DNA from: Amphiscolops sp. MND2022
Taxonomy: Eukaryota
Length of the DNA stretch: 64,000 nt
NCBI GenBank assembly: GCA_964187785.1
Contig: OZ076409.1
Coordinates: 24,120,001 to 24,184,000, forward strand
Direction: 5' to 3'
The notes under the pieces were generated by a model, which was not told the origin of the DNA, did not search any database, and saw only the letters and a list, made by a program, of their open reading frames with translations. Positions 1-64,000 of this stretch are shown piece by piece. Numbering within the stretch: the stretch's first letter is position 1; the number at the start of each line of letters is the position of its first letter. The translations under genes and the position numbers were made by a program.

Positions 1-144
1 TATAGCGTTGGACAAAAATAATGAGAATAGAATAAACACATTTTATTCGAAAACTGAATTTAATAAAGAAATATATATTATGTCAACTTTAAGAAGAAAC
101 AATTGGTATCATAAAAACATAGTCAATATATTACTAGTTTTCCT

Positions 145-1105
145 TCATTTTTGACACATTTCGAAAATCTTCGCGTAAGTTGCATCTATCAATTTCTTCC
201 TCGTCTTTAAATCCAGAATTGTGCAACAATCCCAAGCATATTGTCTAAGTTCGTCAAGATTTTTCGGATTTTTCTTCTTAATCTCATGCTTGAATATCTG
301 CCACACATTCTCAAAAGTCCAAAGATTGGGTGAATTCGGTGGCGACTGCAAAAGTTGAATGCCATGCCCTGACAGGTAATATCGAGTGCTGGCTGCTGTA
401 TGTGGGGTCGCGCCGTCCTGTTCAAGAATCCAACCGTCTGGACAAAGCTTGTTGGCATAAGGTATGAAGTAGGCAAGGGTGTCCTGGTTAAATTCAGAGT
501 TAACATTCGCATTATTTTGGTAGATATGCATGAAAAATCCTTTTTCCGACAGAGCACCCCAGACCATAATTTTTTGGGAGAATTTCCGGACCTTTTTCTT
601 AGGATACGAGCTGTTCTTTGATGACCAAACTTTGATGGTATTTCGATGCAACTGGAATGTACACTCGTCTGTTAAGAAAACATTATCGAAGATTTCTGGA
701 ACATTGAATTGCTTGCAGAAGTCCAGTCGTTTGATCTCTTGCTGTTGAGAAATATTCGGAACTTTCTTTGGCATTTTTTTCGATATTCCGGATCTCAAGA
801 GTGTCCGTTATTAAGTCCGGGAGGACACTGAATATTTGTGAGATTTTTCGAAGCAATTTTTAACGTCTGCGGCTGAAAAAAAGAGGATTTCTCAAAGCAA
901 TTTGCGTAATTGCCTTTTCTTGGGATGCAGAAAATTTCTGAGGGCGACCTTTTCCTTTTCTTATTTCCAAGCTTTCTCCATTGCGAATTCTTCCAATTTT
1001 TCGATATACGGCAGCTAATGAAAGGCCTGTTCTTTCACATAATTCTCGCGGATTTTTTGAACAATTTCGATAGAGAAATTCAAGTACACAGTTAACGTTT
1101 TTCAT
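145..1105 (-). pseudogene. Tc1/mariner DD34E transposase, frameshifted
   Basis: N-terminal HTH-like part (MKNVNCV...LSLAAVYRKI...KGKGRPQK, ATG at 1105) is in one frame and the catalytic part is in another (145-798): FLTDEC, IMVWGALS, ILEQDGATPH, SPPNSPNLWTFENVW, with 34 residues between the second D and the E. Frameshift near 800-880. TIRs not identified. Confidence 0.9.
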
Positions 1106-1704
1106 TTTTAAAATGAAATCAACAAAACGGAAGTTTATACTGAATTTAGCGCGGGTAAACAAAATTTGAACATGCCACAAGTTAAACCGTACAACATTGA
1201 AAAATTTTACCAAAGGAAATTTTGATTTGATTTCGCTATCAGATGATATGTTCTTTTCAAAAAATATAATTATTCTCATTATTTTTGTCCAACGCTATAA
1301 GAACAAAATTTTGTTGTTGAATTCTGTGGATATTATTACCCACAAAAACAAGGTATATACAAAATTAGCACAAAACCAGTTGAAAACAGGCAATTTCTTG
1401 AATTTCCTGTTGTTTTTCGACATACCCAGACTTTTTCATGAACCTCGAATTTTTCCCCGGAAATGATGCCCTATGTAGGTTTTCATTTTGTCCTTGAACT
1501 CTCTGAAAAGTATTACCGGCAGAAGATCCAGAAATTGAGCAAAAGTTGCATAAAATTGCCGAAAAATAGTTTTTTCATTTCGGAGAAAATTTTGTCTGAG
1601 CATAACATTACCCATCAAAACATCCAGAAACAGGACCAAAATTTATGAAAAAATGTCAAAAATTGGAAAACATTTGGAAAATTCTAATAGATTTTTTTGC
1701 TAGA

Positions 1705-2854
1705 TTTTGGCGCCTCAAAATTTGTTCCGAAAAATTGAAGGAAAAATAAGTCGAGTTAGCCAATTTCAAAATGCTGTAAAAATGTGTAGAATTGAATTTG
1801 AGTGCTAGTTTTCGCCCAATCGACATATTTTGACCCAAATGAGAGATTTAAACTATAAAATCGAAAATCGAAGCCAAAACATTTTCAATTCCCCTCTTAC
1901 GTCCCATTTTGGATTCCTTTTTCAAAGTCAGTGTATATTTGGACTTTATTCTTTGTTTATCGTATTTAACTTAATATGAACTCCATATTTGGGCTACGTG
2001 GGTGTCTCTAGGACCCATGAGGACTATTTGTCAACTTCACTGAGTATTTCACAGCAAATAACATGTGTAAATGTATGCCTTAATCTTGCTTAAATGTATG
2101 CCTTTTATATATACTTTTACATATTTTGGTATACCTCTAGCCCAGTTAAATAGTTTGTTTCTGCTTATTCTTTATATCAAGGCGCTTGTATGGTGATGGT
2201 AAATTTAACCACAAACATCCGCCATTTGGTATTTCCTGTATGATAAAGTAACCAGAGTTAACTCCTACTAAGACACACAGCAACCAAGTAGAGATTCAAA
2301 TCAGTCGACTTTGCTACTCAAGTATTGAAGAAAGTGAAAGCTTGGAAGTTTCTCGTACAATTAATTCAGTTAACTTTGGCTATTGAAGAGCTTTTTTTGA
2401 GTTGAACAAGTGAAATTATATTGTTTCGAAATTCCAACGTCAATTTATTATATTGCATATGATTGCGATATTTTTGCTTGAGAAAGTTATCGTGGACACA
2501 AGGATTGGGATCAATCAAATGGTTTAGCAGATCAACAGAAGCTACTCTTCATCAGGACAGCTAAGTTGATTCCTATAGTCACAGTTTAAAGCTACTTTAT
2601 TATTGCGAAACAGAATAAGTACAAAGTCAAAGATGCAGTAATTGCTTCACCGACTTCCGAAACTTATTCAAAGTAACGCAAGCTAAACTTTTCATTGAAA
2701 TTAGTTGCGAATCACCTATTGAAGGTTCGTGATTAGTGGTTTTTGCAAGTGCCTTTCCTGGACAAATCAGATATAGAAATTGTCCGCAAGTTGTCAACCA
2801 GGCCGTCGTAAAGCTTGGTAAGTGTTTCTGTTAGTTTACCTTACAGACGCAAAA
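1705..2854 (+). repeat. BEL-1 5' LTR
   Basis: Colinear with 9503-10652 at constant offset 7798; about 16 substitutions counted by eye (~98.5% identity). Confidence 0.95.
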
Positions 2855-2857
2855 TTT

Positions 2858-2875
2858 TGGTGCCGCGACCCGGGA
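2858..2875 (+). promoter_or_regulatory. Primer-binding site, tRNA-His-like
   Basis: TGGTGCCGCGACCCGGGA 3 nt after the LTR; resembles the complement of the animal tRNA-His 3' end (TGGTGCCGTGACTCGG). Confidence 0.75.
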
Positions 2876-2951
2876 ATGCACTCTGCAAAATTAACACATT
2901 TGAGCTTTGTGAAATTTGCCTATCTGACCGCTGTGAAAAAAGCAAAAGACA

Positions 2952-5900
2952 ATGGCTGAAGGTGGGCTTTATGACCCTCAATTCATGACCGTGTCAAAAA
3001 ATGGAACTGAAAGAAAAGTCCCATTTTCGGATTCGTTAAAAAATTCATCCACATTGAGCGACTGGATAAATCATGAAAAACGGGTAGTTGACATTGTCTC
3101 GACCATTCGAAGTATGGAATATGACTGGCGAAATATAAAGTCAAACAATCCAGTTCTATGGATCGATAAGGGCAATTTTTGTTTAAAGTTTTGGGCGTCT
3201 AAGGATGAATTGACGAAAGAATTCAAACTGTATCTTCCAATGTTGAAAGAAAAGAACCAATATAATCGCAGAACGGCTCTTAGAAAACTAAATTTGGAAT
3301 TCGAAGAAAGATTCACAGAATGGTGTAAAGACCTCCGAAATCTTGGATTTATCGGTAGCCTTCCCTAGAAATTAAAAGATGAAGGATACTTGCTGAAGTT
3401 TTGTAAGTCCATGGATCAATTTTCCGAAATGACACGATACTTGTCCAGTGAATTAGATACGATTAACAACTTGATGAAACAAGAAGAAAGGTCAAGTAAA
3501 GTGAAGTCATCTATACAAAAACTTCAAGAATTCAAAACTAAGCTGGATAAGGTTTACGAAAGTGTTTGTAGCCAGCTAAAAACGGAATCAATTGGAGAGT
3601 TCTCAATGTTTGAAAAGGAAATTAGAGAATTCAGTGTGAAAATACAGCAAGCGACGACAGATTCATTGAACTATGTCGATCGTTTGAATGAAGTAAAAGA
3701 TCATTGGAACCAACCAGTATCTTCAGATGGGTTGGGGGAAACTACCTCCATGAAAGACATTCCAGTGACATCGACTGGTGATGAAGGTAGTCAAACTCGG
3801 AATTTGCGCCAAAGTGCAAACGATACACTAGAAAAGAGTCTGAAATTGCTAAGAGATGTTAACCAATCCACAGTGTTTGACAAGAGTGAAAACCGTACGG
3901 AAGTTGCTCCTCGGCAAACAGGATCAGCGACTTTGAGTACAGTGAAGCGACGTTCATTAGTGGACTTCTCACCTTCAAGAACTTTGCCGAAAAGTGATAT
4001 CTGCAAACCGTTGGGCTCAAGAGTGGGTTCCGAGTTGTCAAGGGTTAGTGAACTACGACGCTTGGAGATGTATGCTAAAGTGCTAGAACAAAAGTCTCAG
4101 CTAGAAATTGAGAAAAGGCAGCGAGAATTGAAACTGGAGAAAACGAAAATGCAAATGGAGATGCATCAGAAGCTCCTAGATCTACAAACGGAAGCTGAAA
4201 TTGCTGAAATGGAAAGCAGAAAAGCGCTTGAGCAGCACGAAATGAGACTGCAAATAGAAGAAGCTGAAGGGTCAGTTCGTGCTGTGTCGATTTGTCCCAG
4301 CTTGCTGTCTCTCACCCTTGGAGAAGACAAAAACAGTGACATCAGAAGCTGCTTAGAACGAAGTGATGAAAATCTCGAAAAGGGCTTTTCACAACCGAAG
4401 GAATCTAGTAGAGAGGTAGAAATCAAAAGTGGATCAAGAAGACTACCTCAGAAATTTCCAAAACACTCTCCTCATAGAAATCAATTGCTGACTTCGCAAC
4501 CTCATAGCAGAGGTACCAGTAAGTCACCTCCGAGAAAAAACACTGCAATCAATTTTCCGAAAACAAAACTTTCACTTCAGCAAGGCAATGACGAACCGAA
4601 GTCAAAACATGAATTCGCGAATACCACTTTCAAAGTAGAAAATCCGTTTCCTTCCTTTACCCCAGCAGTACCTTTACAGCAACCTGTACTTTTTGTTCAA
4701 ACAAGTTTACCTAAGTTAAAATTATCTGAATTTCACGGAGATCCATTGGAATGGCCGGAATGGTCCAGCTTGTTTACAGCAACCATCCATAATGCACCAA
4801 TCGATGACAATGCAAAAATGAGTCATTTGAAAACGCTCGTTAAAGGTAAAGCCAAGGCGGCAATTGCTGGTCTTGGGTACTCAGGAATCATGTATAGTGC
4901 TGCATGGAACGCTTTGGTTACCAATTTCGGACGTCCGCAAACAATTGTGAATGCGCAGATGAAGCAAATCCATCTGAGACCGTTTATCAAGTCGCATGAC
5001 TCAGCTGCTATAATAAAGTATGCTCAGTTGATCACCACTTGTGTCAATGTATTGAAACAATTTGGTTTCACTGGAGATTTGTACTCAGAATCAGTCCTCA
5101 ATTCAGCTTTGAGAAAGTTACCTCCTGAATTGAAAACAAAATGGTTTTTCCTTGCAAAAAGCAAAAGCTACTATAATGCAGATCTTTGCAAATTTAGCGA
5201 GTGGCTAAATGAAGTTGCCTATGTGCATGATGAAATGATGGTGCAATTCAAAACACCATTTGAGAAAAAAGCCACTGGATCAACCGAAAAGGTTAAGACT
5301 TCAACATTTGCTGCCAATGACCAAGGTAAACCAACATCAACTTCTATTAAGCAATGTCCATTAAAAGATGGCGAAGATAAACTTTGGATGTGCAACAAAT
5401 TCAAACAGCAAGCTGTCAGCGAAAGATATGAAACGTTGAAAAAACTGAAACTTTGTTTCTGTTGTCTTAATTCTCACCTGATTAAAGCTGCAAGTCAGAA
5501 CGTGTCTGCGGTGTGAATGGTTGCACTAAGAAACACAACAGGCTTCTACACTCTGATGCGCAGAAAATAGATAAAGTCACCAATGACAAGAAAACAGAAG
5601 ACTCGGTGCCTCAAAGCAGGGCCGGCAGCTCTTCAATGATGTCGACAGGCAATAACGGTTTCTTACAACTGATTCCTATTTCGATAGGTATTGAAAAACG
5701 ATGCGTCGAAACCATTGCGCTCTGTGATACCGGATCCACTGTTTCGTTTATGGATCAAAGTTTGGTTGATCTTCTCAGGTTGAAAGGTAAAGAGTCCGTA
5801 ATGTCCGTTGCTGGCATTCATGGTTTGTCTGATTTGAAAACGCAAATAGTAACAGCCAAAGTGGGTTCCAGCGAAGCAGAAACGGCTGGAGAGACAGTAA

Positions 5901-8900
5901 CGTTCTGCAGTCATCCTAACCTAAATGTTGGTGAAAAAGACTATGACTTCAGAAAACTAAAAGAAGAGTACCAATATTTATCTGATCTGCCTAATATCAA
6001 AGTCTCAATGACTGATGTTAAAGTGATTTTCGGACAGGATGCTTATCATTTGATCAGGCCGCTGGAATACAAATCTGGCGAAAGAAATCAACCATGGGCG
6101 GTTAAAACAGCACTGGGTTGGACCATTAGCGGAGCCTTGCCAAAAAAGGAAACAAGTAACATATCGGTTTCTTGCAACCTTTCAGTTGCATCCGACCCAC
6201 TGGCAAATCAGATGAAAAAATGGTGGGACATGGAGACATACGCGTCAGTGTGTGATGTCTCTGGTCGATCCAAAGAAGAAAAGAGAGCACTGTCAATTTT
6301 AGAAAGAACAACAAAGCATAACATTGAACGTTATGAAGTTGGTTTAATGTGGGGTAATGACAATCCCGATCTGCCTAACAATTATTACTCAGCATATCAG
6401 CAGTTCTTGTCGATGGAAAAAAGGTTGGAGAAAGACCTTGAATTGAAAGAAGCTTACAAAGCTACCATTGAGAAGGACTTGGAAAACCATTCTATTCGAA
6501 AGCTGGATCAGGAAGAAGTTTCCAGTACAGAGAATGATATGCAATGGTACTTACCTCATCCCCCAGTGAAACATCCACATAAGCCAGGCAAGGTCAGAAG
6601 GGTTTGTAATGCGGCTTCAAAGTTAGAGGCGTTTTGCTAAATGACAAACTTCTCAGTGGACCTGATTTATTGCGCAACTTAGTGGGAATTGTTTTCAGGT
6701 TCAGATAGCACCTGATAGCAATCACTGCCGATATAGAGTCAATGTTTTTACAAGTAGCAGTTCCGAAAGAAGAATGTAGAGTTCTACGTTTTCTCTGGAG
6801 AGATAAACCAGAAGATAACATTGGAATTTTCGAGTATAATATGCATGTGTTCGGAGCAAAGAGTTCCCCAACGTGTGCCAATTATGGTTTCCAACAAGGC
6901 GGTAGGGATAACAAAAGGGAGTTTCCTGTTGCAGCCGCTACAATAGACAGAAACTTCTATATGGACGACCTAGTCAAGAGTGTTGATACACCACAAGAGG
7001 CCATTGAATGTTATCAACAGTTAGTGGAAACACTGAAACGCAGTGGCTTTACTTTAAAGAAATGGGCGAGCAATTGCCCTGAAGTGCTTGAAGTTATCCC
7101 CTCGGAAGACCATCTAGAATCTAATGAATTTACATTGAATGCGGATTCATCGCCCATCCTAGGTCTCGAATGGACCATAGATTCGGATAGTCTTCAAGTC
7201 TGCCGAGGACCAAACAAAGAATGTCCACAAGAAGTAACGCAACGAGTGGTACTATCCTTTGTTTCATCGGTATTTGATCCCATGGGAATCTTCGCACCGT
7301 TTACCATGCGAATGAGAATGCTTTTGAAGAGTATTTGGATTCATTTTGGTCAGTCGTGGGACGAAAATATCAGTGAAGAGGATAAGCGAATATTCTTAGA
7401 GTGGGTACAAGAAATGCAGACAATTAAGCAGACATCTCTTTCCCGGAAGTATTTTTCCAATATCCCCAAGAACGTGCAGTTACATATTTTCAGTGATGCC
7501 TCTTTGGAAGCAATGTGCATTGTTGCATATTTTCGAGGAGAACTCGAAGATGGCATCGAAGTGTCTTTTGTGTTGGGCAAATGCAGAATAGCTCCTATCA
7601 AACAGTTGTCTATTCCTCGTCTAGACCTACAAGCAGCCTTGTATTCTGTGAGGTTGAGAAGGTTGATCATTCAAGAACACGATTTACCTATTAATGGTGT
7701 AACTCATTGGACAGATTCCGTTACCGTATTGCAATGGTTAAACTCAGCGGACAAAAAGCAGAATGTCTTTGTTGCCAATAGAGCAGCTGAAATTCTGGAA
7801 AACTCCACCATTGACGAATGGAAACATATCCGAGGCGAGTTGAATCCATCTGACATTGGAACTCGTGGGATAACTATAGAAAAGTTATGTGAAAGCGAAT
7901 GGTTAACCGGACATTCTTGGTTGAAAGACCAGCCTGAGGATTGGCCATTATCTTTGCATCCAATTCACGTGATTTCTGATGATCATGCTGAAGTTGCAGT
8001 AATTGCGAACACAAGTATGACTCAGGAGCCACCTGTTGATTGGAAAAAATTTAGTAGTTTCTCGAAATGCGTCCGTGTTATCGCGTTTTGTTTGCGGTTG
8101 AAGTATAAAAGTCAAGCTAAAGTTTTACTTGTTGAAGAATTGAATCGAGCAGAAGAAAGAGTTTTGAAAATGATTCAGAAAGAATCTTTCCAGGACCTTT
8201 TTGATGAGAAGGAAAGTTTCGGTAAAACTAAAAAAGGCGGAAATCTATCAAAATTTGCACCCTTCTTTGATGAAAAAGGAGTTATGAGAATTAGGGGTCG
8301 CATCAAACATGCCAACTTGAGCTTCGAACAGCGTCACTCAGTATTGTTTTCTACTAAACACGACATGGTAATGACCATGTTGCGAGATCTACACTTCGAA
8401 CGCAATCATGAAGGTGTAGAGTATGTGAGAAGTGTTATTCAACAAAAACTTTGGATAATCGGGTTACGAAATGCTTTGAGAAGTGTTAAAACTAGTTGTG
8501 TGTTCTGTCGCAAATTACGTGCACAGAATAAAACCCCTTTCATGGCCGACTTACCCCCAGAGAGACTTGATTATCAGTCATATCCGTTTACCAACGTTGG
8601 GATGGATTATTTCGGTCCGTTTGAGGTGAAATTATTAAGAAGATCTATGAAACGTTGGTGCTGCTTATTTACATGCTTAACTACCAGAGCAGTACATATC
8701 GAAGTGGTTCGAAGTTTTGACACAGATTCTTGCTTGGTAGCTATCAATAGATTTATTGCTAGACGCGGCAAGCCGACTACTATCATCAGCGATAATGGTA
8801 CTAACTTCGTTGGATCAGCAAGAGAGTTGAGGAGTACATCAACTCATGGAATCAAGATCAAATAACGTCAGAGCTTGCTCAGAAGCACATTGTATGGAAG

Positions 8901-9536
8901 TTTAACCCTCCTGGTGCACCCCATTTTGGTGGTGTATGGGAGAGATTAGTTAGAAGTTGCAAAAAGGCAATGGTGGCTATATTGGGTAATCGATCTCTTA
9001 CAGATGAAGTTTTTTTGACAACTATGTGCCTAGTGGAACAAACATTAAATGCGCGTCCTATTACTCTAGCAAGCGATGATCCCGAAGATCTGGAAGCACT
9101 TACACCGAACCATTTTATTATTGGTCGAGCGAATGTTTGCATTCCCTTTATTCCAAACGCAGAGGTTTATGCTAACCATAGGAAGATGTTTAGATCAAGC
9201 CAAGCTTTTGCAGACATGATTTGGAACAGATGGGTGAACGAATACCTTCCTCAGAACAATGTAAGAGCACAATGGAACAAGTCAGAGCCAAATATTCAAG
9301 TTGGAGATCTTGTTTGGCTGATAGAAGACAATGTTAGGAGGTCTCACTACAAGATGGCGCGAGTCATGGAAGTATTCCCTGGAAAAGATGGTATTGTGAG
9401 ATCAGCACTAATCAAAACTGTCGATGGAACCCTGAAACGACCTGTGGTTAAACTGGCGCCACTTTTTGAAAAGCGTTTTCGAGCTGAAAACGGGGCCGGC
9501 ATTGTTGGCCCCTCAAAATTTGTTCCGAAAAATTGA
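2952..9536 (+). pseudogene. BEL-1 gag-pol polyprotein, broken by stops and frameshifts
   Basis: Pieces 2952-3368, 3390-5516, 5513-6640, 6742-8865, 8970-9536. Motifs: [16 protein letters not shown] (DUF1759 gag), three Cys/His knuckles, protease ALCDTGS, RT FYMDD, RNase H HIFSDAS, integrase GMDYFGP/ISDNGTNF/GGVWER. The reading frame runs into the 3' LTR. Confidence 0.93.
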
Positions 9537-10652
9537 AGGAAAAATAAGTCGAGTTAGCCAATTTCAAAATGCTGTAAAAATGTGTAGAATTGAATTTGAG
9601 TGCTAGTTTTCGCCCAATCGACATATTTTGACCCAAATGAGAGATTTAAACTATAAAATCGAAAATCGAAGCCAAAAAATTTTCAATTCCCCTCTTACGT
9701 CCCATTTTGGATTTCTTTTTCAAAGTCAGTGTATATTTGGACTTTATTCTTTGTTTATCGTATTTAACTTAATATGAACTCCATATTTGGGCTACGTGGG
9801 TGTCTCTAGGACCCATGAGGACTATTTGTCAACTTCACTGAGTATTTCACAGCAAATAACATGTGTAAATGTATGCCTTAATCTTGCTTAAATGTATGCC
9901 TTTTATATATACTTTTACATATTTTGGTATACCTCTAGCCCAATTAAATAGTTTGTTTCTGCTTATTCTATATATCAAGGCGCTTGTATGGTGATGGTAA
10001 ATTTAACCACAAACATCCGCCATTCGGTATTTCCTGTATGATAAAGTAACCAGAGTTAACTCCTACTAAGACACACAGCAACCAAGTAGAGATTCAAATC
10101 AGTCGACTTTGCTACTCAAGTATTGAAGAAAGTGAAAGCTTGGAAGTTTCTCGTACAATTAATTCAGTTAACTCTGGCTATTGAAGAGCTTTTTTTGAGT
10201 TGAACAAGTGAAATTATATTGTTTCGAAATTCCAACGTCAATTTATTATATTGCATATGGTTGCGATATTTTTGCTTGAGAAAGATATCGTGGACACAAG
10301 GTTTGGTATCAATCAATTGGTTTAGCAGATCAACAGAAGCTACTCTTCATCAGGACAGCTAAGTTGATTCCTATAGTCACAGTTTAAAGCTACTTTATGT
10401 TTGCGAAACAGAATAAGTACAAAGTCAAAGATGCAGTAATTGCTTCACCGACTTCCGAAACTTATTCAAAGTAACGCAAGCTAAACTTTTCATTGAAATT
10501 AGTTGCGAATCACCTATTGAAGGTTCGTGATTAGTGGTTTTTGCAAGTGCCTTTCCTGGACAAATCAGATATAGAAATTGTCCGCAAGTTGTCAACCAGG
10601 CCGTCGTAAAGCTTGGTAAGTGTTTCTGTTAGTTTACCTTGCAGACGCAAAA
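9503..10652 (+). repeat. BEL-1 3' LTR
   Basis: Starts TGTTGG right after the purine-rich GAAAACGGGGCCGGCAT; matches the 5' LTR through ...CAGACGCAAAA. Confidence 0.95.
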
Positions 10653-11486
10653 GTAGAAGTTATCTTAAATTTTCGAAGGCTTTGTTTTTAAACTTTTAGG
10701 ATTCAAAAATTCAAAAATTTTACAGAAAGCTTTAAATGGTCAGAATTTGGAAGAAGTTTATTTCTTTTTGGGGAATTTTTTGGAGACAGCAGTGAGCAAG
10801 AAACCAACTTTCTCTTCTGAAATACCTGTTTGTTAGCCTAGAGTTTTATCGTGAAAACATGTGGATTTTTTTTGCTTTTTGATACTTACAGAAATTGTTT
10901 AAAAAATAGCATAAAACTAGTCCAAAAGGCGAGTTTTCCTAAAGTTTGGCATTTTGGGGGCATTTTGAGGCAATTTTTGTGGGCACTTTTCCCAAAATAA
11001 AAATCGCAGTGCCACTGCCCGTGTTGTTCAGTTTTTCCTCAGTAATTTTGGGTAGCGTTGTGTTTCAGACTTGATTGTCTTGCCTAAAAGGACACATACA
11101 CAATTGGTAAATTTTGAGGCCAATTCATCTATTTCCTATCTTAAAATTTCAAACTTGTTTTATTGAGCTGATGGTTTGGGAATTATGTATCGTTTAATCG
11201 TTTTAAAAGAATATAAGGATAAAATTTGTAGTCCAAAATTATATCCTTTTAATTTTAAATTGGCCATGCGCTAAAAACCCGTTCGATTTTGAAGAAAGTT
11301 TCGGCTAAATCATCCTTTTTGCAAAGTTTCAAATTGGAGTAAATGAAAAATACTATTTAAATTATTGCACTTTGACAACAACAAATATAATTTGAGCGAA
11401 TCTCATAATAAAATAGATTTAAAATTGGAGAAAACAAGAGAAAGACAAGGAGTCCGTATCTGTTGGTTCGATTGTGTGTGACGTCA

Positions 11487-11673
11487 TCAACCAGTGAGTT
11501 TCTGTATCTCGCCGAGTGACATTGAGAGGATGGCTTGTTTCTCGAACAGAAAGCGCAGTTCTTTGCCGTTCCTTCTCTCTCTGTAGATTTCCGATAAACA
11601 AGTCTTCATTTCCCGTTTGATCACACCAGGCAGCTCCTGTTCCCTTGAGACCCAGTCCTGGGCCATTTCCATT
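11487..11673 (-). CDS. LIX1L: LIX1L coding exon 4 (last)
   Basis: Acceptor [28 protein letters not shown]...[14 protein letters not shown]...TG-stop matches the LIX1L C-terminus. Confidence 0.93.
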
Positions 11674-14600
11674 CTGAAACACAAACGAAAAATTATATAA
11701 TCAACAATCAAAAAATGACATTAGTTAATTATCGGAAATCATCAATTTCGAAAAAGAGGCCGAGAATCATTTAAAATCACGAATAGTAGTCATTTGTTGA
11801 TTTAAATGATATTTCATATGAAAACCTATTTTTTAGCATACCCTTCAGTCAGAATGGCCAAAGCCGGCTCCTGGCCAGGGCGCAAAAAAACGAAAAACTC
11901 AAGGACTATCTTGAAAGTAATTTTGAAATCTCACAATGCCGAAAAAAATCATAGTGGATCCTATAGGGCATGAATATTACTTGAAAATAAAGATTTCATT
12001 TTGAAAAACAATCGTCAGAAAAGACCTTTGAAACTGATAACGATTTTTTCTTATCTGAAAATACTAGAAAAATATGAAATCTGGTAAATTGTTATTAAAA
12101 GTGCATAGTTCCAAAAAAACTTCAAGCACACATAACAATGACGTATCGGATAATAAGAGTCTGCAAAATGTTTCGAATCTTATGAGCGAGTTCAAGATCT
12201 CAAATGAAAGCTTCGTTTATGGCTGAGAAAGTTTTCCTGAAAAGTGGCTGTAAAACAGTTTGATGTTTTGTTTGCAACGCTCCAAGTTATTTTCAAAGCC
12301 AATTGTGAGCATTGTTCGTTGCACAATGAATTCTCAGGCCCAACTCTTTAATTGTGCCGCTTAGCTAGAAACGTATGATGTTACAAAAAGTAACACCTCG
12401 TCCAATTTCAAAGCCAAACTAAGCTTTGAAAAGCTCGAATTAGTCTAACTAATTAAATCTGTAATCTTGATAAAAAGCAATTACCACAATCCAGTGATGA
12501 ATCACGTACTATTCTTCAACTAATTGAAAACATTTTAATCTATGAACTTTCAAGTCATTAATGTTTTGAAAATTACAAAATCTTCGAGATCTCATTTTGG
12601 TCACAATGTATCTATGCTAGGCATTTCATTTTTTTGACTGATAGCTCGTTTCGACAATTGTACGTGGTTTGTTTCACGGTAGATTATAAGATTTGACGTA
12701 TAGGTTGTCATTTGTGGAAATCTTGACTAACCGCATCGATCTTAAAAACTGCTACGAATGAAAAAATTTGGGCAAATCAACCAACTTTCGGAGTTATTGT
12801 TCAAAGGTCTCAGAATCTCGAAATCTTTCATAGGGTTAGTCCAGAGTCTTCCAAAATGTTTCGAAATTTCCTGATCACAGTGTTCGCCTAACCGGATCTT
12901 TTACAAGCGGATCCTTGAAAACATGTGGTTTCATACGATAATGACTTGTTTTTTCCATGGAACTGCGTTGAAAAATGATTCGATGCGCACAAAGGGGTGT
13001 GTAATATTTTTACATGTAATGATGTCTCAAAATTAATTGCTATGATAACTGAAACAATCCATAACTTTACAATAGATTTAATTGGCTCTTCTACAATATA
13101 TAGCTACTTAGCTTTTAGTAACATATCTATGGTATCAAGGAAACCTCGTCGAATGTAACTCGTCGAAAACAGCTGGTCAAAATTAAAGGGCGGAAAACTG
13201 GTCGAAAATTAACTGGTCGACTATTAATTGGGTGCAAACTCGTCGAATCGTTACAGATCACCAATTGGGTGGTAGTAACCCACCAGAAAATTGCCCATCA
13301 GTGATAAATTTTATAGCGAAGTGCTCATTTTCCGCCTTGACATTTCGACCAGTTGTTTTCGGCGAGTTTTCCTGATTCAGTTAACTCTACACTACACTAG
13401 GAGACGGAAACTGTGTTTGTAACTCGAAGTGACCCTTTGATTGAACAGATCCTAGCCAAGCAATGGATTCTATATCTATAGCTACCTCATTTGGTCGTTG
13501 ATGGGTTTTCTGTAGAAATGGTGCAACACCTCCTGTCGGGTGCACTTGCGGGCGCGCATGGCTTTGAGGGAGTCATTCCAGTGCAGCAGTCTGAAGATTG
13601 TCATCATCTCCTGAAACTCAAGCATCGTCTTGCCTATGTGTGTCTCCAGCATGTACTTGAAGACACCCACGGAACTGTTGGGGTTGTGGGCATCAAAGGG
13701 GGGTCCGTTGTGGGTTTTGAGTGCCTCTTGAACCGCGGATGATATAAATTCGGGGGTGATCTTTCTGTAAGGGTGCTCGTTGAAGACAGAATTCATCAGT
13801 GCCACTTTAGCCGCACTTACTTTGGCCTCTTCTTGAGTATTGCAGTTCTGAAGCAAAGCAACATACAATATCATCAATGTTTCAGGAATTAGAGTTATGA
13901 CGAAAACAGCTTTCGTTAACTACTTTTCGTTTTCTTTTGTTCAATGACTTTTAACTTTCAAGCGTTCTTTATGAAATAAAACCTTAGAAAACGCTTCAAT
14001 AGTTGCTTGTTTAAATTAAAAAACACTATGCGACTGGAAATGTTTTTTGTGGGCCTTGTTATAACAAATTGGACGTATCAGACTTGAGTTATAATAAAGA
14101 TGATGATGTGATCTCCCCAAATGCTAATAATACTTCAACGAATAATTCGTACTGCTTTCGGTTTGATACCTATTGAATTACGGTACCATAAACTCGAAAC
14201 CACCGCTTCAACTGACCTCACTAGTCGAATACTGTAACCACTAAACCATTGCTCTCATCAATACTGAACTGGCGACTTCATAATTCAAAATCCAACGAAA
14301 TTTCACGAAGAATAGTATAGTCTTATCTTCAGTGCACGAAACACACAGATGCATAGGTTATGTAAATTTAAGTAGTAATTTCAACCTCAAAGGAAGCGAA
14401 GCATGCGCCTCCCGGGAGCACGACATAGGCTACGACTGAGGGGGAGTTTGTCTGGTCGAAGGAGTACAGGGGGTTTGGTCCCTGGGGGTACTGGTAGCCC
14501 TTGCTCTGCTTCATCTGCCAGAATTCCCTCAGAGCCTCCACTGCATCGACTGGACCCAAACCTGGAACACAAGACAAGTCTCACCCCATTGGTTTGTTAC

Positions 14601-17600
14601 TGTAACAACAACCACCTCGCCAGGTAGACATCTTTCAAAGTTTGGCATTCAAGGTGTACGAAGTTGTAACTAAAGTTCAAGCTAGTTTGTAGTTAAGTTG
14701 AAAGTTTTCAAGGAATTGGTAATCGCATTGTTGGTAGAAGAATTGTCTAAAAAGTAGCGTTTTGCGACTTCTTAAAAATTATCAGCCACTCTTTATATCA
14801 TTCCTAAGTTTATTACTGCTGCTGGATAACAGAGGAACACGAGGAAAAAATCCTGAAAAGTTCATGAAATGACCTGTAGAATTCTGGAAAAAACTAGGCG
14901 AAAGTGAATCTGTACTTTCCATGCAAAAAGTGATGAAAGAGAATTGTTGACAAGTTCAAGTTCCAGTTGATTTTGCAAGGAAAGTCAGGAAGAATTAGCA
15001 TTTCTATCGAAAAAAAAATCAAAATTCATAGCAGAGAAAATTCGTGTTTTGTTCGAATAAAAATCTCAAAAGTTTGATTCTTTTGAAAGCTTCTGCAACC
15101 CGAAAAAGAGCAATAGTTGAATGCATTAGTTCTACTGGAAAAAGTTCTAACCCTTCGGCTGGAGATAAGGATAGCACTTAGCCATACACCAACAGCAGAA
15201 AAGGCCCATAAAAAGCGCCCAAACGTCTCTTGTAATTTAGACACGTACAAGTATATTCAGTAAAAGTATATAATATAACTATATCGATTCTGGTATTTAA
15301 AGCTGCTCAAGATGGTTACAATGTGAACACATTTTGCTCAGAATTTCCTTTGACTCGGAATAATCAAAGGCGATGCAATTCTGTTAAGTATATGAAAGGA
15401 TATTAGGACATATATTCTATATTTTGACACTCAGGGCGTCTATTAACCTTAGAGTCAGGAAACCAATAATAGAACAGTTTCGCCGCTCCATAACAAAGAC
15501 CCAGTTAGTGTTTAGTGTTTCAGCCAACAATAATATTAATTGAAAACTCTGTCTACATAAACAAAAATTGAACTTGCATGTTTTTTCATGTCTGAAGATA
15601 CAGCTATTCGACAAAGAAAATTCTCAAGAATGGTTGATATTCAAATTTACAAGCTGAAATGTACATAAAACTTGAAGATATGGGAAGTTGAACCATAAAA
15701 TCAATACATCAAGCAAAAGAAACGCGAACACATTTTTTTTTATGCCTAAGGGTGGCGCCAATTAATTCATTTTATGTTCCGGGTTGGAGCTCAAAATATA
15801 AAATTGCGAGAAAAACATTCTTTTCTGGTTTCAATTTTCGTCTCACCACCAACTGTGTTTTATTCTGTGATTTATGAAAAACAACAACATGCTATACATT
15901 GAAAGAACAAAAATTTGATGAAAATAAGGAGTGACCCATAAAACAAAACGAGGATATTTTAATCACATGTAACGTCCACCAGTAAAGTACCAAAATTTCG
16001 TTCAAAAAGTCGAAAAGGTGCGAATCAAAATGGCCGACCTAGCAGGTCGTTGAAATCGAAAAGGACGTTAAGAAGAACGAAAAACCCGCCCAAGAAGCCC
16101 CAACCCAAACGCCCCCGACCCAGGAGAGGAAGAGAAGAGACGCCCCACCATGAATAGACACGGAAAAACCAGGAATTGTGTCATCTCACCCAGTATTTGC
16201 AGGTTCCAAATGAGGAAATGATCCAGAATCCAGATATCCCATGCTTGAAGAACATGAAGAAAACCGCAGAATCAGTGGAAATATGTCAGAAGTGTTTATT
16301 TTGATTATTTCAGATGTTGTTAACATTGATTTACAGATGTGCGGTGATACTGGATCTGCTAGATCCCTGTAATTGGTACTTTAGAGAATGTTTCCCCAAT
16401 AAAATGAGTATGGACTAAAACCCCAGTTTTCGGACCTCGGAGGTATGTAGGATCGCAGGAAGCCTTTAGGACCGTTTTTACGTGCTTGTGGGACGTGTCC
16501 GGACTTTGAGTGTGCCGGCACGTCGCCACGGAGCTCTAATATGAGGAGTCTCCTCAGCGTCTTGGAAAAGTCCCTGCAGAGACCATTTGGGACCAAAAAC
16601 TAATGTTTAGGTTGTTATAAGACATTGGTCTCTTGTTAAGGCAACCTGGGCATTGTCCCAGTTCTGGAATGTAGCTGCTAGCTTGACGTTACATCTAGGA
16701 TAATTTTTATGGCGCCCCACAAGGGACATTTTTTCCATCTTTTCGCCATAATTGGAGTTTTTCCTGCTTTCCGGCCCTGCTAGGTTCGGATCTAGGAAAT
16801 TCTTCTGGTGGGTCCTAGATTGTTTTTATTGCCTTATGCTAGCCCTGTGGGCCTTGTACTAGTGTTTTGCCTGTGTTTCCTGCATGTTTTTGGGGTCTGG
16901 AATGAGAAATAACCGTGTGATTACAGAGTACCGTTTCCATACCGTTTCTGATTGTCGAAATTAACCATCAGGCTTCACCGGATTGTGTTTTAAAGGGTCT
17001 TCTAGCCTTGTTTCAGCTTAATTGCAATGTATGGGGACCAGGAGGACGAGCACTGAAGGCCCCAGCTAGCTGACGACAGTAGGTGAACCCCTGCGTCATC
17101 GCACCTCCGTCACCCCCGTGATTGCAGTATACCCACGACAATCGGGTGAAATCCCTTCTTTTCTTAGTTAAGAAGCCCAAAAAGCATATTCCCAGGCCTA
17201 TTCCCACTAAATTAACTGGAAAGAATACCCTGAGGGTGTTTGAACCAGTTGATTGAAAATTTGAGCGCGAAAACCTGAAAAATAATGTAAAATAAGGCTC
17301 AAACAGTGATTTTACAGATTTTGAAAGTCGAAATTTTGTAGAAAAGAGTACGGCCAGTGGGAATACATGAAAAACGTTCCATCAGACCTGCCAGGTCAGG
17401 AACAGAAAAATTTTCTGGGCTAAATAGTTGAAACATCGAGAAATTTAGCGATTTTTGTCGAAAAAACATCAAATTTGGCCAAAAATACCAAATTTGGTGA
17501 GGGCGAAGCCTTGGGCGTTTGTTCCCAAGCTTTTAGATCAGCCCAAAAACATTATTCCCGAGCTTGGTAGTACAAAACACTACTGCCAAGACGATTTTTA

Positions 17601-20600
17601 GCATCCCCCAATAAAAATTGAAACTTTAACCCTTGAATTTCTTTGATATGCATAGACCTGAGTGGAGGACTCCATAGACGTGAGAGTTATAACATCAAAA
17701 CTAATAATTGAAACCACCCCATTCCCCTAAATCAAGTTGTTACACCTTCTAACACTACTATTAGAACCATTCGGAACGTCTGAGAACAAAGAAATAAAAA
17801 TGTCTTGGTGAAAATACGTATTTTCAGTACTGTTCCGAGAGTGTCAAAGGTGCAACTTAAAGTTTATTTTGAGAGACCTTATTTGGAACCTGCCAGGTTT
17901 TGCTGGCCTATTTTCTGTTAGTACAGAGTATAACGTTGCAAACGCAGAAAACCGCGAGTGATTCCAACCAGTAGTTGCCGAGAAATAGCCAAAAACGTGT
18001 TATTTTTGTGACATTTTCGGAACACTGGAGTAGTGTACCCAAGATAGGTCGAAATCTCTCCTGGTAGGAGTAGCCCAGAACGGATAGCACCATCGTGTAG
18101 ACCGCAAAAAGTTACGTTAGTGGTGTAATTTTCGTAGCGCTACCATTACTAGTGATCGAGAAATCTTAGCCGCAGTTTTGCTCAAAAATGATCCGAAAAT
18201 GTCAAAAAAAAATTGAATTTTAGTTGAGCATAGTGCAATACCTTGCAGGTATCCCAGCACTAAAATTCTTGCATTTTCGTACATACGGCACTAGATCCCG
18301 ACGATTTGTGCATTTTTAGCAGCTTGCTACTGGCCAACTTGAAGAAATTGACAATTTTGTGAATTTTAATCCCTGAAAGTGACATACAGGGTACATCATA
18401 GTTTTGTCGACTCGGATTGCGGAATATTGATCTGGGCACCCCGCTGACTTATTTTTTTGTTACGTGGGCATAATTGACGCTCGCATACAAAATTTCAGGT
18501 AGCCAGGAAGCCTAGAAAGCGAGTTTGACAGACTTGTGTGAATTTCACAACATTGTAGGATTTTGCAATAACATTGTTGAGCGACCCCAAGTCACGTGCA
18601 AACAATTTTAGCGCAATCGGTGGTGATTCTCCCACGATTTGGCCACAGTAGTATACCGTGTTAAATTTTCAGGTCGCTACTAGCTCTAGAAGTGATTTTC
18701 ACCTGTTCCAGGCGTGCGTATTGACGAAAAAGTCGCTGATTTTGGGAATTTTTGCAAAAAATAGCATACCTTTCGTAGGTAAAGTTGCAAGTGAGGACTC
18801 AAACAACCCTAGTTCAGCACCACTCGCCCATAGCACATCCTGTTGAAGCAATTGGAATAGAGCTAGCTCAACCCTAACATCTTGGGTTCGTGGAAAGATT
18901 GTCAACGAGACGTAGAAGCGAAAAACACCAAAATCGTGTTTTCTCAGTTAACAGCCACCAGAGTCACCTAAGTGCGAACTGATAGTTGTAGCCACGCATA
19001 CTTCGAATACGAAGCATAGTGTGAGAACCAGGACGCATTTAGGAGTTTCCCACGAGACTTAGACTTAGGACGCGCTGCGTCTCGCCAAAGTACATTAAGT
19101 ACAGTAGCACCAGAAAGTGTGAAGAACTGTGTTTCCATTGATCTTATAATGATCAGATTAGTAAAACTCTCTTGTTTGTTAGTCTCCTAGCACCTACTCA
19201 CCCCCAAGGTCTATCCCCGAGTTCTCTATTAGCAGCAACCCTACCTGTGCTCTCCAATTGACGGGCAGCGCGAGTAATAAAGAGTACGTTCAAAGAGTGC
19301 TGAGTGGTGATTTCTTGAATAAGTCTCCGAAAAACTCCGCTAGCGTACCAAAACCTTTTCTGTTTATTCCAATCGCCTAGCCTGCGGCTGGATCGAGTGT
19401 AGCTTAGTGTGAATTAGCTTTAGCATCCTTAAGTAGGACATCAAAAAAAAACTTATTTACTGACTTTTGTAGATTATCTATCTCCAGTTAGTGGGGAAGA
19501 AAACGTTTCTGTTTTGATTAGTGGTGATTAGCACCAGTGCATGTAATCTTGAGTTAGTGCATGTAATTTTGAGTTAGTATATGTAACCTTGAGTCTGAAG
19601 TTTGTAAAAGCCAGCTAATCTTGACTTAGAACCTAGAGGGCAGGCACAAGCTACAAGCTCAGAAACTTAATAGTAAAATAGTTTAGTTAAAACTCTTAAG
19701 GAAGTGACACCACAACTTCCAATTTAAATTGACTTCGATCTCATTTGTTGAGGGGAAGGAGTGAGCGAAGGACCAGAGAAAAGTTTTGCTCAATAGAAAC
19801 GCAAGAAATCAAGCAAGCGAAATGAGTTTGAGCGAATGGGAGTATTTGATACCCTTGAATGAAGCATCTTGGGAGTCAGATGGCTTTCATGCCACCAACC
19901 CAATTGCGAGAGACATAGAAGAGTTAAGTACGCTTAGTACACAAGCCGAAATAGCAACGCCGGATGTGATCGCCGACATATTTTTAGACAACCTCATGTC
20001 AGATAACCTGTCTAACGTTGAGCAAAATTCGCGAATCGCACAATCAAGCCAGCAAAGTTCCTCGCAAGCGTCTTCGGACAGCGCTGAACTTGCCAATGAG
20101 ACTCCCATGAACCGTAATAATGTGTGGCCTCCTCTGAACACCTCCGTGATCATGACCGGGGACTGGCCGAACTCGAATAGAGAACTAGCTACTAGCTCGG
20201 ACATCAGTAAATGGGTCGAGAATATGAACGTGGGCATGACTTTGGGAGAAATCACACCCCACTTGGGCACGAGTGTAGACCCACTGGATTCCGGAGCACC
20301 AGCATTTGGCACTAAAGGAGACACATTGGAAGACACTGCTGTGGTTCCGTCAGGAACCCAACTGGGAAAGCGGAAGACCAGAAAAGAAGTGGCTCTCCCG
20401 AATTATGCCTTAACTACACCACCACTGATGAATCCCAGCACCTTGCAACTGGAACGCACGACAACGTCCCAACACTCTGATGCCGGCAGTGTGGCATCCC
20501 CGAATTCGACGATTGCCAGAGGCATCAAGGAGACTGAGGCCATAAGGGAAGATTTTGGACGCAACATGGAACAATTGAAACAAGTCCAAGTAAAGCTGGC

Positions 20601-23600
20601 CCAGGAGAATAATAACCATGTCCGGCAGGCGGAAACCCTAGTGATGGAAATGGAAACGTTGCGAAAGGAAGTAAGCGAGATAAAGATGGAAGGACGTGTC
20701 AACCAGGGCAAAATAGAAGCGTCCATGGGATCCATCAAAGACCTGACTGAGAAACGCATATCGGAAATGACGGCAATAATGATGCAAAGGGATCACCAAG
20801 CAGATGAGCGCCTGAAGCATATGTCCGAAATGATGCACCGCAGAGACTTAGATGTCGATAAACGCATAGTGGACCTTATGACTACGGTACAAGACTTAAC
20901 CCTAGGGGTGAAAACAGTGGTAGCGACGGTACCAAACCGTCCTTCACCTGTGCCGGTGGCACTAAATTCTGCAGACGTACCATCAACAAGTGCGTTTCAT
21001 ACCCAGCATCCCACCTATCGAGAAATTGCCCAACGCCAAAGTGTGACGAAAACTGATCAAACGAATCAACCAAAATTGCAACCACCAGCAATGTACAAGA
21101 AGGTGCCCGTGAAAACCCAAGTTTCGACAGCCAATCGTACTGAAGTGCAACACTGTGATATATCTGGCCCTCCTTCATTCGATCCCTATGCCAGAGGTGC
21201 CTCCACAACAGGAGACTACTACTCGGCAGTCAGTAGCCAAATGCCCAATGACATAAAGACAGCATCGGGAAACACTGAATATCAAACTGCCGTCTCATCA
21301 ATGCTTGGCACAGAACGCCCAGCAATCTCCTACGGTAACAATCAACTACGGCCGTTAACCTCGAGCACGCAGAGGAAGGCAACTTCGAGAAGAAACTTGA
21401 ACACAGCAACAGTGGTAGAACCTGCTAAAGATAGCACTCCAAACCCCATATATAGTCAAACGCTAGCAGAAGCGATAACAACAGCGATGTCCAAAGGCCT
21501 GGAGCCATTGCTAGCGGCGAAAGAAACCAAAAATAAACCAACCAAGTATCGTGGCACACGTGACGGAATAGTAGATGGTTGGCTGATGTTGATGAAGCGA
21601 TATCTTCAGAAAGCCCATGCGAAAGACACTCCATTGGACAAGGCATGGACTATTGTGGAATTCTTAGAAAACGAGGCACGGGACTATATTACGAACAAAT
21701 CTGAAGCGGAACGCGATACTGATGAAAAAGTCTTCGCGCTGCTAGCACGAAGATTTGGAACCGGGTCTAACAAGATCCAAATACAACAACAGTTCCGCAC
21801 ACGTAATCAGTCTCCAGATGAGGATTACATGCAATATCTGGATGCATTGGAAGGTTTGCGCAGCCAAGGTTTTCCCAACGAGGAAGTTGCGGTAAGACGC
21901 TACGAAATCATGCAAAGATTTATCGAAGGTGTACGCAGCTTCGAATTGAAGCGCAACCTCGCACTCATGTATGCGCAAGAACAGTATGTGGACACACCCC
22001 CAACGGTAGAAGCCCTACGATTCACGGTACAACAGTACCTGCGCATGCGTGGTTCAGCCCGTTTGGAAAATTATCCTGCACCACAGCAACAACAACAACA
22101 GCCGCCTGTCGCAGCAAACCAACAAAACCAGATGCAGGCACCGGCCCCGCAAGCGCCTGCTGCCCAGCACCTCCCACAACAACCTGCGGCTTTCAGACAA
22201 CAACCGCAGCGAACATGCTTCAACTGCGGAGACCCCTCGCATTTTGTAGCCGATTGTCCTTTGAAGGATCGAGCACGGAAACCAGTACAACAAGCAGTCA
22301 ACTCATGTCGCACGAACCTAGCCGGAGAGTGGGTGTGCCCATCGAACCCACGCGGCATGAATGATGATGTAATGCCTGCAACTCTACCGGAACAAGGAAC
22401 ATCAGCATTTTGCGTCAATTGTGGTCACACCGGCCACGTGGCATCTGATTGTATGATGCCTGACAACGTTGCAACAGAAGAACAAGTGAAAGCGGCGTGG
22501 TACGCCCCGGGCACAAACTCCACGGGCTTTCGAGACACTGAGGACCAAGTAAGAGTGATCTCGACTTCGGAAGAAGGAGGCCCATCACGTCCAGTGGTTG
22601 TGACTTGCGGCGAGAAACAGATCCTAACGACGCTTGAAGCCCCAGCGCCTGATTGTACGGAGACGCTTATATCCATTCATCTATTGTTATCCGCAGAGCA
22701 GAGAGCACGACCCAACCTTACATTGGCTCAATTGAAAGAAGAACTTTGCCGCAACACCAACCTCACCATAGCTTCGAGACCCTTGCCACATTTCACCAGA
22801 AGTGATGAGACCAAGCTAGCCCCAATACAGAAGGTCAAGACAATCGCACCAGTCCCCATAGCGATCACGGTTGATGGTGTAGACATGAGGTTCGATGCGA
22901 TTGTTGTCCTGGAAGGACACTTTCCGCAACGCCTATATTTGGGCAGGCAAGAACTACGTTGCTATAACATTGGAGTGCAGGATGCACAAGGAGAGGCACA
23001 AATTGATGAGCGAGCCTCGCTAGTCGTTGCATTCGGAACCCCTCTGCAAAAGCCGATACCACTCTTCGGCATGATAGACACCGGTTCGGGAGTCTCAATT
23101 CTTTCTTTGAGTGCGTACAAGAAAATCGCATCCCCGCATGAGTTGAACTTGTCGCCATATGACATTGAACTCTTCGCTGCCAATGGCAAGAGCATCACGA
23201 CCGTTGGTATCGCAGAAGACGTAAGCTTTCAACTTGGCGGATACACTCTGAAGACCAACTTTGTAGTCATAGCAGATCACATTGGTTCAGAGGATTTCCT
23301 CTTGGGTCGAAATTTCTTGCGTACGTACAACGTATTGGTGGATCTAACGGCAATGAAAGTAACCATCCGAGATCCCAAAACGCCTAGAATCTTCAAAGCC
23401 GTTCATGAGGTAAGTGAACACGAACCATCATTTGTCATTTCTGCCGAAGAAGTAGTCCTAGGTCCATTCGAAAGAAAAATTGTGCGCGCGAAAATCATCA
23501 CGCAACAACCCGATGAGTTTCATTTTCGTAACGTAATGGTCCACTCATGTAACATGAAATCCAAGTCGGTCTTTGTTTCAGAAGATACACTAACCTCCGT

Positions 23601-26600
23601 GGGAGCAGAGGGTATGATTTTCGTAGCCCTACGAAATCAAACTGACAAAGAACGGGTAAGGATCAAAGCACAGACTGTAATTGGCAAAGCGGCGCTCACC
23701 ACTTTTGTATTGAACTCTGTTCCTTTGCAAAATAGAGGTGATGATTCGAAGCTTTCAGTGGAATTTGTAAATCAAGTGCATAAAGATATAGACATGGACA
23801 CTAGTTCAGAATTTAGTTCCTTTGCCCAAAACTTCTTGTCTTCGACTGAACCGTCTGAGGTAGATTGGTCAGAGAGTGAAAAGCGAAAGCGAACAGATCC
23901 TCAACTGCTAAAAGCAATCCCAGGCCCTGACCTCTCTTCCGTCTTTTCTTCATGGGGGAAGAGGCGAGAGACAAGTTAGAGACTATTTTAAATGAGTACG
24001 AAGATCTATTCATGAAAAATAAGTCTGACATAGGTAGGTGTAAGATTGCAAAGCACAGAATAGAGCTAGAGCCGGAGGCTATACCACACCGAGAAGGAGC
24101 AAGGCGAATGTCCCCTGATAAGGCAGCGAAAGCCAATCAGGAAGTGCAAAATTTGCTGGCCCTTGGACTGATACAACCCTCCTATTCTCCGTGGGCCAGT
24201 GGCATAGTCATGGTAAAAAAGAAAACAGGCGAGCTTCGCTTTTGCTGTGACTTCCGCCCGCTAAATGATGTAACAGTAAAGGACGCATTTCCATTGCCCA
24301 GGATTGACGAAAGCCTCTCGAGAATTGGGAATGCAAAAATCTTCACGAGCATTGACTTAGCGTGGGCCTTTTGGCAGATCCCGCTGAAAAAGCGCGATCG
24401 CAGAAAAACCGCCTTCGCGTGCGAGCTCGGCCTGTTTGAATGGCGACGCATGCCCTTCGGGCTATGCAATGCATCGGCCACTTTTCAGCGATCCATCACT
24501 CGAGCTCTACAAAGAATACAGCAACGACATGGAAGTGTGCATACATTGACGACATAGTAATCGCGACAGAGACCATTGAAGATCATTTGGAAAGAATCAA
24601 AGAAGTATTCGAATGTCTCAGAGAGGCCGGTTTCAAGATGCGAGCCGAGAAATGTGATTTCATGCGCACTGAAACCAAATACCTTGGAAGAGTAGTCTCT
24701 GCCGAAGGCATAAAGCCAGACCCGGCTGCCGTAAGCAAAATCCAAGAGTGGATGCCCCCAAGAAATAGAGAAGAGCTACAAAGCTTCCTTGGATTCGCGA
24801 ACTACTACCGAGACTTCATTCCTTTTCACGCTGCCAAAGTACAGCCTATGCAGGAGTTGTTAAGGAAGAACCAACACTTCCACTGGAAAGAAAGACATCA
24901 AGAAGCGTTTGATTCAGTGAAACAGGCACTAGCTGACGCCACAGCTTTGGCAGCCCCAAACGATGAAGGACGTTTTGTTTTGGACACAGATGCCAGTGCA
25001 GTTGCTATAGCCGGCATACTGCACCAAGAACAAGAATACAATGGGAAAACCATTCTTCGTCCCATCGTTTATGGTAGCAAGTCGCTGACTCGAACACAAT
25101 TGAATTATGGCGCCCCGAAACTGGAAATGTTTGCGGTTTTCTATTTCATTGAGAAGTTTCATTCCTACCTTGCAGGTCGAGAATTCACGCTGCGCGTGGA
25201 CAACCAGGCTCTCTCGTGGCTGAAGACATATTCAATGGATCAGGCCATGATTGGACACTGGATTGCGCGCCTCGACCAATATCACTTCAAGACGATCCAC
25301 AGACCACGCACGCAACACCGAAATGCAGACGGTCTTAGCAAAAGGACCAATGATTACGTGCATCGGGAGAAGATTGTGGAAGCTCTACCAGAAGTGAGCA
25401 AAGGATTCAGCTTTATGTCCCAGTAAGACTACGAAGAACTCCCAACTGTGCCATATATTGATAAACATGGAAAATTCATACCGAACCATCCGGAGCTTCC
25501 GCCAGAAGCTCGGGCACAACTCCCTGTATTATACATCTTGAAGAAGCGACCGAAGGAAGATTTAACCTCGGATCAGTCTTTGAGTTCCATACCATGGTAT
25601 CCACAGATACAGTGGGAAACCACCCCGACATCAACCGAAAATGACAGACCAAGTTGTATCCTTAGCGTAACAACCAAAGTGCCAGCGGCACGTCTCGATA
25701 CCACCCAACGCGACCCAGCGTTGCGCAGATTGCCAACGAACTGTCAAGAACAGGCTGATATCCTCAGGCTAGTCGGAACTGAACTTCACGAGCACCAGTC
25801 AACGATGCGTGGCCTGAAGGATTTACATCTAGCTCAAAACAGAGATGTTCACCTCCTAGCGCTGAAGAAGCTCATGAAGAACGAGCCATTGGATGACGCT
25901 TTGTTCCCCGAGGATGTGCAAGATTTTGCCAAACGGTACTTTCATCAGAAAAAAGACCTACTGTTCCTGAACCAAAATGACATTTTATGTGTCAATTACA
26001 TTCCGCAGCAACGCGCGATGCACGTACGACCGTGTATGATTGTCATGCCCCAGCTCTACCAGCATGAAATCTTGTACAGAGCGCATGATGAATCAGGACA
26101 CCAAGGCGTTGGCAAAGTATTGGCGAGGATACAAGAGCGCCACACTTGGCCAGGCATCAAGCGTGATGTCGTCAATCATATTAAGCATTGCTTAACATGC
26201 CAATAGACGAAGCATCCCGCTGGGAATCCCTGTTACCCCCTACAGAGTATCAACAGCAGCAATTTTAATGATCTGGTGCAATTTGACCATTTGAAATTGT
26301 GCAAGACAACGTCAGGAAATAATGGATTGCTAGTCATCATCGACCATTTTACCAAGTTTGCAGAGGCAATCGCATGTGCACACGATGAATATGACGCACA
26401 GACGACTGCAAAGATTATCCTAAGCAAATGGTTCGCAAGACATAGCACTCCTGCCAGAATGCAGTCTGACAACGCCACCAATTTCACTGCCGAAATTGCT
26501 CAAGAATTGATGAAAGCTTCGCAAGTAACCAAGGTAACGTCTACTCCAGCTCATCCGAGAGGCAACGGTCTAGTGGAACGCCAGAACCGAACGTTGCTTA

Positions 26601-29600
26601 CCCTGCTCAGAGTTTACACGTCACGCAGGATGTTTGACTGGGATGAGCACATAGACGGAGTCTTGGGTGCCTACAATTCGACCAGACATGCAACAACAGG
26701 ATTTTCCCCGTACATGCTCCAACATGGCGCGGAAAAGTCCATTCCGCTCTCATTCATATACCCAGAATTCGCAGCACGAGAATTCGAATCCAAAGAAGAA
26801 TTCGTAGAGCACCTACTTGCTAGACAACAAGAAATCCACGAGCTTGTCCGCCGAAATACTCATCAAGCGCAAGTAAGACAAAAACAGAAGTTCGACAGAC
26901 ATTTGAAGGCAAAAGCTCATGCCGTGGGTGATGCCGTTTGGGTTTTTTGCCATATAATTCCCAAGGGTGGTACCCGCAAACTTCTGCGTGCCTGGCGTGG
27001 ACCTCACAAGGTCACGGATGTGTTGCAAGATGGAAGATTATATGTGCTAGATACAGGTCAAAAAGTTCATTCCGTGCGTCTGAAGAAGCATGTGCCAGCA
27101 CCATGGGATTGGGCAGCACATCAACCCTTTGGGTTGGACCAGAATGTCGCCATCATTGCAGATCCGTACGTGGAAGAGAGCAATGAGGAGATAACGTCAG
27201 ACATATCCCGTGACTCATTCCTTCCAGAACAGCTGCCGGAAGCATTGTTCGAAATGGAACCAACCGCGCCTGTCCCACCGCGCACGATCCAGACGCGCAC
27301 TCAATCTGCTTTGGAACAAGGAATCCCACGTAGACGATTTAGTCACTTCGGATATCCGTCTGAATCTGACTCTGACCGAGAATCCATGAATCAACCCATT
27401 GAAGAAGAACAACAACCAGTTGTTTATCCCGAACTCGATGACTTGGAACCGCTATACTCATACCAAGAAGAAGTCTTGCCAAAACCACTACCAAGTCTGA
27501 TACCCTCACCATCAGGAACGTCCGCACCATTACTATCGAACCCAGCTTTAACCGACACATTGAGCAATTTCCCACTGTTCAGTTCTCGAGCTGCTAGCTC
27601 GGTAGGACTAGAACTTGCCGAAGAAGTTGAACCCCAAGAAGGAACTGACAAGGAAATACAAGAACCCAAGCAAAGTATGGAAGCATTACCCCCATCAGGA
27701 AGAATCGCAAATAGAAGAGGAAGACCAAGAGGCAGACCTCAAGGTCGTAGAAGAGGAAGTGTCACTTCATCAAGTCAAGCCCTTACAAGAACTAGCAGAC
27801 CATATACCAGATCAAGAGGCCGAGAAAGAATCAGAGCTCAGTCTAGAACCTTGGAACGTGCAATGACACTACCCAACATTGCGGAAAGCACGTCACCAGA
27901 GCAATGACAAGCGGAACAATTAAACCCCCCAAGAGCCGCACCTTATCAGCTACGACGCAATAGAGTACCTAGATACAGGTGTGGAACCTGTGGTTCCCGT
28001 AACTGCAGCTGTGTCAACCTAATCAAAGGGAGACCACCGGACCAACGATTGGCCCGGGGAGAGGACGCCTCTGCCCCTGCCTTGGCTGACACCGAGACGT
28101 TCGAGGACCATGCACAACACACTATCCGGTCCATACAAGCTGAGGATCAGGATATTCCACGAGTACTCCATATCGTAATAACAATAGAAAAGACCTACTC
28201 GAGCGTCGTACCAGGAGTGATCCCTCCGATGGAAACCACACTCAAAGCCATGCAAGGAACGTCACCCTCAGACTGTCCCACCTATCGGTTCAAGGAGTGG
28301 ACGTGGCACGAAAGGAGTGGGCTAGAATTCACGTTAGCCGCTATCATTCCCCCACTCCCACCATCGATGGTGTTTGGAAAAATAGAACCAACAGACACGA
28401 AAGTAGCAATGGTACGCTGTATCACCGCGCAGAAGCTATGGCAACAATACGGTGTGACTTCACCTCCTGGAGATGTGTATCATCCAACGACAGGATGGTG
28501 GCTACTAGTCACTTCTCTGGACGAGACATCCCCAGTGACTCCAGGAACACTATTGATCTGCTTAGAGAACTTGCGCACACTAGTGGAGTTCGATGACACA
28601 CTTTGTTTCCACCTAGCAGACATCTATCGCGGAAAATTCCTTAGTCAACATTGGTTGCAGCTACTAGCTATCACTTTCTGTCGACAAGCCAGAATACGTC
28701 TATTGGACAAATACACCTATACGTTCGAGAACCCAGTGACTGTGCTTGAAGCACTTTCCGTAGTTCATGATTGGTCTTGCACGAATTTGGGAGACAGACC
28801 CTTCCGCAGGACAGTATGGCAAGACCGAAAAGCCATTTTAGATCATCTCACGCCAAGACAAGACAATCAAAGCACTGTCACGGGAAAACTGCTGACGACC
28901 CACCCCAAATTCAAACCGAACTACCTGTCATGGATTTCCTACGAAGAAACCGACATTCTTCAAGCCCGTGGTACCGTGGCGATATGCTGTCCAGCAGATT
29001 TGCTCTCATATTCAGCAATGGCACGTTACGTCATCCGAGAATATGGTCAGGAGGAAATTTTCCGACTACGACCAACTGTGGGAAAAGCAATACGCCTAGC
29101 TAGATCACCAAATGCGCCGTGGAATAACGAAATGTTTCTAATATTCACAAGAGCCTCTAACAAGCATCCTATTCTACATGATGTGCTACATCTGTGCCTG
29201 ACTGACCTGGTACAGAAGCTTACACGAGCACAAATTACCCGAATCCACCTTCCTATCCATGATCCTGAAAGGTCAATCAACTTGCTACCAGCTTGGTATT
29301 CAATGTTGAGAGATCATTTCATCGACTCGAACATCGACATAGTTCTCCATGATAGGGTGTACGTGTCAATTGCATCTGTGAGAACATACCCTAATCAAGT
29401 CAAGCACAAGCTAGACTAAATCGCAGTGGCACCAAAAGATAGCCACTTGAAAGGCTATTTGCCTTCCTTTTTAACCTACATTTTATTTTAACCAATGTTG
29501 GAAACTAATTTTAATGAAGACCGCTGAATCTGTCTTTGTTAAGTGTTTTTACTAGGTCAATTGTATACCGTGTATTCCTTCTTGCGTTCATGTGAAAAAA

Positions 29601-32600
29601 TCTTTTTAGCCTAAATCAATGCTGGTTGTTTTTCAGTTCAGTCCTGCCTGTTCGCCAGCACGCGACACCACCAGCAATACTACTAATAATTTGCAGTTTG
29701 TAAACAACCACACTCCATTAAAGGTGCTACCATTTTCTCTGATGGATCAATCATCCCGAAGCCGACTTCCATGTCCACCCAGGCCAGTATCTTCCTCGTC
29801 CTCGCTGACTGTCGCAGAGCCCCAAACTCGAACCGACCAGCTTGGTCTCACCCAGACGAACGCTCAACTAGACGTCTCGCCAACACTAGCCACCGGATTA
29901 GCTATGCTGACCGCTCAACTGCAGACTCTGCAAACACACCCGGACTTCACGCTGTCCATCTCCATTGGAATTGGCTCATACTGCCGCACAGCCAAACTCC
30001 ACAATGGAACATGGCAGGGCCATGACCTCACTCATCACTTCGATGACCATAGATCAAGTCTGCCATACAATGAACCTAATTGGCCCTCCATGGAGCAACA
30101 GCAAGTGCGACCAAATCCATCGCAAATATCCGTAGCGACACCAATCACTGCTCCCGAAAGTGCCATAGACAATCTGCCAACTCAACCAACAGCTACACAG
30201 CAATTTGTCTGTATTCTACCCACGACGCCATCACCAATGCTATCGTCGCCATTGGTTCGACCACCATCAAGCTCAATCAGTGTTAGACGCTTAGAGGACA
30301 CCAACACTGGACTCATGCTCCCTTCACCTTTCAGGGGGGAAGGGGTAGAAGAAGCAAAGGAAGCGCGCACGAATGCACAGAATACCGACAACACCACCGA
30401 AAATACAAGGATGAGCCAGAAACCGAGAGTCATAACGATGCGAAATCCATTCGACGTACCCATTATGACAGAGGTGATCGGGTCTCTAGACTCATATGAC
30501 GCCTTATTACCCTCAACGTCGTCGGACCCTCAACACCTAATAGGTTTCCAAGCCGATCCTGACTTGCACGAACAACAAAAGGAGCAAGAGAAAGCAGAGA
30601 GACAAACAGCCAAGGTCCCCATCGACCTCCGAGATGTGCTAAACAAAAAGGAGCAGAACAAGATCGAGCAACTGGCCCAAAAGAAAAGAGCCAGAGATTT
30701 GGCCAATGCAGATGCAACAAACTCAAGCCCGAATCCCTCTCCCATACAACAGCCGGAGGCTAGAAGAGTGCGATTTTCTGATGAACTCTTGTCGCAGACA
30801 GAGGCACAGCAGTACGACATTACTGCAAGAGACGCGGTGCGTCTGCAGAGAGAAGTCAAGTCAGGAAATCCAGACTCAGATTTGGACGTGCAAAAATTCG
30901 ATACCGCCACCAGCAAAGGCAATCCAGAGGATGTGAAGAACCTAGAAAAAGCATCGAATGGAATGCACTACTTGAGACCCGTGAAAAAGCCAACACTCTT
31001 GTTAGACCGCATTCCTCCATGGTTCGAGAGAGTGAGAGAAGGTCTTCACAAAGACAAATCGTCACTCGTAAAGCCACTACCGTCAAAGGTAAAACTGTCA
31101 GTACAACGACCAGCAAGATATGACGACCAACTGCTGAAAAGCAGAGATTTCATGAGGGACGTGACAACATTGCTCCCCATGGGCAAAGAAATGTTACAGA
31201 AGACAAGGATTGCCCTGCTCATGGATTCAACGATGAAGGCAACGGCGAATATGAACAACACCCTGATGGATGTTCGCGTGATGAACCTGCCCTGCACGTC
31301 GTTAGAAGAAATGACCGAGGTGACCTGCAAGGTCTTTGGTCCCGCCGTAAACCACACAGAAACCATTTCTTTTCCTCCACTCTTAATTTACAGCAACGTG
31401 ATTGATCACTTAGCCTTTCGAGCAACATTGAAGTATTTCGAAGGAGGCAACCACAGATTGACAGAGGAATTGATGACCGGCGAAGTAGCTGCATATGTTG
31501 AAGCAATGAGGACCGTAATCAGACATGTCCAGAAAAAGAAACCTACTATAGGTGTGATCTTTGTATCACCCCCTGGATATGTACTACTACCAAAGCCACT
31601 TCAACAATTTCTGTATCTAGTTTCGGAAGCAGCGTACGCCCAGAACCTGTACTTTCATATCGTAGCCCCAAACCTGAGAATTAGCGCCTTGACCTGGCGT
31701 CCCTGCGAGAACTCTTACCCTGCATTCTTGGCAGAAATCTCGAAAGCCGTGCAAGCCTACACAGGATATCAGGAAAACTCTCAATTGTTAGCCGATGATG
31801 CAACAGCCTTCGACTTTGGTATGCAAATGGCACACCGAACCTTTGACGAGAACGGAGTACGCCAAGTCAAAGGACCAAATGAAAAGGAAAAGTCAAACAT
31901 GATCGATAACGGATGGTTTGAAAAGAGAGATGAGTCGACCCTAGATGAAAAGACACACGACGCGAAGTTCCACAAAGAGCTGGTAGCTCTCTTCAAGAGA
32001 ACCGAAGAGATTAAGCAGGCTAGAACTAACGCAACAGTCTTCCCAGTCGCAACACAAGCCGTTGACTCTAAACCCAGCATGGTCTCTCCAACCCTGGTGC
32101 TGATAACAGTACTAGCCCGAAAAATAGCACGAGAAAATCGTACCAACCCAGAGCATTCTTATCAGTCTTGGCATGAGAAGCTGCAAGAAACTCTAGCAGA
32201 AGTAGCTGAACGCCATGGAATTCCCTTTCCTATTTTTCTTTATAATATATCACCGTTTTGGGTACCTACAATGGTGCAAAGTGAAAGCAGCCTGGACGAG
32301 CAGCAAATCAAATTGTACGTAGAAGCAATGCAGAGGGCCACAATTAGCGAGATTCTGGCCTACTTAATGGCCGTTGGCCTAGGCTCCTTCTACAAAGGCC
32401 CAGTACACTTGGTGCACAAACTGATTCTAGAGAAAGCCAACACCTACTTATTTAGTTTCCTGATATTCGCAAAGAACCAGAGAAATTGGGTCAGTGCCAC
32501 CCTGAATACGTTGGATCCTGCAGGCGCTTTGAAATTGCGCGCCCAACTTGCCGAGAACATAGAGACGATGTTAACTTGGGTCTACTCAACTTGGGTCAAT

Positions 32601-35600
32601 GTCTCGGGTGTGATGAGCACCTTGGATGATTCATCGAGTCAAAATCGCAATAATAAAAACCTGCCAGGTTTTCTCTTCCCGTCACAGGTAGCTAGCTTAA
32701 TGCTAGTAGAAACGGAAGACCTAGTCCCTGTGATTGCCCCCATAGTCTGGCCCATATTTGGCTCCATGATGGCGCTGCGTTATCCAACACAGCCACTCAG
32801 AGTTGCTGCCAGCACACCCACATTGTCGATCCTACACTTCGTGGATCCTGAGGATGATACCAGGCTACCAGACCTCCACACGCTTGTGCGCAGCTTCGTA
32901 AACTTCCGACCCCCAATGGCGTACACAGTCATCAAAGACCGAAAACAAGTTGAACACAACTTTGTTACCCTGATCCGAGCCAGAGCGCGGTGCGCTGTAC
33001 CTATGTCACTAGCATTCCACCCGGTGGAATGGCTACACGTACCTATAAAGCCCAACACAGGAACCGTGCAGGACTTTACCAGCTGGGATGAGCCAGGAAT
33101 CCTGAGAGCACTATCCGACGCCATACAACGACTAGGTGGAAGAAGGAAAGGCTCAACATTGGAGCAACTTCGACATAGAACTGTCAGAGACACGTCACGA
33201 ATGTATAATCCCAGAACAGAACCCCAGCCTGACACCGCTACGATCCTATCTAGCACCACGTGCTGGGCAAACCCTCCAATGATTGATTGTACAGTTCACA
33301 AAAACTATCAAACCTTAAAGGCAATCACACCGAAGATCGCCAAAGAACCTAGTCGCAAGATACTACCCATCAGCGACGAGGTGCCAAAAAATCCAAAAAT
33401 GGCAATGGAAATATTCATGAACCTAATAGCCAAGCAGAAAGAAGAAGGCAATTCAGTTTATGCTAGTTACTTGATTGCAATACAAACCTACAGAGAGATG
33501 TTTATGAAATACGGACATCTAGACCTCGCAGATCAGCTGCCAAAATTACGCCCAGCGGGCTCGACCACAGAACAGGCAGCGAGACACGAGGAGGTTTCTG
33601 CCGGTGGCAGCACGACTTCGGCAGTATCTACCACGAGTTCAGTCAACACCGTGCAGACTGCAGCAGCAACTACGACAAACATATCGACCAGCAATGCCAA
33701 CCAGATTACCCAGATGACCGACAACATCACTATCACTCAATCTGACGATACTACACAGCTACAAAACAATCTGGAAGATAGACATGGATTCCTCTCTCAA
33801 ATACAAGCAGCAGATATCGAACTGGAATTGAATGAACTCCCTAGTCTCGACCAACAAGATTTACCACAATCGGACGTGTTAACTGCATCATTGAACGAAG
33901 TACTGCAAGAACAGGATGTTGCAATGAATCAAGCTGGCCACGAATAGAAAGAAATACGGAACTCAATGAATCAAACTAAATCAAACCGACCAAGACAACT
34001 CTTACCCTAGTGCAATCTCTAAAATTATGTACTATTTTAGTATGAACCAAGCTAAAATCAAAATGAAGCAACTACTTGTAACTACCTGGTAGGTAGATTG
34101 ATCCCAGTTAGATGCCTACCCACTGTCCAATGAAGAAAGTGCAAATAAAATTTTAGTAGAAACTCTAATTCATCGACGTAGAAACTCTAAACCCAAATTC
34201 ATCGACGAGTCAACGGTTTAGTGAGTTTTATGAGAAAACTCTTCAAGTGAGTAAATTCTATGTTTTCTAAACAAGTCGAAAAGTGGTCACAGATGCAGTA
34301 ATTGCTTCACCGACCTCGGAAACTTGTTTAAACAATAGGTATTGTCCAGAACTTGAAAAGAAGGGACATTTTGAAGTTATTGAAAGTAGTGGATTTTGCA
34401 AGTGCCTTTCTCGCAGAAACAACTCAAAGACGTGCCCGCAAGTTGTCAACCAGGCCGTCGTAAAGCTTGGTAAGTGATTTTGTTATCATAACTTGCAGAC
34501 GTAAAATTTTGGTGCCGCGACCCGGGAAGGCACTGTGCGGGATTCGGTCATAATTTGATTTGCAAAAGAAAATAGAATGGCAGAGCCGATTGTACGCAAT
34601 TTGTGGGACCCCACATATATGACTTCAACAAAAAACGGACATGAAAGAAAGGTCTTTTTTACTGACTGCTTGAAAAATTCTTCCACAATGAAGGAGTGGA
34701 TAGAACACGAAAAACGCGTCTCAGATCTGATTTTAATTCTCAGAAACATAGACGCGGATTTCCAGGATCTCCATGCTCAGGATCCAACTGTTTGGGTTGA
34801 CGTTGGTAAGTTCTTTTTAACATACTCAACTTCAAAGGATAATTTGCCCAAAGAGTTTGAAATGTATCTCCCCATGCTGAAAAATAAGTTTCAAGGCAGC
34901 CGTAAGGAGATCTTGTACAAATTGGAGAACGAACTTGAAAATTATTTTGAGAATTGGAGCAAAAAGTCCTCATTTCTTGTGAGCGTGAGGTGGCTTCCAT
35001 CGCACCTGAAAAATGAAAATGACCTAATGAAGTATATGAAACTCTGCGATCAGTTTTATGACTCCAAACGAATAATTGAAGCAGAAAAAATTACAATCAG
35101 TAAACTAATCGAGCAAGGAGCGAGGTCGAGTCATGTGAAACTGGCTATCCAGAAACTTCAAGATAACAAAGCGATTCTAGATAAAAGTCTCGAAAGTAGA
35201 CGCAATTGTCTCAAGCCTGATGCTTTGACAACTCTATCACACGCCGAAAAAATTGTCACAGAAATGAACTCTATCGTTCAACAGGCAATGACTGACGCTC
35301 TGAACTATATTGATAGCTGCAATATAGCAGCAAATGATCCATTGGGAAACATAGAAACACCTGAAGTGTCTGGGTTTGAAAGTTCGAAGATATCAAAAGA
35401 CGATGAGAACCGTTCTCATGCCTTGGAAAAATCCAAGGCGAGTGAAACACTTGACAAAGGATTGAAATTGCTTAAAGAGGCAAATCAATCAACACTATTC
35501 CTCAAAATTAACGACCGGTTTGATAACCCATCTTTTCAACCTCAATCAGCTACTCTTGGATCCCAGAAAAGATTTTCTTTAGTAGACTACTCCCCTACAA

Positions 35601-38600
35601 GAACATTAGCTATGAGTGAGCCAGCAAAAAAGGCCGGTTCAAAGATAGGCTCCAATGCTTCGAAAATGAGCGAGCGAAGACGATTGGAGATACAAGCTGA
35701 TCTGATGGATCAAAAATTACAAATGGAAATAGAAAAAAGAGAACGTGAGTTGGAACTAGAGAAAACGCGTAGGGAAATGGAGAGAAATTTGGAACGACAA
35801 CAGATCGAGGAAAGGCTCCAAGAGTTGCACGCAGAATCGGAAATTGCTGATTTGAAGCGTAAGAAGGCTTTTGAAAGGCAGCAAATGCAATTGCAAATAG
35901 AAGAGGCTGAAGGATCAATTCGAGCTTCTTCAATATGTCCTAGCTTGATGTCTCTCACTCTGGAGGAGGACAAAAACAGTGACATTAAAAGTTGGTTAGA
36001 CCAAGGTGTTGAAGACTTAGATAAGTGCTTTTCGCAACCGAAGGAATCTAGCAGAGAAGTAGAAAATAAAGGTGAGTCAAGTAAACCGCTTCAAACATTT
36101 GACCACAAAAACCTATTATCGCGATCTCAAGGCCGAGGTACCAGTAAGTCACCACAGAGAAAAACCACTGGAATTACGTTTCCGAAAACAAACGCCCTGC
36201 TTCAGCAAGGCAATGAGAAACCGAAGCCTAACTATGACTTCGCGAAACCCTCATTCAAAATAGAAAGTGATTTTCCTTCCTTCACACCAGCAGTACCTGT
36301 ACAACAACCGGTACATTTTGTTCAATCAAGCTTACCTAAATTGAAATTATCTGAATTTCATGGAGACCCACTGGAATGGCCAGAATGGTCCAGTTTGTTC
36401 ACAGCTACCGTCCATAATGCGCCAATAGATGACAATGCAAAAATGAGTCATTTGAAAACACTTGTTAAAGGCAAGGCCAAGGCGGCTATTGCGGGTCTCG
36501 GATACTCAGGAGTCATGTATAGTGCAGCGTGGAATGCTTTGGTTACTAATTTCGGACGTCCACAAACGATTGTGAATGCCCAGATGAAGCAAATCCATTT
36601 CAGTCCGTTCATCAAGTCGCATGACTCAGCGGCTATTATAAAGTACGCACAGGTGATTACTACATGCGTTAATGTGTTGAAACAATTCGGATTCACAGGA
36701 GATTTGTATTCTGAGTCCGTCTTGAATTCAGCGTTGAGGAAGTTACCACCTGAATTGAAAACCAAGTGGTTTTTTCTTGCGAAGAGCAAAGGCTACTACC
36801 ACGCTGATCTTTGCAAATTTAGCGAATGGCTGAACGAAGTTGCTTATGTTCACGATGAAATGACAGTGCAATTCAAGTCTCAATCAGAGAAAAAAGGCTA
36901 CGCTAATACGGAGAAAGTGAAAACCTCAACATTTGCTGCTAATGAGCAGAGCAAATCAACATCTGCATCAACAAAGCAATGTCCATTGAAGGATGGCGAC
37001 CATAAAATCTGGATGTGTACGAAGTTCAAACAACAAGGTGTTAATGAGAGATACGAAACACTGAAGAAATATAAACTTTGTTTCTGTTGTCTAAATTCAC
37101 ATTTGATGAAGGACTGCAAGTCGGACAGAGTTTGTGGAGTAAATGGATGCACCAAGAAACACAACAAGCTGTTGCATTCGGATTCTCCTAGAACCGAAAA
37201 AGATAAGAAATCGGAGGAACCCTTGTCTCAAAACAGGGCCGGCGGTTCTTCAATGCTCTCAACAGGTAGCAGTGGTTTCTTACAGTTGATACCAATTTCA
37301 ATTGGAAATGAGAAACGAAGCGTTGAAACGATAGCTCTTTGTGATACTGGATCCACGGTATCATTTATGGACAAAACTTTGGTCAACCTTTTGAAGCTGA
37401 AAGGTAAAGAATCCGTGATGTCGGTAGCTGGAATTCATGGGCTATCTGACATGAAGACTGAAATTGTTACCGCCAGAATTGGTCCAAGTGAAACAGATAC
37501 TGCGGGAGAAGAACTGGCCTTCTGCAGTCACCCAAACTTGAATGTCGGTGACAAAGTCTACGATTTTACAAAATTGAAAGAAATTTATTCCTATTTGAAA
37601 AATTTGCCGGATATAAAGGTCTCGATGGCTGATGTCAAGGTCATTCTTGGTCAAGACGCGTATCACTTGATCAGACCTCTTGAATATAAGTCAGGTGATA
37701 GGAATGAACCTTGGGCGGTCAAAACTTCTTTGGGATGGACAGTGAGTGGAGCCTTACCCAAAACAGAAACAAACTGTTTGGGAGCAACGTGTAACCTCTC
37801 CGTGTCTTCGGATCCTTTAGCGGATCAAATGAAGAAATGGTGGGACATGGAGACATACGCGTCTGTGTGTGATGTCTCAGGACGTTCTAAGGAAGAAAAG
37901 AGAGCCCAGGCAATCTTGGAAAAAACTACCAAGCATAACGGCGAACGTTATGAAGTAGGACTCCTCTGGGCCGATGACAACGCTTACTTGCCGAACAACT
38001 ATTATTCTGCTTACCAACAGTTTCTGTCAATGGAGAGAAGATTAAGTAAGGATTCAGAGTTGAAAGAAGCTTACAAAGCTACCATTGAGAAAGACTGAGA
38101 AAATCATTTTGTACGGAAACTGGAACAGGAAGAAATTGTGAGTACAGAGAATGAAATGCAATGGTATTTACCTCATCATCCGGTCAAGCACCCACACAAA
38201 CCAGGCAACTTGAAGGTCAGAAGAGTTTGTAACGCAGCTTCAAAGTTTAAAGGCGTTTCTTTGAATGACAAACTTCTCAGCGGACCTGATTTGTTGCGAA
38301 ATTTGGTTGGAATTGTTTTTAGGTTTAGGGAACACCAAATAGCTATTACCGCCGATATCGAGTCCATGTTTTTGCAAGTAGCAGTTCCAAAAGAGGAATG
38401 TAAAGTACTTCGTTTCCTATGGCGTGATAGTCATGAGGACAGCATCGGAATCTTCGAGTACAACAGACACGTGTTTGGGGCAAAAAGTTCTCCAACTTGT
38501 GCGAACTACGGATTCCAACAGGGAGGAAGAGACAACAAAGTCGATTTTCCTTCAGCAGCATCGACCATAGATAGAAACTTCTACATGGACGATTTAGTGA

Positions 38601-41600
38601 AAAGTGTTGATAGTCCTCAGGCAGCTATTACCTGTTACCAAGAGTTGGTAGAGACTCTCCTCAAACGTAGTGGATTCACATTGAAGAAGTGGGCTAGCAA
38701 CAGCCCGGAAGTTTTGGAAATAATCCCAGTAGAAGATCGATTAGAAGCGAACGAATTCACGCTTAATGCAGAATCATCTGCCATTCTAGGTTTGGAGTGG
38801 ATAATCGATAAAGATTGTCTGCAAGTATGTAGAGGACCTAACAAAGAATGTCCGCAAGACATTACTCAAAGAGTAGTGTTATCTTTTGTTTCCTCAGTTT
38901 TTGATCCCACGGGAATTTTTGCACCTTTCACTATGCGGATGAGAATGCTTTTGAAAAGTATCTGGATTCGTTTTGGCCAATCATGGGATGAAAAAATTGC
39001 GGATGATGATAAACAGGTATTCCTAGATTGGGTGACAGAAATGCAAACAATTAAAAACACCTCTCTTCCTAGAAATTATTTCTCTGATAACCCCAAAAAC
39101 GTTCAACTGCACATCTTCAGTGATGCGTCTCTAGAAGCCATGTGCATCGTCGCTTATTTTCGAGCAGAAGTCAATGATGGAGTCGAAGTCTCTTTTTTTT
39201 TGGGCAAATGTAGAATAGCTCCCATCAAACAACTGTCTATACCTCGTCTAGAGCTGCAAGCAGCAGTGTATTCAGTCAGATTGAGAACCTTGATTGTTCA
39301 AGAACATGATTTACGGATTGACAGCGTTACTCATTGGACTGATTCAGTTACTGTGCTTCAATGGTTACACTCAGCTGACAAAAAACAAAATGTTTTTGTA
39401 GCTAACAGAGCAGCTGAGATATTGGAAAACTCCACAATTGACGAGTGGAAGCACGTTAAAGGTGAAATGAATCCATCTGATATTGGGACGCGTGGAATTA
39501 CTATAGAGAAATTGACTGAAAGTGATTGGTTAGCTGGACCAATTTGGCTCAAAGACCATCCTGACGATTGGCCTTCGTCTCTGCAACCAATTAACTTGGT
39601 GCCTGATGACCATGCTGCAGTTGCAGTAATTGCGAACACAAGCATGACTCAGGAGCCAATAGTTGATTGGAGCAGGTTTAGCAGTTTTTCCAAATGTGTG
39701 CGAGTTATTGCATTTTGCTTACGTTTGAAGTTCAAGAGTCAATCTAAGGTATTACTTCCATGTGAACTGCAACGAGAGGAAGAAAAGATTCTGAAACTAA
39801 TCCAACGAGAAACCTTTCCTGAAGTGTATGATGGGAAGCAAATGTTTGGTAAGACAAGCAAAGGTGGAGATTTGGCAAAATTTTCTCCATTTTTTGATGA
39901 ATGCGGTATGATTCGAATAAGAGGTCGCATCAAACATGCAAATTTGAGCTTCCAACAGCGACATCCAATTCTTTTATCCTCAAAACACGATATGGTTAGT
40001 GTAATGTTACGTGATTTACATCTGGAACACAACCATGAGGGAGTAGAGTATGTTAGAAGCGTAATACAACAGAAGTTTTGGATTTTGGGATTACGAAATG
40101 CTTTGAGGAGCATTAAAAGCAATTGTGTTTACTGTCGCAAATTACGTGCGCAGATAAAATCTCCCCTCATGGCCGATTTACCTTCCGAGAGGCTCGATTA
40201 TCAGTCATATCCCTTTACCCACGTTGGAATGGATTATTTCGGTCCATTCGAAGTTAAAATGTTACGAAGATCCATGAAACGATGGTGCTGTTTGTTTACA
40301 TGTTTGACTACCAGAGCAGTGCATATCGAAGTGGTTCGAAGCCTCGACACAGATTCCTGCTTGGTAGCTATCAACAGATTTATCGCCAGACGTGGCAAGC
40401 CAACAACCATCGTAAGTGACAATGGTACTAACTTTGTTGGATCCGCGAGAGAGTTGAAATAGTACATCAACTCGTGGAATCACGATCAAATTACGTCAGA
40501 ATTGGCTCAAAAGCATATTGCATGGAAATTTAACCCTCCTGGGGCACCTCATTTTGGGGGTGTTTGGGAACGGTTGGTCAGAAGTTGCAAGAAAGCTATG
40601 ATGGCAATTCTGGGAAATCGATCTCTGACTGATGAATCTTTGACTACAACCATGTGCTTGGTTGAACAAACATTGAATGCACGTCCTATTACCCCAGCAA
40701 GTGATGATCCTGCTGATTTGGAGGCCCTTACGCCTAATCATTTTATTCTGGGTCGTGCGAATATTTGTATACCCTTTATCCCCAATGCTGAAGTTTATTC
40801 CAATCATCGCAAGATGTTTCGGTCGTGTCAGGCTTATGCCGATATGATTTGGAAACGATGGGTTGCAGAATACCTACCCCAAACCCATGTCAGAAACCAA
40901 TGGAGTAAACAAGAAGCCAATGTTGAAGTTGGCGACTTAGTTTGGTTGGTGGATAACAATGTGAAAAGGTCTCATTACAAGATGGCACGAATTCAAGAAA
41001 TTTATCCAGCAAAAGATGGTGTAGTGAGATCAGTGCTTATCAAAACTCATGACAGTACCTTCAAACGACCTGTAGTAAAGTTGGCGCCAGTCTTCAATGA
41101 GCGTTTTCAGTCTGAAAACGGGGCCGGCATTGTTGGCGCCTCCAAAATGACTTGAAATCAGCTATTCGAAAAATACCCTAAAATAGCCCCTAATTGGTGG
41201 CTGTAAAAGATTGAGTTTTGGGAATCACACTCTAGGATGGTTGGCAACCGACGTATTTTTGGCCAACTAAACCATCTAGGGCAAAAAACCGGAAATCGAA
41301 GGCAAAAATTTGAAAAATATTTTTTTCTGGGGCAAAATCAGAGATTTCTTCTAATATAGTACAAATTTGGTAATTTATCATCCTGCTTGTGTATTTGACC
41401 TGTCAAGTGGTCATATTTGGTTATATCTAGCCCAGGCGGAAGCCGGTAGAGCATTTGTAACATGATAGAAGCTTTGGTGGGCAAATAACAAATATATTAA
41501 AGGACCACAAAATCGTGTAAATGTATGCTTCAGATGTTGATATACCAATATCTTTATATACTTTATCGCCTCGAAAGTGGGCAGTTTGTTAACTTTATGT

Positions 41601-44600
41601 ATCATTATAGAACCTTTATGGTGCCCTCATATTTGATTGTAAACATGGCAGTTTATGTAATTTCCTGTATTGTTACCAACCCAAGTTAACTCCTTCTTGA
41701 AAGAGAGACCCAAAAGGTGAGATTGAAAACGGTTGATATTCCTTGTTCAAGCGACCAAGAAAGTAATTGTTCGGAACTTTATCGTTTGAGTATTCAAGTT
41801 AACTTGGGCTATTATAGAGCTATTTCGAAGTTGTTTTTGTTTTGATACTGGATTCGAGATTCCAACAATATATTATTATTGCATTTCTGGCAATTTTTCG
41901 CTTGGAAAGGTTTTGAGACAGAAGACTTTCAATCTTTTGGCAAAGTTATTCGACTACGATTTGTTACTCCCCAAATTCATCGACGAGTCAACGGTTTAGT
42001 GAGTTTTATGAGAAAACTCTTCAAGTCAGTAAATTCTATGTTTTCTAAACAAGTCGAAAAGTGGTCACAGATGCAGTAATTGCTTCACCGACCTCGGAAA
42101 CTTGTTTAAACAATAGGTATTGTCCAGAACTTGAAAAGAAGGGACATTTTGAAGTTATTGAAAGTAGTGGATTTTGCAAGTGCCTTTCTCGCAGAAACAA
42201 CTCATAGACGTGCCCGCAAGTTGTCAACCAGGCCGTCGTAAAGCTTGGTAAGTGATTTTGTTATCATACCTTGCAGACGTAAAAGTTCTGATGGATAGTT
42301 TTCATCGGGCTGAAATTAAAACGTCATGTGACAGCAATGAAAAGACCAACAAATTCATCTGTCTAGAAAAAGTGACCTGAATCTGTCGAATTTAATTACT
42401 GCACATTTCTGCTTAGAACTCATTACACTAACAACTTCAGCTACAATTACAAGCCTCAAGTGCCCTAAATGCAGGAGCGGGCATTTAGGGTTACAAAATC
42501 TCCTAAGTTAAAATCTCCTAGGTTAAAATCTCCTAGGTTAAAATCTCCCAAGTTAAAATCTAAACTTAAATCTCCTAGGTCAAAATCTCATAAAATTAGA
42601 ATAAAAGAAACTCATCGAAACACAACTCGCCAAATTAATTGAAGAAGAAAGCTGTTCGATTAAGAACAAAGGCTAACCTCAATTTTCAACCTTTTTCAAA
42701 CTCAATTGCAAACTTTCACTCATTAGTCAATTATGTAATAATCTTTCAATGACTGTGTCAGCTATTAATCCTTAATCAAAGTTACTTTCACACTTTGAAA
42801 TTCAATTTAGGAGATTAAGACCTCGAAAATCAGTTTGACACAGTACATTAGTTTTTCATACCGATCGAAACCTCTAATTTGGCTTCAAAATTGTTATTTG
42901 TTCGCGATCTTCAGTGTCAACCTTCATCAAAATTAGCTGTTAAGCTGGCAAAACAAACCACTCCACTTCGATTCGCTCCTGCGGTATCAGGTCAAAATCT
43001 CCTAGACCTAAATCTCCCAAGATAAAATCTCCTAAACCTGAATCTCCTTGGTTATGGGAATAGTTTTTATTTTGCCACTAAAACTGAAATATTCGTATCT
43101 GATTTGTCCCTGTTAGTGATTTGTAATTTATGTAAAGATTAAAATAAACAGTGCCGAAATGCCATTTATTTTCGAAATTTTGATCATTTTACGCAGTATT
43201 TGTACATATTTTGACTACTTTCGTGGTTAAGGGAGGGTCCCCAAAAGCTTCAATCCTATTTAAAAAGTTACTATTTAGCTATTTCATTGCTGTTTTCATT
43301 CCGAAAATAGATATTAAAGTCGCTTGTTTTATGGATTATTTATTGAGCTAGAAAATCTTGTGCTCCATTGGGTTCTAGGAAATTACGCCCAAGGAAATTG
43401 GGCCCAAGGAAATTACGCCCATTGAAATTAAGCTATTCAAAGCGAATAGCAGCGTTTATTTTCAGGTTAATATATAAAGAGGTTAGCATGTTTGTTGTAT
43501 GGCTCGGTCGCTTCGCTCCCTTCGCCAAGTAGCAACATTGAGGCATGGCCATATGGCACGTCGCTCCGCTTCGCTTCGCTCCTGCACTTAGGGCACTAGA
43601 AGTATGTGAGCGTAGCTGATTACATTATCGTAATTTCCTTCGGCGTAATTTACGTTTGGGCGTAATTTCCGTTTGGGCGTAATTTCCGGACACCCCCCAT
43701 TGTACCACTGGTTGATAAATTGAATTCCTTGTTTTTGGAGTTTGGCTGCGGTGTTTTAAGTTTCTAAGGTGTGATAACTTGCAAATCGCGGACTGACACC
43801 CGATTACAGTTGATCGATCGCTATCGGAATCACATCGGAGCTGATCGGTCACCATATCTCGTTACTATAGTACCAAGCCGGGAACGGCCAAAGTCGGCGC
43901 TATAACTGAGGCTCAAAATTCTAAAAGGGGGACCCTTTGTGCTTTGTGAAACTCCAGTTGGTTGCAAAATTTCAAAAAATTGAAGGTGGACCCTTTGGAA
44001 ACATTTAAAAAAATTCGAAAAAACTTTAAAATTGAGATTTTTGAACAGTGTCACAGTGCCGAAAAATGTAAAAAGGGGACCCTTTGGGATTTTTTGACAT
44101 CCATTGTGTTGAAAAATATTTAAAAAAATGAAGGGGAGACCCTTTGGTGGAATCCAAAAGACCGCATAGTGCCGAAAAAAATTCCGAGTGAAAAACACCA
44201 AGGGGGGGGTGGATCATATGTTATCGAGGTTCTGGACGGCGACGTTTTTTTTGTTTTGGACGAGGTTCTTGTGTTTCGAGTATGTTTTGGAGGTCCGTAG
44301 TTAAAATTGATGATGTTGAACAAATGAACAAAAAAGTGGACCGATCGCGTTGAACTGACGAAAAAAAACTAGCCACTGTAAGAGCCGTGCTTTTCTTCGA
44401 AAACGCCGACTACAACATAGATAGGTTCGAATTGAGTCATGAGGACATGTTCAACTTGTATGCAAAAATTCAATATTCTAACAGTTTTCTTAAAATTTGT
44501 TTTTAGAAAAAATTGACCACTGGCAATCACTTGCTAATTAGCAACGGTTTAGAAAGTGCATTGCTCTTTAACTGTAATCTGTAATTTCAGCCTTTCTTGT

Positions 44601-47600
44601 AAGTAAAATTGTAGGTGAAAAGTCGAGAGGGAAAAAACCCGAATGAAAATATATTACATAACAACTGAGGCAATATCTGGAAACTGGGAATGAACTATGG
44701 AAGTTGTCCAGATGCAGTAATGGAAGAGGGAAAATTTAAGAATTAACTTTTTCAAAGAGACCGTAGTTTTCCCCGGCTGCCGAACCAAAATATTTTGTTG
44801 GCTGATCTAAAACTGAATTATTGAGTGTTATGACTCACTCATGAAATGAACAAAAAAGACCTTTACAAGTTTGTTTTGTTCTAATTTTTTCTGAGTCGAA
44901 TCTAAAACTCACAACATTCAGCTTTGCAACTTCTGGCATAAAAGACGCATGAATCACCTATAAAGCTTTATAGAAACCTTTAAACCTCATCTGAAGTTTA
45001 CCAAAATTCTCAAACCGTTCAGACCCTTCAGAAGTTTCAGACGTGAACAAATGACGCAAGCTATGGAGTTCAATCTGCTACAAATTCTTTCAACTTTTGT
45101 AAGAGAATTTTTCCAAGTATTCCCGTTTTTTTAGTCGCAAATCTATTTCATTTATTGTTGGTGAAAATTAAAGCGTTATTTATGATCCAGTGTTGAATCT
45201 GCTTCAACAAAGTGCTTTTTCCTGACACAATATTTTACTGATTCAGAGTTTCAGTTATAAATGCAGCTCAAACTGAAAGTAAACGAGTTTCGTAGCAGAG
45301 TTCCGGGTCTGACAATCGAAAAGATAACGTCTTTTTACTTCCAACTAAATGGAACGAGGTCATATGAGTTTGTCATAGATTCATAGATGGTTATAATTTA
45401 GGTAGAAAGTTATAGAATTTAAAACATTAAACCATTGATCTACCTTAACTACTATTAAAAATATGAATGTAAAGGTTTATCTGATTTTGGTTTTTCCAAC
45501 ACAATATTTTCAATGTAGCCAATATTTTTATATCGAACAGCAGTTAAAAGAAGCAGAATGGAGCTATTGAAACTAACCAAAAATATCCATAAGATGTTAA
45601 TAGTTTAACGTGAAGAAGAAGAAAAAGAAGAAGAAGCAATTGGGTTTCTATTTCGAAATATCTTTTAATTCAAGATTTCAAAGACTGTGTCGCAATAAAT
45701 ATCTAACGTGAAATTTCCCCATACATACTTTTGCAGGAAATAAAAACAAATTGTCGAGAGGTTAGAACCTTGAGACTTATCATTTGCACTATTGTGACAG
45801 CGTGTCTTTATATCTACTCGGAATGTAATTATCATTACGTAATAATTAGATTGGGCCTTTGATTGGAGATTGGTAGATGGGCCCGAATTTCACTTAAAAA
45901 TCAAAGAGCGGTTGAAAGCCCGCAGCGTAGATATAAAACCGGGGCAACGACTGACGCGGTACATGATTATCATTTGAAGTTTTTGTTCAAAGGGTCCCGT
46001 AAAGAGAGCATCATCGCTTCTAGTTATGAAATTTATTAACCAATCAATAGTTTTTCACTTTGGGAATAGAGCACTACAATTTGGATTGCAGTAGTACTAA
46101 GCAATCAGAAAAGACCCTTTGACTTTTCGCCGATTAATACAACAATTGTTGATTTAACAACCAACGTTCCACTCAGCACTGTTTGACCCAGAAAGGGCTG
46201 CGTTGAAAGACATTTCACGACTGTTGAGCGCGTATTCCCACTCCTGTTTGAACTTCAAAGCGCAAGATGCCTACAGACGTATTTCAATCTCTTGAAACCA
46301 GACCGGCTCCAGCAACCTCTCATTTACAACGGTTCTCATGTGTTTTCAGCAACCTCTCATTTTCCAGAATTTGTGAAATGAAACCTATTGTAAAAGGCTT
46401 CGGTATGCGACTATAAATATAAATTACAAACTTTTATTATATTCGCGTATATCTGAAATGGAGCCTTTTATAAATCATGAATTCTTCTGTTGTTTCGATA
46501 GCTGCAAGCTTCAAGTCTTCAAAATGGGTTAAAAAGCATTAACATTTATCTTCAAAATTTATCCAAATCTTCACCGTTAATGTTTTCAGAAGCGAAGCAA
46601 AATCGAATTCTTTCAGCGGATGTTTTCAGAAACGTGAACTTTTCTTAAAAACTGCTGTCTCATTGGACAGTGAAATAAATTTGGTGATGCAAAATTTTTT
46701 CTTGATGGTTTTCTGCCCGGGTCGACCCTACATGGATATCTTAGTAAAATCTTGGCAAGATCTTGCCAAGATCTTGGAAAAATCATAGCTAAGATCGTGA
46801 CAAGATATTGCCAAGAACTGCAAGATGCCATGGTAAGATCTTATCAAGAGAGCCATGTTTCCAAGAAAAATCTCACTAAGAAGCCCAATATGTCAAGAAA
46901 AACCTTTTTAAGAAGCCGAATATGGCAAGAAAAAAATTGCTACGAACTGCTCGATATCGAGAAAAAGTAGAATCAGAAAACCATTAAATTTAAAGCTATT
47001 GAAAATCCAAAAACTCACTTGAAACTATAAAATACAAGACTCTTTTCAAACATCAAAAACAATTGAAATATCTTTTTTAATGTCACCAAAATAAAATCTA
47101 ACATCTAAAAATCACTGAGTTTATCTAAAAAATCACAGAAATAAGATCTAAAACCACTGAATTGAGAACCGAATCCACAGGAATATTACATGGAATAAGA
47201 TCTAAAATTCCCTAAAATGATATTTTCTCCAATTTCATAGAGAAAACTCCTGAATGGACCAAAAACAATGTACGTCGAATCTCATTTCAGTGGATTAGGA
47301 TCTAAAACCACTGATCTTTGGAATAAGGACTCAGCTCTCTGGAATAAGATCTAAAAGTTCCCCAAAACGTCGATATTTTCGCCAACTCCACCCTGAAAAC
47401 CCTTAAAAATTTCCAAAAACCTTGTAGGTCGGTTCTCATTTCACCGTTGTAAGATCTAAAACCACTGGAATAAGGTTTAGATTCACAGAGAAATTGAATC
47501 TTTACAGGAAATCAAGGTCCAGGCTGAAAAATTGCGTAAAGACCCAGCAAAAAAATATTATACGAATGTAGTTATTGTCAGCACACTTGATCGAAATTTT

Positions 47601-50600
47601 GAAATTTTAGAATTTTTTCGATCTTAGTAAGATTCGATCTTGAAATGATGATACATCTTGGTAAGATCTTAGTAAGAATCTTGCCATGGGATCCTGGCTG
47701 CCAAGATGTAGTAAGAATTTCGCAAGATCTTGCCAAAACAGCCAAGATGCTCGTAAGAGGGTCAACCAGGGTGTTCATTAATGAATATTTAATGTTCAGA
47801 AAACCATCAACAAAGGTCTTTGGCTGAAATTACGAAAAACTGTAATAATTATTACAATAATAACAATAATGTAATAACAATGTAATAATAATTAATTCCT
47901 TCCCAAGGAAGACTGAAACCTTGCGAACATTCAACAAGTTTCAAACCTAAACTTTCCATCAAATATACGATTAGATGAGGGTTGCTATTTTTAAATTCAT
48001 ATTTAAAAAGCTCGAATTTATACGAATAAATTGAAGCATTCATGAATGATTCGGAATAAAATAGGAAAGAATGAATTTTCTATATTTGTTGTTTTAACTG
48101 GGCACCTTAGCGCAAAAATCATCTCACAATGAACTTTCCTTCTACCAATTGATGTTTTTTAGCTTATCCATTGAAGTGGTAGGCCAAAATTGGCTATTTA
48201 AATTACCTCACATATGTAGAGGAACTACTCAATTGTACATGTACAGTGAGCTGAAACATACGTCAGTGCATCCAGAAAATGTACAGTTGTAAACAATTTC
48301 TGCTACTGCTAAATAAAAGGTGCAGCCCTGAAGGTAGTGTTATTCACATGAAGACGGAAGCAGCAGACTACCTGCAGAGTGATTTGGACGACGAGTAATT
48401 CGTCGAAGTTTGGACATTCGGTCCACTTGACAGCAACAACAAACTTGAATCACATATGTCGAACGAACTCTTAATCTTTGAATATGTGTACATATTTATT
48501 TTTATCTTCATCTATATTTGTTTTGCTGATGCTGTAAAAATCTTTCATTTAGAAATTTTCAGACTCTTTTTTTAAATTTACTTTCAACATTCAAGCATTT
48601 ACTTCCAAGTTACTCTCAAGGTTCAGGCATTTTCTTCCAAGATACTTCCAAGATCAGACATTTTCTTCCAAGTTACTTCCAAGATCAGGCATTTTCTTCC
48701 AAGTTACTTCCAAGATCAGGCATTTTCTTCCAAGTTACTTCCAAGATCAGATATTTTCTTGCAAGATCTTGCAAGACCAGACATTTTCTTGCAAGATCTT
48801 GCAAGACCAGACATTATCTTCCAAGATCTTCCAAGATACCTGCAAGAATAATGCATTGTCTTCCAAGATCTTGGAAGTGAAATCTGACAGATTCTTGCAG
48901 AAAATGTATGGGAGTTCGACTGGGGATTGCAAATGCGATTTTTCTCAACTCCACAAAAACGGGCAGTAACAGTCTAAATTATGTGAAATTTGGTATATAG
49001 TGGCGCTTTGGAATTTTATTGAATTCAACCACTATCGAATTATTCATGAATTATCCAGAATTGAATTATTCCTCCACAACATTGGATTGGACTTGGAAAA
49101 TTAAAAAGCAGAGAAACATTTTTCAAGTATTAAACTTGCATAAAATTGAATCGAAGGTCCGCATAATGCAATGATTCAGTTCTTGCCATCATATAATTTG
49201 AAGCGCTTGCTGAGAGTGTTAGTTTTTACATGCTCATTTGAAACGACCAGCGCTTTTCGTCAGCGCTATGAGAAATAAGATATTATAGTTGTAGTTTCAC
49301 CAGTTTTATAGTTGGATAAAAAATTATCCTTTCAATCGTTAGAAAATAAAATTAGTTATTAAATGTGGCTTATTGAAAATTGTCTTCAACACACTAAACT
49401 GAGCCTAAACAAGTGCCCGAAGTGAACGCAAAACAACCGAAAGTTCAATAATCTTTGAATTTTTAACCAATTCAATGCAATTTTTGTACAGTTTCAAAAT
49501 GTTTCCTTAGGTGTTTGAAAACAAAACATCTATCTTCTTAAGATACTCCTGTTTAGTGGCAAACATTTCAATTTCTGGTCATTTTGGGAACATGGCACTT
49601 ATGTAGGGTTATGTATGTAACAATATAATTGTGGGTTGGCTGTTCACAGAGTTCAACATCAAAACAATCGGCTACTTAGCATACTTTCCTTTTGAAGTTT
49701 GGTTTTGTCCAGAGAAAATTTCCTATATAGAAGGTTTCGATTATCTTCTATGTTTTTGGAGACTCCAGTTATCGCAAAAAACTTCATTTGTGTTTAGTTC
49801 AATTCAGTTGAATCGGTTGCCCTATCAGCAGCGCAAGATTCCGCCCTTTCCCAGCAAATCATACCAAATATCAACAGCTTTATTTTTGCAATTTCATGAT
49901 TCGTATTTTCTCTGATTCCTCAAACACTGTATAGATCCAACTTTCAGTTGCACAACAGATGTCATATTTGTATTTTTCATGCTTTTGTAGGTAATATTTA
50001 TTATAGGCAACCTTGTGCTGAACCATTTTTTCATTTTGTGTTTTATTTCAACGTATGTGGCAATTGAGTTAACTAGATCTTCAAAGCAGGAAACTGGGGA
50101 AAATTGCGACAGCCTCCGGCAAAACAATAGTTTTTCGTTATATTCGTCACAAATGTACCAAATTACAAAACAAATGAATTTCAGGGCCTAATTTAAGCAA
50201 CATCTGATAGTATTTGGCGTTTTAATATTTCTTGCACGTTTATTTGAAAACCTCAGCTCTGGAGGCAATATTACAATTGCCCTTTTCCATAAAAACGCTA
50301 TTGGATATTCACATAAAATGATAGTTCCAAAACGTGCAACGAATTACTCAGCAAGTTGCACGAATGTGGAAATGAATTGGTAGCATTAAATCTCTATTTT
50401 GAAATCCCACCAAATTTGCATAACTGATATTTGATTAAATTTTAGCGTCAAATTATCAGAAGATTACCGCCGGCTTTCCAGCTTTAGACCCAATACGCAG
50501 TTTGGTATTTGATCCCTAGATAAATCTACAAGATATAGCATACCCTATAAGATAGTATCCCACAGTCTCATACTCTCAATCGCACACTTGAAAGACTTTT

Positions 50601-53600
50601 GCTGCGGTCGGATTCGCTTCCGACCGGCTGCAGAGATTACCAGCTCATATCCGGAATCCGATGAAGGCTCTGGCGTTTCAATCAGTTTATGAGAATAGAA
50701 AAGAGCCAGAAAATTTGGTTAGCCAGAGTTAATACCCGTTTCCCGCTTTTCATATTGCTGAGGAGCAAACAAAAAAGTCGTGGCAACCGGCGACGGCTGG
50801 CAAACATTGATTAACTTTGAACACAGGAAAAGCCAACCAGCGCTAAGGACACCAGTTAATTAAATTCAAACAGCGGCTCCATTTCAAAAAGCTCTCATTC
50901 GAACAAGGTGCCTGATAATCACTTCATGCAAGAAAAAGTGCCGAAATGGAAAAATACGGGAGACATTTCGATGAACAATGATTTAAGGAAAGTTTGATTT
51001 CATTTTATTTCCATTAAATTCGAAGATTAAACCGATTGAACATTTTTCGTTTTAGAAAGAAAGATTTAGAAAAAACTGATCACTAATGATTTAGCATTTT
51101 TAGGGCGATTCTAACTTTTAAATTTTCAATCAAATTGTCGTTTTGCTCAAGTCTCAAATACTGAAAACTGGTCCGGAAAGATTTCAATGTGAAAAAAAAC
51201 TGTCTGGGGATTGTTTATTCAAGTTATTTTTCAACAATTCACAATTTTAGGAAGAAACTCAAGCTTTGTTTTTCTGATTTTCTTGTTTGTTTTCCACACC
51301 GGTGAGATTGGGTTATGATCTTGTAATCAAAGTTTTTGTAATATGAAAATTGTTTGCGATGTCTGAGTCGGTAAGTCGGGCCCAGAAGTTATCATGAGAG
51401 CATGTTTGAGAGGGATTATTTGATCAGGTGAATTGTTCAGTCTAACAACACGTTTGATGGAATAATCAAACTGTACTTGAAAGTCAGAAATCTAATTTCT
51501 GTCCGTTAAAGACAATATTTCACCAATAATCAGTCAAGCTATGTTTTTCCAGCTTGTATAACTTTGTTTATATAACGTCTTAAAACTTGAGTAAATACAC
51601 CTCGTTTTCGAAACCTGATAAAGTTCAAAAAAGATTCGTAGAGCATTTTGATGTTGAATCACTACTTGAATGAGAATAATGTTCAAAGCTTTAGATGTGC
51701 TGAGATTTGCAGACATGCATTAAAATCTTGTTTCACGCAAACCTTCATACATTCAGAGCATGTTTTTGTTTCGATGCTTCTGCAAATATATTTATATTTT
51801 TAACTCCAAAAAAGTTACTTTCCAAATCTACGTTTTGAAAACAGTACATGATAATAAAAATATTCCAAGAATTTCATACTTAAAGTATAATTCGGTTTCG
51901 TTTTAAAATGATGCATAGATTTGAAAAAAGATTCCAGATTTTGCAAAATCTAACCATGGTTAGATTTTGCAAGCTAATAAGAGCTCTGGTAAATTCTTTT
52001 TCAGTGCGGAGTCAATGATTATGTTGTCAAGGGCAACGCAAAGTTATTTGAAATGGGTCAATTTCTAGGGAATTGTTGCGTTTTCAATAATCTTTTCAAC
52101 ATTACCAGAAAATCATGCATTTCACTTTTCAACTCATAGACGTGATTTGTTTGTAAAACAAAGAACGTATTTTTGTTTTTTTTTTCCCGACGTGAATTCT
52201 CCTGACGCGTCATAATTAAGGAAACAAGGAGTGATCATTGGAAATATTAATTTCATCGCCTCCTATTCACCACCAGTTGCATCCATATGCTTCCTTTGCT
52301 CCCTTTTTTCTTGAATGGTGTCTAGAGATGGGTTGGCAACAATGTATACAAAGTATGTCGCTATCTGTCCTCTCAATTCCAACTTTTCCCCAATTTCACA
52401 ATGAGATTCCTTTGCTCCAGGGACTGTCTGCTGCTAGCCTTTGATTCTGCATGATCGCTTCCAGGCTCCTGCAGGCTTACATGCAGCTCCTCTAGGCCTT
52501 GATTACATAATCGAGTTGACCTTTTTCAGCGTGCTCAATGTATTTTATCTAACACTTGCATCTCTTATATAACGAGCCAAATTCATTCTCACCTTTTTAC
52601 TAGTCACGTTTCGAAGTATAAAAGTAGGCAAGGAAGAATTGTTAAAAAAGTGGAATCGAAGTGAAGATTTGCAATTTAATTTAGCCTCAAGAGGAAATAC
52701 CTGAATTGCCAAAAAAGCGCAATTGTTACAATTTTATTATACCAAAGTTTGTTGCTATGCTGTGAAGTGTACTTCACACGGCACAAATTTCAAAAAGGCT
52801 ACCAAATCTTCTGGTACTATTACGTCATTAGATGGAAAACATATTTCAATGCTTCAACTGAGGCATGAAAACAACGTTTCATTCGAAGCTTTGCAGATTT
52901 TTCAACCTTTGTTACTACTTCCTCTAGTTCATTGATGAATGCAACAAATAATAGTAAACAGAAGGGTAATGTTTTTAGTCGCACCTTTTCCCTTAAGGAA
53001 AAAAGCCCAACTATTACAGTGGGTAGTTTTTTTTAGTCGGCGCCTTTTCCCTTAAGGAAAAAAGCCCGACTCTTACAGTGAGTAGTTTTTTTTTTGTTTT
53101 TTTCAGTTGACAATCTCACTCTGAGTGGTCCACTTTTCTTACAATTCTTACAATTTTCAAAATCTTACAATTATTACTTAGCAAAATTAAAATACTGGCG
53201 CAAAAGTAGTTTTTATATCATCTAAGGGTCCCCAAAGGGTATTTTCGGCACTGTGCGACTTTTTTTCGAAAAAATTTTTATTGTTCCAAAAGGGTCCCCC
53301 CTTCGAGTTTTTTCATATTTTGCAACTGAATGTATGTTAATACATCACAAAGGGTCCCCCCTTTTACATTTTTCGGCACTATGCGACTTTTTTTGAAAGA
53401 AATTTTTTTTCAAAAATTCATGTTTTTTTCCAAAAAATTTTTTTTGCGCTTTTTGAGCCTTAGATATGGCGCCGACTTTGGACGTTCTCGTCTTGTTTCT
53501 TTTTCAGCTGACAATCTCATTCTGAAAGGTCCACTTTTTACAATTTTCATGATCCACTAACTGCCACACTTGTAACTTATGCTGGCACTTGGCATAGAGG

Positions 53601-56321
53601 TTACGGCGTCTTTGAGATCTGCCAAGCAGAAGGACGTGGGTTCGAGTCCAACCTTGACCAAATTCTTTTTGTGCAGATTTTTTCGACTTTGTGATACTTT
53701 TTTCGCAAATTTTTTTTAATGTCTCCAAAAGGTCCCCCCTTCATTTTTTCCTAATTTGCAAAAAAAAGGATGTTCAAAAACTCCCAAAGGCCCCTTTTAC
53801 ATTTTTCGGCTCTATGCGACTTACCGGAGACTAAAAAAATTTCGACAAAAATTCGGAAAAAAATTCAAGAAAACTTCGGATTTTTTTTCAAGTTTTTCCT
53901 CACGCAGGTACTGCTGAAGAGAATACTTGAGAAATTGAAGTCCTTTGGCTATTTTTGAGCCTTAGATATGTCGCTGTCTTGGGCCGTTCCCGGCTTCTTT
54001 AACAATAAACATACCTCATAAACCGGTTTCTTATGCGTATGCTAGAAATAAACGTCAGATACATATTTTGCCCAAATGTTCGTCCAGAAGTACTGAAATG
54101 AAGCGCTCTAATCTCATACATACATGGTAAAATGGAGGAAAAGTTTTGACTTGCTGGTTCTAATGGGTTACATGTCATTTCGGCATATGCAATTTCAACC
54201 TATGCAATTCCAACCGCTGTCATTTCAACCTATTACACTTTCAACCGCTTGCAATGTCAACAGAATGCTATTTCACCCGCTTGCAATGTCAACATAATGC
54301 TATTTCAACCGCTTGCAATTTCAATCGCTTGCAATTTCAACCTTTTTTAATTAGTTCAAGGTTGTTGCGTTCTTTGCGAACGTCCTAAAACTAATTGAAC
54401 ATAATCGGAGCGCGGCAAAATAAAAGCACACACTGTCAAGACGCATAATATTGAACGCATTCAAAACTTTTTTGCACTAAAGTTTGCATTGAACGAAAAA
54501 GACAGAATGATGTAATGGTTTGACACAATTTGAAAAGCGTTCAACAACATGCAATTCGCGATCAAAAACTTATCATCGATGACGTCCATTTGAAAGTGTG
54601 AAAATGAAGTGACAGAAGATTCGTGATAAGAAAGTTTTTGGATAAACGCTATTAAAAATCGTCATTCTTTAAAACCAATTCAGTTACAATTAACAATTGA
54701 GACAAGTGCTACTCCTTTAATAGGTTGGTCTGATTCCTCTGTCACGCTCTTGTGGTTTCACTGGCATGGTTCTAATGTGGCTACATCAAAGAGCAGTTAT
54801 GGGGAGTAGTGCGCCAGCCTTCGGTACCCGGGGGAGGACACAACCGGGTGCCAGTTAATTATTACTGAAAAAAAGTATTCTAATTGTAAGAATTGAAATT
54901 AGCAAAACGCGAAGTTCAAATGCACACTCACAAAAATGAATCATATCAAAAAAGAAAGTAACAAATCAATGCAGCAAAATAGTTCAGTGTTTTCATCTAA
55001 AGTTGGCGACTGCTCGCAAATGGGGCTGGGCATTTAATTGATTAGTATTTCGTGCATCTCCAATGAATGCAACTTGAAGTGACTTGTTTTTGATTGTAAC
55101 AGTAACCGTTGTGTACTGCAACATTGCCCCCTCTAGTTGATTTTTTGATTTGAATTAACGATTTGAACTTTGAGATTCAAAATTAGTGGACTTGCTGTTT
55201 AGACTGGTTGCACTTCAGTTGACTTCGCTATTTATACTATTAAAACGTTGCAAGTAATTATCACATGTCAAAATGAAAGATTATTGTCAGTTGCTGTGAT
55301 AGGTTGAAATTGCCGTAGGTTGAAAGTGCAAAAGGTTGAAAGTGTGAACGGATGAAATTGCAAGCGGTTGAAATTGTGAACGATTGAATTGGCAGCGGTT
55401 GACATTGTATAGGACGAAATGTCCTGACACCTTCTAATGATACTGGGGCGGTATCAGGTTCGAATCTCTCTCAACTCGCCATTGTTGGTCCTTAAGGAAG
55501 TCAGTCCTTCATCACTAGTTTAGTGGTATTGTCAGTGACAAAATATAAAGCATTTGGCGGAGAGAAGCAAAAATAAGAGTAAAGTAGAGCATTTGAGTAA
55601 GTCACTTTGCAACCACAGCTTCAAGGCGACCATTGCTTGATCACTTGGTTACAAAAATGATACCATACCTTGCTTCTATCTGCCGGGAAATAGAAAAGCA
55701 TAAATGCTCATTCGGCGTCCACATCGCGAAATCAGGCCCAAGGGTTTTTTCGGCAGTGCGACATTTTTCAGAGTTTGTAACAACCTTGTAACATTTTTAT
55801 GCATTTAGTCGTTCTCGTCCGATTCAGAGGTTGGCTACTCTTTAGAACTATTCAAATAATACCTCCTTGAGTGGCGAACATTTTATGCTGAACTAGTGAA
55901 AATTCTGCCTGTTATAAGTTACCACTACACAAAAATTAGGTGAACTGCTAAAATTCAGCAGTGAACAACTTCTATGCATGAAATATTCAAGTGAAGTGGA
56001 ACCAACATACAAATTTCGAAAGCATGACACGTTAAAAACTTCAGTTTCATTTTAGGCAGAATTTTTCCGCGAAAAAATTAATGACTAACCTTGTGTGTGT
56101 TTAGCAAAGCTATTGACCACAGAATTAACTGCCTCTCTTAAAGCGTTTTTGGATGATGTGGAAGAAGATGATTGAGTGTTGCCACCCCTGTGTCTTCTGG
56201 AGCCGCCGCTGCCACCGCCGGGGCCCCCTCCTCCTCCCTGATTGGATGACGATTTGGCTGGATTGAACCTCCCACTTCCAGTGGAACTTCCGGCCGAACT
56301 TCCAGGACTGCTGTATGACAT
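11487..56321 (-). CDS. LIX1L: LIX1/LIX1-like (lowfat) protein, 4 coding exons: join 56321-56090, 14561-14386, 13847-13486, 11673-11487; 318 aa
   Basis: Spliced product contains the LIX1 family signature: [36 protein letters not shown]...[37 protein letters not shown]...[24 protein letters not shown]...|MAQDWVSRE...KELRFLFEK. All introns are GT-AG with compatible phases (1, 0, 2); total 957 nt = 319 codons. Confidence 0.95.
13131..13378. mobile_element. Small MITE-like element with (C/G)GTCGAA subterminal repeats
   Basis: Left GGTATCAAGGAAACCTCGTCGAA... and right ...TTCGGCGAGTTTTCCTGATTC are imperfect inverted repeats; TSD not clear. Confidence 0.55.
13486..13847 (-). CDS. LIX1L: LIX1L coding exon 3
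   Basis: Acceptor TTCAG|AAC, donor [23 protein letters not shown] and MLEFQE...LLHWN motifs. Confidence 0.95.
14386..14561 (-). CDS. LIX1L: LIX1L coding exon 2
   Basis: Acceptor TTCCAG|GT, donor [20 protein letters not shown] and [13 protein letters not shown] motifs. Confidence 0.93.
15968..16693 (+). repeat. Putative 5' LTR of the Gypsy element
   Basis: TGTAACGTC...GACGTTACA 9-bp terminal inverted repeat, internal AATAAA near 16398, PBS-like motif shortly after. No second copy in the window and no matching TSD, so not a solo LTR. Confidence 0.6.
16710..16727 (+). promoter_or_regulatory. Primer-binding site, tRNA-Lys-like
   Basis: TGGCGCCCCACAAGGGAC matches the tRNA-Lys3 PBS TGGCGCCCGAACAGGGAC at 15/18; it lies 16 nt after the putative LTR end. 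Confidence 0.55.
19536..19594 (+). repeat. 3 x 20-bp tandem repeat in the Gypsy leader
   Basis: AGTGCATGTAATCTTGAGTT / AGTGCATGTAATTTTGAGTT / AGTATATGTAACCTTGAGT. Confidence 0.85.
19786..23979 (+). CDS. Gypsy Gag-protease ORF (coiled coil, capsid, 2 CCHC knuckles, protease-like repeat, aspartic protease, dUTPase-like remnant)
   Basis: Capsid-type [38 protein letters not shown] (22216-22257) and [14 protein letters not shown] (22411-22452); MIDTGSGVS (DTG 23077-23085) with [19 protein letters not shown]...VALRNQT...IGKA degenerate dUTPase-like segment. First ATG at 19822. Confidence 0.9.
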   Translation: MLNRNARNQASEMSLSEWEYLIPLNEASWESDGFHATNPIARDIEELSTLSTQAEIATPDVIADIFLDNLMSDNLSNVEQNSRIAQSSQQSSSQASSDSAELANETPMNRNNVWPPLNTSVIMTGDWPNSNRELATSSDISKWVENMNVGMTLGEITPHLGTSVDPLDSGAPAFGTKGDTLEDTAVVPSGTQLGKRKTRKEVALPNYALTTPPLMNPSTLQLERTTTSQHSDAGSVASPNSTIARGIKETEAIREDFGRNMEQLKQVQVKLAQENNNHVRQAETLVMEMETLRKEVSEIKMEGRVNQGKIEASMGSIKDLTEKRISEMTAIMMQRDHQADERLKHMSEMMHRRDLDVDKRIVDLMTTVQDLTLGVKTVVATVPNRPSPVPVALNSADVPSTSAFHTQHPTYREIAQRQSVTKTDQTNQPKLQPPAMYKKVPVKTQVSTANRTEVQHCDISGPPSFDPYARGASTTGDYYSAVSSQMPNDIKTASGNTEYQTAVSSMLGTERPAISYGNNQLRPLTSSTQRKATSRRNLNTATVVEPAKDSTPNPIYSQTLAEAITTAMSKGLEPLLAAKETKNKPTKYRGTRDGIVDGWLMLMKRYLQKAHAKDTPLDKAWTIVEFLENEARDYITNKSEAERDTDEKVFALLARRFGTGSNKIQIQQQFRTRNQSPDEDYMQYLDALEGLRSQGFPNEEVAVRRYEIMQRFIEGVRSFELKRNLALMYAQEQYVDTPPTVEALRFTVQQYLRMRGSARLENYPAPQQQQQQPPVAANQQNQMQAPAPQAPAAQHLPQQPAAFRQQPQRTCFNCGDPSHFVADCPLKDRARKPVQQAVNSCRTNLAGEWVCPSNPRGMNDDVMPATLPEQGTSAFCVNCGHTGHVASDCMMPDNVATEEQVKAAWYAPGTNSTGFRDTEDQVRVISTSEEGGPSRPVVVTCGEKQILTTLEAPAPDCTETLISIHLLLSAEQRARPNLTLAQLKEELCRNTNLTIASRPLPHFTRSDETKLAPIQKVKTIAPVPIAITVDGVDMRFDAIVVLEGHFPQRLYLGRQELRCYNIGVQDAQGEAQIDERASLVVAFGTPLQKPIPLFGMIDTGSGVSILSLSAYKKIASPHELNLSPYDIELFAANGKSITTVGIAEDVSFQLGGYTLKTNFVVIADHIGSEDFLLGRNFLRTYNVLVDLTAMKVTIRDPKTPRIFKAVHEVSEHEPSFVISAEEVVLGPFERKIVRAKIITQQPDEFHFRNVMVHSCNMKSKSVFVSEDTLTSVGAEGMIFVALRNQTDKERVRIKAQTVIGKAALTTFVLNSVPLQNRGDDSKLSVEFVNQVHKDIDMDTSSEFSSFAQNFLSSTEPSEVDWSESEKRKRTDPQLLKAIPGPDLSSVFSSWGKRRETS
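23952..29419 (+). pseudogene. Gypsy pol (RT, RNase H, integrase, C-terminal extension with macrodomain-like repeats), disrupted
   Basis: [40 protein letters not shown]; RNase [21 protein letters not shown]; integrase [30 protein letters not shown]. Segments 24440-29419 share one frame with in-frame stops at 25424, 26204 and 27905; frameshifts near 23955 (G-run) and 24535. Confidence 0.92.
29619..33947 (+). CDS. Gypsy accessory ORF2 (1442 aa) of unknown function with an SGNH/GDSL-like domain
   Basis: Uninterrupted 4.3-kb ORF 200 nt after the pol stop, same strand and similar composition; second in-frame ATG at 29742; SGNH-like blocks at about 31206-31760. No clear signal peptide or Cys-rich env ectodomain. 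Confidence 0.8.
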   Translation: MLVVFQFSPACSPARDTTSNTTNNLQFVNNHTPLKVLPFSLMDQSSRSRLPCPPRPVSSSSSLTVAEPQTRTDQLGLTQTNAQLDVSPTLATGLAMLTAQLQTLQTHPDFTLSISIGIGSYCRTAKLHNGTWQGHDLTHHFDDHRSSLPYNEPNWPSMEQQQVRPNPSQISVATPITAPESAIDNLPTQPTATQQFVCILPTTPSPMLSSPLVRPPSSSISVRRLEDTNTGLMLPSPFRGEGVEEAKEARTNAQNTDNTTENTRMSQKPRVITMRNPFDVPIMTEVIGSLDSYDALLPSTSSDPQHLIGFQADPDLHEQQKEQEKAERQTAKVPIDLRDVLNKKEQNKIEQLAQKKRARDLANADATNSSPNPSPIQQPEARRVRFSDELLSQTEAQQYDITARDAVRLQREVKSGNPDSDLDVQKFDTATSKGNPEDVKNLEKASNGMHYLRPVKKPTLLLDRIPPWFERVREGLHKDKSSLVKPLPSKVKLSVQRPARYDDQLLKSRDFMRDVTTLLPMGKEMLQKTRIALLMDSTMKATANMNNTLMDVRVMNLPCTSLEEMTEVTCKVFGPAVNHTETISFPPLLIYSNVIDHLAFRATLKYFEGGNHRLTEELMTGEVAAYVEAMRTVIRHVQKKKPTIGVIFVSPPGYVLLPKPLQQFLYLVSEAAYAQNLYFHIVAPNLRISALTWRPCENSYPAFLAEISKAVQAYTGYQENSQLLADDATAFDFGMQMAHRTFDENGVRQVKGPNEKEKSNMIDNGWFEKRDESTLDEKTHDAKFHKELVALFKRTEEIKQARTNATVFPVATQAVDSKPSMVSPTLVLITVLARKIARENRTNPEHSYQSWHEKLQETLAEVAERHGIPFPIFLYNISPFWVPTMVQSESSLDEQQIKLYVEAMQRATISEILAYLMAVGLGSFYKGPVHLVHKLILEKANTYLFSFLIFAKNQRNWVSATLNTLDPAGALKLRAQLAENIETMLTWVYSTWVNVSGVMSTLDDSSSQNRNNKNLPGFLFPSQVASLMLVETEDLVPVIAPIVWPIFGSMMALRYPTQPLRVAASTPTLSILHFVDPEDDTRLPDLHTLVRSFVNFRPPMAYTVIKDRKQVEHNFVTLIRARARCAVPMSLAFHPVEWLHVPIKPNTGTVQDFTSWDEPGILRALSDAIQRLGGRRKGSTLEQLRHRTVRDTSRMYNPRTEPQPDTATILSSTTCWANPPMIDCTVHKNYQTLKAITPKIAKEPSRKILPISDEVPKNPKMAMEIFMNLIAKQKEEGNSVYASYLIAIQTYREMFMKYGHLDLADQLPKLRPAGSTTEQAARHEEVSAGGSTTSAVSTTSSVNTVQTAAATTTNISTSNANQITQMTDNITITQSDDTTQLQNNLEDRHGFLSQIQAADIELELNELPSLDQQDLPQSDVLTASLNEVLQEQDVAMNQAGHE
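34192..34506 (+). repeat. BEL-2 5' LTR remnant (last 315 bp)
   Basis: Matches 41970-42284 with 3 differences counted by eye. Confidence 0.93.
34510..34527 (+). promoter_or_regulatory. Primer-binding site, tRNA-His-like
   Basis: TGGTGCCGCGACCCGGGA, identical to the BEL-1 PBS. Confidence 0.75.
34577..41155 (+). pseudogene. BEL-2 gag-pol polyprotein (~2190 codons) with two nonsense codons
   Basis: ORFs 34577-38098, 38138-40462 and 40502-41155 are in one frame, separated only by TGA (38096) and TAG (40460); DUF1759, three knuckles, CDTGS, YMDD, HIFSDAS and integrase DDE motifs are present. Confidence 0.94.
41131..42284 (+). repeat. BEL-2 3' LTR (1154 bp)
   Basis: Starts TGTTGGCGCC after the same GAAAACGGGGCCGGCAT tract as BEL-1; ends ...CAGACGTAAAA like the 5' remnant. 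Confidence 0.92.
42488..43033 (+). repeat. Arrays of ~15-bp AAAATCTCCTAGGTT units, probably MITE subterminal fragments
   Basis: Tandem units at about 42495-42595 and 42990-43033. Confidence 0.6.
43371..43694. mobile_element. MITE with GG termini and 8-bp TSD (Merlin/MULE-like non-autonomous)
   Basis: TIRs GGTTCTAGGAAATTACGCCCAA / TTGGGCGTAATTTCCGGACACC, subterminal AATTACGCCCAA repeats, TSD CTCCATTG / CCCCATTG. Confidence 0.8.
43873..44412 (+). mobile_element. Helentron-associated (DINE-1/HINE-like) non-autonomous element
   Basis: 5' CAAGCCGGGAACGGCCAAAGTCGGCG and 3' ...CGCCGACTA form subterminal inverted repeats; internal AAAGGGGGACCCTTT units; related copies at 52975-53995, ~59560-59756 and ~60565-60702. 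Confidence 0.6.
46716..47771 (+). mobile_element. Non-autonomous CMC/EnSpm-like element
   Basis: TIRs CCCGGGTCGACCCT / AGGGTCAACCAGGG, 2-bp TSD TG, many subterminal CAAGATCTTG palindromic repeats. Confidence 0.75.
48595..48924. repeat. 31-bp tandem CAAGATC-rich array ending in a CCCAGTCGAAC-type TIR (partial EnSpm-like element)
   Basis: Units CCAAGATCAGGCATTTTCTTCCAAGTTACTT repeated about 6 times; terminal GTTCGACTGGG. Confidence 0.65.
52975..53995 (-). mobile_element. Tandem/nested Helentron-associated elements, one carrying a tRNA-like segment
   Basis: Duplicated 3'-type hairpin ends (TAGTCGGCGCCTTTTCCCTTAAGGAAAAAAGCCCGACT) at ~52976 and ~53034; 5'-type ends at ~53494 and ~53995; A/B-box-like TGGCATAGAGG...GGTTCGAGTCC at ~53590-53650. 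Confidence 0.6.
54122..55580 (+). mobile_element. tRNA-derived SINE-like element interrupted by a MITE
   Basis: Removing 54166-55439 joins A-box-like TGGTAAAATGG to B-box GGTTCGAATC; the tail aligns with 59128-59290. Confidence 0.55.
54166..55431. mobile_element. MITE with GG termini and perfect 8-bp TSD
   Basis: TIRs GGTTACATGTCATTTCG / CGAAATGTCCTGACACC, arrays of (GC)AATTTCAACC repeats inverted at the two ends, TSD TTCTAATG at 54158-54165 and 55432-55439. Confidence 0.85.
56090..56321 (-). CDS. LIX1L: LIX1L coding exon 1
   Basis: First ATG after an in-frame stop; Gly/Ser-rich N-terminus then [18 protein letters not shown]; donor G|GTTAGT. Confidence 0.92.
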
Positions 56322-56332
56322 TGTACTGATGA

Positions 56333-56468
56333 TGTCACGTGATTCACACGAAGTAGAAATCACAGGCTCTCGTTATTTGTGTCACGCGATATGGGTCACG
56401 TGGTTTGAGCGAAGTCACGTAGTTTGTGTCACGTGATCTGAAGTGTAGAGATATTTGTGTCACGTGGT
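56333..56468. promoter_or_regulatory. E-box (GTCACGTG) cluster just upstream of the LIX1L start codon
   Basis: CACGTG at 56336, 56397, 56430 and 56461, each preceded by GT, plus near-matches GTCACGCG and GTCACGTA. Confidence 0.5.
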
Positions 56469-59127
56469 ATTGTGACTGTTGAAGGGTGAGGATAAAATTG
56501 AAGGTGAGGATACAGCGTTTGTGGCACGGGTACTGCAGGGTGCTAGCAGGGAGTATGAATCAAACAGCTAAACTGACTTCGGGGGCTCCTGCCTCGATGT
56601 TATGACAGCAATTGCGGGCTGCTCCAACGAAGCAGGAAAGAACGGCAAGGTAAATAGTGTGGTAGGGATTTAATGGCACTAAAACAACAAACTAGAGCTG
56701 TACCGCTTTTGTGCTGACAGTTTTAGTGAGATTTAAGTGGTGCGTTTGTTTTGTTTATCTTGACCAATTCACCTAAGCTAGGATTATGCCACGTCTATAA
56801 GTTTCAGCTGATCACAGGTAAATCTAATTAGGTCTAGACTTGCAAACCCATATCATACAAATTGGGAAAATGTGGCCTCTAAGTTGGACCATGTCGCGTA
56901 CTCGTTGCAAAGTAAAGTGCACACAAGTTAACCCGTATGTTGGGTCCTTATTGGACCGGGAGTTTTCATTTTGTGGGCACCACTTCGCTTATTGTTGTCA
57001 TAAGTGGAGACCTAAACATTCTTTGGCACTTTGCAACCAGAATACCATCTCACGTACAAAAGAAGATCAAGCGCTAGTTATTTTAGCTGCTAAATGGTAA
57101 GTGCACATTTGTACAAATAATGTCCACATATCTTTCAACTAACTGTACAATCTCAGCTGAAATAAATCAGGCTGCCTTAATTAATTGCAGTCAATTTGTC
57201 AGAGATTAGTATCAAATTAGTCTGTTCAAATCAAACCAGTTACTCAAGCTCACACTTCGCTTGAGTATTTTCAACCCAGAAAACCAGGATCAATATGAAA
57301 CGAATTGAACCCCAGTTTGTTCGCTTTAGTCTCCCGCAGTTTGGCAAAGTGCAAAAATAAGCAGGTCTCATCCACCGGCTGCAAGTTGGCAATGAGAAAA
57401 TTAAGAGTGGAAATTCTAAACATCCATATTTTGGGGATCTCTTAAGATAAACTCAAAGACAATCTTTGTTTTGTTTAGACGCCGCTAAATCTAAACACAT
57501 TGCAGAGCTAAGATCCACACTTTTATTTCACGTGTTTATCAAATGCCTCATATGAACAGATTAGCGAGATAATTTGTTTGTATTTTGCTAATACCACTGA
57601 CGGTGAAACGCCGGCCCTCCGAAACGGACCTCCGTTTCACTTTTGTCCTTGTTGATACCAGATTGCCGCGTAATACCAATCTCCGCCTCTTTTTTGAAAC
57701 AATAATCTCAATAGTCCATCCCGCTACCACCATCGCCATGATTACAGCATATTGCGCCGAAACTGCAAGTGTTTTCTCTAGCCACATAAAAGCATAGGAT
57801 TCTAGCTGTCACCGGCCTCCATATATAACCGCGGCATTAGCGAAGGAGTGGAGAATTTTGTCGAGACAATAAGAGCTCAGCCTATTTGGTATTATCATAA
57901 ACATTAATTTATTGTTTTAACAAAACACTAAAATTTAATCGTTGTCTGTCTTTGTTGCCTTCATTTAAAAATTTCCATGAACATAATTGTTTTTTTTTGG
58001 TATTGAAAAAGAGAATGACGCTAGTTTCTTATGAAATGTGTTTTTTATTTGTGGTTTCACCACAAAAAATTCAATAATTTGTCAGCGCTTCGATAAAAAT
58101 ATCAGCGGCTACATGGATGGAATGTTTAGAGTTTTTTTGAAATGAAAAAAATGCACTTAGATAAGAAAGTATTTGCGAACTTAAACAATTTTTGGCAAGA
58201 TGAGGTCTGAATAAACACGGATCCAGCACCTCAATATCATTTGTTTTTTAATGGATGTACTTGTGTGGCTCTGTAGAATAATACCATGCCATTGCAATAA
58301 ACCTTTGCGTGGACCCGTTTAATTTTACGAATCCGAACTCTGATAGAGTTTGATTCTAAAAAGGACGGTAGAGTTCAAGTCGATAACTTTGTACCACTCA
58401 TCAACCAAAAAAGCTACCGTGTTCTGCTTATTATAAGACATGTCTTATATTTTCAGTAAACAAATTTGGTGTCTACATGACTTATTTTGGGGAAATGACT
58501 TATTTTTACAAAAATAGCATGGCAGTGTATATGCATTGAACTCATTCGTGTTTATTATTAGTCGCTAATATGTCTTATATTTTCAGAATGCAGTCAAAAT
58601 TAACAAGTGTCTTACTTTGGGAAGTGTCTTGTAATGAACAAAACACAGTAGTTTGCTCAAGTTTTAAGCAGAAAATTACTGAACAAAAAATTTTTCTTCA
58701 TGTTCGATTGACAGAAAAACATTATCGACGAACAAAAAAAGAAGAACTGGCAGTTTTTAGTGGATGGGCTTTAAGGCGACATTTCATCTCTTTGCGTAAA
58801 ACCATTTTGCAACAATCTCCTGCATACTTTCAAGATTCTTCGCATAATGATCTTTAATACGCGCTCAAGTCTAATGAAATCGGGCTTTTGAGAAAGCTAA
58901 CCTGCTATACTCGCTTTTAGTTTTTTTCGTACCAGTTTTGTGTACTTCGCTAAATGACATGTGCACCATGTGGCTTAAGAGTTCTGATGTATATCTTTCA
59001 CAATCTTTTTCTATTCAGATCATTTCAAAACCTGAGCTCTCCTTTTCTGCTCTTCACACATCACACTCCTCTCGTTCAGACTGAGGAGTGTATTATTTTG
59101 ACATTTGGTATTAGCACGAAGAACATG

Positions 59128-59290
59128 ACATGGTGTAGTGGTTAGAGCATTCGAACTCTCATGGGGTGGTATCAAATCTTTCTCAATTCACCGTTATTGG
59201 GCCTTAAGCACGTCCTTCTTCCTTAGCTTAGTGGCATGGCTAGTGAGTGGCAGAACAGAACACATTTGGAGGAGAAAATCAGAATGACAA
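59128..59290 (+). mobile_element. Degenerate tRNA-derived SINE-like copy
   Basis: TGGTGTAGTGGTTAGAGCA tRNA-like head; body similar to 55440-55580. Confidence 0.5.
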
Positions 59291-61470
59291 AAGCAGCGGC
59301 AAGCAGGCGAAACTTTGTTGACTTGAGAAAGTTGCTTTGAAACTAAAGTTTGCAGCCGATCATTGCTTGACCGTGCAAATGTGAAGCATTGCTGTTGACA
59401 TACGTTGCTTGGATATGCTGAAGCTTTTCCAAAATATTTCATTACTAATCTAACTCAGGGCGCAATATATGCCTCCATGTGCTCAGCGGGCGTTGTGTGT
59501 CACAATTATTTCTGCTAAACTTGCTGATGAATGAACATTAATTCGCTTTTTTGCCTCGTAGGGTACGTTTAAAAACTAAAAAATGAAAAAGGGGACCCTT
59601 TGGAATAAATTAGATGCGTTTCCCAGGTATTCGTTTACTTAAACAAAGTGAACAAAAATTTCGTCGCATTCAATGTTGTCTTGAAGAAAAAAAAGATAGA
59701 AAAAAAACGAGTGACTGTAATAATCGGGCTCTTTTATTCTGAAAGCGCTGACTAAAAACTGGGTTTTTGTTTATAGCACTCGCTTAAGCAAGTACTTCTG
59801 GTAACTCAGCACAGACCAGTAAAAAGTGGAACTCATCAGCATTCACTTGATCCTTACGGACTGGACAATGCGTTTCCTTTACCTATGTATTTTTTCCGTG
59901 ATCTCTGTTTTAATCAGTGTAGCACATCTACTCAATTCAATTCTACATTTTGTCTTCATGATAAAAATATATGGTTCTATTCGATGTTCGTATTTAAATT
60001 AAGCATGCTCTCTGCAGTTTGAGTTATTTATCACTGATGTCCTGCACTGATGTATTGACGCATCTTATATACCTTTCGCGTGGTATATTCTTCAAAGTGA
60101 CCATCATTAACACTATGAAGAACGTGTAAAGAACGTGTTTCGTCTTAAAAAATTTTCACGAGAAATTCAGAAACTTTCAAACAGAAGTATTGAGCTGCCA
60201 AATGAATATTTTTTGCGCGTTAGCAATTTTTGAACGAAAAGTGTAGTCTGTGTTTATAGCTTAATTGGCACCCATGTTCGATTTACTTTGTCTCATTTAT
60301 AGAAATTTTTTAATTGTCTCATTTAAAACAGTTTTTAATCGAAGACTACGTACGAACTGTATATATAGAACGATTGAACGTTGCCCTCGACTGCCCTCTT
60401 GCCTTTGGTTGTAGTAGCCAAACCTCTCTTTGAACAGAGAGTTCTACTATTGTGAGCTGCCCTATAAATAAATCACTCAGAATCAAAAATGAAAGACTCA
60501 CGAAATAGAGTAGCAAGTTTTTTTGTGTCCAGCAATCAATTTTTGACTTTTTCAAAAAGAAAAGAGTCTATTTAATCCCAAAGGTTACGTTTCGGCACTG
60601 ATTTTCCCTAATTTTTACAAAAACCGCCTGTTAGTTAAATTGAAAGACTATGCACTTTTCGAGCCTTCGACGGCGCGCCGACTTGAGACGTTCGTGTCTT
60701 GCTTTTCGTTTTTTTTTCAATAATTTCCTCAGGTGATTCATTCTTTTCGTTCGCGTGCTTTCACATTTCATCTTTCGCAGCTTTTGATCATGTCACAGTT
60801 ATTACGCTCTTGATTAAGTAGGGTTTGATGTGGACACAAATTTCAACACAAAATCAGAAACAGTGAGATAAACGTCGAAAATGGTCAGAACACTGTTAAT
60901 CACGTCGAATGATTTTTGTGTTAGCGACTGAGTTTCCAAACATTAGGAAAACGCAAAATGTACCCGACACAGCGAACGTAGTGTCAACTGTTAAACATTT
61001 GCATAATACTGTTGTACTTTCTGCATTCAGTTCCTTGCAACTACGCTAAAAAGTATGAAAAAGTAAATAACTAGTTTCGAAAAAGTACGAGTTTTTTCTT
61101 GCCATTAAACAATGCATTCATCGATAAAATCAAGTAGAAAGTCAACTATCATGAAACAACTTCAAACCATGACATGTTATTTTATTTCCATCAATCTTCT
61201 TGAATAAAAGAGTGTCAATATCAAATGCACTTTGAATTTTTTCAGGAAAACAACCTCAATCAAAAAATTTTTTCTACGTAAGCTTTTATGCTTCATCGCT
61301 TGAAGCTTTTGATATTCAAAATCACAGCAAAGTCGGAACTTTTGAAATGCATATCTCTATCAATTTTTGATATACGTGATTCTAAAGAAATTCGATTTGA
61401 AAGAAACGGTATTTCCGAATTTGGTCCGATTCGAGTTTTTTTTGGAAAATTGATACAGGTGTGTTGAGTT

Positions 61471-61769
61471 TCAGTACGGTTGAAATGAATAAGTTTGCAA
61501 AATAAAATGATTTTGACTCACTTTAACTGTAATCTTTTTTTAGCTATGGAAACAAGTAGGAACTTTCAAACTGGCAGTGTTTTTTGGTTTCATGTCGGGA
61601 ACTTCTTAAATGAATCAACCGTTGATTCATTTAAGAAGTTCCCGACATGAAACCAAAAAACACTGCCAGTTTGAAAGTTCCTACTTGTTTCCAAAGCTAA
61701 AAAAAAATTACAGTTAAAGAGAGTCAAAATAATTTTATTTTGCAAACTCATTCATTTCAACCGTACTGA
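61471..61769. repeat. 299-bp near-perfect palindrome
   Basis: Arms 61471-61619 and 61621-61769, 1-nt spacer, about 5 mismatches by eye, all in the outer half. Confidence 0.95.
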
Positions 61770-62967
61770 CGTACAGTACCGTCGTGACGACAAAAGCATA
61801 AATTTCCCTCAAAACCGAGTTTCTTTTCAAAAAAAGCAACCTTTCTGTAGTTATTATGCCTAGACTTTGGCCTAGACTTTGGCGGTGTTCTTGAAAATCA
61901 AGGTACTTTGAAGTGTCGCTCTGTTTTCCAGGTATAAACCTTCTCTTTTTTCATCTGCCAGAGGTTTCAACCTTTTCCTTTGCAGTTTCTGGCTTCCTTA
62001 GTGCTGCCTTGGAAGTAAGTTTCCTCCTTTTTGGGGGTGTGTTTTCCAGGTGTTCAATCATTCAGTCTCTACTTTCCAGTCGTCAATAAAAAATGTCTTC
62101 CTGTTTGGATAAAAAGCAGCCGCTAGTAGACACATTAAAGGCCCTTGTCTGTCGCTAGATGGCTCTGAATTAATAATATTAATGGGCCACCAGTCTCGCC
62201 ATTTTATTATTGTCCATTAATATTTAACGGCTTTTTACTGCGTCATCTCCTCTGTAAACGTTTTAATTTTTCCTTCATATCTTCCGACCAACAAAACGCA
62301 CCATCAAGCGGAAAGCAAAGGCGTCCTAAGAAAAGAGCACCTTTGAAGTTGGAATTAATTGAAGGTTGAATAAGAGTACTTTGATCACAAATATTTTTGG
62401 ATGCGACGAAGGGCCAAAAGGTGAACCAAATTATCAACTAAAAGACTTCCAAAGAATTATTAATCCATTGTTTTAGATATCTCCACCTCGTTTGATTGAG
62501 GTCCAAATAAAAGAAAATCTCGCCCAATCAAGCTATTCTGAAAGGTTGCATTGAAAAAAATTACCACTTAATATAGCATTTTGAAACCTTATCTGGCAGA
62601 AGTTTATGGTTAAGAAAGAGCATAAAAAGTGTTCTTTTTTGGAGAAAGTCTCCTAAGAGCACTAAAATTTACAATATTCCATAAAAAAACTTCAAGTGTT
62701 TACAAATACTCACAACATGAAGTCCTATTGAATAGACTCAAACTTAAATGCTGATTAGCGAATTCACTTCGGCATGTTTTTCGAAAGAACCGAGTCATTT
62801 TGTCGCATTTTTCCGAGTATTTGAACACGTCAGGAAAAAGCATCTCTAAACACGCAGATCCGAATCTGATCTTTTGAATTTTGTTTATCAACTGTGCATC
62901 TGACTAATGTACTCAAAAGAGGGAGAGCATTTTGTTGATATCGTTACCCTCAGCAGTTCATTATCAT

Positions 62968-64000
62968 CCCGGGTTGACCCTCTTACTAGCATCTTGGCTG
63001 TCTTGGCAAGATCTTGCCAAATTCTTACTACATTTTGGCAACCATGGATCCCATGGCAAGATTCTTATTAAGATCTTATTAAGATAATACTTATTCCAAG
63101 ATCTTATCTTATCACGATGGACAAAATTTTAAGATTATAAAAAAAACACTATACCTTCGGTACAAGCAGCCGAGACTCAATCTAAAGGCTCATTTCACCC
63201 AACAACGACTATTTCTACTCGTTTTCATAATCAAAATGCTTAAACCTGCTGAAAAAATTTTGCATGCAAAAATGAGTGAAAAATTACGATAATGTAGTCT
63301 GGCTTCCGAAATTTTGACGAGAATCCTAATAACTGCTCACCTGTTTAGGACTAAGAAATGCGAATGTACCAAAAGAAAGGTCATTTCAAGGGCTTTCCAA
63401 AACTTGTAATTTATCACTCCTGTCGATTGCAGAGACGGAGAAATATGCTCCCAAACGTCCAGTTCCACTATCGGAAAGTTACAGAGGAAAGACCTCAAAA
63501 TCCTGAAATTTTTGTAAAAATCATATTTCCAGCATTCTTTGAGCCTGTTTCAGCAGCCCTATCACTGCTAGAAACGGCGGTCATCGCTCTTATTTGGGTA
63601 ATGATTCAGCTGAAGGCTATTCTGACGCCTTATTGGCGACAGTTTTGCAATTGAAAGAACAATATCGATATCGGAATGGTTGTAAAAATCATTCAGTCAT
63701 TTTGTTATGAGTGATGTCTAGATTATTTTTCCATAACTCTTAATTTAATGGTTTTCTGATTCTACTTTTTCTCGATATCGAGCAGTTCGTAGCAATTTTT
63801 TCTTGCCATATTCGGCTTCTTAGTTAGATTTTTCTTGCCAAATTGGGCTTCTTAGTAAGATTTTTCTTGCCATATTGGGCTTCTTAGTAAGATTTTTCTT
63901 GGAAACATGGCTCTCTTGATAAGATCTTACCATGGCATCTTGCAATTCTTGGCAATATCTTGTCACGATCTTAGCTAAGATTTTTCCAAGATCTTGGCAA
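62968..64000 (-). mobile_element. Second copy (inverted, runs off the window) of the CMC/EnSpm-like family at 46716-47771
   Basis: 62968-63085 is the reverse complement of ~47655-47771; ~63740-64000 is the reverse complement of ~46755-46990. Confidence 0.8.

Follow-up and report, generated by a model that had tools for sequence, protein, structure and literature searches.

Structure of the element and its family

The window analyzed here, a stretch of 64,000 nucleotides from Amphiscolops sp. MND2022, contains a broken, 3'-truncated member of a young Ty3/Gypsy family (Table 1). The full element of this family is about 19.2 kb long, with an internal region of 17.7 kb, and is present in at least 40 copies that are 98 to 99% identical. 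The window copy lacks the last 270 bp or so and the 3' LTR: homology ends at about 34165, at the junction with a BEL/Pao element whose own 5' LTR is truncated. A giant Gypsy element had been predicted at 15968 to 34168. Its start is exactly the first base of the LTR, while its end is a truncation point rather than the terminus of the element.

Table 1. Features of the element in the window
Feature	Position	Strand	Basis or remark
5' LTR, 726 bp, TGTAAC...GTTACA	15968..16693	+	matches both ends of full-length copies
Spacer from LTR end to PBS, 16 nt	16694..16709	+	predicted base pairing of its first 8 nt with U5
PBS	16710..16727	+	18/18 to host tRNA-Lys(TTT) 3' end plus CCA
Untranslated leader, 3.1 kb, 15 ATGs	16728..19821	+	76-83% conserved in nearer families
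Single Gag-Pol-tail frame (ORF1)	19822..29419	+	broken in window copy
Gag capsid-like region, two CCHC knuckles	21466..22584	+	Pfam zf-CCHC E 9e-8, PNMA E 0.003
Protease-like repeat without DTG (probable pseudo-protease)	22585..23004	+	hhalign to own protease
Aspartic protease with DTG	23005..23385	+	Pfam Asp_protease_2 E 5e-4; ASPRV1 E 3e-5
Degenerate dUTPase-like domain (weak)	23416..23715	+	dUTPase chains E 0.35-1.6
RT, RNase H, insert of about 230 aa, integrase (Gypsy order)	24050..27097	+	Pfam
Low-complexity linker, small Cys cluster at end	27098..28012	+	sequence
Macro-like repeat 1, degenerate, weaker support	28358..28726	+	predicted structure
TARG1/DarG-like macrodomain (repeat 2)	28913..29362	+	Foldseek E 9e-10
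ORF2, unbroken, 1,442 codons	29619..33947	+	open frame; shared start probably 29745
Splice-acceptor-like pyrimidine tract and AG	29625..29636	+	ahead of ORF2 shared Met
SGNH-fold domain of ORF2	31197..31769	+	predicted structure vs PAF-AH
Conserved, mostly helical ORF2 C-terminal part	31770..33500	+	dN/dS 0.055, two outer families
3' UTR remnant	33948..34164	+	homology stops at BEL/Pao junction

Full-length copies have the hallmarks of Ty3/Gypsy elements, namely paired TG...CA LTRs (about 99 to 100% identical within a pair), a PBS and a PPT; the idea of a family without LTRs was thus rejected. The order of the Pfam domains, PR-RT-RH-IN, is that of Ty3/Gypsy, and the best relative of Pol among solved structures is Ty3 Gag-Pol (E 4e-107), followed by a caulimovirus (1e-47) and a foamy virus (2e-37), a closeness that is a similarity ranking and not a placement in a tree with reference clades. 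The leader, predicted to be about 3 kb long, measures 3,094 nt from PBS to gag. In the window copy, ORF1 is disrupted: its frame shifts near 23960 and again near 24540, and it contains three in-frame stops. Unbroken frames of 3,219 and 3,220 codons exist, however, in two copies of the same family. The single gag-pol frame of some 3200 codons, proposed as ancestral, is therefore seen directly rather than reconstructed, and a programmed frameshift between gag and pol was discarded.

The window copy is broken and truncated, and some sister families are devoid of ORF2, as might be expected of a chance chimera or of decaying passenger DNA. This explanation is hardly credible: the layout is constant across families that are only about 48% identical in Gag-Pol, dN/dS ratios are far below 1, and ORF2 is unbroken in many copies. 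We are therefore dealing with a conserved lineage of several Gypsy families. The tail and the ORF2 region were found in 15/15 further copies of the window's own family; as these were picked by an ORF2 search, they document the constant layout, not the frequency of ORF2.

An unusual primer site and short target duplications

Two features of the LTR ends stand out. First, the target site duplication (TSD) is 3 bp long in 23 of 25 scorable insertions of the family and in 12 of 14 scorable insertions of other families; 4 bp were found in three scorable insertions, own and other families included. LTR retrotransposons usually have TSDs of 4 to 6 bp, a typical rather than defining property. Second, the PBS does not abut the LTR: a spacer of 15 to 16 nt separates the two in all 17 other elements scored (17/17). 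It is not part of the LTR, since the TSD follows the terminal CA directly. The pairing predicted between spacer and U5 in the window copy has a fold z of -2.3, and the PBS of the outer families matches host tRNA-Arg instead, again at 18/18 positions. For fly and mouse elements, a distance of 0 to 5 nt from LTR to PBS is reported, a range perhaps bounded by program settings (PMC2790888; papers are cited here by PMC number, for the accessible parts of their text).

A PBS so distant from the LTR implies unusual end-processing by integrase. If the element replicates as LTR retrotransposons usually do, through a particle, priming by a tRNA and integrase, the right end of its cDNA should bear 15 to 16 extra bases, so that integrase or a partner nuclease would have to cut well inside the cDNA end, with joining at a 3-bp stagger.

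The original prediction had included neither the 3-bp TSD nor the displaced PBS, the dUTPase-like domain or the splice-acceptor-like motif.

Additional modules of the Gag-Pol frame

A protease-like repeat had been proposed. The repeat, which lies upstream of the protease, indeed has no DTG, and its kinship with the protease is marginal at the sequence level: hhalign gives E 0.0018 over the C-terminal 38 columns only, against 0.2 to 0.5 for controls. It evolves slowly (dN/dS 0.03-0.05). As the polyprotein is made without a frameshift, the repeat probably serves to tune how the protease is activated. The dUTPase chains behind the weak domain that follows the protease were the only non-protease matches of that search. 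Related-locus scans of viral and metagenome contigs with the protease region gave no match.

Two macrodomain-like repeats had been predicted; they lie downstream of integrase and fare differently. Repeat 2 is firmly supported by its predicted fold, which superimposes on TARG1 with Z 18.0 (rmsd 2.2, 137 aligned residues) and on DarG with Z 15.7. Repeat 1 is marginal: residues 20-135 of the model match macro-like N-domains of aminopeptidases at Z 6.5 to 7.3, and its hhalign E value to repeat 2 (0.002) lies close to those obtained with an unrelated SGNH control (0.007) and with reversed repeat 2 (0.022). A match to PARP14 macro1+2 spans residues 18-354 of the model, and repeat 1 has a dN/dS of 0.06-0.09; that of the linker is 0.15-0.35. 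For the tail, Pfam and NCBIfam returned nothing meaningful and PHROGs nothing; the tail profile retrieved only TARG1 from PDB sequences, at E of about 0.4, and when macro 2 was searched there as a single sequence, the one match was due to chance. ESM Atlas matches of the tail were all below 0.9, one cluster having Macro on 15% of its members, and a related-locus scan with a homologue of the tail yielded one 1-kb contig. Rfam gave no match.

The pocket of repeat 2 appears remodelled. At the positions of Lys84 and Asp125, the catalytic pair of TARG1 (PMC9411070), as assigned by HMMER alignment, repeat 2 has mostly Arg (65/74 rows, with Lys in 3) and Ser (43/63 rows), respectively. Asp-Pro-Glu replaces the Gly-Cys-Gly loop, and both Gly-rich loops of the pocket hold bulky or acidic residues. 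The Asp that usually binds adenine in macrodomains is kept in 85/89 rows. The macro pair, placed C-terminal to integrase, is probably not an ADP-ribose hydrolase but a tether, by which the integration complex would be held on chromatin, on a protein or on nucleic acid. In chromoviruses, a chromodomain occupies the same place.

ORF2 and its SGNH domain

The separate ORF2 of 1,442 codons is indeed open from 29619, but the Met common to related families lies at 29745, which gives a protein of 1,400 codons. A splice-acceptor-like motif was recognized by eye upstream of this Met in all 11 of the ORF2-bearing elements inspected (11/11), and ORF2 would probably be translated from a spliced RNA, as env is. 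Neither Pfam nor NCBIfam gave anything meaningful for ORF2, and its profile had no match among PDB sequences, nor did ORF2 in ESM Atlas. With the whole ORF2 model, no Foldseek match in PDB or viral libraries reached E <= 0.001, env folds included, the C-terminal 570 aa being covered as part of that model.

The predicted SGNH-like domain is borne out by its modelled fold, which matches PAF-AH at Z 9.7 (rmsd 3.8, 182 aligned residues); 15 chains reach Z >= 8, and SGNH proteins fill the list of matches. Motifs and secondary structure, rather than a residue-level superposition, served to locate its catalytic blocks. On this basis, the His of block V is replaced by Arg in 33/41 rows (His in 2) and the Gly of block II is also replaced, whereas the Ser of block I (14/15) and the Asn of block III (25/28) are kept, the latter being immediately followed by a conserved Asp-His. 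The claim that all modules lack catalytic residues is therefore too broad: it holds for Lys84 and Asp125 of the macrodomain and for the SGNH Gly and His, not for the SGNH Ser and Asn. Homologues that seemingly come from other hosts (P0386, P0397) have the same replacements.

These retained residues are what could be expected of enzymes with altered chemistry, that is, a macrodomain that strips ADP-ribose from proteins or nucleic acids and an esterase that depends on its Ser. The adenine-position Asp, the strong selection and the precedent of SCO6735, an ALC1-class macrodomain that is active without both catalytic residues (PMC7050489, PMC9411070), point in the same direction. Still, we consider such activities unlikely, as mutation of the same triad His abolishes activity in the ZfL2-1 esterase (PMC3905857) and the macro pocket loops are filled by bulky or acidic residues. 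A precedent for the alternative is the OSK domain of Oskar, an inactive SGNH that binds RNA (PMC5785220). It is among the SGNH fold matches, at Z 7.8 and rank 20th, tied with many active SGNH enzymes. ORF2 probably binds RNA or particles through an inactive SGNH fold of this type.

ORF2 might also be a functional substitute for env, engaged in membrane contact or spread from cell to cell. It has the position of env, the splice-acceptor-like motif and one conserved hydrophobic stretch (hydropathy 2.0-2.3), and a membrane role has been suggested for esterases of transposable elements (PMC5408684, PMC3905857). We find this very improbable: the domains predicted are SGNH and helical, the N-terminus is of low complexity, the hydrophobic stretch contains prolines, and families without ORF2 amplify well.

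Loss of ORF2 and exchange between families

That other copies might lack ORF2 had been considered a threat to the original prediction. The own-family copies picked by the ORF2 search all have it, but six elements of young, intact sister families of 15 kb do not. ORF2 is thus dispensable in cis, and on the tree its absence is a loss and not a recent gain (branches were evaluated by SH-aLRT support only, with one disrupted element left out). When the window family is compared with one that lacks ORF2, dS is uneven along Pol, 0.97 in RT and 0.10 to 0.26 from RH to IN, a pattern in the sequences that is compatible with recombination between the two. The sister families may borrow ORF2 in trans.

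Dispensability in cis would also suit a shared, trans-acting suppressor, and the fold matches of the tail include macrodomains of viruses; the modules could then be decoys against host defence, as originally proposed, for example against PARP signalling or small-RNA silencing. We regard this as quite unlikely. A decoy for ADP-ribose requires an intact pocket, which the macrodomain does not seem to have, and the modules evolve slowly under purifying selection (dN/dS 0.03-0.17); at the level of whole domains, nothing points to an arms race.

In our view, the window copy belongs to a recently amplified Ty3/Gypsy lineage whose additional enzyme folds probably serve as non-catalytic binding modules. 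A more complete scenario, which we put forward only tentatively, is that of an undescribed lineage combining a 15- to 16-nt trim of the cDNA with a 3-bp stagger, a dead macro pair as tether and an Oskar-like ORF2 shared in trans.

Among LTR elements, end-processing by integrase and target stagger are regarded as almost invariable. The present lineage thrives with a 3-bp TSD and a distant PBS, and so offers a variant from nature that is open to assays on purified integrase. Structure-based LTR finders, which expect TSDs of 4 to 6 bp and a PBS close to the LTR, would be prone to overlook or misname such elements. Families with and without ORF2, apparently recombining in one genome, provide a built-in comparison for accessory ORFs of retroelements. 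Finally, dead enzyme folds reused under strong selection would extend the pseudoenzyme theme of Oskar to a mobile element.

Comparison with known systems

A survey of mainly open-access literature, Repbase Reports excluded, on macrodomains in Gypsy elements, SGNH domains in LTR elements, 3-bp TSDs of LTR elements and giant Gypsy elements brought up no description of this layout, and the accessible parts of PMC10741241 and PMC6238403 contained nothing relevant.

The element resembles other Ty3/Gypsy elements (Metaviridae) in its TG...CA LTRs, tRNA PBS, PPT, Gag-PR-RT-RH-IN order and Ty3-like Pol, and differs from them by its size of 19 kb, its mostly 3-bp TSD, its PBS 15 to 16 nt from the LTR and its pseudoenzyme modules. 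Burro/GYPSM1 of planarians is likewise Gypsy-like and very large; it too encodes one polyprotein of many domains, and a dUTPase-like domain, weak in our element, separates PR from RT. However, it exceeds 30 kb and has an ORF1 of about 5,000 aa with MATH, BIR, BCL2, ankyrin and an in-frame env (PMC6431247). The present element (19.2 kb, about 3,220 aa) has no Pfam match to any of these five, and in the accessible text of PMC6431247 no macro or SGNH domain is seen for Burro ('macro' has 0 matches). With 17.7 kb, our element falls below the 20-kb internal length used there as the cut-off for 'giant'.

Vesta/Juno of bdelloid rotifers are LTR elements in which a GDSL/SGNH ORF follows pol and takes the place of env; their catalytic residues are intact (PMC5408684). 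In the present element, by contrast, the domain is part of a protein of 1,400 aa and has lost the His and the Gly. Inactive GDSL derivatives appear in the accessible text of that study only for the Penelope-like Athena-L (PMC5408684). With the ALC1-class proteins TARG1 and DarG, the tail shares the macro fold, but it has other residues in place of Lys84, Asp125 and the glycine loops, and it follows integrase in the same polyprotein, probably as two macrodomains in tandem. Poa1p-like macro domains are annotated in some insect Gypsy polyproteins. Oskar OSK shares with ORF2 an SGNH fold devoid of a complete catalytic set; at 9% identity, this likeness is an analogy only.

Copies, frame and lineage

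The giant Gypsy element announced by the original prediction is real, and full-length copies of its own family, each about 19.2 kb long, occur elsewhere in the genome. Their LTR pairs are about 99-100% identical, so the amplification of this family is recent. In the host genome (1.07 Gb), a 1.5-kb probe from ORF2, the separate 1,442-codon frame, found 560 candidates and an LTR probe 3,625; 40 were scored per probe, and 40/40 of the ORF2 candidates scored were 98-100% identical. The window copy itself is broken: its ORF1 carries two frameshifts and three stops, and it lacks the 3' LTR plus about 270 bp; at that point starts a BEL/Pao element whose 5' LTR is shortened. At the junction a short stretch is duplicated locally, of the kind left when a deletion is repaired through microhomology; such a deletion may have taken away both the 3' end of the Gypsy copy and most of the 5' LTR of the BEL element. 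Breaks in other own-family copies lie at different places, two copies have an unbroken ORF1 (3,219 and 3,220 codons), and many unbroken relatives of ~3,000-3,100 aa are present in public data; the single Gag-Pol-tail frame, proposed as an ancestral frame of ~3200 codons, is thus observed rather than inferred. Elsewhere in the host genome, some elements lie head-to-tail with one LTR in common, the next unit in one case being from a different family.

Coordinates of features in the window
Feature	Position	Remarks
BEL/Pao element	1707-10652	
Gypsy element (+)	15968 to about 34164	
5' LTR	15968-16693	726 bp; from comparison with full-length copies
Primer-binding site (PBS)	16710-16727	matches host tRNA-Lys(TTT) 18/18
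Insert between RNase H and integrase	25310-26030	~230 aa; conserved (dN/dS 0.06-0.16); no Pfam match
Junction	34160-34192	
BEL/Pao element	34192-42285	
Other inverted-repeat and minisatellite elements	42400-64000	several
Palindrome, probably a MITE	61471-61769	299 bp, near-perfect (97%)

The two BEL/Pao elements are related (coding parts 75-86% identical), each with LTRs ~99% identical that end in AAAA, not CA, and a TGGTG-type primer site a few bases further.

By Pfam, the domain order is that of Gypsy (CCHC knuckles, protease, RT, RNase H, integrase), and the closest solved Pol is that of Ty3 (E 4e-107, a similarity ranking without reference clades). We assign the element to Ty3/Gypsy. Relatives of ORF2 at 79, 58 and 29% identity each have many copies in the host genome. 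Five of the six diverged elements fetched first share the window layout (18.9-19.0 kb, ~720-bp LTRs), down to ~48% Gag-Pol identity, the sixth being disrupted by an insertion; four further ORF2 elements match as well, which supports a conserved lineage of several families. A profile search at E <= 0.001 returned 584 representatives; of the 150 matches listed, most are fragments. For one homologue of ORF2 and one of the tail, the best matches in the host genome reach only 30% and 50%, respectively, which makes it probable that further hosts carry the lineage.

Probable loss of ORF2

Elements without ORF2, which had been regarded as a sign of chance chimerism, do exist. Among eight elements chosen by tail search, six lack it. 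These sister-family elements are 14.8-15.4 kb long, and their pol is ~86% identical to that of the window; their LTR pairs are 99.4-100% identical, and 5/6 have an unbroken ORF1 of 2,999-3,116 codons. ORF2 is therefore dispensable in cis. In a quick RT-IN tree (17 elements and a BEL outgroup), the ORF2-less elements are nested in a clade with support 100, though weak branches within, that includes ORF2 elements, and every outer lineage carries ORF2, which makes loss, rather than a recent gain, the simpler reading. Faint ORF2-like traces were seen in two of three ORF2-less elements checked (E 0.002 and 0.004). When the window's family is compared with one ORF2-less family, dS varies along Pol, from 0.97 in RT to 0.10-0.26 from RNase H to IN, an unevenness that points to recombination between the two families.

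Target duplications and primer site

Two traits were absent from the original prediction: 3-bp target-site duplications (TSDs) and a displaced PBS. Of 29 own-family insertions examined, 25 were scorable (one by eye; the four left unscored are the window copy, one truncated at its 5' end and two in tandem), with exact 3-bp TSDs in 23 and 4 bp in 2. In other families 12/14 scored had 3 bp, one 4 bp and one none (three unscored, one left out). At 37% GC, a 3-mer would match by chance in about 2% of cases.

The PBS lies 15-16 nt past the LTR end in the window and in 17/17 other elements scored; the LTRdigest paper gives 0-5 nt in fly and mouse, possibly limited by program settings (PMC2790888). 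In outer families the PBS matches tRNA-Arg (18/18) instead of tRNA-Lys(TTT), so the primer has switched within the lineage. Both tRNA genes form large tandem arrays in the host genome, with many anticodon-variant copies, TTA and TCA included. In 11/14 elements folded, base pairing of 7-9 spacer nucleotides with U5 is predicted (z -2.0 to -3.6). No such pairing is seen within 36 nt in the three outermost elements, though one of them shows it in a longer fold. Priming by tRNA would copy the spacer ahead of U5, yet integrated copies end at CA with the TSD directly adjoining; the cDNA extension would have to be trimmed, most simply, we infer, if integrase cuts at a site 15-16 nt in from the end.

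Accessory modules

All accessory modules had been predicted to lack catalytic residues, which holds in part. Of the two macrodomain-like repeats proposed, the second is well matched: tail model residues ~205-354 resemble TARG1 (Foldseek E 9e-10; Z 18.0, rmsd 2.2). The TARG1 catalytic residues are Lys84 and Asp125 (PMC9411070); the HMMER alignment has Arg (65/74 rows) and Ser (43/63) at these positions, and Asp-Pro-Glu replaces the Gly-Cys-Gly loop. Repeat 1 is less firmly supported, its model matching a macro-like fold at Z 7.3 (hhalign E 0.002 versus 0.007 and 0.022 for controls). The accessory modules may possibly still be active enzymes, since the ALC1-class macrodomain SCO6735 is active although it lacks both catalytic residues of TARG1 (PMC7050489, PMC9411070).

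Our best reading of the macro pair is a putative tether. Chromoviruses carry a chromodomain at this place, after the integrase.

The SGNH-like ORF is borne out by the predicted ORF2 model (pLDDT 64 overall, core above 90), whose residues ~100-290 match SGNH proteins (best Z 9.7), the Oskar OSK domain included (Z 7.8). Of the catalytic residues, Ser (14/15) and Asn (25/28 rows) persist, the Gly of block II is gone, and Arg stands in place of the His of block V in 33/41 rows. The structure matches leave the other ~570 conserved residues of ORF2 without an assigned fold. A splice-acceptor-like motif precedes the common Met in 11/11 ORF2 elements inspected, and ORF2 is best read as a putative accessory protein that would be made from a spliced RNA, act in trans and have an SGNH fold devoid of activity.

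The protease-like repeat is more weakly supported: only 38 columns at its C-terminal end could be aligned with the protease of the element itself (E 0.0018 versus 0.2-0.5 for controls), and the DTG motif is absent. It is best read as a putative regulator of maturation. A weak dUTPase-like domain lies downstream of the protease.

Pairwise dN/dS between natural unbroken copies, many distant comparisons being saturated, is 0.03-0.05 for the protease-like repeat, 0.03-0.07 for the protease, and 0.06-0.09 and 0.09-0.17 for macro repeats 1 and 2, respectively. For the SGNH domain it is 0.055-0.14 in the two nearer comparisons and 0.22 in the farthest, which is close to saturation.

Comparison with known elements

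Literature searches, with most subscription papers and Repbase Reports outside their scope, found no paper that describes the present layout, Gypsy elements with macrodomains or LTR elements with 3-bp TSDs. Macro domains are annotated in some insect Gypsy proteins. This Ty3/Gypsy variant appears new, judged against the literature and not against Repbase, Dfam or GyDB. Rotifer LTR elements likewise carry an SGNH ORF after pol, but with intact catalytic residues (PMC5408684), and planarian Gypsy elements are likewise huge and multi-domain, but with other domains (PMC6431247).
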